DNA of 64,000 bases from Prorocentrum cordatum (GCA_963575745.1 CAUYUJ010000294.1:1-64000); one strand, 5' to 3'. Positions 1 through 64,000 are shown, counted from the stretch's first letter. Program-made: numbers and translations. Notes: generated from the letters alone by a model not told the origin.

Positions 1-479
1 CAAAACCAATGTTCTCAGAACATGCGCCTGATGTGTTAAAACAAGACGGTCCCGGCCAAGAATGTTTCTAACAACATTTCGTGGGAACCAAACAGGGGCT
101 CTTAGAAGTCTGGTGGGGCTGTAGGCGAGCCGGGACGCTTCGCCACTGCTTGAACGACACCCCCTCCTTGGCCGCCCCTGGCGACCGCCTCCCCGCCGCG
201 CCTCCCCCCCCCGCCAGCACGGGCGACGGCCCCGCACGCGGCGCCGGAGCCGCCGAGGCGGGGGCGAGGCCCATCAATCCAACAAAGGGCGCCGCCGCGG
301 GGCGCGGGCGCAGCCGCGCTCCCCCACGGACGAGGCAGGGGCGCGGCGCGCGCGGCGCGCGCCCTGGCGCCTCCCTCTTTTGGGTGCTCCCGGCTGCTGC
401 CGCTCCTGCCTCGGCGCCCCCACCCCCCCCCTCCTAGCTGCAGGTGCTCGTCCCCCGCCGCCTCCTCTGGCCGCGTCCT

Positions 480-1010
480 CCTCCCGTCTCCTATCCCTCC
501 TCCTCGTCCCCCCTCCTCCTCCTCCTCCTCCTCCTCCTCCTCCTCCTCCTCTACTCTCTCCTCCTCCTCCTCCTCCTCCTCCTCATCCTCCTCCTCCTCC
601 TCCTCCTTCCCCTCCTCCTCTCCTCCTCCTCCTCCTCCCCCTCTCTCCTCCTCCTCCTCTCCTCCTCCTCCTCCTCCTCCTCCTCCGCCTCCTCCTCCTC
701 CTCCTCCTCCTCCTCCTCCTCCTCCTCCTCCTCCTCCTCCTCCCTCCTCCTCCTCCTCCTCTCTCCTCCTCCTCCTCCTCCTCCTCCTCCTCCTCCTCCT
801 CCTCTCCTCCTCCTCCTCCTCCTCCTCCTCCTCCTCCGCCTCCTCCTCCTCTCCTCCCTCCTCTCTCCTCTCTTCCTCTCCTCTCTCCTCCTCTTGCAAC
901 TCCTCTCTAGATTAGTATGTCCTCCTCTTCCTCCCTTTTTTTTTCTCCGCCTCCTCCTTCTTCCTTCTCCTCCTCCTCCTCCTCCTCCTCCTCCTCCTCC
1001 TCCGCCTCCA
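480..1010. repeat. (CCT)n microsatellite island
   Basis: Seen directly. Confidence 0.95.
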
Positions 1011-1019
1011 CCCACCCCC

Positions 1020-1430
1020 ATGTGCAGGGCGCGCGGGGCGTTTCGCTTGAGGCCCCATGTATGAACTGCGCGACCCGTCTTCCAAGTGTGGTTCTCGTCT
1101 GAGCGCCGCGCACGTTCGTCCTACAATTTCAAAGCACGTCCAAGGATGGAAGGCAGTCCCTTTCCAAAATGCGGCTCTCGCTATAGTACCGCGCGCCTTC
1201 GCTTTAAAAGTTGGCAACAGTGTGAGCGACTCGTATTGCTAAATCCCAGGAATGGCGTTCTGACAGGATTTCAGATTGTCAGGGCGCAACAATTGCGCTC
1301 ATTCGCGGTGTTCGAATCCTAGGAACGGCGTTCTGGAACGATTGTATATTGTCGGGACGTATTTGCCGTGTTGATTCGCGGCGTTGGCGTCCCAGGGATG
1401 GCGTTTTGGCGCGACTAGAAGTTCTCATAT
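1020..1430 (+). repeat. Dispersed repeat, related copy at ~36530-37040
   Basis: Shared CAAAATGYGGCTCTCGC...AGCGCCGCGCAC units and GGAACGGCGTTCTGG motifs. Confidence 0.7.
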
Positions 1431-2683
1431 CAGACGGATCTCTTTCGATGGGGCACTTCCCACAAGAACATGTTATGGAGACCTCTGAAGGGGGATCTTA
1501 GTACTAGTATCCTGATCATAATCCTTATTATTATGATTCTTGCTAGTACGCATACTATCATTATTTTCAAACGTATTCGTATTATTGCTGTTATTGATAT
1601 AAGTCGTTGCATTATTACCCGTCGTCGTATTATTTCTCTTATTGATATTATTATCCTCCTCCTCCTCCTCCTCCTCCTCCTCTTCATCCTCCTTATTATT
1701 CTCATTATCAGTATGGTATGATTATTGTTATAATTCTTAATAATATCGATATTGGCCGTATCATTGTTCGTGATAGTGTTATTCGTGTTCGCCTTCTTAT
1801 TCGTCTCGATAACCCTCTTCTTATTGTTCTTATTTTGAGTATTCATATTATTATGCTTCTGCTTCTTCCTCCTCCTCCTCCTCATCCTCCTCCTTCTGCT
1901 TCTGCTTCTGCTTCTTCCTCCTCCTCCTCCTCCTTTCCCTTCTCACATTGCAGCTCCTCCTCTGGTTGCCGCCGCTGCTTTGCGAGTGCTCTCTTGGCGG
2001 CACGGACAGGACACCGATGCCGCGACTCCGTGGACCTCCCCTTGCGTGGCGCCTTCGTGCACGGACTCCGCAGGAACCCGGCCGTGGCGACGAGGGCCTT
2101 CCGGGAAGGGGTGGCTGCCCAGCCGTCGTGCCGCAGTCCACGAGAGGCCACGCGACAGGGCTCGAGGCTCTCCCGACAGCAGCATGGCCTCCGGCAACAA
2201 ACAGGACGCAGGGGTGTCCTTCGCCGCGAAGGTGTCCTGTGGCCTTGCTCTTGCAGGGTCGACTTGCCAAGGCACCCCGACTGTACCATGAGGAGATGCT
2301 GAAGAAGGGACGAAAGGGGCACTTCTGGTCACAGCGAGCCTCGGCCACGAGCACTTCCTGATCCTGAAGTGGCCCGTATTTACGGGGCGTGAAAACGACC
2401 GCAGCCACTGCTTTTCTTTTGTTGCCGCCTTCCAGCCCGCAGAAACGAAGCAGTGGTTGTGGCCATTTTCGTGGAGCTTGGCACCCGGGACATGGCCACA
2501 ACCGCTGCTCCTGTTTCGGCCGGCTGGAAGCCGGCGCAAACAAGAAGAAGTGGCTGTGGTCATTTTCCCGTCGCGCAGCATTTCAGCGTCTTGACCATGT
2601 CGGTAATTACCACGTCCTCCTCTGACCCCTCTGGCCCCCCGCTGCCCCGGGGCGTCCCGCGCTCCCGCCTATACCTGGGCCGC

Positions 2684-2753
2684 TCACTTCTTGATGGGGA
2701 TCTGCACGCCGACCACGAAGTTCGAGCTCGGCAGCCCGAGAGCCGAGAGGTAC
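2684..2753 (-). CDS. SPOC gene terminal exon ([22 protein letters not shown])
   Basis: Pyrimidine-rich CTCCTCTCTGCAG|G acceptor, GC3-rich codons, TGA at 2686-2684; phase matches the previous exon. Confidence 0.85.
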
Positions 2754-5700
2754 CTGCAGAGAGGAGGCGGCGGAGATCAGAACGGAGGGCACCGAGATTA
2801 CCAGCCTAGAACATATCTCCCTATCCCTATGCTGGGCACCTCCTCATCACGATGCCGATCTTAGGGGTTCCCTTATTTTTTGGGGGCGAATCCCTAAGAT
2901 TGTCATCGCCTTTTGGCGTGTCAGTCTTAGGGATAGGGATACGTTCGAGGCTGGTAATGAGACGAAGCCGAGACCAGGACAGATGGGGATCTCTGAAACC
3001 CCGGCGGCTCTGGAGGATTTATCGGGCGCTGCGGCCGTTCCAGAGCGCTCCGGAACGCTCTGAGTGAAGGGGCCATGGGACACACAAAGAAATAGGCACA
3101 ACTAACGGGATTCCCCGATATTTTCTAATATTTTCGGGGTCTTGTCTTCCCCCCACTTCCCATATTTTCGCATAGTTTCTGGGGAATCGACGATTCATTG
3201 TGTCTGTGCTTTTTTCCCCTCCTGACTGAGGGCGTTCCTGAACAACGAAGAGCGATGTGTCCAGGTCCCGGGCAGGCCCGAGATGTGGCGGCCCCCATCC
3301 CTGGCCCTGTGGCGTGTTCGACCGGACAAACATGGAGCCCAACATTGGGGTCTACGATGGGGCGACGTGCCTCCTCGAGAAGGGTGCGTCCGAAGAGCCC
3401 CCCGGGGGGGTCCCCCCGAGTTTCCCTTCTGTTCCGAGCGACGAGTGCTGGGGGGAGAGTAACTCGAGGACCCTCCCCCTCGATCCACCTCCTCAAGAGG
3501 CCACACGAGCAGCCTCCAGATTCGGCCAGTCCCGTCCGCCACTTGGACTTATGTTGCTCCCATCGTACTTTAAGGGCCACATGCCAGAAAACAAATTCGA
3601 GCACCCAGAAAAGTATCGAAACAATGTCGAACCAATATCGCCTCCCAGGGCCGGACACGTGAAAACCCTCAATCCTCGGAACCTTCTCAGTGCTCGAAAT
3701 TACTTCTCGGGATCAAGGCGAAAGTAGGCTGGAACATCATGAACGTGGACTCGAGAATGGCCCTCCGCCAGACGCTTCAGAAGAACGCTTGAAGAGACAT
3801 CGTGCTCCCTTCCGACCTCCACGCTGTGATGCCTTTACTTGGCGGCGCGCACAAGGAGGTAGGGGGAGGGGGGAAGGCTTCTTAGAAACACCCTGCTTCT
3901 TAGAAGGCCTCGGCCTTACGTCTATAGAGAAGGCCCGCGCCTTCTAAAAAGCAGGGGTGCTTCTAAGAAGCCTTCCCCCCTCCCCCTACCCCCCTCTGCG
4001 CGTTGCCAATTTACCTGGGCCGCCTCACTTCGCGCCGCGCGCCCCCGCGATTCGCTTCGCCCCGTCGAGTCCAGGCGCCGACCCCTTCTGGAGAGGGGGG
4101 CACAATCTGCAGCCCAGGCTTCGACACGCACGACGCGCGAGTTCTCGTCGCGCCCCCGCGGGCGGTGCCGCTTCTCTCGCGCCTCCGCGTGCCGAGATAG
4201 CCGGCACGACCCGTCGCTCCCGAGGCGCCCGACGAGGCATCCCCCTCCCCTCCCTCGGCCCGCGCGGCAAGCGCCGCTCGCGCGGAGCACTCCTCGGTCG
4301 GCGGCACCACGTAGACGTAGTACGAGGGCGTCTGTACCAGCCTGGCTGCGCCAGGGCCGGGCGACCCTGCGCACGACCAGCCGAGCACCGAGCACCGGCC
4401 CCACTCCCGATCTCGAGGCGTCTCCCCCGCCCCCCTCCTGCCAGGTCTGCTGCCAAGCGCTTGGGCCAACATCCGAGGAGGAGGAGGAGGAGGAGGAAGA
4501 GGAGGAGGAGGGGAAGAAGGGGGAGGAGGAGGGGGAGAAGGAGGAGGGGGGGGGATGAGGAGGGGGGGGAGGGGGATGAGGAGGAGGAGGAGGAGGACGA
4601 GGAGGAGGCGGAGGGGGATGAGGAGGGAGGCGTTCGAAGAGACCTGCCTCAGTCGGGGCTCTGAGGCGCCCCCGCCTGAACTCCTCGGCGAAGATTGCAG
4701 CGACCCTCGCCTTCGAAGAGTAGGATGCGGCTTGGCCATCGACTTAAGTCGGGCCTGCCCTCCTACAGGGGGGTTTTGGACGACAAATACAAAATAGCCC
4801 CACCCAAAATACCCCCCCAACTTGCCAACAATCCAAAAAGTCGTCCTCAGACTATGTTTTAACTTGTGTTTTTTCCTCTGCGAGCCAGTGGGCAGGACCG
4901 AGGGGAGACAGTCGCCAACACCGCGCACGGGCGCGCACTGAGTGTGCTGGGTTTACCTGCATGCCAGGTTCAGCACAGACGCCTGAAACAAACGTTCACA
5001 CGACGTGGAACTGTCAAACAGAAGGGACCGGCCCGACTTAACAGTATATTCGGATCTCTCTTCAAACATGGGGTCGCAAGTCCCAGCTTGGGGCGACCTG
5101 CCTGGGAACCGACAAACAGTGGCGCGGAGCGAGCTGCTTGATTTCCTCCCCGCCCTTGAGCGGGCCGGCGGGGCAATCACCTACACCACCGACAATGCTA
5201 AGCGTGTGCTCGGACTGATCTTGTGGACGCGGCGATGTGTTTTCCCCAACGGCCGAGAACGCTGATATGTGATTCCAGGTATGCCGGGTTGCAAGGCAAA
5301 ACACTTCACTCGAATGTGCGGCAAGATCGGCCAGCATCGAATCGAAAAAGCACACAAAAAACATACTGTGCTTCGGATCGGGCCGCATTCGGCAGGACAT
5401 CGAAATCGAATCGGATCGGCTGCGCCAAAATGGACAACAACGCCATGGAAATATCGGGCCGTGCGGCAAGATCGGTCACCATCGAATCGGGAAATCAGAT
5501 CGAATCAAAACGTGCGTCGGATCGGGTCGCTTTGGCATGACATCGAAATCCAACTGGATCGGCTGCAACAAGACGCACAAACGACGCACTGGGAACAACG
5601 GGCCGCATGGGACCGCCGGAGAATCGAAATCGAATCGGATCGAACCTGCCGAAACCGGCATCGAATCGGATGGATCGATGGGATCGACATGGGCCCTGAT

Positions 5701-6324
5701 GTACACGTCGTCCGACAGAAGTAGTTTATGTAACTGTATAGTCTATATACATATAACATGAAGCAGGAAGGCGGCTAAAACAGATCGGGTCAAGGACTTC
5801 CCAGAGAACAAGAGAACACGGCAAAAACAGATCGGTTCTTGATTGAAGTAGGGAGGCGCTTGAAAAAACTTAGGATCTGGGAATTCAGAAACCGGGGATC
5901 TGCTGACTCGGGTCAATCCAGACCCTGGCCAGTTGGGTTTGCAGGATCCTGCGAGATCCGGCAGGATCATGCAGCCAAGCCAGGGCCTATGCACCCTCGG
6001 CCCTGCAGGATCCTGCAAGATCTGGCGCTCTCACTGACCCCCGTCTACAGTGACCCCCGTCGTTTGAGAACCGAAGAAGAACATACTTTCAACGACTGGC
6101 GTGTACTCCAAATCTCATATTGATGGTCCCCCAGGGCCGGATTTTTAAGGAGCCCTTTTTGTAACTGGGGGGGGGCAATTTATTATAGCGCTTTCTTTGG
6201 ATTGGAGCTTAGGAGGAACGGTTTATTAAGGCACCCCGTCGAAGAAGGGGGTCCAGAATATTAAGTCGGCTTTTTAGGGAGGGGTCGATTCTCCTCCTCC
6301 TTATCATCATCAACAGCATCATAG

Positions 6325-6366
<42 letters not shown>

Positions 6367-6637
6367 GCATTATCATCAGTATCATCGGCATCAGCATCAC
6401 CATCACCAGCATCATCATCGTCATCATCACCAGCAGCATCAGCATCAGCATCATCATCAGCAGCATCACCATCAGCAGCATCATAATCATCAATATCAAT
6501 ATCATCCTTATTATCATCATCATGGTCATCAGCACCATCATCATCACCAGCATCATCGTCATCATAATACTCATAATCATCTGCATCATCATCAAACTCA
6601 CAATCATCAGCATCAGCATCATCATCGGCATCACCAG

Positions 6638-6691
<54 letters not shown>

Positions 6692-9600
6692 GTGCATGAT
6701 CATGATCATGACCATCATCATCACCATCACCAACACCAGCATCATCATAATCATAAGAACCCTTAGTATCATCATCATCATTATCATCATCATCATCAGC
6801 AGCAGCACCATCATCACCATCACCATCATCATCACCACCATCATCATGGCCCTCCTCCTCCCTCCTCCTCCTCCTCCTCCTCAACTTCCTCCTCCTCCTC
6901 TTCCTCCCTTCTCATCGGGGAGACGTACGACTGGGGTTCGGGGGACTCGGGTTGGCCTGACGGGGCCATCATGAAATTGACGAGACCCAATCTGAAATCT
7001 GAATCATGAAAATGACGAGACCCAATCTCAAACACCCAGCGAAAAGAGGACCGTCCAACTCAGGGACGCGCTCATCGAAAAACGTCGGCTAATCCTGGTT
7101 CCGGTTTGCTCGAGTCTTGCGTCTGCCCGGTCTCAGACGGGCCGCGAGGACAAAAACTCCTAATGTTACTCCCTCTCGTTGTCGTCTGACGAAGCCTCCC
7201 ATGGCTCCTCCTCCTCCTCCTCCCTCCTCTGGCTCCCTCTCGCCCTCCTCCTCCTCCTCCTCCTCCTCCTCCTCCTCCTCCTCCTCCTCCTCCTCCTCCT
7301 CCTCCTCCTCCCCTTCTCCTTCCTCTCCTTCTCCTTCTCGCCCTCCTCTTGCTCCTCTCGCCCTCCTCCTCCCTCTCCTTCTCTTCCCCCCCCCCAGTAC
7401 GAGGGGCACGGCGGGGCCGGGAGCGGGCGAGATGATTCGCCCTGCGCCGTCGGGGTGCGTGTGTTGCTCAGCACGTTTGAGACGTTGACGGCCGATGCCT
7501 CCGAGGAGCCTCGAGGAGCCGGTGCCAAGCTAATTAGCACCGCCCCTCAGGAAATAGCAAGTCGCGCGTGCGGCGCAGGAGCTCGGCAACCAACAAAAAA
7601 AACATCCGGTTGGATATCCGGTGCGTCGCCCTGGGGACAATGGATGACATCATCTCTGAGCCCCCTGACCGTCGCGGGGTGCACGTCTGTTGTGGGGGCT
7701 GCTTCTTGCTCCGCAACAAGCGAAGCGAGACGGACCCAAAAACAGAGGCCCGACACACACACACACACGGGATGGAACAGCAGGAGTCAGGAGGAGCAGG
7801 AGGGGAACGACGCAGAGGAGGATGAGGTTGAGAGAGGGGTGAGGGAAAGGAGGACGAGACACGGAGTGACGGACACTGCGAGATTTGTCGGTTGCGAAAT
7901 CAAACATTCGTTTGCTTTCCGTGTGGCTTGCTCAACAAGCCACCCCAGAGCCATTCTAAGGATGGCATCAGATCGCGTACGTACGTGACGCCTGCTTCGG
8001 ACCTGGGTCCCCAAGCTTGCCAATTCCTGGGCCGCAAAGCTCCCACATAATCTACATCGTCAAATCCCCAGCCCAGCGTGAATCATTAATGATAGGAAGT
8101 GTCCGCGAACCCCCCACCCCGCATCGAGCCCTACATGCGCCCTCTCGTGAAACACAATTCTTTCTTTCTTGGCCGTCCACATACACACTAACATGGCAAC
8201 AACCAGGAAGGCCAGGTGGAAAGGTCTGCGCCCCCATCACAGCCCCAGGGCCCCACCACCAGATCGGGGAGCTTCGAGGAGGCACCGCTATTCCCTGCTA
8301 AGACGGAACAAGCTGGCCCCAACACGGTCCAAGAGAACCCTACCGCAGTCGAAAACGTCCTCCAGACGGCGGCCAGGTGGCTCCCCTCATCGAACTAGGC
8401 GGCCCCAAGAAGATAACCAAGATGCCCCTGCGAAGAAACGTCAAATTTGAACACCTAAATTTCCACTGGTTGCACCGTGGGCGCCTTTGCCAGCTACAGA
8501 ACAGACAGGATTGCCCAAATCATTCTCAACAACGCCCAGTGTGGAACAACTAGGACCCCGCAAGGGCATTCGCGCGAGGCCACAGACGGACGAAGACACG
8601 CAGAAGACTGGCCAAGAGAGCACCAAGGCGCCCCATGATGCCTCCCAGATGGCCCCAGGACGGCCCTCGGCAACCCTCTCCTCGACGGGGGAGGATGCGG
8701 GGAGCGGGGACGAGAGAAGGGGAGGAAGGGGAGGGAGGGTTGGTGGGAGGGGGCGATGTTGAGCAAGCGGAGAAGAAGCAAGTGGATGTGCAGGAGGGAA
8801 GGCGTGGATGATTGAGCACAGTAGAATATCCTAATGGACCTCTGAAACAAAACAGCCTCGAGCAAGCTAGGAGCTCTGCGCGCTGCTTCGGCAGCTGGGC
8901 CTCGCCTGTGGGCGCCGGTGGCCTGTCGTGGCAGGCGTGGACAAGTAGGGTCAGGTCGGGCACGTCCTCCTAGAGGCGGAACTTGGAGGACACATAAAAA
9001 ACATAGTCAACAATATTCAAAAAACTGCCAAGAATATTAGAAAAATCGCCCCCTGACAATTTTTGCGTATTTGTAAATATTCCTCCTGTGGGGGGGGGGC
9101 ATGCCCGCCTTACAAGGTAGGGCGAGGAAGATGGAGGCACCAAGGCGCGGCCTAGTGTCAGCGCAACTCCTTGACAACCCCTGCGGTGCGAAGGCCGGGC
9201 CTGCGAGGAGTGGACGAGGGGCCCTCTCTCGGGGAGACCGAATGGGGCCCTGGGACGTAACAGGATTGCCTCTATTTTCCTATATTTTCTGGGTTTCTGT
9301 CTTCCCCCCCACTTCCCATATTTTCGCATAATTTCCTATGTTTTCCCATAATTTCCCATGTTTTCCCATAATTTCCCATGTTTTCCTATAATTTCCCATG
9401 TTTTCCTATACTTTCCGGGGAATCGACGACTCATTGTGTCTCTGTGTGTTTTCCCCCTCCTGAGAGACGTCTTGCTCAGGGTCGAGACTCCGAGGAGGGA
9501 AAAAGGCATACCCACACCTCTACCCTCTCCTCGTACTTCCCCTCTTCCCGGGAGCGGCCAAGAGGGGGGTGTCCAAGAGGGGGGGGTGCAAATCATGACC

Positions 9601-12600
9601 GGCGGCATGTGCGCGGCCCAGCGGGGGGGCCAGGGACGTAATGAAATAAGAAGAGGCGCCATGAAATCTGGGGAAATATCATGGCCCACACCATGATATC
9701 CACCCCCCCCTAGTCATCACCCCCCTCTTTGCCGCCCCCGAGTTTCGGGGATGGACATGAGCCCCTTCAGTGAACGTGGCTCAGCGACAACGGCCTCGGG
9801 CCCAACCTTGGGCCCAACAGAGCTCCGAGGATGGACAAGGCAAGTACCCATACCTCGACCCTTTCCTCGCTCTCCCCCTTCTGGGCCTCCTCGGAGGCCC
9901 TCGTCGCCACCGCTGGACTCGCCCCGAAATTTTGGGTCAGAGCGCACCCCGGGAGAGGTCCGTGGAGTGGCGGTATCGGCACCTTCCCCAGACATGCGAC
10001 GTCCTGATGTTTTCAAGACGGCGCCCCGGAAGTCCCGACCCGTTCCCCATGACCAGCTTCTCCTCCCGAGTCGTTTTTGTCTACGGTCCCGAGGCCCGGC
10101 GAGGGCTCCCTGGGGCCGAAAACGGGCCAAAACGCCCGCCGTCCTGATTTTGCACGACGCGATCGTGTATGGGTCTGGTGACCCCAGAGACTGACCAGCC
10201 TGGAACATATTCCTATCCCTATGTTCGGAATCGCCTCATCACGATGCCAATCTTAGGGATTCCCTTATTTTTTCAAGGCTAATCCGTAAGATTGTCATCA
10301 CCTTTTGGCGTGTCAATCTTAGGGATAGGGATACGTTCGAGGCTGGTAACCAGGGACATCACGGGGCGCGACGCGCGCACGGAGCAGGCCACCCGACGCG
10401 CTGCTTCTCCAGGAAGTAGTCGCACAGCGCGTCGTAGGCGGCGCAGTCCTCGGGCCGCCGCCGTCTGCCGGCGTCGCCCCGCTGCCGCTGCTGAGATGCT
10501 GCTGCTGCTGCTGCTCGCTCGGTCGTCTCCCGCCTCGGCGCTCACATCTGCTGCCTCCTCCTCCTCTTCCTCCTCCTCCTCCTCCTCCTCCTCCTCCTCC
10601 TCCTCCTCCTCCTCCCTCCTCCTCCTCCTGCTTCTCCTCCTCCTCCTCCTCCTCCTCCTCCTCCTCTTCCTCCTCCTCCTTCTCCTCCTCCTCCTCTCTG
10701 CGCTCGGAGTCCAGCTCGGCCTCCCCCTCCCCCCCATCTCTCCCCCTAAAGGGGGACCAGGGACACACGAATAAATAGACGCAACTCCCAGGATGACCGA
10801 CACCGTTCCACATGTTCTGTAGGTTCAGCTCCCCCCCACGTCCCTGTGTTCCGATGTGTTCCCAGGGATCGGCGATTACGTGTGCCTGTGTTTTTGCCCC
10901 TCCTGATCCTCGGCGGTTCAGAGATGGGGCCCTCAGGGATGAGGCCCCAAGGACGAATGGCCCAAGCCAGTGAAGGTTCAGTTTGGGATCCCGCCCTTGT
11001 CCTTAGAATGCCCCATCCCTCAGGACCCCATCTTTGAGCCTCAAACTTTCCCCTGCCCCATTTCACACGCCCCCCTTCCCCCCTGACCATCCTCCACTCT
11101 CCCCCCTCGAGGATAACACCCTCGAGTATCAGAGAGGCACCTCGAAGGATCAGGATCGAAACGCTTGAGAGCGAGATACACCTCCGAGGATCGGAGCGCT
11201 GCCCCTAGAGAAAGGAAGCTCTGCATGACCTCAGATTTTCGACGGTCCGCTCGGATCTCTCGAATCGGCGCTGGATCCTCTCGCTGGCTCGCGGAGCGCG
11301 CCAAGGTCGGCGCCGGAGGCGCCGCCAAGGGGAAGGTTCCAACGCCGACCAAAGACATATGCGCGAACATTCGAAGCTTCCCGAATGTTTCTGTTGATGC
11401 TGTTTTTGCTTGCGCGAGCGATCTCCTTGCAGTGCCCCCCTACCTTAATCGCACACTGAAGAACGAACACGTACCGATGCCGCTGCTCCCCGGTCCTCTC
11501 CTCGGGCTCGTCCTGATCGGAGTGGCAAGGGAACCCAGCCGTGAAGACGAGGGAGGGACACATTGATCGCGCTACCACGAGGAACGCTGGATGAGGAACG
11601 AAGGGGCCTCCTCTGGCCACGGCGAACCTCGGCCAACAGTGTGTGCACCGCCCCAAGTGCAAGGACCTGCCCGAAAACCAGAGCCTGCTGAGCCGAAAGC
11701 GGCCCCTCTCTCTGCGCATTGACCGTCTAGCTCCCTTCGGGTCGGGCGAAAGGGGGGGATAGCAAAGGGGGGGGTTGAGAATCAGCTCAAGTAACTGATT
11801 TTCCCGGCGCCTCCCGGCGCCGGGAGGCGCCCATGTATCGAGGAATGGGCCCCTCAGAGGGGCCGAAACCAGCTGCATGCAGCAAATTTCGTAACCCCCC
11901 CTTTCCCAATCCCCCCTTTCGCCCGGCCCGATCCCTCCCCTGGACAGCCTAAGATTAGGTCGGGCATGTCCCCCTACAGGCGAAATTTGGACGAACAACA
12001 GAAATAATCTAACTATGCCCCCAACATGGTCATACATAGTAGAAACTAGAAACATCGTCGTCCCCAGCCAATTTTGTCTTGATCATGAACCTCCCTCCTG
12101 GAGAGGGACAGGCCCGACTCGAGCCCAGGAGACACGGAGAGCGCCGCCCCCCCGCGCGCGCGGGCCGTCTCCTTGCGGTCGGCGGCGGAGAAGTGCCACA
12201 CCGTCGCGAGCGGGCCGGCCCGGTCCATGTGCGAGCGGCAGTGGGTCACCTCGCAAAGGAGCGGGGGGGGGCCGCGGGGGCACCGGAGCGCCCGCCGGCC
12301 ACGACACGCGCGGCACCGCAGGCGGCCCCGCGGCGAGGGGCCTGTGGTGGGCCTGCTTTGCATTACTACTAGGTCGGACATGTCCCCCTACATGCGGACT
12401 TTGGGTGGAAAAAGGGGCAGACTCAAAAATATGAAATACTAGTCAAAAAAAACAACGTCGTCCCCATCATATTTTTGACTCTGCTTGAATATTCCTCCTG
12501 TAGAGGGGCACGCCCGACGTTACACTACTGCACCTAACCGGGGGACGACCACTCAATAACACTTGCATGGCGCGCTCGGCGCGCCAGACAAAACCAGGAC

Positions 12601-14917
12601 CAACGAAGCAGCAAGAGATCCGCGCGGACCTCCGGCAACTCTCGCTTCTACCATTCTCTGTCCCTTGATCCAGACCCGGGTCTCCTGACCTGTGGTAGCG
12701 CCTTGCTGTGCGACTCGAGGCGCCGACTGCGCCCAGCAGCGCACTGCCGTGCGCAAGCCGCGAAGGAAAAGCATCGGAAGACACATCGCTCGTCGCGAGA
12801 AAGCGCGGCGGGGGGCCTCTGCCCACCTCTGGCCCCCAAGGGCCCTTGCCGGGCCCCGGGGACGGTCGACGAGCCTGTCCCGGGGAAAGGTCGTCCAGGC
12901 CTGTGAAGGAGTCGTGGCGTCGAAAAGTCCGGCGATGAAGGAGGCCACGCGAGGGAAGACAAAGGGGCGGGCGGGGAGGGGGTGCAGTCAAAGAGCAGAA
13001 AGTGGGGATGCGCTGTAAGGATGCAAGGGCCATGAAAAACGATATTGACATGTATCGAATGGAGTGGCAACGAAAGTCGCCAAGGATGCGCCGACGGGGC
13101 AAGGGTGCAAGCTCCACCGTGGAAAATTGTGAATCCTTACGATCTGCTTTGATTGTTGGGGAACGGGGGGAACGGCAGGGGAGCGGTGGTTAAAGAAAGG
13201 GCGGGGGGGAGTGGATGAGATGATGGAGTCAGGGGGGGAGAAAAACGGCAGAATGGTCGAGGGAGACGAGGTAATGAGGAGGCTAGCTCGTGGTGGGCGG
13301 GCGGGGTGAAGCGAACGGACTCAGCGCACCTGATCCTGCCAACACCGAGCACGAGCGCAGGGCCCTCAGAGAACGAGCCCGCCGCCCAACCCCCAGGCCT
13401 GTCCTGGGCGACAGGGCGGCGTCTCCTGAAAAGCGCACGCGGCTGCAGCAGCAACCACCGCGTGCCCCACGGCGGCGGCGCGCGCAGCGGAGGGGGAGGG
13501 ACGCCCTCGCCTCCCCTCTCCTCCCCGGCCTCGCTATCGCTCGGACGTCCATTCCCTGTTTTTTGTCGGTTTCGTGCGTGGTTTCTTCGCCAAATGATCA
13601 AGGATGCTCCTCGATGGTCCCCGCCGAAGGGAAAATGCACACGTCCGAGCGATGCCAAGCCCCTGGACCCTCCCTGGCACCGTCCTCGCGGGCCTCCCAC
13701 GCCGCGCATGGGTCGCGGCGGCACGAGGCGTGCACGGGGAGGAGGCGGCAGGCTCCTCCTCCTGGCCATCGCTCGGACGTCCATTTCCTGTGTTTTTGTT
13801 CGGTTTCGTGCGTGGTTCTTTCGCGAAATAATCAAGGATGTTCCTCGATGGCCCTCGCCAAGGAAAAAAATGCACACGTCCGAGCGATGCCAGGCCTGTG
13901 GCCACGCGTCTCTGGATCCAGGTGCTCCTGTGTTCTGCCCGCGCTGGGACTCCGGAGGGTTGGTCGGGGACGTGGGCCGGGGTGTTCTTTTTCTCTCGAG
14001 GGCCCCACGAGGCAGAACGTAACACTGGCCGCCTCAACCCGATCGACGGGCGGCAGCTGCCGCGTCCCCCCGCGCTCGCACGCGGGCTGCCAGCGCCTGC
14101 GTGCCTGGCGTAGACACGAGGCGCGAGCGTGAGGCAAACGGTTTACTGACCTCTGCAGTCGCTGCCACGTTGGCGGGGGCGGAGAAGAGGGGTAGGAGGA
14201 GGGAGGGGTGGTGAAGGATTGACTGTCGCGGGGGAGGTCGCACTACGGTACTCTGGCGGGGCTCCACTTGGGCTCCGCGTAGGAAAAGGGAGTGGGAGAG
14301 GGGAGGAGGCAAGCTAGGTGCGATCGCGTCATATCTGACATCCTACCCCTCCATGGCGTAGACCCCCTCTCTACTCGCACAGTCGGATGTCGAGCAAGGC
14401 AATGATCCCGAAAGGGTACGCGATGCATTGCAGAGCACGGCATGGTATGGCGTAGAAGAGCACCGCATAGCGTAGTATGTCACAGCATGGCGTGGCGTGG
14501 CGTTGTGAAGAATTGCATCACAAAGCCTTGCAACGCAACGCATGGCATCGCACAGCGGCCCCGAACATAACATTGCATATAATGACGTTGAAGATCAAAG
14601 CGTAGCATGGCATAGTATGACGTGGCACTTACGCACTGGATATGACAGCTGCAGCTGAAGGCATGGCATCGCGCAGCGGAACGCAACTAGCATTGCATTG
14701 CATGCCGTGGCATGGCACTGGAAATGACGCCAGCGCTGCAGCGGGAGCACGATTCGGAACGAGAGGAAGCGCGGAAATGAGGCCAACGCTGCAGCGGGAG
14801 CACGATTCGGAACGGGCGGAAGCACGGAAATGAGGCCAGAGCTGCAGCGGGAGCACGATTCGGAACGAGCGGAAGCCCGAAAATGAAGCCCGCGCCTGAG
14901 CGAGAGCATCATTTTGG

Positions 14918-14953
<36 letters not shown>

Positions 14954-17900
14954 AAGCGAAACCCCAACTCCGGGAAATCCTGTGTAACAAAACAGTACGC
15001 GGAGGGGTGCCCGCTATCTTTCGCACGCCATCAGGGGATGGAGGAGAGTAGTATTCAAATTGTGTAATTGTGGAGGACGATGACGACGACGACGACCTCG
15101 ATCCCCCTTCCAAGACCACCCCCTCCACAGGAGAAGACCTCACGCATGCTTGCCTGTCGGGGCAAGAGGAGGGGAGATGCGAGTGGAAACGATGAAGAGG
15201 CGCACCCCATTACGCGACTTTGTCTGAACATATCTCTACCAGAACAACGCGCGCTTATATTCTAACAAAGGCAAAGCCAGCGTCGTATCAGTCAGCGGAT
15301 GGGCACGCACGCCATCCCACCACGATCACTACGTGGGAACACCTGCGCCATCGTGGGCATACATATCGAATAACGCTTCCCCGCCTATTTGGCACATCGT
15401 TCACACGGATCATACCCTCAAAGATCTCCACCTACGGCCCCCCACCCACACCCCTCACAAAGATCGTGCCCCACAGGGAGCTCCACCTACGGCCTCATTG
15501 CACAGCGGCGCGCCCCTCACGCGGTTAGTGCTGCCCCGCAAGTAACTGCACGTCAAGGGAAACTTCGCACAGTATCACCCCACTCACGCTGGCACATCTC
15601 TCACACGGATTGGGCCCCACAAGGAGCTCCACGGACTGCCCCAGAGACAACGTTTGCATTACGCCCCCCCCCCCCGCCCATTGCGGTACACCCCTCACCC
15701 AGAACTTGCCAGACAGGGAGCACCACCCACAGCCCCAGAGACAAGGTCTTCGAATCGCCCCTCCGCCCATGTCGGAACACTGTTCACGCGAATCGCGCCC
15801 TGGAACGAGCTCCACCTATGGCACCAATGAGCAACTTCGCATGGCGTCCCTCCGCCCATGGGTACATGCCTCACATGGGCCGTGCCCTTCAGGAAGATCC
15901 ACCTGCGGCATTGGTGGGCGGCTTCGTGCGAGGGTACCTGGATTCTTCGGCACCCCTTTCCCGCGGATCGTGCCCCACACGGAGTTCAGCCTGCCTGTGC
16001 AGCCCGTTATCAGCTGTCCCGCGTCCCGCGGCGCGCGATATATGAAGAGAGGGCCACGCCCTGCGCTACACGTGCCGGCATAGGGATGGATCTGTCGCTT
16101 GGCCAATTGTTTGCTTATCGATGGCCTTCGGCCTATACCGCCTCCACGTCTGAGTGTAAGGACAGATGATGCTTGGATACCTGTAATGCAAAGTCTTTTG
16201 GCATGCTTCTCGGACACCTCGTGGAGCAAGTTTTGGAATGAACCATGGCCTTTGGGGGGCAGTTCGGGGCCTCTTTTGGGGCCCTTGGAGGCCTCTTGGG
16301 GGCCTCTTGGGGGCCTGCTTGCGGCCTCGGGGGTCCCTTTTGGGCGGAGGGCTCGAACTGTGAGTTCGGGTTCCCCCTCTTGAGCATCTCGTGGGGCCCT
16401 CCTGGACCATCTTGGACACCTCGTCTTGGGGCCGTCTTGGGGCTCTCTTGAAGGTTTCTTAGACCGTCTTGGGGCGATCTTGGGGGCCTCTGGGGCCGTT
16501 GTGGACACCGCAAATATTCAAAAAGCGAAAATACTAAAAGTATGCCATTGTTTAGGGCATGCTGCAATTTGGGCCATCTGGGGGCGCTCTTGGGAACATC
16601 TTGGAGCCTTCTTAGAGCGTCTTGGTGGCCTCTCGGGCCGTCTGGAGGCCATCTCGGGGCGTTTTGGGCCCTCTTGCGCCACTCTCGTCGCTCAGCCGTC
16701 CTCCCCGGAGGGGTTTTGGCGGCCGGAAGGCCAGGGGGAGGCCCGGTAGGCGCCCGAGGGTGTGCTCAAAATGAAGGGAAATCTGGTAAGGTGTATTGGC
16801 CTGGGGCCCAGGGCCCCGATACCCCAACACTATGCGTATATAATTATATGTGTATGCGTGTATGTAAGTATGTAGATGCCCCTGTATATGTGTACCGTTG
16901 TATGTATACGTGCATGATTATATCTATATGTGTATATCTATGTATATGTATGCATGCATATGTGTATATGTTGGTGTACAGACAAGCATACAAACATGCA
17001 TACATACATGCATACATACATACAGACGGACAGATAGACAGGCAGGCAGGCAGGCAGACCGACCGACCGACAGGCAGAGGATCACACATATATTATGTAT
17101 ATGTATATATACATTGTATATATATATGTATATCTATATATGCACCTGCATCTATGTATGTATGCATGCTTACATACAAGACTGCAGTGGCGCTTCGCAC
17201 CATGTCTCTTGGTCCTTCACGTCCTCCTCAATCCTCCTCCTCCTCCGGAGGAGGAGGATGCGGAGGAGGAGGGGGACGAGGAGGAGGAGGAGGAGGAGGA
17301 GGAGGAGGAGTGGAGTGGAGCCAAAAGGCGGACCGTGTCGAGGCGCCATGGCCAAACCGTGAGTGCAGGAGTCGGCTCGAGCACTCATTGGCTCAAGGGC
17401 CACCCCAGCGCCTCCATCGCGGCTGGAGTGCGCGCGGGCTCGTCCAGACTCTGCGGCTGGAAGAGCAGGAGGAGGAACCCTCCTCCTCCTGAGCCCCAGG
17501 GGCTGTAGACTGGGCCCTCCTGCCGCCCTGGGCCACCGCGGCGCCTGGGTGCGCTGGTCAGTGTGCAGATCGATGTCGAGGCTCTCCTCCTCGATCCTCC
17601 TCGATCCTCGTCCTCGGTGCTCCTCCTCGATCCTGCACTAACCATCTCCCCTCCTCCTCCTCCTCCTCCACAATTACACAATATGAAAATACTCTCCCAC
17701 TTCCCCTGATGGCGTCCCGAAGAAGGCCGACCCCCCCCCCGCGTACTGTTTTTTACACACAGGACTCCCGGGAAACGGGTTTTCGCCTGCGTTTTTGTTC
17801 AAAATGCTGCTCTCGCTGAGGCGCCGGCCTCATTTCTGCTCCCGAATCGTTCCGAATCGTGCTCCCGCTGCAGCGTGGGCCTCATTTTCGGATCGGTGTT

Positions 17901-20900
17901 TGGCCTCCGTCGTTCAGGATGGCGTTCTCGCCCCAGCGCGGGCCTCTTTCTCGCGCGCCCATCCGCCCGCCACCACCGCGCCGCACCACCACCACCACCA
18001 CCACCACCACCACCACCACCACCACCACCACCACCACCATCACAACCACCACCACCACCACACCAGCACCAGCACCAGCACCAGCACAGCACCAGCACCA
18101 GCACCACAACCACGCACACACGCACGCACGCACGCACGCACGCACGCACCACCACCACCCACTACGCACGCGCGCGCGGAGCCACAGGTCCGCTACGACA
18201 CGCGTCCGCGGATAGAGAAAATCAGCGCCATGGTAAGGGATGGGAGGGAGGGGTAGGACGTCAGATATGACGCGAGCGCACCTAGCTTGTCCTCCTCCCC
18301 CTCCCCCTCCCCCTCCCCCTCCTCCTCCTCCTCCTCCTCATCTTCCTCCTCCTCCTCCTCCTTCTACTGCTCCCCAAGGGGGATCCATCGGCCCCCTTGG
18401 GCCACCGGGGCGCCTTTGTGCGCTGGTCGATGTGCAGCTTGGTGACGAGGGGATCCACCACCTCTCTGCCCTGAGCACGCCGGGAAGCCGGGATCAGTCA
18501 CGACGGGCAGCGCGGCGGGAGGCCAAACTCAGGGGGAGAAAGCAGGGGAACGAAGAACGGCATCAACACAACAGCTCGGAGGTCCACGCGGATTTCTCGG
18601 ATCGGCGCTGGAGACCCCTGGCGCGCTGCGCGCGTCGGGGGGGGTGTCCAGCGCGGATCCGAGAAATCCGCGCGGACCTCCGAGCTTGTATGTGTTATGC
18701 CATCCTTTGTCCCCCATAGAGTGGCATCGAGCGCGAATCGGCGATTCGTGGCCGACAGATCGGCGAGAAGCGCCCGATAGCGAAACAGCATGCTCCTGGG
18801 CTGGGTGGGCTGTCGGTGGGGACTTTTCGGCGATCCGTGGGCGAATTGTAACTCTAGTCGTCCCCCCCCTGAGTCTACGAACGCTGCCCCTGAAGTCAGA
18901 AGATGAGGAGGAAGAAGAGAATATGGAGGAGGGAGGAGGAGGAAGGAGGAGGGAGGAGGAGGAGGGAGGAGGAGGAGGGAGGAGGAGAAGGGCGGAGGAA
19001 GGAGGTTGAAGGTGGAGGAGGGAGAATGCGGAGGAGGAGGAGGAGGAGGAGGAGGAGGAGGAGAAAAAGGAGGGAGAGGCGGGAGAAGGAAGTAGGGAGG
19101 AGGGAGGAGGAGGGAGGAGGGAGGAGGGGGAAATAGGGCGGAAGGAGGAGGGACGAGGGAGGAGGGAGAAGGGAAGGAAGAGGGGGGAGGAAGGAGGAGG
19201 AGGGAGGAGGGTGGAGGGAGGACGGAGTAAGACGGAGGAGGGAGGAGGGAGGAGGGCGTAGGAAGGAGAAAGGAGAAGGATGAGGAGGGACGCAGAATCA
19301 TAATCAGGAGGAGGAGGCGGAGGAGGAGGGGGAGGAGGAGGAGAGGGGGAAATTACGTGGGCCTCCAATGCGTATGGCTGATCAACGGAGCTGGTTCACA
19401 GTATTGCCCCATGGGAAAGGTTTCGGGCTTTGCTACGATCAGGCAACGATATTGTGCGAAAGCCGCGCCCCTGGTTCTGATTCCTCCTGCTATCTCCTCC
19501 CTCTCCGCTGTCTGACTAGCCCCTTTGGGTGGGAATGGATGTCGTCCACGTCGGGTCTCGCGGTATATGCCCCCATCCCGAAGGGGTCGAAGGGGCAGGC
19601 TGGTGGTGCTAAGGAATGCTGGCGCACTGGGGATGGGGACAGGTCTGACGATATTGACCAACTCGTCCCTCCTTCCCTTCACCCGACCCCCCCTAGAGCT
19701 GCGAAGGGCTTGATGTGCGCACCAAAGCGCTTCATCGGCCAAGGAGCTTGGTGCATAGGCGCCCCAGTTTCCCGACCTGTGGCACGAGGCAGCGCCTACA
19801 CGCCGAATCCATACGTCGAACTGTTGGGCTCGTTGGCTGGACAACTGGGGGGACTGAGGAGGTACACCCATTCCGCTGTTCCCTGGACCTCCCCTGGGGT
19901 GCGTTCTGACCAGAATCTCGAGGATCATGCACGCAGCGGACCGCGGCCCTGCGGAGAGCAAGTGGGGGAAGCCGTGGACCCGGGAGGTTCAGAGGCAGAA
20001 GCCATCGCTGCAGAAGCCACCTCCTCGCTGAAACGGCAAGGGGGTCTGAACTGGATGGGCCTCGAGAAGATCGGTCAGGAAAGGGGGGCAATGGCAAATC
20101 CGTTAAAAAACCGTCCCCTGACCTCTCCCAGGGTCCATGTGTTGCAGTGTTTCACCCTGGGTCGGTTTTGTGACGGTGCCTGGAGGTCGCATTGTAACAA
20201 CAAATACTTCTGGAGCCCAGAACCTCGAGCCTCCCCCCTTCCTGCTGGCCAGCACCAGTGGTGGGCCATCTCAAACCCCCAGCCAGCTCCAAGTCCCAAG
20301 TCTCTGGCTGCACCGCGTCGATGACATGGTCTTTTCTTGGATCTCGAGTGCGTCTTGGGGGTGAAGTCCGCGGAAAACCCCAGTCGGTCAAATTGACACA
20401 GACGCACCACCCACACCCGGCGGCAAACCAAAACTTTGGACTTGAAATACCGGCTGGCTTGCGCTTGCTCGTAGGCTTCACCAGCGAGGCGGTTGACCAG
20501 CTTGGCGTCTTTTGTGGCACTCGGAGGAAGGCATTCCCTGACCCTGGGCCCCACACGCCCTAGATCTGATTCGAAGGCCATATGCGAAACCTACCCCGCC
20601 AACAAATGATTTTTCCAAATGGGGAGATGGGGCGCAGTTCGATCGGGGCCTCCATTGCGAAGTGAAACGCACCTCCCTCCTTAGAAACGTGAAGTCGTGG
20701 GGTGGTGGGGTACGGCAGGTTCGCGTCGCGTCGCCCCTGGCGTTGGTTCCCGACAAAGCGGGGACCGTTAAACTTGAACGATCGGCCGTTTCAGAAACGC
20801 CAGCTTGTTCAACGACGGGCCGAATCTAGGCCGCGGACGGCGTTCAACCTTGCGCGCCAACGGTAAGGTCGCGACGCGAAACTACCGCGCGCTGTCTGGC

Positions 20901-23900
20901 CAGCCGTCGGCCGCCCGCCCCCCCGCGGGGAGAAAGAAGAGGAGGCGGAGGCGAAAGAAGAGGAGGAGCAAGAGGAAGGATGATGACGAGGAGGAAGAGG
21001 AGGAGGAGGAGGAGGAGAAAATGGAGGAGGGCGAGGCGGAGGACGCAGGAGAAGGAGGAGGAGGAGGAGGAGGAGGGACAAGCAGGAGGGGGGGGAGAAG
21101 GAAACAGAGGAAAAAGGAGGAGGCGGGATGGGAGGAGAAGGAGGAGAAGGAAAAGGAGGAGGAGGAGGAGAAGGAGGAGGAGGAGGGGGAGGATATGAAG
21201 GAGGAGGAAGAGGACGCGGAGGCGGATGAGGAGGAAAGATGAGGGGCGAGGGGAGAGGGGAGGAGGAAGGGAAGGGGGGGGAGAAGGTAGGAGGAGGCGG
21301 GGAGAGGGAGGAGGGGAGGAGGGAGGAGCGAGGAGGGACGGGGAGACGGAGGGAGAGGAGGAGGAAGGGGAGGAGGAAGAGGAGGAGAAGGAGAAGGAGG
21401 CGGATGCGGATGATAAACGAAAGGGCGAGGAGGAGGAAAAGGAGGAGGATAACGAGCAGGAGGTGGAGGCGGAGGACAAGGAGACGGAGGAGAGGAGAGG
21501 TGGGGGGAGGCGGAGGCGAGGAGGAGGGGGGGGGGAAGGGGAGGAGACGGAGGAGAGGAGGAGGAGGAGGAGGAGGAGGAGGAACAGGAGGAGGAGGACC
21601 AGGAGGACGGAGGAGGAGGAGGAGGAGGAAAAGGAGGAGAGGAGGAGGAGGAGGAAGAGGAAGAAGAGAGGGATGAGGAGGAGGAGGAGGAGGAGGAGGA
21701 GGAGGAGGAGGAGGAGGAGGAGGAGGAGGAGGAGGAGGAGGAGGAGGAGGAGGAGGAGAGGAGGAGGAGGAGGAGGAGGAGGAGGAGGAGGAGGGAGGCG
21801 GAGGAGGGGGGAGGAGGAGGAGGAGGAGGAGGAGGAGGAGGAGAAAATGGAGGAGGGCGAGGCGGAGGACGCAGGAGAAGGAGGAGGAGGAGGAGAAAGA
21901 GGGAGGATGACGAGGAGGAGGAGGAGGATGACGTGGAGGAGGAGGAGGAGGAGGAGGAGGGTGGAGGGAGGTTTTTTTCCCCACCCATCAGAGGTCTGGC
22001 CACTGGGGCCAGCTTGAAACGGGCCCGAAACCTAGCGGGGAGAAGCTGGAGCCTTGCCAGCTCCGTGCAGCTGTCCCAAGAGGGGCCAATGAACAATAAT
22101 CCTATTCTCATTCCCGTGATTGGGGTGCTTGCTCTGCAGAAATCGGCGCAACTTGTGCTGTGTTGCCTCATTGCGCTTCCACCCGGGGATCCCAAAACTG
22201 AGACAAACCTTGCCGAGGCCCAGTGGTTTCGTGGAAGCGTGCTGGCAGCACTTCTTGCAGAACAACAATGTACCACCCACCTCGGCGTCAGGCCGCGGGG
22301 TGAGCTCACACCACTCAATATCGTGTGTGTGTGGGCGAATTCGGTCACACACTGAAAGCTGGGCGGCACATCGCTCTGCCTACAGTCCCGCTGGTCCAGG
22401 GAACTGTGCGGGGTCACCTTATACCTCAAACATAGCTTGCACTGCCAGCGGGAGGGTCCGACCTGGATAAAATCGTGGGCGATTTTGCAGGCGGGGACCT
22501 TGGGGCACTGTGCCCGTCGGAGGTCCTTCCATTCAAATTGGGGCGCTGGCCCCGAAGCAAGGACACTGGCAGCAGCTACGGCGAATTTCGAGACCCGCGC
22601 AAGCTAGTCTTCGAAATGGGCCAGAGTGGGGCCGTGGATATCGTGCAGCTTGCAGGCCGACTTGGCAGCCTGGTCGGCCTGGTCATTTAACCAGGCCCTC
22701 CATTCAGCGGGAGACGCGGGGCTCTCAGGGACCTCCACATGGGCCTTCTGCTTGTGGAGCCCTTTTAAAGGCGGCGTCTTGCCGTGGCAGCCCCCTCCAG
22801 AGGCCAGCGAAACGACTCCTGTAGGGCGAGGCAATCTATACATATCCACTGCTCCCTGGCCAGGCCCATCCTGAACACAGCAGCTGTGTATACGCCACGC
22901 CCTCCTGGTTTGGCCAGGAGGGCGTATACACAGCTCCTGGGTTCAGGATGGGCCTGGCCAGGGAGCAGTGGATATGTATAGACTTCGTCCCCCGATCCTG
23001 GGGGTCGCACCTGCCACAACCCCGGCACGGGCAATTGAGAGGACCACCGAGCAATCCCCAACGTAGTCACAGGAGCCATCACTAAATCTGGCCCCTCCCG
23101 CAAAAGCCTGGTGCTCCGCCTCCACGGCCGTCTGGGCCGAGGTGGGCGGGAGGGCCCCTAGGAGACGGTGGAGTTTGCCCGTGGCTGGGTTCCACTGCGC
23201 ACCCCCGAACCCCCCCCGACGAAGCGACTCGAGCAGCGAAGGCGAGGCCGATCCGTCACCAGCCACGGGCTCCCCTGAGACAAAACGGTACCGCGACAGA
23301 CTGACCTCCTCATCCCCGACGGAAGCACGAGTGACAGACGACGGAGGCGCGAGGTGGAGGGAGGGACTCTGCGGCAGCAGGTGGCACTGGAGAGCGCAGT
23401 CGGCACTGGCGCGGAGGGCGGCGACGGCCTCAGGCCAGGCGTCACCCTGTTCACTTCTGCCACTCTCAGCGCGCCGCAGTCCATGACGCGGTGCAGCGGG
23501 GTGTCCTCGACGCCGCGTGCCGCGCACAGCGGGCTGACCGCGTAGCCCCGTCGGGCGGCCAGCGTCCTGGTCATGAACGTGCCGCCGAACACCGAGACGA
23601 GGATGTGGCGATGGAGGGGTCGATGCGCTTGGCGCCCACGAGTCCTCAACGCCTCTCACCAGATCGGCATGTCCGTCAGGCCGAAGAGCGAGGCTGCAGC
23701 TGCATCCGCACGCCGTTCAACTTCACGTAGCACGTCGGTCTGGAAGATCAGGCCAACCTCCTTAGGCCCTCGAGCGAGGACGGAGATTTCGCCTTGCGTG
23801 GGCGAGAGGAAGGAGGTCGCACGCACGGCGGTCCAGCCCGCCCACTTCAGCACGCGCAACATGGCCCCAATGGGCCCTGCCTCAGCGCGACCCTCGTGGT

Positions 23901-25641
23901 AGTCGCCGAGGGCCACGTCGAAGGCAGCCTTCAGACAGGGGACTGGGATGACGCGCCCATTCGCCTGCCTGCGGTCTGTGGTGCGCCACCATCCCTCCGC
24001 GTACCTCACAATGCCAGCCGATGCGAGGTCGCCCAGCGGATCCAAGGCGGGAAGCAGCGCGCCCATGATGTCGCTGCTGACGTACGGGTGCCCGTGCACG
24101 CGCTTCGCGCGGGAGCGGAAGTCGCTGATCTCGAGGTCCGTGCAACCCGTAACCTCGCCACCCCAGCGTGCAGACGGGAGCACCGCAGTGCGCCAGACCC
24201 GCTTGCAGCCCGCCACAACGGCGGCCGCCTGCAGCTCCTTGCCCATCCGCGCTCGGCCCAGGCGTAGCCTCGCCCTCCTCACAGGGCCTGCGCTGTGGAC
24301 GACGCCAGGGAGCTCGCGTCTGTGGCTGGCGGCGCCGCTGCGACGAGCACCGGGCACCCCGCGCAGTTGGGCGCGGCGGCCCGCGCGAAAGTCCACGCCG
24401 AGGTACCGGAGCCCGTCCCGCGCCGGCGGCACGCAGCCTTCGGCGGCAGGCCAAGGCTGCGGAGGGCGTCCTGCGCACAGCTGGAGCTGCGGTCCGTGGA
24501 GCCGAGAACGGCGCCCTTGCCGCTGGCCAGCTCCATGTGCAGGTCCTGCTGCAGCGCGGCCTTAAGGTCCCTGGCGGCGTCGACGAGGAGCGCCATGGCC
24601 TGGCCCTAAGAGGGCGGAAGGAGGAAGGAGGAGGGAGGAAAAGAGGAGCAGGGAATCAGGAGGGGGAGGAGGAGGAGGAATAAGGAGAGGAGGAGGATGA
24701 GGGCGAGGAGGAGGAGGAGGAGGCTAGACTCGACCTAAGATGGGGTGGGGACTTCTGGACCGAATCCCGAAAACGTGAATGTGGGTATGACACTAATTCC
24801 CCGGGACTTTGTCGGCGATGCAGCTTTGCACCTGAAGCCCCACTGCGCCGTTTCTGGAAATGCCCGTGCAATGGCGATATTCCCCGCCCTGCCGTGGAAC
24901 GTTCGCAGCCTCTTGGTGCTCGTGCACTTGAAGTGGCACCTGACTGTCCCGCTGTTTGGTGCCGCGGGCTCATGCCAAGATCCAGGTCGATAGGCTATGT
25001 TCCGCCGCCCACCGGTCAAGTTTGGTCCCGGGGATCTTAGACGCGACCGGACACCTGGAGGAGTCTCTGGGACCGGGTCGGGGGGTACACATGCTAAGGA
25101 CTGGAGACTAAGGCGGCGCGGTTGGGCGCGTGCCCGCTCAGGCCCATCTTCGAACGACGTTGACGGCTTCCGCGCTGGCATTCTTCCTGGAGAGCACCAG
25201 AGTTCCCAGAGGGCCGAGCTGCAGAGCCTGGTCATGCTACTTCGGCACACGCAAGGGCGAGTACCTATCTGTTCCGAATACCTGCCTGTGGCGCCAAGTT
25301 TTCGAAAGGCGCTTGAATTCGAATTCGCGCGACTCGGGACCCACGCAGGGTCCTGGGTTTGACCCCCAGGCTCTGCTCTCGCCGGCCAGGGAGCATGGTG
25401 TCCGCATCCCGGTCGAAGGCGGCACCCATGGCGTGCTCAGCTGCTGATCTCCGCCACGAAGGTGGCGAAGAGCTGGGCCAGGTCGCGGGCGCGGGCGGCC
25501 GCGGCCGACCGTCCCACGTGCGCCCGCCGCTCGGCCCGTGGCCGCCGAGAAGGAGGAGGAAAAGGAGGAGGAGGAGGGAAGAGGAGGAGGAGGGATGAGG
25601 AGGAGGAGGGATGAGGAGAGGGGAAAGAATAATGGTGATAC

Positions 25642-25677
<36 letters not shown>

Positions 25678-28600
25678 GGAGGAGGAGGAGGAGGAGGAGG
25701 AGGAGGAGGAGGAGAGAAGGCGGAGATAAAGGTGGAGGTGGAGGAGGAGGAGGAGAAGGAGGAGGAGGTGGAGAAGAAGGAGGAGGAAGAGGAGGAGATG
25801 AAGAAAAAAGGAGGAGGACAAGGAGGAGGAGGAGGAGGAGGAGGAGGAGGAGGGAACAGGAACAAAGAAAGAGGGAGGAGGAGGAGGAGGAGGAGGAGGA
25901 GGAGGAGGAGGAGGAGGAGGAGGAGGAGGAGGAGGAGGAGCAGGAGGAGGAGGAGGAGGAGAGGAGAAGGATGACGAGGGAGGAGGGAGGAAGGACGCGG
26001 GCGGATGAGAGGGGAGGAGGAGGGAGGGAAAAAGGCGGAGGAGGTAGGAGGGAGGAGGGAAAAGGATGGAGGAGGGATGAATGAGGAGTGAGGAGGCAGA
26101 AAGGGGGCGGAGAATGAGGAGGAGGAGGAAGAGGACAGGGAGGAGGGGAAGGAGGCGAAGGAGGAGGATAAGAGTCGGAGGCGGAGGAGAAAAGGAAATG
26201 GCGAGAAGGAGGAGAAGGAGGCGAGGAGCAGGAGAAGGAGGTGGAGGAGGAGGAGGAGGAGGAGGAGCAGGCGAAGGAGGGGTAGGAGAAAAGGAGAGGA
26301 AGCGAGGAGGAGGGGGGGAAGGAGGAGGACAACGAGGAGGAGGAGGAGCAGGAGGAGGATGAGGAGGAGGACAAGGGATAGGGAGGAGAAGGAGAAAGAT
26401 AAGCGGCGGAAGGAGAAGGAGGAGGGAGGAGGAGGAAGAGGAGGAGGAGGAGGAGGAAGAGGAGGACGAGGAGGAGGAGGAGGACAAGGAGGAGGACGAG
26501 GGAGGGAGGCGAAGGAGGAGGAGGGAGAAGAAGGAAGGGATGAAGGAAAAGGAACAATAAGGGGGATGAGGGGGGAGGAGGAAGAGGAGGAGGAGGAGGA
26601 GGAGGAGGAGGAGGAGGGATGAGGAGAGGGGGAGGTTGGAGGACGAAAAGGAGGAGGATGAGGAGGAGGAAGGGGAGGAGGGAGAGGAGGAGGATATGAA
26701 GGAGAAGGAGGAGAGGGAGGAGGAGGAGGAGGAGGAGGAGGAGGAGGAGGAGGAGGAGGATGAAGAGGAGAAGAAGGAGGAGGAGGAGTGAGGATGAGGA
26801 AGGAAGAGGGAAGAGCACAGAGCAGGAGGAGAGAGGGAAGAAAGTTGTGGAGGCAGGAGGGAGGAGGAGGGAGCAGGGAGGGAGAAAAGGAGGAAGAGAA
26901 GAGGACGGGGAGGAGAAGGAGGAGGAGAGGGAGTAGTACGTAGGAACAAAGGAGGAGGCGGACGAGGAGGAGGAGAAAAAAACAGGCGAGGAGGAGGGGG
27001 AGGCGAAGAGCAGGAAAAGAAGGCGAAGGAGAAGGAGGAGGATAAGGAGGGGGAGAACGAAATAAGAGGAGGCGGGAGGAGGAGGCGAGGAGGAGGAAAA
27101 GGAGGTGGGTGAAGAGGAGGAGGAGGAAACAAAAAGGCGGAGGAGGAGGAAAAGGCGGGGGAGCAGGAGGAGGAGGCGGAGGAGGTTGAAGAGTAGGACC
27201 AGGAGGACAGATTGAGGCGAAGGAGGAGGAGGAGAGCATGAGGGAGGGGGAGGGGGGAAGGGGAAGGGGAAGGGGGGGAAGGGGAAGGGGAAGGGAGGAG
27301 GAGGAGGAAGAGGGGAGGAACACGAAGAGGAGGAGGGGAAGGAGGAGGAGGAGGAGGAGGAGGAGCAGGAGGAGCACCAGGAGGAGGAGGAGGGGGGAAG
27401 GAGGTCGTGGAGGAAGATGATGATGACGAGGAGGAGGAGGAGGAGGAGGAGGAGGAGGAGGAGGAGGAGGAGGAGGAGTTGAAGGAGGGAGGATGCGAAC
27501 AAGAGGAGGAGGAAAAGGAGGAGGATGAGGAGGTGGAGGATGAGGAGGAGGAGGAAGACACAAGTGACTAGAGGGTCGCCGCAGCCGGCCACTGGAGCGC
27601 CTCGAAGCGGCCCTCTGCAGAGGACGAAGTGGTGCTGGCCGAAGGCGAACACCATGCGCCGCGGGGGTTGGGGGGGCGGCGCCATAGCCGCAAAACGGCC
27701 CGGGCCCTTACCGCCCCCCCCGAGCCGCCCCCAGCGGCGTCTAGCAGAGACCGGCAGCGGCCGCACGCGAGGCTGACGAGGAGGCGTCTCGCGACCGCCT
27801 TGTCGCCCTCCGAGAGCGAGGGGATGGCGGCGCCCAACGCCGCCAGGAGGGGGCTGCTCGAGTCCACGACGCCTACGCCCAGCCTCCCCAGGAGCGCCGC
27901 CACCTCGGCCGTCACGACGTCCGCGCCGCCAACGGGCACCGCTCACGATTGCACAACCCTGGGCTCCGCGACCGCCACCGCCTCCGCCGATCGCCGCGCC
28001 GCAGCGCGCCCGTCGGCTTCAGCAGCAGCGCCAGCCTCCGCGAGACGAGTGGCGACCCGACGTGCGTCGTCCGCCCACTCGTCATCCATGTCGTCGTCGT
28101 AGGGCGCCGTGGCGGAGGCCACCGCCGCTTGCACGAGCGCGAGGCCCGCGGGAGCAGCGGTGTCCATCCTGGCGGCATCGCGGCGCGCCGCGCGGCGCTG
28201 GCGGCGCCGCCGCCGCTTCACCGCCCGCGCAGCGGGGTCTGCACCTCAGCCAGGACGATCACAATCTTCATGCCGAGGACCACCAGCAACGCCATCGGCC
28301 GTCGGCGCCCGCCTCTCGCCCAGCTGGAACAGCACGGCGGAGGTGGCGGAGCGCGCGACCGCAGCGACGGTCCGCCGCGGCGCTCCAGCAAGGGCCGCCT
28401 CTCGCACCGCCGCCTCCACGAGGGAAGCCGCAGCGAGCGGAGGCGCGCAAGCCCCTCTAGGCTGCGCCATGCCGCCAGGCCAAGGGCGGGGCCGATGGCG
28501 AGTGGCGACGGGCAGCCGTGCAAACGCTTGAGCCAAAATGGCTTGACCCAAAATGGCAAACAAAAGGTGGAGGAGGAGGAGGAGGGAGAAGGCGAGAAAG

Positions 28601-31600
28601 AGGAGGAAGGGGAGGAGGAGGAGGAGGAGGAGGAGGAGGAGGAGGAGGAGGAGGAGGAGACTGACTGACTGACATCCCTGGGCGAACGGGAGTACGAGGG
28701 GTCTCCCCTTCTGTCGTTGAAATTCGCTAGGCGGCATGCCTGACTGGCTGCAACTTTGCTACACACTGGCACTGGTGGAAAAACACTCGGGCCCCCAGGC
28801 AACCCGTGAGGTATGAGCTCGGGGCGCTAGGGTGGCGGCCCACACGTTAGTTCACCAGGAGAGACTAAAGAACGCCAGCACCACACCAAGCAGCGCGGGG
28901 CCCCCCACGGCATCCCACCCTACAAGGCTAGGTACTAGACAGTCCTGAGCCTCTCCCTTGCTCAGGGGGGACGATTTTGTCTCCCCCTACCTTTGCCTTT
29001 ACCCCGTGCCTTAGGACGCGGCTGAATTTTTTCGGTCGGGGTGAAACGGCCCCATGGGGTCTTCCAGAGCAGATTCGGAGAGGGAGGAGGTGAAAGAGGC
29101 GAGAATCGCTTCCCTGCTCACTAAGCCCCTAGACACGAGCTCACGCAGACGCTCACTTCCTGCCAGGGTCCTCATCCTCCTCATTTCAGCCTCTCCTAGG
29201 ACGGCTCCAGCTTGTTCAAAAACGCGCGCGTCCCTCTCCAAAGCCCCGCGTGGGGCAGCTCCAATCAAGATCTCCCCGCCGTGCCTGGCTATCTCCGAGC
29301 GAATGACTCCGTCGAGCTCGTGTGCGATCTTGGTCGTCGAGAGAGCCCACTGCAACCGCACCTTGCCCTCCATGCGCTTCGACTTCTTCTTGGCCTCCTT
29401 GCCCTGTGGGACGCGCATCCTGAAGTACTTGATCTCCGCTGCCGCGTCTCTTAACTCGTACTTCATGACATTCTCTGTCCAGTATGTTCAGGAAGGTGGG
29501 GCAGGAAGGAGGAGGCGAGGAGGAGGAGGAGGAAAAGGAGGAATAAACAACTCCTGTGGGCTGGCTCTCGGCAGACCGTCCTTCCGCGAGGGGGGAGGCC
29601 TCAAAGGAGCCAGAGGTCCTCTCTTCCAGTTCGAAGGGGGCCTCCTCCTCCTCCTCCTCCTCGCCTCCTCCTCCTCCTCCTCCTCCTCCTCTTGCTCCTC
29701 CCTTTCCTCCTCCTCCTCCTCCTCCTCCTCTTGCTCCTCCCTTTCCTCCTCCTCCTCCTCCTCCTCCCTTCTCCTCCTCCTCCTCCTCGTCCTCAACCTG
29801 GTCCTCCTGGTAGGCCTCGTCCTCCTCCTCCTCCTCCTCCTCCTCCTCCCTCCTCCTGCTCCTGCTCCTCCGCCTCCTCGTCCTCTTCCTCCTCGTCCTC
29901 TTCCTCCTTGTCCTCCTCCTCCGTATCCTCCTCCTCCCTCCTTATCCTCCTCCTTATTATCCTCCTCCTCCTCCTCCTCTCCCTTCTCCTCCTCTTCTCT
30001 GATCCTCCCTCATCCTCCCCTCCTCCTCCTCCTCGCCTCCTCTCCTCATCATCATCATCATCCTCTTCCTCCTCCCCCCCTCCTCCCAACCTCCTTCCCC
30101 CTCCTCCTTCTCCTCCCTTTCCTCCTCATCTTCCTCCTTCCCCCTCCTCCTTCTCCTCCCTTTCCTCCTCATCTTCCTCCTGGGTACAGGAAGCCTCCTT
30201 TGACGCCCCTGGGGCCTTCCAAAGCCCCCAACCTTCTGAAAAAGACCTCGGCCTCCTTTTTTGTTTTCCATAGTTGCGTGAATCCAACGAATCAGTAAAC
30301 GTCTAAACATAGCTCTTTCGGAATTCCCCTAACCTTCTGGGAATCCCCTCGCGCCACCCCCTCGCGGGCTCAGCCGGCCGGGGAAGGCGCGGGGCGGCGC
30401 CGCCGCGGGCCTTGACATAGTTCGCCACGATGTTGCAGCACTTCTCGCCCATCTTGTACAGTTGGATCAGCGCCTTTCGCGGCACCCGCCCAGCCATCTC
30501 CTCGAAGAGGTGGAGGTTGGAGTCGGATACGGCAGGGGCTGCCGAGCCAGTCAGGGAGGGGGAATCGCGCAGAATTCGGCATTCAATGCCCATCTGAAGC
30601 AGGCGGTTCAGATTGGACAGGGAACGAAGCCTGCGTACAACAGTGCATTGCCCCATCTCTAACGGCTGGCATGAGCGATTCCCCACCTCAGCCCTCTAGC
30701 CGGCTCCGTGGAGGGAGAAGAGAGGGTGAGGCGTGATGAGGGGGAGGCAGGAGGAGCAGGGACCAGAGTGAGCCCAGGATGCACCAGCGAGGCCGCAAGA
30801 CCCCCTCCCTCCCGTCCCAGGTCGCCCCCTTCATAAGTCCCTGCGGCATGTTCGTGCCATGACGACCCCGGCGGTGGCTCCTGATACCGCGTGGATCATT
30901 CAACCTTGACCGATCGGCGGCGTTTCGATCGCAAGATCCACAAATAAATAGACACAACTAACAGGATTCCCATAATTCCTACATATTCTTGGTTTCTTGG
31001 TTTCCCCCCCCCATTTCCCATATTTTCCCATACTTTCGGGGGTGTTCTTTCTCCCCTCCTGAACATTGGCCGATGCTGGGAAACTGGCGGCTTTCAGCCA
31101 CGCTGCCGGAGGTCCGGCCCAGGCCCCTTTCCGACGGGGAGGAGGGGGGGGGGCCTCGTGGAAGGACGGGCGGCCGACGGCCAGCCAGACGGTAGCGAGG
31201 GGGACTCCCCCCCTCCTCCTCCTCTCTCCCTCCCTCCTCCTCCTCGCCTCCTCCTTCCTCCTCCTCCCTCCTCCTCCTCCTCCCTCCTCCTCCTCCTCTC
31301 CTCCTCTCCTCCTCCTCCTCCTCCTCCTCCTCCCTCCTCCTCCTCTCTCCTCCTCTCCTCCTCCTCCTCCTCCTCTCCTCTCTCCTCCTCCACGCTGCCG
31401 CCTCAACGCGACACGCGTCTGCCGTGCAGACACTCCTCTCCGCCGCAGAGGCCCCCCCCCCCGCCCGCATGACGAGAGGGCCTCGCGGCCCCGCCGCTCG
31501 GCCCCCCCCTCGCTGCAACAGGGCGCCCGAGTTATCCGGGGTAACTCGGGTCCGGGGTAACTCGGGTTTGGGTTCCCGGAAAACGAACCCGAGTTAGCCC

Positions 31601-33493
31601 TGACCCGAGTTACCCCTGATGATTCGGGGCTCTGGACGCCCGAGTTATCCGGGGTAACTCGGGTCCGGGATAACTCGGGTTCGGATTCCCGAAAAACGAA
31701 CCCGAGTTATCCCTGACCCGAGTTACCCCTGATGATTCGGGGCTCTGACACAGGATCCGCCCTCCGGCCCCGCGTTTGCAGAACAGTGAAGGGGCCCTGG
31801 GACACGCAAACAAATACACAACAAATCCAAAGGGTGTTTTTTTGGGGGGTGGTTTGCCACGAAGGGGCCCCACGACCCACACACACACACGTAAATACAC
31901 ACAAATAAAAAGATTCCCAATATTTTCCCATATGTTCTGGGTTCTTGTCTACCCCCCCCACTCCCCAAATTGTTCCACATTCTCCGGGGAGTCGACGGTT
32001 AATTGTGTCTGTGTGTTTTTTTTTTCCCCCTCCTGAAGAACATGCACATCGGTACGCCAGATTCGCGTCGTGCCGACTTCGGCGTTGGTTTTTCTGACAC
32101 CGCGGGCATCGCTCCAGCTTGAACGATCGGCCGTTTCCGGAACGCCCAAATCGTTCCACATCGAACGATTCTGGGTCGCCCGCGGCGTTCCAAAAATTGA
32201 ACGACGCTGGCGGGGTCGCCGCTGGTCGACACGACACGAACCTACCGTAGGAGGGTAAAGGCCCAAGGGTCGGGTGCACGCCAGCATGGGTCAAGGATCT
32301 GTCGATCTGGCGCGCGGGCGCCAGATCCAAGCCTCGGGAAAGGCCCTCCCCTCCAAACCGCTGTGAGGCGCGTGCCGCTCGATTAAAGGCGACGGACTGC
32401 GCCGATTTTGTATGGAGGCCGGGCCCGCCGCTAACCCCTGCGGGCTAACCCGTTCTTGCACTGCCGTGCAGCGGAAACCCCGCTTAGAAGCTGGCATGGC
32501 CTCCGTCAATGAAAATGTTGCGCGACCTCGGAGCTCCGCTTTTCAAGCTCTGCAGACGGCAACAAGGGGTGCCAAATTGTAAAAATGAGCCACTTGGATA
32601 CTCCGGCCATGGAATGTGAGTAGGTCTCAGGCGATAGCCGCAATTGGAAAGGTGCCAGCATTCGCCCCTGTAGGCTGCAAACTTGGCAACCGAAAGTGCG
32701 CGGCGCGTGTGGTGAGAACCAACATTTGAAAACGATTACTCTTTCATACTCGTGCAGCTGCTGGAGTTGTGTGATCTTCGCCTTTATGAGCTGTAAGATC
32801 ATAGGTTACGAAACGCCCAGCCAAACCTACGGACACGCCGAGTTATCGTTCAGCGAAAATATGGAAGAGGGGTGATGATGAAGGAGATCGGGGATGAGGA
32901 GGAGGAGGAGAAGGAGGAGGCGGATAAGAGAGGGTGGCGGGGAGGGGAGAGAATGGATGTAGATCGATGATGGAGGAAGGAGGGGGAAAGCAGGAGTAAG
33001 AAAGAAAAGGGAATCCACATGATTGACGAAACTCAGCTGACGGAGCCCTGCCACAGCCCCCCCTGCAGCAGCCCCATTAGTACGCACCACAAGTGTCAAC
33101 CCACGAAAACCCCGATGCAGGAGTACGAGACGGCACAGCTCACGCGGATGAGAAGGAGCGAGAAGGGTGGAGAAGGGAGGTGGATCGTGGCTGAGAAGGG
33201 CGAAGGAGTAGGACAAGAGATGGCGAAGGATGACAAAGAACAGCTGGAGGATGACAGACCGATGGACGACTGACGACTATAAAGCTGGAGGATGGAACAT
33301 CGATGGGCGTCGGAGAACGGAGGGAAGTGAGGAAGAAAAAAGCGGGAGAGAGAGAGAGAGAGACAACAAGACACACACACAGACAAGCAGAGAGGGAGGG
33401 ATATAGAGAGAGATATACAAACGCAGAAAAGAGAAAGAGAGAGAGAGAGAGACTACGACAAACTAACACAGATAAAAAGAGAGAGAGAGATAA

Positions 33494-33528
<35 letters not shown>

Positions 33529-35628
33529 TAGCCGTCAATAGGACCAACATGCAGGGGGGGCCGAGAGTCGAGGCGGCAATTACGATTCGGGATGAGGGAG
33601 GACTGGGGAGGAATAAGAACATGATCTGGAGGTCGGAGAGGGGTGTGGTATAACGGGGTGTGGTGCCGATGCTGGAAATTGCGGCGTGTCTACGATAGCC
33701 ACAAGTGCGTTGCATCCAGGCTTCAGCAACATTGGCTTGCGAAGGCAACTTTGAATCAAGTCAGGACATCTCATTCACATTCCCAAGCGACCGCCACCTA
33801 ATGTGATCGGCGACAGACATGCCCAATGCATGCCGCCCTATCGCCAGACGGAAATTCCAGAATTTCGGGAATTCAGTTCTGTGATTCTGGACATTTCGGA
33901 ACGTCGTTTCGGAATTTCCCGAGTTATGGTCTGCGCTGAAACCATCCGCCACCGTGCCTGCAGCAATAGAGTACCCCAAGGCCCATGCAGCCCTGAGAAG
34001 ATTAGAACTGCAGATTTTTGTATTTTACAGGTTGAAGGGGCCCGGGCCACCGGTTTCACAAAGATTTCCCAGGACGTCCGGGCATCATTTCTGGGGACCC
34101 GGGATTTCCGGGGAGTCTTGGGGATTCCCTGGGCGTGTCGCAAGCGTCCTCCGGTGGCGCAGCTGGCCAAACATGGGCCCAAAAAGCGCCGAAGATGCAG
34201 GCCCAAAAACGCCCAAAGATGGCCTCAACGCGGCCCACGAGGCCCCGAAGGCGTCCCAAGAGTGCTCCAAGAGGCGTCCCAAGAGGGCCCCAAGAGGCAC
34301 AAATGATTGATTTTCCTCAGGTGTTCGAAGTGTTACGGCCTTCTCGCCTTTTCAACTTTCCGGCGCTCCAGAATGGCCCACGAGCCCCCCAAGATCGCCC
34401 CGAGAAGGCTGCAGAGGCCCCTAAAAGGGCCCCAAGACAGCCTAAGGGGCCCCAAGGCGGCCCAAGAGGCGCCCAAGACGGCGCAAGAGGGCCCAAAGAC
34501 GGCCCCAAGAGGAGGCCCAGATGGGGAGCCCGAACGGACACTTAGAGCACTCGGCCCCGAGGGACCCCCAGCAGGCCCCATGAGGCCCCCAATGGGCGCC
34601 GAGATGCGCCCAACAGGCCCCGAGAGGCTCCTAAGAGGCCCTCAAGAGGCTCACAAGAGGCCCCCAAACTGATCCCAAGAGGCCCCCAAGAGCGCCCCGA
34701 ACATTCTGATCCACAACCTAAGCACGGTGGCGGGATGTGCCAAAAAACCACTATAGATACCAATTCTAGATTCTGGAATTTCCGGGATTACGTCCTTGGC
34801 CGTGCAAGAAATATGGAATCACGTCTTCCCGATCCGGAATTTTCGAAATCGCGTGCTTGGTGATCGGGCGTCTGGTAACAGGTGTTTGCGTTGCTGTTTG
34901 CTGTTCGCATAGAACTGCGGTCACTCAGCGCAGTTGGAACCAGGAAATATGTCGTTGTTTGAAGCGTCGGCGCAAAGCCAACGCTGTTGAAATCGGGATG
35001 TAACGCACTTGCGGCGATCGTAGATAACATTGCCTTTCTTAGCATTGGCACAACACCCCTTCATACCACACTCCCTTACAACCTCCAGAAGAGAGAAGGG
35101 AGGAGAGAGAGGAGTTGAGGAGATGAGAGGGAAGGAATCCGAAGGAGAGAGGGATGATGAGGGGGTGGATAACTGTTGGCGAAAAGGGCACCGGCATCAC
35201 GTCAGCTGGATATCGTCCGCGGCACGGGCTCTATACACAGGCGGCTTGTACAGACGCCAATGACCGGGCCAAGTCGGTGATGCAGCGACGGAAGGGTCCG
35301 CGGGCGATGGCGCGATGCTCGAAGAAGAACGACCTGCATAAGGATAACAACGTTCAGCGTCCGCGCAGGTTTCCTGGGTCTGTCGGCGATGGACCCCTCC
35401 TTGGTGCGCGGAGCATGCGACGGGCGCCGCCAGAGGGGGCCAGCGCCGATCCCAGGAAGCCGATCTGACCGCCAGATGTGTGCATGTCCATGCAGGCGTG
35501 GCTTCTTCTTCTTCGGGCAATGCACGTCGGTCGGAAGAAGTAGGTAAAAACATGAAGTAGGAAGGCGAACTAAGTATATTGGGTCCACTCCCTCCCAGAG
35601 AACAACAACAACAAACACAAACACAAAC

Positions 35629-35687
<59 letters not shown>

Positions 35688-38226
35688 AGCATCAACAGCA
35701 TCAGCAACAACAACAACGGCAGCAACAACAGCAACAACCAGACAGCTACAGCAGATCGACGCTCTTGAAGTAAGAAAGCGCTTGAACTAGACTGGGATCT
35801 GGGACTCCAGGAGCACGGCAGGTTCGTGTCGTTCCGACCCCAGCGTTAGTTTTTGACACCGCGCTGGATCGTTCAACCTTGAACGATCGGCCGTCTCCGC
35901 AACGTCCGATCGTTCAACATCGACCGATTCTGGGTCGCCGGCGGCGTTCAACCTTGAACGCCCGCGCTGGGGTCGCCGCTGGTCGACACGACGCAAACCT
36001 ACCGTAACCTCTTGGGGCTCCGCACGGATTTCTTGGAACCGCGCTGGACCCCCCTCCCTGGCGCGCGGAGCGCGCCGGGGTCGGCGCCCGAGGCGCCGCC
36101 GGGGGGCCCAGGCGCGGCCCAAGAAACATCCGCGAGGATCGAAGAAATCCTCGAGGAGCGCCAAGAGTCTGCTTCAGCGACCGGCGTGCGCGTGCGGCGC
36201 CTCGCGTCGTATTCACATGCAGCGCGGCGGCGGAGGTACCTCGCTCTTACGGGCTCCCTCCTGCCGCCCGACGGGAGGCGGGCCGGTGGAGACCTCGGTG
36301 CCCCCTCCCGAGCGAGGGCCGAGGGAGGGCGGCCGGGGGAGGAACAAAGAAAGGCGGCACCACCACAACCAGCGCAAGTCGCCAGGGTTCGCCTCCTCCT
36401 CCTCCTCCTCCTCCACCACTTTCTCCTCCTCCTCCTGCTCCTGCTCCTGCTCCTGCTCCTCCTCCTCCTCCATTCCTTTTTCTTATGAACGCCTTCTCCC
36501 TGTTGCACCCCGGGGGCCTGGTTTTAGGGCGGGCTGGACGTTTCGCCTGAGATGTCCTCTCCACTTTTGAATCTGAAGCGTCAAAAGTGGCAACAGTTTC
36601 ACAGATGGAGAGCGGATTGTATTGAAACTGTTGATCTCGCCTTAGCGCAGCGCACAATCGTTTTGAACATGTGCAAGAACTTCAAGGATTGAGGGCGGGT
36701 GGTTTTTCAAAATCTGGCTCTCGCATTAGCGAGGCGCACATTCGGTTTCAACTTCGCAAGAGCTTCACGGATTGAGAGCGGTTCCTTCTCAAAATGTGGC
36801 TCTAGCCTTAGCGCCGCGCACATTCGCATACAACATTTGAAAGAGCTTCACGGATTCCCATCATCAGCGTACCAGAAATGATGCTTTGAAAGGGTTCAGG
36901 ATTACGCTGGCGCAACAGTTGTGTTGATTCGCTGTGTTGAAGTCTCGGGAACGGCGTTCTGGCGCGATAATGGATCGTCAACACTTAACAATCGGGTTGA
37001 TCCGTGGCGTCAGAATCCCGAGGAACATGTTTTGGCATGAGTACGGGTCTTTGAACGGTTGTCTTACAACGAAGCAATTACTTCAATCCAAATGAACCAG
37101 TGTAGGGACCAACGAAGAGGGAGCTTGGAGGGAGAGTGTATTCTAACATTATAAATGACTCTTGGGTTTATACTGGTCCTCCTCCCCCTCCTCCTCCTCC
37201 TCCTCCCCCTCCTCCTCCTCCTCCTCCTCCTCCTCCTCCTCCCCCTCCTCCTCCCCCTCCTCCTCCTCCTCCTCCTTCTCCTCCTCCTCCTCCTCCTCCT
37301 CCACCTGGTGCTTTGGTCCCTAACTCTGGCTTGAGATACATCGTGCACGCCCTCGCTAGAGGCGGCCCCCTGGGTGTAGTCGGTCGCCTATGCTCCGTCC
37401 GATCAGAGAGGATCGATGATCCTCAGAGCGCTTGCCTGTGCTGGATGTGCTTGTCCACCCCGAAGCTCTGCAACACGACGCCGGGGCTGCAACGAGGACC
37501 AGCACGGGCAGCGCGCTGTCGGCGGAGCCGAGCGGGGTAGACCCACACTGCGCTAGCGCTAAAGGATAAACATCTGCATGGCCATCAACTTTCGGAGAGC
37601 TGCGCAGACTTCCTGGATCGGCGATGGAATACCGAAAATTCATGTTCATGCCAACGCGTGGCCATACGAGCAACTGGAACCGCGCGCGTGGGTCGCGCCC
37701 CTAGGTTCTAGCCCAGCCCCGTGCTCTCGAAAAAGAAAGTGGAGGAAACCAAGGAAACATAAAACGGCAAAATACCTCCAGGACCCGTTTCCCTCAGGAC
37801 CCCTGTTATTGATGCGGCGCCGCTCCGAGGGGGAAGTCAGAAGGGGCGGGCCTTCTCAAAGGCTCGGAAGTCCCCGGGCCTTCTGTGGAGTTGTCTGAGC
37901 CTTCCCCGACCACACAGGAATCTTCCCAGAAGGCGCGAGGGCTTCTGAGAAGCCCCGCCGCCTTCAGAGAAGACCTGCTCCAAATCAACCCCCCTTCGCT
38001 CGCCGTCGACAGGAGACCGAGAACAGAGAACAACAATCCTCCAGGATCCGTTTCTCTCAGGGCCACTATTCTTTATGGCGGGGCCACCTGCGCGCCCCCA
38101 TCCTCCGTCGATCCTCGACGGCACGGTCCCTCTCCCCCCTCCGCCTCCGCGGCAGCCATCTGCCTTTCCACCCGCCCTCATGCGCGCCCAGTGCCCGGCG
38201 CGGACCTCCAGCTTGCTCAGACGCGC
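2684..38226 (-). CDS. SPOC-domain protein, 3' part; spliced model with exons 38206-38226, 30411-30500, 18414-18470, 12172-12249, 10393-10448, 4291-4341, 2684-2753
   Basis: Seven exons join in frame. All acceptors are AG|G and donors are GT, GC, GC, GA, GT, GT. Product: [140 protein letters not shown]. The pattern 'L.I..R ... Y..L..YF..K.RVG......Y..PP' matches the SPOC fold of Spen/FPA/PHF3-type proteins (recognised by eye). No start codon found. Confidence 0.8.
2801..2954. mobile_element. MITE family B (second copy at 10195-10346)
   Basis: ~28-bp TIRs CCAGCCTAGAACATATCTCCCTATCCCTA ... TAGGGATAGGGATACGTTCGAGGCTGG, with TA on both sides in this copy (Tc1/mariner-type target). Confidence 0.85.
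3065..3225 (+). repeat. Dispersed repeat family E; copies at ~9243-9463, 30950-31062, 31787-32036, 46365-46530
   Basis: Shared GGGGCCCTGGGAC...GGATTCCC...CCCCCCACTTCCCATAT...GGGGARTCGACG...CCCCTCCTGA; all five copies in the same orientation. Confidence 0.85.
4291..4341 (-). CDS. SPOC gene exon ([16 protein letters not shown])
   Basis: CAG|G acceptor and GA|GT donor; completes RVG-LVQ upstream and TEE-YL downstream. Confidence 0.85.
4985..5300 (+). mobile_element. Decayed retroelement RNase H fragment
   Basis: [39 protein letters not shown] matches RNase H LPG..QT..RAEL...AL...TD. Confidence 0.6.
6290..6910. repeat. (ATC)n/(CCT)n microsatellite island
   Basis: Seen directly. Confidence 0.95.
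6926..7190 (+). repeat. Dispersed repeat, second copy at ~38372-38590
   Basis: Shared CGGGGGACTCGRGTTGGCCTGACGGGGCCATCAT...GACGCGCTCRTC...AAAACGTCGGC. Confidence 0.75.
10393..10448 (-). CDS. SPOC gene exon ([18 protein letters not shown])
   Basis: GAG|G acceptor and GG|GT donor; carries the SPOC 'Y..L..YF..K.R.G' helix. Confidence 0.85.
12172..12249 (-). CDS. SPOC gene exon ([26 protein letters not shown])
   Basis: GAG|G acceptor and AAG|GA donor (dinoflagellate-type GA donor); 78 nt, phase 0 at both ends. Confidence 0.8.
13536..13888. mobile_element. Two adjacent ~120-bp MITEs, family F (13536-13653, 13768-13888); decayed copies at ~51470-51570 and 51687-51970
   Basis: TIR ATCGCTCGGACGT ... 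ACGTCCGAGCGAT. Confidence 0.8.
14305..15076 (+). repeat. Composite repeat with ~40-bp internal tandem units and a poly(A) run; inverted copy at ~17662-18295
   Basis: Ends AAGCTAGGTGCGATCGCGTCATATCTGAC and TGTGTAATTGTGGAGG recur as reverse complements at ~18260-18290 and ~17665-17680; internal GCTGCAGCGGGAGCACGATTCGGAACG units are shared. Confidence 0.8.
18414..18470 (-). CDS. SPOC gene exon ([19 protein letters not shown])
   Basis: CAG|G acceptor and AAG|GC donor; 57 nt, phase 0 at both ends. Confidence 0.8.
20930..21970. repeat. (GAG)n purine island with an ~85-bp direct repeat near its ends (~20990-21075 and ~21815-21895)
   Basis: GAGAAAATGGAGGAGGGCGAGGCGGAGGACGCAGGAGAAGG occurs twice. 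Confidence 0.9.
22032..24605 (-). mobile_element. Decayed non-LTR (LINE-like) retroelement: RT C-terminal part, RNase H and C-terminal Cys motifs
   Basis: Frameshifted peptides RYLGVDF...[18 protein letters not shown] (RT end/thumb), ARFSDGSC...WICIDC...KAHV...[11 protein letters not shown] (RNase H D/D/H/N..AD pattern) and WQCKLC, LLFCKKC...KVC...KHP. Confidence 0.8.
24740..25345 (+). mobile_element. LINE-like RNase H fragment inserted antisense into the 22-28 kb element
   Basis: RRFWKCPCN...WCRGLMP, then [18 protein letters not shown] and [22 protein letters not shown] (RNase H LPG..Q...RAEL motif). Confidence 0.7.
25548..27560. repeat. 2-kb degenerate (GAG)n purine island
   Basis: Seen directly; it is the source of the 700-900 aa low-complexity ORFs. 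Confidence 0.95.
27570..28526 (-). mobile_element. Probable 5'/ORF1-like part of the same retroelement, directly downstream of the SL relics
   Basis: Intronless Ala-rich coding-like sequence with stops and frameshifts, on the same strand as the RT relic and separated from it by a (GAG)n island and another insertion. The link is inferred. Confidence 0.45.
28527..28557 (-). other. Two tandem dinoflagellate spliced-leader (DinoSL) relics
   Basis: Minus strand reads GCCATTTTGGGTCAAG-CCATTTTGGCTCAAG. DinoSL is DCCGTAGCCATTTTGGCTCAAG; one copy is an exact 15-mer and the other has one mismatch. Confidence 0.9.
29011..29480 (-). pseudogene. 5'-truncated intronless ORF fragment (…[16 protein letters not shown]…), possibly a retroelement ORF1 C-terminus
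   Basis: About 150 codons of non-repetitive, protein-like sequence with no splice structure, cut upstream by a microsatellite island. Identity is inference only. Confidence 0.4.
30411..30500 (-). CDS. SPOC gene exon ([30 protein letters not shown])
   Basis: GAG|G acceptor and AAG|GC donor; 90 nt; strong GC3 bias. Confidence 0.8.
31521..31748. repeat. Head-to-tail dimer of a ~113-bp palindrome-rich unit; near-identical dimer at 57633-57860
   Basis: Unit CGCCCGAGTTATCCGGGGTAACTCGGGTCCGGGGTAACTCGGG...ACCCGAGTTA...TGATGATTCGGGGCTCTG, twice at each locus. Confidence 0.9.
34170..34700 (+). repeat. Degenerate GGCCCCAAGA-type minisatellite element; relatives at ~8300-8660, 16240-16740 (inverted), 53030-53400
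   Basis: Repeated ~10-11-nt GCCCCAAGAG/GCCCAAGAC motifs. Confidence 0.7.
35814..36006. mobile_element. MITE family C (~190 bp); other copies at ~20711-20888, 32053-32249, partial at 30880-30930 and 58487-58605
   Basis: TIRs ACGGCAGGTTCGYGTCG ... CGACRCRAACCTACCGT and a shared core TTGAACGATCGGCCGT. Confidence 0.8.
38206..38226 (-). CDS. SPOC gene micro-exon (ARLSKLE), the most 5' exon found
   Basis: GCAG|G acceptor and GAG|GT donor; 21 nt in frame. It is short, so chance is not excluded. Confidence 0.55.
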
Positions 38227-39575
38227 CTGCGCTCGCCGGCGCCGCCGATGGAAAGTTTTTGAGGGCGGATGGTGTAAACTACACAACCCTGAAGTGTTCG
38301 CAGGTCCGCGGACTTCTAGGAACGGCGCCAGATCTGCTTGCGGAACGTTCATGCTTATTTCGGGCAGATGTAAGACTCGGGTACGGGGGACTCGAGTTGG
38401 CCTGACGGGGCCATCATAAAAAATGGCGAGACCCTATCTGAAATTTGACGCGAAGTCCCGCTGAAAACACCAAAAGACAACCAGTGCGTCAAAATCCAGG
38501 ACGCGCTCGTCAGAAAACGTCGGCAGACCCGAGCTCTGGCTTACTCGCGTCTTACGCTTTCCCGATTACGACGCGTCTGCGTCAATACGACTTCAAATCG
38601 CCGGCACACGCTTACGGATCCGCGGATCTGGCGCGTGGGCGACAGCAGATTTCGGGGTAGGCTCCCCCAGGGCATGAGGCCAGTGCCGCCTGTTTTGGCG
38701 ACGGAGCGCGCAAAGTCTGCACCGCCCATCGATAATCCACTCGCCTCGTTTAGATCGCCGAAACTCCACCTTTATAAAATGCACGTTTGATCTGCAGGGC
38801 GAGAGCGAACCTCTTCCGCTGAAAGCTAAGCGGGACGCGCACAGCTTTCATTAGCAGAGAAAGGGCGGAAGAAGGCGGGGCTTCACGCGGCCAGGAGCGG
38901 GCGGAGCCCGGGGATCAGGCGGACCTGTTATAAAATACATCCGAACAAGCGAAGCCGTTTAGTAGACGCACCCAAGGAGAGAATCGAACAGGGCAGGGCC
39001 GTATGGCAAAGGCCCATGGCCGCTTAGCAAACGACAAATGATTGGGGTTGGGGTGGGTTTCCCTCCCTGCTTTAGGGGGCGAAGAACGGTACAGCATACA
39101 CTTTCGCGGAACCGCGTGGCTAATCACTGCCGTTGCCACACAGCTCACGGCGGTGCCCGTTCTCTCGCCTCTGCGCGGCAATTACTACAGCCCCTCGGAG
39201 CCACCAGATCAGCGCCACATGAACTTGTTTCCGTCGTCGGGGACGCCTGCCCCCCAGGCGGCTGCCAACTCTTTACACCAGGAAGGCTCCAACGTCGATC
39301 CCATCAATATGCGCGGACCTCGGAGAAAGCGTGTTCATGCAGTTTGTTGTTGCTCGTCTTCGAGAAAAGGCGAGCAGGAAGAAGAGAGGGACGGGTTAAG
39401 GTCAGAACCTCCTCCGCGGCCGGTCGGTCGATGATGGTTCAAGGAAACGTCCATAACCCACACTGAAGGCTGGGCAAGCAGATAAGAGGTTGACAGTTCT
39501 ACGGGAGGGGACCATGGCACGGGCGGCAAGCTAGGATAGGCAGCAAGCCCCAAGATCTGCCAGCCCCAGGATCTG

Positions 39576-42500
39576 CATATTCCTCTATGGGGCCGTGAAC
39601 GGGATTTATCCCCTGCCGGCTGACGGTGCCTACCAATGTCAGTAATCTATTACTCTGTGGCGTCAGTTGCCAACCCAGTACACCAATGCACCAAGGGTGA
39701 CGGTTCGACCCGTGCCGCCGCGGTGTCACATGTGCCGCCGCGGCGTCACTCATGAGGTCGTTCCCGCTCCCCGCCCTGAAGCCGAGCTCTCCAAGGACGG
39801 GTATGTAAAACCCTCCCAGCCACCTCCGTCTGCCACTTTGGGCGCAGGTGTGTGGCTGGGCCTACTCCCTCTCCTCCTCCTCACCCCCCCCCCGCCTTTC
39901 TTGAAGGATGGGTACAGCCGCCGTCCAATCTACACGTCCGGAGCAGCGGCCCTCGCCGATGGCTGTCGAGGGGTCGCCTTGGATCGTCACCCCCTGTCGC
40001 TTTCCTTCGGCTTCAGGTCCCCCGGTCAGGCCGCTTTCCTCTTTCAGGTTTCCCGTTTCAGGTGCCCCTGTCAGGACTTTTGGCCGCAGATCCGAGGTTC
40101 GAGGCGTCCACTTCTTGCTGTGTCTTTTTCGTCGTGTGCCCCCAGGGTGCGTGGTCGCGTGTGTGCGTGTGCGTGTGTGTGCGTGTGTGTGTTTGTGTTT
40201 GTTTGTGTTTTGTGTGTCGTGTGTGTGTCGTGGGTTACGGGTGTATGCCCCTGCGGGTACTCCACCCCATGGGAGAAAACCAATAAGTGCCTTTGGGTGT
40301 ACCGATCCATCCATGTTTTTTGGGTGTACCGGCCTATCCGCTGTCGGATCTCCGTGCTGTTGGGTGTACCGGTCCCTCCGTGCTGGCGGAGAAAATAAAT
40401 CGCGCCCGCGGGGGGGGGTACAGGTCGTGGTCTGGCCTGTGACCCTTGTTGGCCTCCGGGGGCCTCCTCTGGTCACTGGGCTTCGGCCGGGTTGACGTCA
40501 CCACGTGTCGTTTTCGCACTCCAGGTGGTGCATCCCTGCCGCTGCACGCTCCCAGGGTGCCATGATGCAGCTTCGCTGCCAGCTACCTTGTGATACGAAA
40601 TCTGTGTATTTCGTATCTTCCGGGTCCGGGGGCCGACCCCCCCCGAGGCGTGCACATTTGTCCTCGTCTCTGCCTCGCTCTCTCTCTCTCTCTCTTCTCT
40701 CCCTCTCTCTCTCTCTTTCTGCCTCTGTTTTTTGAACGGGGCTCCTTTGGAACATAGGCGGGGGACAGACGTTGTTTTTAAGTCCCCTTTTCAAGTATTC
40801 CCCCGAGGACGTTGCTGCCGGACATCCGCTTCGAATTTCTGCCCTCTTCCCCCACCCACACCCCGGTGAGGACCATCATAGGCCTCACCAGTGAGGACCA
40901 TCATAGGCCTCACACCCCTTGCGGCTGCCATCATAGGGGCCGCGGGGGTCGCCCTCTCCCACCAATACACCAATACACCAATACTTCACGGCGTCAATAG
41001 CCAATGGAGGGGGCCGAGGACCTCCCTGCAGCCCCATCGGCCAACGAAGACGGCTGCAGGGAGGGGTCCAAACGTACCTCCACCTTCATGCACCAATCCA
41101 CCAACACACCAGTAAACCAACTCCTCATATTCCTCCATGGGGCCGTGAACGGGATTTACCCCCTGCCGGCTGACGGTGCCTGTCAATGTCAGTATTCTAT
41201 TACTCTGTGGCGTCAGTTGCCAACCCAGTACACCAATGCACCAAGGGTGACGGTTCGACCCGTGCCGCCGCGGTGTCACATGTGCCGCCGCGGCGTCACT
41301 CATGAGGTCGTTCCCGCTCCCCGCCCTGAAGCCGAGCTCTCCAAGGACGGGTATGTAAAACCCTCCCAGCCACCTCCGTCTGCCACTTGGGGCGCAGGTG
41401 TGTGGCTGGGCCTACTCCCCCTCCTCCTCCTCACCCCCCCCCCGCCTTTCTTGAAGGATGGGTACAGCCGCCGTCCAATCTACACGTCCGGAGCAGCGGC
41501 CCTCGCCGAGAGCTGTCGAGGGGCCGCCTTGGATCGTCCCCCCCTGTCGCTTTCCTTCGGCTTCAGGTCCCCCGGTCAGGCCGCTTTCCTCTTTCAGGTT
41601 TCCCGTTTCAGGTGCCCCTGTCAGGACTTTTGGCCGCTGATCCAAGGTTCGAGGCGTCCACTTCTTGCTGTGTCTTTTTCGTCGTGTGCCCCCGGGGTGC
41701 GTGGTCGCGTGTGTGCGTGTGCGTGTGTGTGCGTGTGTGTGTGTGCGTCGTGTGTGTGTGTGTGTGTGTCGTGGGTTACAGGTGTATGCCCCTGCGGGTA
41801 CTCCACCGCATGGGAGAAAGCCAATCAGTGCCTTTGGGTGTACCGATCCATCCATGTTTTTTGGGTGTACCGGCCTATCCGCTGTCGGATCTCCGTGCTG
41901 TTGGGTGTACCGGTCCCTCCGTGCTGGCGGAGAAAATAAACCGCGCCCGCGGGGGGGGGTACAGGTCGTGGATACCTATGGCCTGTGACCCTTGTTGGCT
42001 TCCGGGGGCCTCCTCTGGCCACTGGGCTTCGGCCGGGTTGACGTCACCACGTGTCGCTTTCGCACTCCAGGTGGTGCATCCCTGCCGCTGCACGCTCCCA
42101 GGGTGCCATGATGCAGCTTCGCTGCCAGCTACCTTGTGATACGAAATCTGTGTATTTCGTATCTTCCGGGTCCGGGGGCCGACCCCCCCCGAGGCGTGCA
42201 CATTTGTCCTTGTCTCTGTCTCTCTTCTCTCCCTCTCTCTCTCTCTCTTTGTTTCTCTCTCTCTCTCTCTCTCTCTCTTATCTCCCTCTCTGTCTCTCTC
42301 TCTGCCTCTGCTTCTTGAACGGGGCTCCTCTGGATCATAGGCGGAGGACAGACGTTGTTTTTAAGTCCCCTTTTCAGGTATTCCCCCCAGGACGTTGCTG
42401 CCGGACATCCGCTTCGACTTTCTGCGCTCTTCCCCCACCCACACCCCGGTGAGGACCATCATAGGCCTCACCAGTGAGGACCATCATAGGCCTCACACCC

Positions 42501-43809
42501 CCTGCGGCTGCCATCATAGGGGCCGCGGGGGTCGCCCTCTCCCACCAATACACCAATACACCAATACTTCACGGCGTCAATAGCCAATGGAGGGGGCTGA
42601 GGACCTCCCTGCAGCCCCTCGGCCAACGAAGACGGCTGCAGGGAGGGGTCCAAACGTACCTCCACCTTCATGCACCAATCCACCAACACACCAGTAAACC
42701 AACTCCTCATATTCCTCCATGGGGCCGCGAACGGGATTTATCCCCTGCCAGCTGACGGTGCCTGTCAATGTCAGTAATCTATTACTCTGTGGCGTCAGTT
42801 GCCAACCCAGTACACCAATGCACCAAGGGTGACGGTTCGACCCGTGCCGCCGCGGTGTCACATGTGCCGCCGCGGCGTCACTCATGAGGTCGTTCCCGCT
42901 CCCCGCCCTGAAGCCGAGCTCTCCAAAGACGGGTGTGTAAAACCCTCCCAGCCACCTCCGTCTGCCACTTGGGGCGCAGGTGTGTGGCTGGGCCTACTCC
43001 CCCTCCTCCTCCTCACCGTACCCCCCCCCGCCTTTCTTGAAGGATGGGTACAGCCGCCGTCCAATCTACACGTCCGGAGCAGCGGCCCTCGCCGAGAGCT
43101 GTCCAGGGGCCGCCTTGGATCGTCCCCCCCTGTCGCTTTCCTTCGGCTTCAGGTCCCCCGGTCAGGCCGCTTTCCTCTTTCAGATTTCCCGTTTCAGGTG
43201 CCCCTGTCAGGACTTTTGGCCGCAGATCCGAGGTTCGAGGCGTCCACTTCTTGCTGTGTCTTTTTCGTCGTGTGCCCCCGGGGTGCGTGGTCGCGTGTGT
43301 GCGTGTGCGTGTGTGTGCGTGTGTGTGTGTGTGTGTGTGTCGTGTGTGTGTGTGTCGTGGGTTACGGGTGTATGCCCCTGCGGGTACTCCACCGCATGGG
43401 AGAAAGTCAATAAGTGCCTTTGGGTGTACCGATCCATCCATGTTTTTTGGGTGTACCGGCCTATCCGCTGTCGGATCTCCGTGCTGTTGGGTGTACCAGT
43501 CCCTCCGTGCTGGCGGAGAAAATAAACCGCGCCCGCGGGGGGGGGTACAGGTCGTGGATACCTCTGGCCTGTGACCCTTGTTGGCCTCCGGGGGCCTCCT
43601 CTGGTCACTGGGCTTCGGCCGGGTTGACGTCACCACGTGTCGCTTTCGCACTCCAGGTGGTGCATCCCTGCCGCTGCACGCTCCCAGGGTGCCATGATGC
43701 AGCTTCGCTGCCAGCTACCTTGTGATACGAAATCTGTGTATTTCGTATCTTCCGGGTCCGGGGGCCGACCCCCCCCGAGGCGTGCACATTTGTCCTCGTC
43801 TCTGTCTCG

Positions 43810-43849
<40 letters not shown>

Positions 43850-44283
43850 TCTCTCCCTCTCTCTCTCTGCCTCTGCTTCTTGAACGGGGCTCCTCTGGAT
43901 CATAGGCGGAGGACAGACGTTGTTTTTAAGTCCCCTTTTCAGGTATTCCCCCCAGGACGTTGCTGCCGGACATCCGCTTCGACTTTCTGCACTCTTCCCC
44001 CACACCCGCCCCGGTGAGGACCATCATAGGCCTCACCAGTGAGGACCATCATAGGCCTCACACCCCCTGCGGCTGCCATCATAGGGGCCGCGGGGGTCGC
44101 CCTCTCCCACCAATACACCAATACACCAATACTTCACGGCGTCAATAGCCAATGGAGGGGGCCGAGGACCTCCCTGCAGCCCCTCGGCCAACGAAGACGG
44201 CTGCAGGGAGGGGTCCAAACGTACCTCCACCTTTATGCACCAATCTACCAACACACCAGTAAACCAACTCCTCATATTCCTCC
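39576..44283. repeat. Tandem array of three ~1.56-kb units (starts at 39576, 41126, 42708; stub at 44273)
   Basis: Units of 1550, 1582 and 1565 bp, each starting CATATTCCTC. They are highly similar and differ mainly in internal (GT)n and (CT)n tracts plus scattered substitutions. Confidence 0.95.
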
Positions 44284-44377
44284 TCCCCCCACTCCTCCCC
44301 CTCCCCCTCCTCCCCCCCCCTCCTCCCTCCACGCTTCCCCCTCCCCCTCACTGCCGCCCCCCCATCCTACTCACTGC

Positions 44378-44507
44378 TCAGCCCGCGCCCGTGCCGTTCA
44401 GCGCCGCGTTCGCGTCCACGGCCCGCTGCAGCGCCGCGGCGGCGCGCGGTCCGAAGGCCAGGCCCTTGTCGGGGTGCAGCAGGAGGAGCAGCCGGCGGAA
44501 CTCCCGC
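44378..44507 (-). CDS. DUF4126-J gene terminal exon with J-domain HPD motif (REFRRLLLLLHPDKGLAFGPRAAAALQRAVDANAALNGTGAG*)
   Basis: CAG|G acceptor, HPDK motif, TGA at 44380-44378. Confidence 0.85.
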
Positions 44508-47500
44508 CTGCGTTCTGGGCAAGAGCCACCCCCATTACGTCGGGCTTCTCCCCCTACAAGTGGATTTGCACAACACATGAAAAATACCCCACAAGTATGT
44601 AAAACATATTCAAACATGGTCAAAACATTGCCCCCAGACCATGTTTTTACTATTTTCGAATATTCCTCCTGTAGAGGGGCACGCCCGACTTAAGACTACC
44701 ACGAAGCAAGGACCGACCGTTCCAGCATTCCTGGAGGCCTACCATGACATGTTCTTCGAACCCAACAATGTTCTAAGAACACAAACGGTGCTCTTAGAGC
44801 ATAAACCCGATGAGTTAAAACAATGCAGTAGTTAAAACAATGCAGTTGCAGCCAGAACTGTTCCAGGAACATTTCGTGCAAACCACAAAAAAAATCCGAA
44901 CATTCTGTGGTGTGCCTATAGGCAAGCCGGGACGCTTCGCCACTGCTTGATACCAGCAAAATTCCATAGAATTCCCTTACCAAAGGCCACCCCCCGAGCT
45001 GGTGGCACTCCGCTCCGGGCACCTTCTGGGGGCGCGCCCGGAACGGGGTGCCATCAGTTCGGGGTGGGGAGCGGCCAGCCCGCCTAGCTGGTGGTGGTGG
45101 TTCTTCCTTCTCTGGTAAAGGATCAGAAACCGATTCGAATCCGGCTGGCCGCAGCCGACGTCACATCGCATCGACCAGATCGGGATGGACCCTTGTCTTC
45201 GGGGGGCAGCAGGCGCCAGAAGACAGTAGGAGACAGGAGGGCGGAAACAAGGGGTTGCGAAAGGTGACCCTGGCCGCCCCGCCTCGGCACAAGCTTGAAG
45301 TTTCTCGAAACACTTGGTGTGCCATCGAGGGCATTTCGAGGAAGCGCCCTCGCGACCCCCTGCCCTGGCCCGAGGTGCCCCTGGCATTCGCTCCAATTTG
45401 GAGCCCCTGGGGCCCTCGGGGCCACGTCGGGGGTGCTGTGGAAGCCGGTCGGATCTGGGAATAGGATCGGCTTGACACGTGCATCGGATCGGTCTCCACC
45501 ATCACGGGGCCAGAATCCAATCGGGTCAGCTTCGCCAGAATGCATAACAACGCTATGCAAATATCTGGCCGTATCGGATCGTCGGACAATTCTGAAGTCA
45601 ATCGGATTGAACCGGCCGAAACCGATATCGAATCGGATGGACATGAACCCTGAGTGGAGGGGGTCCAGGATGGCGGGGAGAAGGAGGAGCGGGAGAAGGG
45701 GAGGGGGAGGAAAAGAAAGAGCGGGAGATGAGGGAGGATAAAAAGGGGAAGAGGGGAGGCGTGGGAGGTCGAAGAGGGCGAGGAAGAGAGGCGAGGGACG
45801 ATGAGGTTCATGGGGTGAGGAAAGATGGGCGACGGCGGCACGGAAGGAAAAGCAGGAAGGGTGGCGGCGCTGCGGCACTGCGGAAGCTGGCACACAACAC
45901 GAATGCGGAAGAGCATCGCAATGAAGAGGGGCAAGAGAGACGGGGAGGAGGAAGGCCGTGATCCAGGAACGTGTTTGAACAAAGCAGGAAAGGGTGCCCC
46001 CCTCCTCCTCCTCCCCCTCCCCCCCCCCCTCCTCCTCCTCCTCCTCCTCCTCCTCCTCCTCCTCCTCCTCCTCGCTGCGCCCACTGAGTGTGAAAGGCAT
46101 CGGCCGCCCGCACGCACCGAGCCTTCGCTGGTGTAGGCTGCCTCCGCCCAGCACGGCGCCCAGGTCTGGGCAAACGAGGATGCGCTCCACCTCGAAGGCC
46201 GCCTCTGCCTGACTGCCTGAGAGGAGGAGGCAGAGAGGACAGAAAGGGAGACCGATTCCCCCTGAAACCCCCGAGAGGCCCCGTGGAGATCTAAACGGCT
46301 ACCTGGATTCCCCCTCCAGAAGCCTCCAGGGGCACGGTAGCAGGATGGGCGGCAGGCCACTATTGAAGGGGCCCTGGGACACACGAGCAAATAGACACGC
46401 CTCACAGGATTCCCCATCGTTTCCCATATGTTCGGGGCTTTTGTCTTCCCCCCCCCCACTTCCCATATGTTCCCCTATTTTCTGGGGAGTCGACGAGAAC
46501 CTGTGTCTGTGTGTCTGTGTTCCCTCCTGAAGCCATGTACCCTCAATGACCGCACGATCGAGCCTGCTGGGCGGCACGCTGGACCTTCGTGCTGGCTTAG
46601 ACGTGAAGCCCGAACCGCACAGCCCCTTTGGGCGTGAGCGAATTTAGCAACACAGGAGCGAGAGAAAGAGGGGAGCAGGACGACGACAAGGAGACAAGGC
46701 GAACCATGACGAGAGCGAGGACGGAACGGAGGAGGAGTGGAGGAGAAGGCTGATGATGACACTTAGAAAATGCACGCTGGGGAGCGAAAAGGAAACTAAC
46801 CGGGGTGAGGAGGGCAACGATGCCAAGAACGTTTCTGGCCGACGAAAATCGGGAGGAAAACGGAAACAAAGATAAATAATACAGCTACTGAGGTGAAGGA
46901 ACAACTTCCATCATCCTTTTGGGCTACAGATGGCCGGTTGGTCTGCACCAAACTCCACTCTGCAATGAACACCATGGGAGGGAGCTGCCCTTCTCTCCCC
47001 TCGAAGACAAGTTGGCCCACGAAGCCCTGGAGATGCCACCAAGACGGGCCGAAGGGCCTCCAAGTGGCCCCGCGGGCTCCAGACGACCCACAACCCCCGA
47101 GACCGCCCACGAGTCCCCGAGGCGCGTCGACAGGTTCCGTTCACATCGTGGACGCCCCGTGGACGCCTCAATCTGGCCTGAATGGGGGGGGAACCACCAA
47201 GACAGCCATAAAAAACAGAACGCCAAGAGCCATCGAATAAACCACCCATCGCCGATCGATGCCGGCCCCAGCCCAAACCCGCAGAAACAAAAAAAAAACG
47301 CACTTCCAAAGGACGCCCCAACAAAGGCCATGTGCGTTTCTGAACCACGCCCGCCAAAAACAAAGGCCATGCGTTTCTGGACCACGCCCGCAAGAACCTG
47401 GCGAGAGATCCGTTCACCCGACGCGTCTTGACTCAAGCGTGTTCAACAAGCGGGGGGGCGGCGGCGATTCGTCGCAAATGTTTTCGATGAGAATATGCCG

Positions 47501-49702
47501 AATGGGCGGGCCCACAATCGAACTATGGCCATACATCATCATCTCGCGAACGACCGGTCTTCCGCGGAATTGACGGTCTGCGTGCGCGCCATCTGTGGAC
47601 AGACAAACCAGGCTGGAAAAGAGTACCAACAACACAACGTTTGAATTCGTTGGAAGCAGGTTGGAACCCCGCCCGCTTCGTGAACACGAGGGATAAAGGA
47701 AGACCAGTGGACCCTTGAAGTAGGAAAGCGTTTGCATTGTAAGACGTGACGCAAGCGAGGATGAAGTCGGGTGAGGGTAAACGACAATCTGTCAGGTCCA
47801 CCGGCCCTGGAGGATGTATCGGGCGCCGCGGCCTTGTCAGAGCGTTCCGGGATGCTCTGACAGCGTCCCAGAACGGACTTATCCTCGTCGGAACCCCGCC
47901 CGACAAAAAAATCCGGGACGCTTCGAAAGCGTCCCGGAACAGACTGATCCTCCTCACCCCGCCCCACTGTAGATAGGTCGGTCGTTGGTGGGACTGGGCT
48001 TAATGGGACCTGGTTAAGTAACATGTACCTGGGACGATCCCTCCCCTCCACGAACCGGAACTGCCATCGCCCGACGAAACACCAGCTACGGCACTTCTAG
48101 CAAATTACCTAGTTCGGTTTGCTTCGGTACCCAATCGATAATGTCAGCTTGTGCTTAACAAAAACACCGTGGGCGCGTGATTAAACAAATGTTCCTCTGC
48201 TCGGGCGAATCGTAAGAGGGAGCGCCCGCCAAATTGAAAGACACGGCGGCGGCGCCGGTGATCAGCGCCGACGCCCAGCCGACTGCAGGAGGGCGACAGG
48301 CTCGACGCAAACGGCGCTTCTTCAGAGGAGGGGGGCAGAAGCGCCCCCAATCTATAGCGTGGCGGTCAGACCACAATCGCAACACACAAGAGGAAAAGAG
48401 GAGGCGAAGGAAAGAGGCGCCTCGGCTGGCGGGCGGTGCCGACATGACTACACAAGCAAACAAACAAAACAAACAGAGGAGCGGACGATCAGGCGGAAGG
48501 GGCTCCTCCTTCCCCCCCCTTTTCCATTACAACTTCCTACGACGAAGACGACGACGACAACGACGACGACGATGAAAACGGCGACGGCGACGGCGACGGC
48601 GACGGCGTCGGCGACGACGACGCACCGCGGATGCTCCATGGAGGGGGGTCGGGGATGCTGCGCATGCACGCTGTAGTCGTCAACGACGACGACAAAGACG
48701 ACGACAACGACGACAACGACGACGAAGGCGGCGGCGACGACGACGATGAAAACGACGACGATGGCGATGGCGACGCTCCGCGGACGACGATGACGACGAC
48801 GACGACGATGACAACGACGACGACGGCAACGACACCCGACGACAACAAGGACGAGGACGAGAATGAGGACGAGGACGAGGACGACGACGACGGCGACGAA
48901 ACACTGCGGATTTACCATGGGGGCGGGGGGGGGGTGCCACGTTGGCCCGCTGTACCCTTGTAGTCCACAAAAGGTGGACGCCGACCGTCGACGACGACGA
49001 CGACCGTTGCACGTCAGTTACCAGCTTCAAAAAGGGGAAAACAATCGCCTCGGATGTACACGATCCCTATATATAAACTATGATACGACGACGGCGACGA
49101 TACGACGACGACGACGACGCCGACGCTGACGGCGACGACGAACACGACGGACGACGACCGCGACGGCGACGACGACGGCAACTATGACAGACGACGACGG
49201 CAACGACGACGGCGACGACGACGACGACAGACGACGACGGTGGCGACGTGGACGAAGTGGGGATGCTCTATGGGGGCTTGGGGGGGTGCTGCGTAGGCCC
49301 GCTGTTGTCGGCGACGATGACGAAGACAACGATGGCGACGACGACGACGACGGCGACGACGACAACGACAAGGACGAGGACGACGACGACGAGGACGACG
49401 ACGAGGACGACGACGAGGACAAGGACGAGGACGAGGACGACGACTGACGACGACGGCGGGAGCCGCACTGCGGATGCCTTATGGGGGAGTGGGTCCTGCT
49501 CAGGCCCGCTGGACGAAGACGAGGACGACGACGTGGACGACGACGACGTCAACAACGCGACGACGATGGCGGCGACGATGACGCACTGAGGATCTCGTCT
49601 GGGGGAGGGTGCGGGGGGTGCTGCGTAGGCCCCAGCCCGCTGTAGTCGACGACGACGGCGGCGACGAAGACGATGATGATGATGATGACGATGATGATGA
49701 TA

Positions 49703-49764
<62 letters not shown>

Positions 49765-52700
49765 AAGGATGATGAGGATGATGAGGATGATGCTGATAGT
49801 GATGACGCCGACGCCGACGACGACTGTGGAACATCAGTCATCAGCCAGAGAGGGGAGAAACATTCGCCTCGGACGTAAACGATCCCTATGGCAGCTCCTA
49901 CGCGACGGGGGATGGTTCTGCGGCTGCGGCGCAGGGGCGTACACGATCCCCTCGACGGCGCCCGCGGCGACCCCCTCGCGCGCGCGATTCACACATTGCT
50001 TCGCGCCCCGTGGGGGCTGTTCATCAGCCTCGGGGGGTGGGGTGGCCTGATCTGTGAATCGCAAGCTGACAGTCGCCGGCGCCCCCTACTGGGGGGGCCC
50101 GGGCATATCCAACTCGAGTCTGTGAGTCCGCACATGCCCACTGCCACCGACCAATGGGTACACATATTTTTTGGTCCGCGGGGCGAGAGCGAGCCTCTTC
50201 CGGTAAAAGCTAGGTGGGCTACGCGCAGCTCTAATTGGGGAGACGGGGCACAGGCGGGCGGGGCCTCAGGCGGCCGGAGAGGGCGGGGCCCGAGGTGCAG
50301 GCGACCGATGGGTACACATATAGCTCTTGCAATCTGAGACGACGGCGGCTCAAACATGGGCCCTCGAGGCCTCAGAGCACCAGTGCTCCGAGCCGCGTGT
50401 GGCGACGGCCCCCGGCCCCCGAAGTCGAACGGCCGCAGCCTCAACCCGCACTCCTCTCGACTACACGCAAGATCGAACCTGGCTAATTAAGCGTGCCCTT
50501 TGGGGTGCGCGGCGTTGGAGGGGCGCGGGTAGGCCAAACCCAGGCGCGCAGGCCCGTGCCTGGGGGGACCCCTCTGGGCCCGCACCAAGGGGTCGCTCCG
50601 GCGAGGGGCCGCTCCTGCGTGCACCCGACTCTCTGATTGCATCTGCCTGCCGGCCTGCATACTCGCCGGCGCCGTCCTCGGCCTCGGCCGACGCGGCCGC
50701 CAGCAGGCGGCGGAGCTCGGGCGAGGGCCCGTGGGTCTCCCAGGGCGGCGCGGACGGGGCGCGGTCCAGCAGGGCGGCGCCCTCTCTGCCGCCGGAGGGC
50801 GGGGGTGAAGAGGCGGAACGCCAGGGGGGGGGCAGCAGGGGGGGGGCGGGAGGGAGTGGGGGAGGGGGAGGGGGAAGAAGGGAGGCAGGAGGAATGCTCT
50901 CGGAGTAGAGGGTGGATGGGGGGAGGGAGGGAGGAGGGGGGGGAAGGGAGGGAGGAGGGAGGGGGAGGAGGGTGGCGGCAGCAGGGGGGAGGGACGTTTT
51001 CGTAGATCCTCGCCGGCGATCCATCCTCGGGAAGCCCTCCATAGCTGCGCCTCGCCGGGAGCGCCTGCGCTCCGCGGGTGCCTGGATCGTCCCGAACGGC
51101 GGCAAGAGGTCAGAAGAATGATACGAAAAGAGGCTCCGGTCCACCCGAAGAGGGAGGGAGGGAGGGAGGGAAGGGAGGAGCCGTCCTCTCTCGCGGGACT
51201 CCGATGGGGGGGTCCGACATTGCTTCGAGGGCAACCATCTTGAATGTATTTGCACTGGGGCGTTGTTTTTTGGGGGTGCGAAAAAATTGGGGGGCGAGAA
51301 ACGTGGAACCGTCGTGCCTCTCTTGGGTCCCCAGCGGGCCCCATTTAGGGCACCAGAATTGCACCTGTCTCCCCCCACCCCTCCCCCAGTTCTACTGCCC
51401 CCCATTACGCGGCGCCCGATACGTGCGGCCCAGATGCATTCCAGAGGAATGCCAGTCCGCCACCTGGCCATCGCTGGGCCGTCCACTCCCATTGCATTCT
51501 TCAGATTCGTGCGTGTTGTTTTACTCGATGATCCAGGATGCTCCTACGTCCGAGAGATGCCAAGCCCCTGTAGCGCGCAAGAAGTGCACCTTTCTGTCCC
51601 CCCTACCTTGAACGCCCCCCATTACGCAACGCCCGATGCACGCGGCCCAGACGCATTCCAAAGGAATGCCAATCCGCCACCTTACCATCGCTCGGTCGTC
51701 TATTTGTCGTGCATGCTTCGGTTACGTGCATATTTTTCTCGAGGCTCCCAGATGCTCCTTCAGGGTCCTCGCCGAGAAACTTGATTTCTGTCGATGCGTA
51801 GGCCCCAGGTCTAGACCACTTCCCTAAGGCTAGTTTTTTGTCCTGCGTTGTTGTTTGACGGTCCTGAGGCCCGGCGAGGGCCCCCGCAAGCCGATTACGG
51901 CCAAAAAACCGCCGCTCCACTTTATGCTGGAGCGTCGGATCTCTGGGAATGTACACGTCCCAGTGATGCCAAGCCACTGTGCCTGCACGGTGTGGGCGCG
52001 TCAGGCTGCCAGGTGCTGTTCTGTGGGGCCTTTCTTGTGCTCGCAGAAGGGACCCGCCTCGCCGCGCCCAGATTGCATGCTCCCCCTGATCTTAAGGCCA
52101 CGATCCCTTCTGAAGACACTACGGTAGGAGCTCGACCACAAGAAACTTTCCGCGAGAAACCCAAGCCTGGAACCGCCGGACGTCCATTCATTTTTGGTGT
52201 GGGAACGTAGCGCTCTCCATGGCAAGACCACCGAAACCCAAGAAACCCAGGGCACCCTGGAGGAGCGCAGCGTCTTTCTTGACATGGGTTTCCACTGCAC
52301 AGCCGAAGCGCTGGCATAAGGAATTACAAGTAAGGAGCGGGGCCCCCCTTCTCCACGAGTCAAACCTCGATTTCCCATGAGAAACCTAAGGAGCACCCAA
52401 GACACCCTGTACAGTCATCGGCCTGAACTAAGGAACGATACATAAGGAACGAAGTCCCTTTTTTATCCCAAGGAATAACGCATGAGGAACGATAAATAAG
52501 AAATAACGCATAAGGAACTGTAAACAACAGATGTAAAGTCTAAGGAACGACCGAGCCCCTTTTGATAAGTACGTGTTCCTTACTCAAGCCGCTCACTGGA
52601 GAACAATGTGCGAGCACTGAGCCCGTCCCTCACGGAACGGGCTCCGTCTGCAGCGGCCCGACGGCGCGAGGCCGCGTTCCCGCGGCCACGACCCCTCGTG

Positions 52701-55700
52701 CGAGACAGCGTGCCCTCGCCCCGAGCTCCCGCGACGGCTCGGGCAGGCAAAGCCAAGGCAACCAAAATGGCCCGAGACGGGCCTAAATTTGGGACGCCCG
52801 AAATGGGTACGGAAAAGATGGGTACAATGCCCAACAACAAATGTTGTCCCAAACCAACAGCGGCCGCTGTTGGGCAGGCGGCCTTCTGTCTCGAATGGAG
52901 ACAGGCCGCGGCGGCGCGGACAGCGAGTCCTGTTCAAGATGAACAGGAACTGCTGTTGGGCATTGCACCCCATTCTTTCCGTACCCATCTCGCTCGTGCA
53001 GAAAAATTGCCCCAGGGCGGCCGACTATGGGCCCCAAAAGGGACCTCCAACAAGGCCCAAAGACACCCAGATTCGTGGATGCTCCTTGGATGTCGGAAAG
53101 TTGTTTGCGTTCCCGCCTTTTCGGGCTTCTGTCAGCTCGAGACGGCGCAAGACGCCTCCAAAAAAGCACCCAAGAAGGCCCCAAGACGGCCCCAAGAAGG
53201 CCCCGAAACGGTATCCTAAGGCATTTCGACTGTCCCAGACAACGCCAAGGCGGTACCACGACGGCCCCCAGGCACACACCAATATGCCAATGGGCCCCAC
53301 GACGGCCCAACATGGCCACGAGACGGCCGAAGAGGGCCCCAAGGGACACGCAAAGAATATCTCACTGGAGGCTCAGGCAGCCAAAAGACGGCAAAAAACG
53401 AGCTCCATGAACACTCGTCGGATAGTGAAAACAAAAGGTGTCACGAAAAAAAAAGCCTTCCGCTTCCTCATCCTCCTCCTCCTCCTGCTTCTGCTCCTCC
53501 GATCCTCCCCCCTATCTGAACATCCGCTTCCAACTCCACCTCCACCTCCTCCTCCTCCTCCTCCTCCTCCTCGTTTTCATCCTCCTCCTCCTCCTCCTCC
53601 TCCTCCTCCTCCTCCTCCTCCCGCTCCGCCTCGTCGGCATCATCATCATCAGCATCATCATCATCAGCAGCATCATCATCAAAATCAGCACCATGACTAC
53701 CATTACCAGCATCATCATCATCAGCATCATCACCACCACCATCATCATCATCATCAGCAGCATAAACCCCATCAAATCAACATTAACCTCACCACCACAA
53801 TCAGCATCTTCATCATGCTCAACATCGCCACAATTCTCATCGTCTGCCTCCTCCTCCTGCTCCTCCTCCGCATCATCATCATCAGCATCATCATCAGCAG
53901 CAACATGATCATCAGCAGTAGCATCATCATAATAATCGTAGTCAGCGCCATCGTCATCAGACTCGTCATCATCGACACTATCAACGTCATCATCATCATA
54001 TCACTACCATCATCAGCACCACCATCATCATTATCATCATCAACATCAGCATCGTCAGCAACATGAACATGTTTAGCATAGTCAGCATCGTCAGCATCGA
54101 CATAACCATCATCAGCATTCGCATCGCCATCATCATGGTAATCAGCATCGGCGGCATCACGAGAATCGTCCTCCTCCTCCTCCTCACCATCATCAGCATC
54201 AACGATATCATAAATGAACATCGACTGCATCATCATCGTCATCAGTACCAGCATCAGTATTACCATCATCATCAGCAACACCAATAGCATCGTCATCATG
54301 ATCAACAGCATCTTCATCATCAGCATCATCATCATAATCAACATCATCATCGTCATCCTCATCATCAACATCGTCGCCATCCTCATCACCGTAATCATCG
54401 TCAGATCCACCATCAGCATCAAATTGATCATCAGCATGACCAACATCATCAACATCGTCGTCGTCGCCATTGTCATCGTCATCGCTACCGTCATCATCAA
54501 CATCATCACGGATCTTCCAAGCCTGGAGACACACTGACATGTCACACGTGACGGCCTGCCATGCCCCCATTGAACAACCGCCACCCGAACTGCTGGGCTT
54601 TCACGGTGGCGGGGCTAACCGCAATTAACTTGATCATTCCCAAGGCCCTGACCCCAGGCCGCCTGGGACATATAGAAGGGGGGATGGAGGAGGAAGGGAG
54701 AGAAGGCGAGAGGCGGAAACGAGGAATGGAGGGAGGAGAAGAACAACCAGAAAAAAAACAACTCACAAATAGATCAACAATGCTGCGGCACACCCTTCCG
54801 TCACAAGTTCCCACCCTCACGGGTCTCTACAGGCGGTGCTCTCTGCGGGAACTGCACCCTTGAGGAGGAAGAACGTTCATGGGCCTACCATTCAGGCGAG
54901 TCCCGCTGCGAACAGGAACTGCCCTGCGACACCTGCTGACGGAGTCTCGACAGAGACCCCTGTCCTGGCAGGGAGTCTGCTCTGAGATCTGAAGCTGCCG
55001 CGCAGTGGCACACTCGATGTCGTCGTCAAATTGGACAGGCTCAATCCAAACCAGCTGTCTGAGAGTGAGCCACCCTCCGTGCTTGTAACTCGTGGAAGCG
55101 CTGGCGGCGAACACATAAGCGCGGCGCCACGGCCCGAGCCGCTCCCTGAGAACGACTCCTCGTCCATTGTTGTAGCTGTTGGCAGATTTCCAGACGGATG
55201 TCCGCGGCACTGCGGCGAACGGTGCGCATGGTGAGAACGATGCGCCCTCCCGCTGTGGGAAGCGTTGGGAACCCGCGCGCGCGGCGCCGAATCGAGGACC
55301 ACACGTTGGCTACCAGCCCGTCGTCCAGAACTGTCTCGCCGAGCTGTCGATACGAGCACGCGCGGCACGACGACGAGAACCGCGATGGGAGAATGGACCG
55401 CCCTCCGTCCGTCAGGCTTCCGTCGAGCTTCGGGAACAGTGTGCCAGGCGAAGCACCGAGCCTGCCCTACGGACACGTCTGGCGGTTCGACGAGGGTGAT
55501 ACATATATATATATATATACATACATACATACATACATGGATACATATATATATGCATACGCGAGAGGGGCGGAGAAGAAGGGTAGAGAGAGAATGCGGG
55601 GGGCATAGAATAGGATGGGGTGCCGGGAGGAGGAGGAAGGGAGGAGGAGGATGGGGAGGTGGGTAGGGAACGAGGCCGAGTCCCACGGAGGAGTGAGGAG

Positions 55701-58700
55701 CTGCGGCGAAGGGGAGGCAGGATGCGGTGGAGCAGACACGAGGCGGACGAGCAGACAGAGCAGGGGAAAAGCTGCAGAGGGAGGCTGTGGACGGAGAGAT
55801 GTGCCGAAACAGCGAGGGCAAGTGAGCAGTGTGTTCAGGGGCTGGAGCGTGGGAGTGCTAAGCAGTGGTGTCCACGACTCCCCGAATTTTGTTGGAGGCC
55901 CTGAGTGATTGCAATTCTGATGCGCAAAGACACGCTAGTACTATCAATTCTCCTTGACTCCCCGAATTTTTTTGGAGGCCCTGAGTGATTGCAATGGGAC
56001 GCACGAAGACATACTAGTACAATATCTTATTTTTGGAGGCGCGCGCCCGACCCAAACATATCGTATGCCCATCTTGTAGTAGGTCGTCTCCCGAGCGGTG
56101 CAGCCAGAATGCGCCAGCCACGGCGTATGTACTTTGAGATTCCTCGGTGCGCACGTCGCCCCTGGGGGGGGCGACGCACATACAGTAGAAGTATGTTGGG
56201 GGTGACGCCGATGCAAGTGTGCTGGAAAGTTTCGGGAGGAAGAGCACGAGGCGGAGGCGTAGGGCGGAACGGGAAGGTGACGAGCAAATCCGAGCGGGAA
56301 AAAGGCAGTCTTCATGCCATCCGCCACCCTGACGGTCAGTAAGGAACACATCAGCAGCTCTGACCGCGGTGAGCCTTGGCAACGAAAACATTCCTCAACC
56401 AAATCTCCGGCACGGCCCGAAAACGAGAGCCCCTCCCGAACCCCAAGTAGGCCTTATATCCAGCGTCTTGCCTGCAAGCAGAGGAGAGTGCAAGCGGGCG
56501 GGGAGCAAGAGGAGAAATCACCCTCGCCTCCTCCTCCTCCTCCTCGTCCCCTCCCTCCCTCACTCCCTTCCTCTGTACATCCGTATCCGTGCAACCACAT
56601 CCGTTTTGCAACCACCATCCCTCTCGTCGTGAAACTCCCCCCTCCATCCCGGCCTTCCTGCAGTCTCCTTGGTTATCCTCCCCCCCTCCCCTCCTCATCC
56701 CCTCCTCTCTCCTCCCTCGCGCTCCCAGACGAGAAAGCAACCACATGAGCAGAAACGACACGAATCGGCGTTGGCACCGCCCCCAGCACGCCACGCGCGT
56801 GCCAGGGAGGAGGGCCCAGCGCCGACCCAAGTGTACGTTTGTGCAAGAAGTTGTTTTTCGAACTCCGCCCTCCCCCCCCCCCCTCGGCTACACGCAAGAG
56901 TGACCCTGGGTAAGAGTGACCTTTGGTGCGCGGCTGTTTGGGGGCCGCGAAGGGACCAAACCGAGGCGCGCAAGCCGCTGCTACCGCTTCGTTTTCAGCC
57001 ATCTGGGGACCCATCTGTGCCCGCACCAAAGGTCACTCCGGCGAAAAGTCACTCTTACGTCTAGTCGAGCCCTCCCCCCCCGCCCCGCACACACATATCC
57101 CTTTCTGCCACTCCCGGGAACTCTTCCGGGGCGCGCTCTGGCCAGGCCTTCGAGGCGACTCCTGCCGTGGCGAGGAGGAGTCTCCCGAGAGGCCCTTCCA
57201 CGGTAAAAAAAAATGCAACCTCGAGCTGCTGGAAGAAGGAACGCCAAATACGGAACGAAGCCCCTCCTTGGCACCAGAAGAGCTCGAGAGCACGAGGAGG
57301 GCTGGAGGAACGCCCCTTCCGAACCCGGAGCGATCCTGCTTTCAGCGCCTGGGCTGCAGCGGCACCCGCATCTCTTCCTCCTCCGACCTCCCTGTGCCCC
57401 TTGAGCAGGGACCGGCCGCCCCGGCATCCCTATAAGCCTACCGCGAAATGTTCTTAGAACCCCTGAATGTTCGCAGAACCGTGCTCTTAGAAGATGAGCC
57501 CGAGGTGTTAAAACGGGGCAGCGCCAGCCAATAAGTGCTCCGAGCACACCCCGGGCAGACCACGAGAGGTTCTCAGCACATCCTCTGGTAGGCCTGCAGG
57601 CGAGCTGGGACGCTTCGCCACTGCTTGCGCTTGGGCGCCCGAATTATCCGGGGTAACTCGGGTCCGGGGTAACTCGGGTTTGGATTCCCGGAAAAGGAAC
57701 CCGAGTTAGCCCTGACCCGAGTTATCCCTGATGATTCGGGGCTCTGGACGCCCGAATTATCCGGGGTAACTCGGGTCCGGGGTAACTCGGGTTTGGATTC
57801 CCGAAAAACGAACCCGAGTTATCCCTGACCCGAGTTACCCCTGATGATTCGGGGCTCTGAACTTAACTGCTTGCGCCCCCCCCTCCTCAGGATCCGCCGC
57901 CGCGTACTCGTAGCCCGGGCCCGGCGGGCCACGGCCCGGCGGGCCCAGGCCCGGCTTCGGCTGGTCGTCGCCCCACTGGAAGAGCCGGAGGACGCCGCAG
58001 ACGGCGCAGACGCAGAGCCCGACCAGCGAGGGGGGGAGGAGGGGAGGTGCGGGAGGCTCGGGAGGATGAGGACGAGGGAGGAGACAGAGGAGGGATGGAG
58101 GCAGCGAGGAGGAGCACGACACGGATCCTGGAGGCGAGGGGCACTCAGAGCGAGGCCAACACCTTGCTGCGAGGCACTGGGTGGGGTGCCCCTGGGGCGC
58201 CTAGGGGTCTTCGATGCCAAGCGTTGAGAAACGACCACCAGAGGCCCCATGTGAGCACCTGGGGCTCGCGGGGCACGGTGGCTTGTGAGGCCTCTTGGGA
58301 CGCTGCCAGTTTCGGGTACAGTGGGGAACCGACCACAAGAAACCTTCCACAAGAAATCCAACCCTGAGACCCCAGGACGTCCATGATGTGGGAACGTCAG
58401 GCTTCACATCGCACAACCATCGAATCCTAAGAGTCCCATGGCAACCTAGAGGCAAGCAAGGTGATTCTTGGCAAGGGCCCCCACGGTACGGCAGGTTCGC
58501 GTCGTGCTGACGTCGACGTCGGTTCCCGACTCCGCGGGGATCGTTGAACCTTGAACGATCGGCCGTTGCAGGAACGTCAGATCATTCAACATCGACCGGC
58601 TCTGGGCCACTGGCGGGGCTCTGGGCCACTGGCGGGGCTCTGGGCCACTGGCGGAGCTCGTTCAATTCGAATTCCTCTCCGTCCTCCTCCCCGTCCTGAT

Positions 58701-61700
58701 CGTCGTCGTCCTCCTCCTCGTCCTACTCCTCATCCTCCTCGTATTCCTCGTCTTCCTCCTGCTCCAGCTCCTCCTCATCGTCCTCGTCTAGGACCTCGTC
58801 CTCGTTTCTCCTCTTCTCCTGCTGCTCCTCCTCCTTCTCCAGGCACCTCGGCGGCCGAGAATAAAACCGTCTCCGATCGGTTGCACCATAGGTTCCCCCC
58901 CCTTGACCGAGACTAAAACCGTTTCCTATCGGTTGCGCCATAGGTTGCGCCGTCGGCGGCGGAGAATAAAACCATCTGCTATCCGTTGCGCCATAGCTTG
59001 CGCCCTCGGCGGCCGAGATAAAAACCGTCCCCCATCGGTTGCGCCACATAGTTTGCGCCCTGGGCAGCCGAGCATAAAACTGTCGCGTAATCGGTGCGAC
59101 CAGTCGGTTCACTTCAGTTCAGTTCAACCCAGCACAGCTCAGTTCAGCTCAGCCACTTAACCTCGCAATAAACAAGTTCAGGCTACGCCAGGAAACAACC
59201 TGTTGGTGCCCCGCGCGGATTTCTTGCATCTGTGCTGGGCCCCGGCGCGCGGACCGCGGAGGCCTCGTCTGGATTCCCGTAGCTCCGCACCCCGCAGGAG
59301 CTCCCCAGAAACTCACGAGGACGGCAGCAAGTCTTGACAGCTGGGCAGTTGGCAGCCCAGAGAAGAGTGAGGGAGCGAATGTGAGAAATAAGCGAAGATG
59401 AAGCGCTGAAATGCCAATAGGGAAACGAGAAGGGAGGGAACGAGGGATGAGAGGACGGGACAGAAGGGGCATCAGTTCTCAATTCCAAACAAGTTTTCAC
59501 CCTAAGTGAGGGTTGGGAAAAGGAACCTTTCGAAATCCAACGAAACATTAGCAACACGACACGCGGGATAAACGAGCGCAGACCCGGCGTGATCAACGTG
59601 ATATAAGAGAGCAGTTCCCATCATGAGTAAATGTAGGGAGGAGTACAGTGGAGGCCAGTCCACAAGAAACCTTTCACAAGAAACCCAACCCTGAGACCCC
59701 AGGACGTCCATTGATGTTCGGTGTGGGAACGTCGCACTTTCCATGGCAAAACCATCGAAACCCAAGAAATCTGGGGCACCCTGGAGGCAAGCAGGGTGTT
59801 TCTTGGCATGGGCCCCCACTGTAAGCACGGAGGAGAGAAATGGAGGGGGGAGAGGAAGCGATTCAGAGAAACATTCAGGCGGATATTGGGACGAGGGAAG
59901 GCGTAACAGGGAAGGGGGTGCGAGGAGATGGCAGGGTGGGGGAGGGGGAGAGGGGGAAGGTCGTGGACGATGGGAGGACTTCGGGGAGGAGGGGGAGTGG
60001 GCGAGGAAGAGGGAGGAGGGCTGAGGGGGTTGATGTGGAGGAAGACGAGGAAGCGGTGGAGAGCCCGACCATTACCAGCGCCACCAAGCCTGCGATCGAG
60101 GGGCTCAGGATGCTCATGGTGACCGCCACGGTTGCGACCAGCGACTCGCAGGTGGAGACCACGGGGTTGAGGCACCCCCCTGATTGCCATCAAGAAGAGG
60201 CGTCCCGAGGAAAGCGGGTTCTGGACCCCAGGACTTTGCCCCAAATCGTTCCAAGATGGTGTTTCACCCCGAAGTGTTACGGCATCAGAGGGGGCAGGAA
60301 AAGCCATGCTCAACATCGCAAAAACATCGGGACCGCTTGCCTTGAGGACAACTTCCCGGACCGAAGCCCTTGCGGTTAGTATAAAACATGTCCATAAACT
60401 ATCAAACAATAATGGAAACATCGTCCGCCGACTATTGTTTGACTCTTCTCGACTATGTCGGGCATGTCCTCCTACAAGGGGATCGGGCGAAACCTAAAAA
60501 TAGCAAACAAGCATAGCCAATAACTACCATCAAACAAGAATAGGAACATCGTCCCCAGACTAATTCTTTTGGACTGTTCTTGAAAATATCCCTCCAGCAG
60601 TAGGACAGGCCCGACGTAATTGATGGGCCTGTTGTCCACCACCACCACCGCCATAAGTTGGAGGGGGGAAGGAGGTGGAGGCGGAGGAGGAGGAGGAGCA
60701 GGAGGAGAAGGAGGAGCAGGAGGAGGAGGAGGAGGACCCCCTCCCCCTCCAACTTCTCGCGGTGGTGGTGGTGGACAACAGGCCCATCAGCAATTCCTCT
60801 CCACGGCGGCCCGAGCTGCTGCCCAGGGTCGCCCGGAACATGGTCTTCTGCACGTGCACGCCGCCAGCCAGGGCGGCTCCCGCGGCCGCCATGGGCACCC
60901 TCGCGAGCGACCCGCCGCAGAAGGCGGGCGCCACGGCCAGGGCGCCGCCCGCCACCGGGTGCGCGGGTACCAGGACGGCCAGGTGCTCGCTAACTGGGGG
61001 CCTTCCCGGAGCCGCTCGCTGCGCGGAGGCGTCGGCGCTGCGTCGATAACGTCCGTCGACGGAGTCGAGCCTGGGTCGAGCGGATCCCTCGGGTGGGCGC
61101 CAGGAAGATCCCCGGGACGAGCACCCGAGAATCTAGCGGGCGAAGAAGCAGTATACCATGAACGGTTCCGCCGCCTGGGACGTCTGTCCCGGTGCGGCTG
61201 GAAAGCTTACACCCTCGCGTGACACCGCAGGGGTCGAAAGTCTCCGGCCGCCCTGGGGCGAGCGTCCCCGCGACGGCGAAAGCGTTCCTGCTATGCCGCT
61301 CTTCGCCTGCCGAGGAATGGCGTGCAGGGCGTGGTCGACCGCGGGGATCTGGTCGGCCAGTCCGCCGGCCACCTTGCGGGGCCGTCAGGCTGCGAGGCTC
61401 AGGCCTGCTGCTCCCTGCGCCAATTCCAGTTTCCGGTCTCCATTGTTACAGTACTGCTTTCTGCTTCCTGCTGGAAATTGCTCCTGCTTCCCGGCAAAGC
61501 CAAAGCCAAAGCCTCATGCCTTCGCTCTTCCACGGTCCATTCTCCGAGAGGAGGCGGATGGCGGCAGGGGGCGAAGCCCTTGCGGATATCTCAAGCACCA
61601 AGGGCGGAAGAGAAGAGAGCGGCAGGAGCGCCAATGCTTCGGAGGGCCACCCGGCTTTGCGCGCATCGAGCCCCGTGGTGCCCCGCAGCGCGCGACGCCG

Positions 61701-62846
61701 CGGCGCTCTCCGCGCCCCCGCGCGGCCGCCTGGGAGCAGGTTGGACGAGGATGGTGTCACGACAGTCGGCAGCGAGCGAAGGGGGGGGGAGTGTGAATTG
61801 AGCAGGGACCGACCGTCTCGGCAGTCCTACAGGCATACCACGAGATGCTCTTAGAACCCCAGCATGTTCTAGGAACAACAGCAGCGTTCTTAGAACATGA
61901 GACCGGTGTGTCCAAACAAGACAGTCCATGGCAGAAATGTTCCAAGAACAGTTCGTGCAGACCACAGAAGGTTCTTAGAACATTGCTTTGTAGGCCGATA
62001 GGCACGCCAGGACGCTTCGCCACTGCTTGAGAGAAGGGGCGGGCTTTCTCAGAAGGCTAGGAAGCCCCCCGGCCTCCTGAAACGTGTTCTAAGCCTGCCC
62101 CGAAGACACAGAAGAACCTCTCGGAAGGCCAGAGGGCTTCCGAGAAGTCCCGCCGCACTCCGAGCAGGCCGTCTCCTTCGCACTTCCCCCCTCGCTCGCC
62201 GCCGAGTTGGACGAGGATGATGTCATGATCGGATCGGCTCAGGATGATGCGCTTCAGGACTGCACGGGTGCCTGGCGGCGCTCGTCTCTGGAGCCCGCGC
62301 GGAGCCGTTGGGCATCTGAGAGGCCCTGGAGATCCTGGGAGCCCTTCGGCATACCATTCTCAGGACCCCTTGCTCCTCTGAGCTGGGCAGCTGCTCCGCC
62401 CCGGGCCCCGACGAGCGAACCGGGACTGTCTTGGCGCCCCTGCGGGTGGCCTGTGGGCTCTGCGTGGCATTCTCGGGTGGGCGCTGGACCCCCCCTCCCG
62501 AGCGGCGCGAGGCGCGCCTCAGGGGCCCTTCTTTCGACGATGTGATGCTCGTGCCGCTGCCCGCTCTTCCGATGAAGAGCCCCATGAGCATGCAGACCTC
62601 GGGGCGCGCCAGCCAGGCAAACTCCGGGGACAGCGGGTACGCCGCCGCGTCCAGCTGGTGGAAGAGGCTCAGCAGGAACGCGGGCATCGTGGCGCGGATG
62701 CCAGCCCCGCCGCTCAGCACAGCCGCCACCGCGAAATGGTGGAAACTGCACAGCGATGCTGTGCCCGGAGCATCCGGACCTCCAGCGCCCGCAGACGCAG
62801 CGGCTTGCCACGGCTCGTCGGCGAACTCGAACCCGGACGCGGGCAT
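44378..62846 (-). CDS. DUF4126-like multi-TM domain plus C-terminal J-domain protein (~396 aa); exons 62571-62846, 61322-61372, 60811-60979, 60070-60179, 57886-58023, 57349-57399, 51037-51081, 50655-50781, 46123-46216, 44378-44507
   Basis: ATG at 62846 in GCC-ATG context. The N-terminal half reads AVAAVLSGGAGIRATMPAFLLSL...FAWLARPEVCMLMGLFI-VAGGLADQIPAVDHALH-AVLVPAHPVAGG...KTMFRA...GCLNPVVSTCES, matching the DUF4126 motifs (aGlr..lp, WL..P, aDKiP.vD, npvvS..E). The C-terminus EVERIL...VLGGG...RRREFRRLLLLLHPDK is a J-domain with HPD. The two small linker exons are tentative, and some junctions are non-canonical. Confidence 0.7.
46123..46216 (-). CDS. DUF4126-J gene exon, J-domain N-terminal part (SQAEAAFEVERILVCPDLGAVLGGGSLHQR)
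   Basis: Long polypyrimidine tract plus CAG|G acceptor (alternative acceptor at 46208); AAG|GC donor; in phase with the last exon. Confidence 0.8.
48530..49830. repeat. (GAC)n/(GAT)n island with interspersed short repeated spacers
   Basis: Seen directly; spacers of the form CACTGCGGATGCTCYATGGGGG recur. Confidence 0.9.
50655..50781 (-). CDS. DUF4126-J gene linker exon (GAALLDRAPSAPPWETHGPSPELRRLLAAASAEAEDGAGEYA)
   Basis: GAG|G acceptor, CAG|GC donor, GC3-rich; in phase with the 46216 acceptor. Confidence 0.65.
53460..54510. repeat. (CCT)n/(ATC)n microsatellite island
   Basis: Seen directly. Confidence 0.95.
57886..58023 (-). CDS. DUF4126-J gene exon 5 (VGLCVCAVCGVLRLFQWGDDQPK...YEYAAADPE)
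   Basis: Continues the TM helix of exon 4 through a 12-bp junction repeat; GAG|GA donor. Confidence 0.65.
58300..58480 (+). repeat. Dispersed repeat; copies at ~59640-59820 and ~52130-52300
   Basis: Shared CACAAGAAACCTTYCACAAGAAAYCCAACCCTGAGACCCCAGGACGTCCAT...GTGGGAACGT. Confidence 0.75.
58850..59075 (+). repeat. Four ~52-bp tandem units
   Basis: TAAAACCGT...ATCGGTTGCGCCATAG recurs at ~58861, 58912, 58966 and 59018. Confidence 0.8.
60070..60179 (-). CDS. DUF4126-J gene exon 4 (GCLNPVVSTCESLVATVAVTMSILSPSIAGLVALVM)
   Basis: CAG|G acceptor in phase with exon 3; NPVVS..E motif followed by TM-like segments; GT donor. Confidence 0.8.
60811..60979 (-). CDS. DUF4126-J gene exon 3 (AVLVPAHPVAGGALAVAPAF...KTMFRATLGSSS)
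   Basis: Hydrophobic, GC3-rich, with a GC donor. The acceptor appears to be CTG|G (non-canonical). Confidence 0.75.
61322..61372 (-). CDS. DUF4126-J gene exon 2 (VAGGLADQIPAVDHALH)
   Basis: AAG|G acceptor; ADQIPAVD corresponds to the DUF4126 ADKIP.VD motif. Confidence 0.8.
61799..62030 (+). mobile_element. Dispersed repeat family D (~230 bp); copies at 1-152 (truncated), 44703-44950, 57401-57627
   Basis: Shared start GAGCAGGGACCGACCGT-like, internal TTCTTAGAA motifs and conserved end GGACGCTTCGCCACTGCTTG; short imperfect TIR. Confidence 0.8.
62571..62846 (-). CDS. DUF4126-J gene exon 1
   Basis: MPASGFEFADEPWQ...GGAGIRATMPAFLLSLFHQLDAAAYPLSPEFAWLARPEVCMLMGLFI. The 3' end is either 62571 (GG donor) or 62565 (GC donor). 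Confidence 0.8.
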
Positions 62847-63160
62847 GGCCCGCTGCTGGACTCCTCCCCGCAGGCCCGTTCGGAAGGCCAGAGGCGCCCC
62901 TCGGACAAAATGGCTGAGGATAGGCGAGTGGGTATGGGGTCCAGGACGAGGATGACGACGATGGTGACAGTGACAGCGACACGGATGACGAGGGAGGGCG
63001 GGTGGGGGGACGCAGCAGAAGGAGAAGCACTGGCATAAGACAACCCCCGTCGCTCACGCACCCCTGGCAGGGGGGGAAGACGGGCGAGCACCACCGGGCC
63101 CCCACACGCCCCAGGCAGGCGTGGACTCCTGGTCAGGCTGGCGTGCCAACACCTGAGCTT

Positions 63161-63325
63161 AAGTCGGGCCTGCCCCCCTACAGGCCGACTTGAACGAAAA
63201 ATCAAAAAAATAGTCAAAACATATTCGACCCTACTCAGAAATGGTTTTAAACAATCATATCGTCGGCATAACATGTTTTCTGACTATGCTTGACTCTTCC
63301 TCCTGTAGAAGGACACGCCCGACTT
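63161..63325. mobile_element. MITE family A (~160 bp); other copies at ~4746-4900, 8954-9112, 11957-12120, 12371-12520, 44538-44692, 60457-60616, 63486-63638
   Basis: Imperfect terminal inverted repeats AAGTCGGGCCTGCCCCCCTACAGG ... CCTGTAGAAGGACACGCCCGACTT around an AT-rich core; eight copies in the window. Confidence 0.85.
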
Positions 63326-64000
63326 GAGCCTGGCGTGCCATCTCGAGAGGTCGCCCGGCTCCGCGCCTCCGTGCGCGGGCCCGAGCGGGTTGCCTGCGCG
63401 CCCTCGCAGAGGGCTCCCTGGAGTCCTGGAGAGAATGCCAGCTCGGCGGCCCTGGCCGCGACGCGCCAAACGCGCGGTGATCTTTAGGTCGGGCCTGTCC
63501 CCCTACAGGCCGATTTTGGACCAAAAATCGAAAATAGAGAAATGCCCCAAAATGACCCAAAAATGCGCAACAAAATAGTCCACTAACTATGTTTTGACTG
63601 GTTTTGAAGATTCCCCTGCAGAGGGACAGGCCCGACTTGAGGTTATCTTCGCCCCCCATTGGGAAGCCCGAAGGTACCGACGCTGCTACTCCCCCGACCT
63701 CTCCCGGGGTGCGTTCTGGCCAGAATTCCGAGGCGGTGGCGGCGAGGGCCTCCCAGGAGGCCCCCAAAGAGAGGAAACGGGCGAAGGGTAGAGGTGTGGG
63801 GTGGGTACCTGATCCTCCCCTCCGACACCGCCGGTGCATCGGCGATGTGGCGCGATCCTGCGACCTGGTCGGCGGAGCTCCCCGGGACCTTGGTCCCTGG
63901 GGGCGCGGGGGGGGGGCCCGCGCCCCGTGGGAGAGGCGGCGTGGTCAGCAAGAGGAGCCAGCGCGTGCGGAGCCTGGAGAGCACACACGCAATGGTCATG

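What the first reader, a model, noticed from the sequence alone, without database searches (positions are those of the whole stretch)
44378..62846. DUF4126-like membrane domain fused to a C-terminal J-domain: a candidate novel membrane co-chaperone
Seen: five exons encode a DUF4126-like multi-TM domain, and further downstream same-strand exons end in a J-domain with HPDK and a stop. Established: DUF4126 is a mostly bacterial integral-membrane family of unknown function, and J-domains recruit Hsp70 through HPD. Inference: the fusion would tie an orphan family to Hsp70-dependent membrane protein handling, and the gene may be bacterially derived and later intronised. I do not know this architecture from elsewhere. 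It is invisible in the ORF track because it is split over 18 kb. A Glu usually found four residues before the Asp of 'ADKIP' appears as Gly here.
Basis: partly seen in the sequence, partly recalled or inferred. Interest (0 to 1): 0.8.

Follow-up and report, generated by a model that had tools for sequence, protein, structure and literature searches.

The report
DUF4126 membrane protein with J-domain tail
A dinoflagellate-type gene split into nine exons over 18.5 kb makes one messenger RNA that joins an orphan, mostly prokaryotic membrane domain to a chaperone-recruiting J-domain, which is a new variant of the known membrane-anchored Hsp70 helpers.

Summary
The fusion is real. RNA contigs from 4 of 4 runs laid (two are polyA RNA-seq) join nine minus-strand exons from ATG 62846 to stop 44378, with no mismatch in the listed pieces. 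The product is 364 aa, not 396.

Orthologues at 42-91% identity have the same architecture. The DUF4126 part is secure (92-119 bits in six orthologues, 85.6 in the seventh, P0019; cut-off 27.5).

The tail never reaches Pfam's DnaJ cut-off (best 22.9 of 27.8 bits). It is nevertheless a divergent J-domain:
- A profile of 8 tails hits the DNAJC27/RabJ J-domain at E 3e-5.
- The AF2 model has pLDDT 90.
- VIA-align gives Z 9.7 and 9.5, with the next row at 5.8.
- HPD is kept in 36 of 37 database tails.

The same J module, always at the extreme C-terminus, also ends single-pass membrane proteins. It was therefore probably shuffled onto several anchors.

My reading is a membrane-tethered, probably cytosolic, Hsp70 co-chaperone. 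This is a new variant of a known kind. A bacterial origin could not be tested. Four of the eight introns lack standard ends.

The parts
62572..62915 (-). Exon 1: 5' UTR (contigs reach 62876-62915), ATG at 62846, codons 1-91 plus 2 nt. Holds the acidic N-terminus and the first DUF4126 helices.
   Evidence: RNA contig pieces in 4 of 4 runs, 0 other letters (table 8). Pfam DUF4126 E 3.3e-5 on this exon alone. 91-93% identical to P0001/P0002.
61588..61599 (-). 12-nt micro-exon (the joint may shift by 1 nt) that supplies the conserved Glu of the E..AD.IP.VDH motif.
   Evidence: 12 letters lie between the joint 61361/62572 in all 4 runs (table 5c). Their reverse complement is found at 61599-61588.
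61317..61361 (-). 45-nt exon carrying the ADQIPAVDHALHAI motif.
   Evidence: Joints 61361/62572 and 60974/61317 in 4 of 4 runs.
60810..60974 (-). Exon 4, middle helices of DUF4126.
   Evidence: table 8. tblastn gives 80-83% identity to P0002/P0003.
60060..60178 (-). Exon 5, the NP..S..E helix of DUF4126.
   Evidence: Pfam DUF4126 E 1.9e-4 (profile 128-162) on 60074-60189.
57885..58013 (-). Exon 6: last membrane helix and the start of the Pro/Gly-rich linker.
   Evidence: The joint 58013/60060 has 12 letters that fit both sides.
50653..50780 (-). Exon 7: linker with the APSAPP motif and an acidic stretch. It ends at codon 291, in phase 0.
46121..46214 (-). Exon 8: start of the J module (pre-helix, helix I, start of helix II), from codon 292.
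   Evidence: The tail HMM matches residues 292-362 of the spliced model.
44362..44505 (-). Exon 9: helix II, HPDKG, helix III, stop at 44380-44378. The contigs end 11-16 nt after the stop.
   Evidence: 84-90% identical to the C-termini of P0002/P0003.

Best explanation
This is one nuclear, dinoflagellate-type gene of nine exons. Its polyadenylated mRNA encodes a 364-aa integral membrane protein in three parts. Residues about 40-211 are a DUF4126 helical membrane domain. Residues about 212-291 are a disordered Pro/Gly-rich and acidic linker that carries a PSAP motif. Residues 292-362 are a divergent J-domain at the extreme C-terminus (pre-helix, short helix I, basic helix II, HPD, helix III, no helix IV), most like the J-domain of DNAJC27/RBJ.

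Shown: the transcript, the ORF, the two domains, and conservation of the fusion.

Inferred: the membrane domain holds the J-domain at a membrane surface, where its HPD loop and basic helix II dock on an Hsp70 and trigger ATP hydrolysis. Hsp70 would then be loaded on clients at that membrane.

Inferred more weakly: the N-terminus faces the lumen or outside and the tail faces the cytosol, so the partner would be cytosolic Hsp70, possibly in the endosomal system. The J module equals the last two exons and also ends other membrane proteins, so it was probably added by exon shuffling.
For: Transcript:
- Eight joints are shared by 4 of 4 runs from 4 studies. X9 and X15 are recorded as polyA RNA-seq.
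- Contigs of 1136-1180 nt cover all exons with 0 other letters in the listed pieces.
- The joined sequence gives one ORF of 364 aa.

Conservation:
- P0002 (361 aa) and P0003 (306 aa) carry both parts.
- P0016-P0019, at 39-45% identity over the whole alignment (one search gives 42-52% over matched stretches), also carry both parts.

DUF4126:
- 85.6-119.1 bits in P0002, P0003 and P0016-P0019 (cut-off 27.5).
- A local profile matches residues 40-206 of the window model.

J-domain:
- phmmer of one tail against the PDB sequences: 11 of 12 hits are J proteins, best E 0.008.
- A profile of 8 tails: 21 hits at E<=1, at least 17 of them J proteins by the names shown. The best are 2ys8 (RabJ, E 3.1e-5) and 6jmg (DNAJC27, E 9.5e-5), aligned from the pre-helix to helix III.
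- AF2 of the tail: pLDDT 90.3.
- Foldseek: the top 5 rows are all J-domains, TMq 0.76, rmsd 2.5.
- VIA-align: Z 9.7 (rmsd 2.1, 71 aa) and Z 9.5, against 5.8 for the next row.
- HPD is kept in 36 of 37 database tails and in the window.

Module:
- The tail HMM hits 37 database proteins, always 1-18 aa from the C-terminus.
- P0010-P0015 are single-pass membrane proteins with the same tail.
- Exon 8 starts at codon 292 in phase 0, which is the start of the HMM match.

Orientation (inference):
- Paralogues P0027, P0029 and P0030 begin with a hydrophobic leader and have 60-370 extra residues before DUF4126. In P0029 these include DUF3472.
- P0037 ends in a FYVE finger (49.6 bits).
- Arg/Lys clusters follow the last helix in many members.
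Against: - Pfam DnaJ is below its 27.8-bit cut-off wherever I saw a score: 11.6-15.3 bits for P0002, 13.2 for P0003, and at best 22.9 (P0017) and 22.4 (P0070).
- Foldseek E-values are weak: 0.03 for the tail alone, and none <=0.001.
- Helix IV is missing, and one fusion (P0019) has HPT instead of HPD.
- Binding to Hsp70 was not tested.
- Relatives also yield short forms without the tail (P0001, P0005, P0006; 141-258 aa), so a DUF4126-only product may exist as well.
- Topology rests on paralogue architecture and charge, not on any measurement.
- The J module sits on many anchors, so it does not by itself reveal what DUF4126 does.
- Four of the 8 introns lack GT/GC/GA..AG ends. This leaves room for the RNA coming from another, identical copy.
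Confidence: 0.7

Rival explanations
1. The tail has a J-like fold but is not a working Hsp70 activator. It would be a pseudo-J or another protein-binding three-helix module, as in Tim16/Pam16-type J-like domains, used for example for self-association or for binding a lineage-specific partner.
For: It is below the Pfam DnaJ threshold in every protein whose score I saw. There is no helix IV. P0019 has HPT. Three-helix bundles give many middling structural matches, with Z 5-6 to unrelated proteins.
Against: HPD followed by K/R is kept in 36 of 37 database tails across sequences only about 40-55% identical. Helix II keeps its run of Arg/Lys. The two J-domain matches stand about 4 Z units above all other rows. 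The sequence profile finds J-domains almost exclusively.
Confidence: 0.15
2. The window's copy is not the transcribed one. It would be an allele or paralogue whose exons were interrupted by insertions (the four 'introns' without standard ends), and the RNA would come from an identical, uninterrupted or differently built copy elsewhere in the genome.
For: Introns 1, 2, 3 and 5 have no GT/GC/GA..AG placement. Intron 5 (2046 nt) is flanked by a 12-nt direct repeat like a target-site duplication. No DNA run and no genome were available for checking (table 5b not given).
Against: The 12-nt micro-exon lies in the window in the right order and strand between exons 1 and 3. All listed pieces match with 0 other letters. 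A low-depth contig in X1 (record 2, 60955-61130, depth 2.8 against 191) runs from exon 4 into intron 3, as unspliced RNA of this locus would, although X1 is only guessed to be RNA. The ends of intron 1 are complementary (z -3.9), as in the spliced non-canonical introns of Amoebophrya (PMC7789003, passages read).
Confidence: 0.1
3. The fusion is an artefact: a chimeric assembly, or read-through between two neighbouring genes.
For: The evidence is assembled contigs, not single reads. Dinoflagellate genes are densely co-oriented (recalled, not from a call).
Against: The same eight joints appear in 4 runs of 4 studies, in frame, giving one ORF. Independent proteins at 39-83% identity have the same order and a continuous ORF. 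No stop and no second start separates the parts.
Confidence: 0.03

Closest known systems
J-domain of DNAJC27 / RBJ (PDB 6jmg, 2ys8)
   Same: It is the best sequence and fold match to the tail: E 3.1e-5 and 9.5e-5, Z 9.7 and 9.5, 29-31% identity. It shares the extra helix before helix I, the HPDK motif, and a position at the very C-terminus of the protein.
   Different: DNAJC27 carries the J-domain on a soluble Rab-like GTPase. Here the N-terminal part is a DUF4126 membrane domain and no GTPase is present (Pfam).
Polytopic or membrane-anchored J-proteins (DNAJC22/Wurst, Sec63, DNAJB12/14, bacterial DjlA)
   Same: They work on the same principle: a membrane anchor places a J-domain at a membrane so that Hsp70 acts locally. 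DNAJC22/Wurst is listed as a plasma-membrane J-protein of clathrin-mediated endocytosis (table row in PMC5597180, passage read). Its multi-pass anchor with a C-terminal J-domain, and the architectures of the others, are recalled and not from a call.
   Different: None of these anchors is reported as DUF4126 (my recall; the searches 'DUF4126' and 'PF13548' gave 2 unrelated papers and 0). Their J-domains pass Pfam and have helix IV (recalled).
Prokaryotic DUF4126 (PF13548) proteins
   Same: Same domain over its whole length (profile 3-171 of 175), with the conserved E..ADK.P.VDH, H..K..R and NP..S..ED motifs (consensus).
   Different: Most of the shorter library hits are about 190-230 aa and consist of the domain alone. 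The window protein adds a 150-aa tail, and its gene has eight introns.
Single-pass membrane proteins with the same tail (P0010-P0015 and relatives)
   Same: The same C-terminal J module (39-54% identity to P0002's tail, alignment A1; one search gives 50-55% over BLASTP local matches), preceded by one membrane helix and an acidic linker.
   Different: They have no DUF4126. Their N-terminal domains match no Pfam family.

Membership tests
DUF4126 (Pfam PF13548) | Match to the family profile above the curated cut-off (27.5 bits) over most of its 175 positions | tested here: met
   Orthologues: P0002 105.1 bits (profile 3-171), P0003 91.8, P0016-P0019 85.6-119.1. Window exons alone score 24.1 and 21.7 bits. 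The spliced window protein could not be sent to Pfam. A local profile matches its residues 40-206.
DUF4126 (Pfam PF13548) | Conserved E..AD(K/Q)IP.VDH turn motif | tested here: met
   It is present in the RNA-supported product once the 12-nt micro-exon is included.
J-domain (Pfam PF00226, DnaJ) | Score at or above Pfam's gathering cut-off (27.8 bits) | tested here: not met
   P0002 11.6 bits (15.3 for the tail alone) and P0003 13.2. The best seen are P0017 22.9 and P0070 22.4. 7 of 8 tails match at E<=1, best E 0.001. This is a diagnostic threshold, not a structural definition.
J-domain (Pfam PF00226, DnaJ) | His-Pro-Asp loop between helices II and III | tested here: met
   HPDKG in the window. 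HPD in 36 of 37 database tails. P0019 has HPT.
J-domain (Pfam PF00226, DnaJ) | J fold: helices II and III as an antiparallel hairpin, with helix I packed on it | tested here: met
   AF2 pLDDT 90.3. Foldseek's top 5 rows are J-domains, TMq 0.76. VIA-align gives Z 9.7 and 9.5 to 6jmg and 2ys8, with the next row at 5.8.
J-domain (Pfam PF00226, DnaJ) | Helix IV after helix III | tested here: not met
   The protein ends 2 aa after the profile match. The models show no fourth helix.
J-domain (Pfam PF00226, DnaJ) | HPD-dependent stimulation of Hsp70 ATPase | not testable with these tools
   This needs a biochemical assay.
DNAJC27 / RBJ | N-terminal Rab-like GTPase domain joined to the C-terminal J-domain | tested here: not met
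   There is no GTPase family in Pfam scans of P0002, P0003 or P0016-P0019. Only the J-domain resembles RBJ.
Major facilitator superfamily (considered for the DUF4126 fold) | Six-helix MFS half-bundle | tested here: inconclusive
   VIA-align gives Z 4.9-5.6 to MdfA, VMAT2, MHAS2168 and a lysosomal peptide transporter over model residues 34-194, rmsd 3.8-4.8. By the tool's own note this is within the noise for helical bundles.

The most novel reading that the evidence does not exclude
Dinoflagellates have a lineage-specific family of helix-IV-less, RBJ-like J-domains that always sit at the extreme C-terminus and have been shuffled as a two-exon cassette onto many unrelated membrane anchors. On the DUF4126 clade this tail comes with a conserved PSAP (ESCRT-I type) motif. 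One paralogue carries a FYVE (PI3P) finger instead. Together these would mark an undescribed system on endosomal membranes that is linked to Hsp70 and ESCRT, for sorting or extracting membrane proteins. DUF4126 would be the membrane-embedded sensor or carrier, which would give this orphan family its first cell-biological address.
Probability: 0.2. Interest if true: 0.7.

Novelty: new variant of a known kind. Interest (0 to 1): 0.45.

Why it matters
DUF4126 is a widespread family with no known function and almost no literature: 2 incidental mentions, and none for PF13548. A conserved fusion to a J-domain, with a FYVE fusion in a paralogue, gives testable handles. These are which face the C-terminus is on, which Hsp70 it meets, and which membrane it sits in.

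The case also exposes a J-domain subfamily that Pfam does not call at its threshold. Such proteins are invisible to domain-based annotation.

Finally, the gene cannot be predicted with standard splice rules. It has a 12-nt micro-exon, and four introns lack GT/GC/GA..AG ends. This is a warning for gene models in this kind of genome.

Tried and rejected
- Six-frame Pfam scan of 43000-64000 with stops read as X found only one DUF4126 exon (E 0.0022). It was too insensitive for short exons.
- The same scan of 30000-44300 on both strands found no credible family (one TFIIA row, 18.7 of 36.2 bits). I therefore cannot name the neighbouring genes.
- The ESM Atlas gave no usable hit for P0002.
- Foldseek of the full model against the PDB gave no match at E<=0.001 and nothing credible for the DUF4126 part.
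- VIA-align gave only MFS half-bundles at Z 4.9-5.6, which is noise level. This does not show that the fold is new, because the DUF4126 part was not folded and searched alone.
- No whole genome is held for this window, so paralogues and copy number could not be checked.
- Earlier findings near this place and by sequence: nothing.
- Bacterial origin: not testable here for want of taxon labels. The tree of 52 domains shows only that the seven J-fusions lie in one 16-row set (SH-aLRT 98) together with 9 rows without the tail. The label needs 3 changes. Rows were limited to the window model, P0001-P0004 and P0016-P0069 with at least 140 aa of the domain. The other stored proteins were left out.
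- Complex prediction with an Hsp70 was not run. Only a bacterial stand-in was on hand, and a pass would rest on likeness to solved J-DnaK structures.
- Parts of the locus without RNA cover (for example 48032-48653, 53630-54251, 56118-56739) are not used as evidence.
- I considered and dropped the reading that the open frames after 62571 and before 61372 are coding. They are absent from the RNA.


Full report
WHAT IS THERE

The finding lies on the minus strand of a GC-rich (55-66%), repeat-rich window.

Single exons already hint at both domains:
- Exon 1 gives Pfam DUF4126 E 3.3e-5.
- The exon at 60074-60189 gives E 1.9e-4.
- The last ORF gives DnaJ only E 0.14.

A six-frame scan with stops read as X saw just one of these exons.

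ONE TRANSCRIPT

A search with exon 1 for longer proteins returned 4 hits among 1922 candidates. P0002 (361 aa) and P0003 (306 aa) carry DUF4126 and end in the same HPDKG tail as the window. P0001 (255 aa) and P0004 (272 aa) do not.

I then looked for RNA runs holding the stretch. Nineteen rows held 8-16% of its words, about the exon share. I laid four runs from four studies on 44300-62950.

In X1, X5 and X9 a single contig (1141, 1180 and 1136 nt), and in X15 two overlapping contigs, join these pieces with 0 other letters in every listed piece:
- 62572-62876/62915
- 61317-61361
- 60810-60974
- 60060-60178
- 57885-58013
- 50653-50780
- 46121-46214
- 44362-44505

X9 and X15 are on record as polyA RNA-seq. 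X1 and X5 are only guessed to be RNA.

Between 62572 and 61361 each contig has 12 further letters. Their reverse complement lies at 61599-61588, a micro-exon.

Joined in a script, the pieces give 1141 nt with a 1095-nt CDS of 364 aa.

THE MEMBRANE DOMAIN

DUF4126 is beyond doubt in the relatives: 91.8-112.2 bits in P0001-P0004 and 85.6-119.1 bits in P0016-P0019, against a cut-off of 27.5. A local profile matches residues 40-206 of the window product.

AF2 of P0002 with 144 aligned sequences gives mean pLDDT 82.9, and above 90 through the domain. It has helices at 35-48, 54-65, 74-80, 82-98, 102-124, 132-165, 170-190 and 192-216. The linker at about 217-288 has low confidence, and the tail is confident again.

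No solved structure matches the domain convincingly:
- Foldseek gave nothing at E<=0.001.
- VIA-align gave only MFS half-bundles at Z 4.9-5.6, which the tool's own note places in the noise.

I did not fold the domain alone, so I do not claim a new fold.

IS THE TAIL A J-DOMAIN?

Against:
- Pfam DnaJ stays under its 27.8-bit cut-off in every protein whose score I saw: P0002 11.6 (15.3 for the tail alone), P0003 13.2, P0012 19.7, P0017 22.9, P0070 22.4. Seven of 8 tails match at E<=1.
- Foldseek E-values are weak (0.03).
- There is no helix IV.

For:
- phmmer of one tail against the PDB sequences gave 12 hits, 11 of them J proteins (best 0.0084).
- A profile of eight tails (A1) gave 21 hits at E<=1, at least 17 of them J proteins by the names shown. 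These are led by 2ys8 (RabJ, 3.1e-5) and 6jmg (DNAJC27, 9.5e-5), aligned from the helix before helix I to the end of helix III.
- AF2 of the tail gave pLDDT 90.3, with helices at 3-15, 19-22, 28-42 and 52-69.
- The top five Foldseek rows are J-domains (TMq 0.76, rmsd 2.5 to 6jmg_A).
- VIA-align against 48,161 chains puts 6jmg_B (Z 9.7, rmsd 2.1, 71 aa, 31% id) and 2ys8 (Z 9.5) well above the next row (5.8).
- HPD is kept in 36 of 37 database tails. P0019 has HPT.

I therefore call the tail a divergent J-domain of the DNAJC27/RBJ type. Because it sits below Pfam's threshold, annotation pipelines do not see the architecture. The precomputed Pfam column lists only PF13548 for P0002 and P0003.

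DISTRIBUTION

HMMER with P0002 against 1.84 billion cluster representatives found 654 proteins at E<=0.001, 104 at <=1e-10 and 18 at <=1e-30.

- A profile of the tail hits 37, always 1-18 residues from the C-terminus.
- A DUF4126 profile hits 129.
- Six have both (P0002, P0003, P0016-P0019), as does the window product.

The other 31 tail-bearers include fragments and at least six full-length single-pass membrane proteins (P0010-P0015). These have one hydrophobic segment, an acidic linker and then the J module, and their N-terminal parts match no Pfam family.

In the window the module equals the last two exons. Exon 8 begins at codon 292 in phase 0, which is exactly where the profile match begins. 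This fits exon shuffling of a J cassette.

In a tree of 52 DUF4126 domains all seven fusions fall in one 16-row set (SH-aLRT 98), together with nine rows that lack the tail. The label needs three changes. A single gain with losses or truncated transcripts is therefore possible but not shown.

Relatives also give short forms ending just after exon 6 (P0001, P0005, P0006). These look like read-through into the next intron, though that is my inference.

HOW IT LIKELY WORKS

A J-domain's known job is to dock on Hsp70 through the HPD loop and the basic helix II and to trigger ATP hydrolysis (established knowledge of the family). Here a polytopic anchor fixes it to a membrane.

Orientation is inferred, not measured:
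- Paralogues P0027, P0029 and P0030 start with a hydrophobic leader and carry extra N-terminal sequence. In P0029 this is a DUF3472 domain (60.8 bits).
- P0037 ends in a FYVE finger (49.6 bits), a cytosolic PI3P-binding domain.
- Arg/Lys clusters follow the last helix in many members.

This fits an exoplasmic N-terminus and a cytosolic tail, so cytosolic Hsp70 would be the partner.

The tails of this clade carry P(S/T)AP in 10 of 75 cases, against 1.5% of shuffled tails. The form APSAPP occurs in the window, P0003, P0018, P0022, P0032 and P0050 (P0002 has APSAPQ). Many of these rows are related, so the count overstates independence. With the FYVE paralogue it points, speculatively, to endosomal membranes.

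What DUF4126 itself does remains open. Its conserved buried charges (E, D, K, D, H, H, K, R, N, E, D in the consensus) would suit a carrier or an ion or metal site, but nothing here tests that.

COMPARISON AND NOVELTY

Membrane-anchored J-proteins are a known kind. DNAJC22/Wurst is listed as a plasma-membrane J-protein of clathrin-mediated endocytosis (PMC5597180, one table row read). Sec63, DNAJB12/14 and DjlA are recalled, not from a call.

The new elements are DUF4126 as the anchor and the helix-IV-less RBJ-like subfamily. 'DUF4126' occurs in 2 papers of the held library, both in passing by the search listing. 'PF13548' occurs in none.

Earlier notes of this scan mention DUF4126 only as a passenger gene in prokaryotic cassettes. 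I rate this a new variant of a known kind, of moderate interest.

ORIGIN

'Bacterially derived, later intronised' could not be tested. The searchable libraries give no taxa and no genome is held.

I call the window dinoflagellate-type for three reasons:
- Four introns have G|GC..AG|G or G|GA..AG|G ends. The rule itself is recalled, not read here.
- Relatives occur in MMETSP (P0007, P0013).
- The RNA is found in marine polyA metatranscriptomes.

SIDE OBSERVATION: THE INTRONS

Four of the eight introns (1, 2, 3 and 5) have no placement with GT, GC or GA at the start and AG at the end, yet the RNA of four runs joins across them.
- The first and last 50 nt of intron 1 are complementary (duplex -57.1 kcal/mol against -38.2 +/- 4.8 for shuffles, z -3.9).
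- Intron 5 (2046 nt) is flanked by a 12-nt direct repeat.

Non-canonical introns with inverted and short direct repeats are described for Amoebophrya (PMC7789003; abstract and passages read). I could not exclude that the RNA comes from another copy without these insertions. One low-depth X1 contig that runs from exon 4 into intron 3 speaks for transcription of this very locus.

Noticed in passing
window 62571-61600, 61587-61362, 61316-60975, 60059-58014 (minus strand): Four of the gene's eight introns have no GT/GC/GA..AG placement, although RNA contigs of four runs join across them. The other four are G|GC..AG|G or G|GA..AG|G. Standard gene predictors would miss this gene.
   Followed up: partly
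window 61588-61599 (minus strand): A 12-nt micro-exon flanked by two non-canonical introns. It encodes the conserved Glu of the DUF4126 motif.
   Followed up: yes
window 62571-62522 and 61649-61600: The two ends of intron 1 are complementary (duplex -57.1 kcal/mol against -38.2 +/- 4.8 in 200 shuffles, z -3.9). The other seven introns show no such signal. This recalls the inverted-repeat introner elements of Amoebophrya (PMC7789003).
   Followed up: partly
window 60072-60061 and 58025-58014: A 12-nt direct repeat brackets the 2046-nt intron 5, like a target-site duplication. The joint can be placed at 13 equivalent positions, none with AG at the 3' end.
   Followed up: partly
window 39576-44150: Directly downstream of the gene's stop there are three tandem copies of a unit of about 1.55-1.59 kb, 96-98% identical (one segment copy 76%). 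No Pfam family was found in it.
   Followed up: partly
spliced product residues 256-261 (exon 50653-50780); P0002, P0003, P0018, P0022, P0032, P0050: A PSAP-containing motif recurs in the tails after DUF4126: APSAPP in the window, P0003, P0018, P0022, P0032 and P0050, and APSAPQ in P0002. P(S/T)AP occurs in 10 of 75 tails against 1.5% of shuffled tails, and PPxY in four. These may be ESCRT or ubiquitin-ligase sorting signals, but the rows are not independent.
   Followed up: partly
proteins P0037 and P0029: Paralogues fuse DUF4126 to other domains: a C-terminal FYVE finger (49.6 bits) and an N-terminal DUF3472 (60.8 bits).
   Followed up: partly
proteins P0001, P0005, P0006: Close relatives give short forms (141-258 aa) that end just after the sixth exon, without the J tail. 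This may be intron retention or an alternative 3' end.
   Followed up: no
window 61757-62056, 44696-45160, 57438-57572 and others: A dispersed repeat family sits in the introns. It has RNA contigs of its own and a joint 61823->62000 in all four runs, with loose ends at 61798 and 62030.
   Followed up: no
window 48539-49805 and 53465-54508: Long imperfect trinucleotide arrays (ACG/GAT/CAT/TCC types, up to 871 nt) lie inside introns 6 and 7.
   Followed up: no
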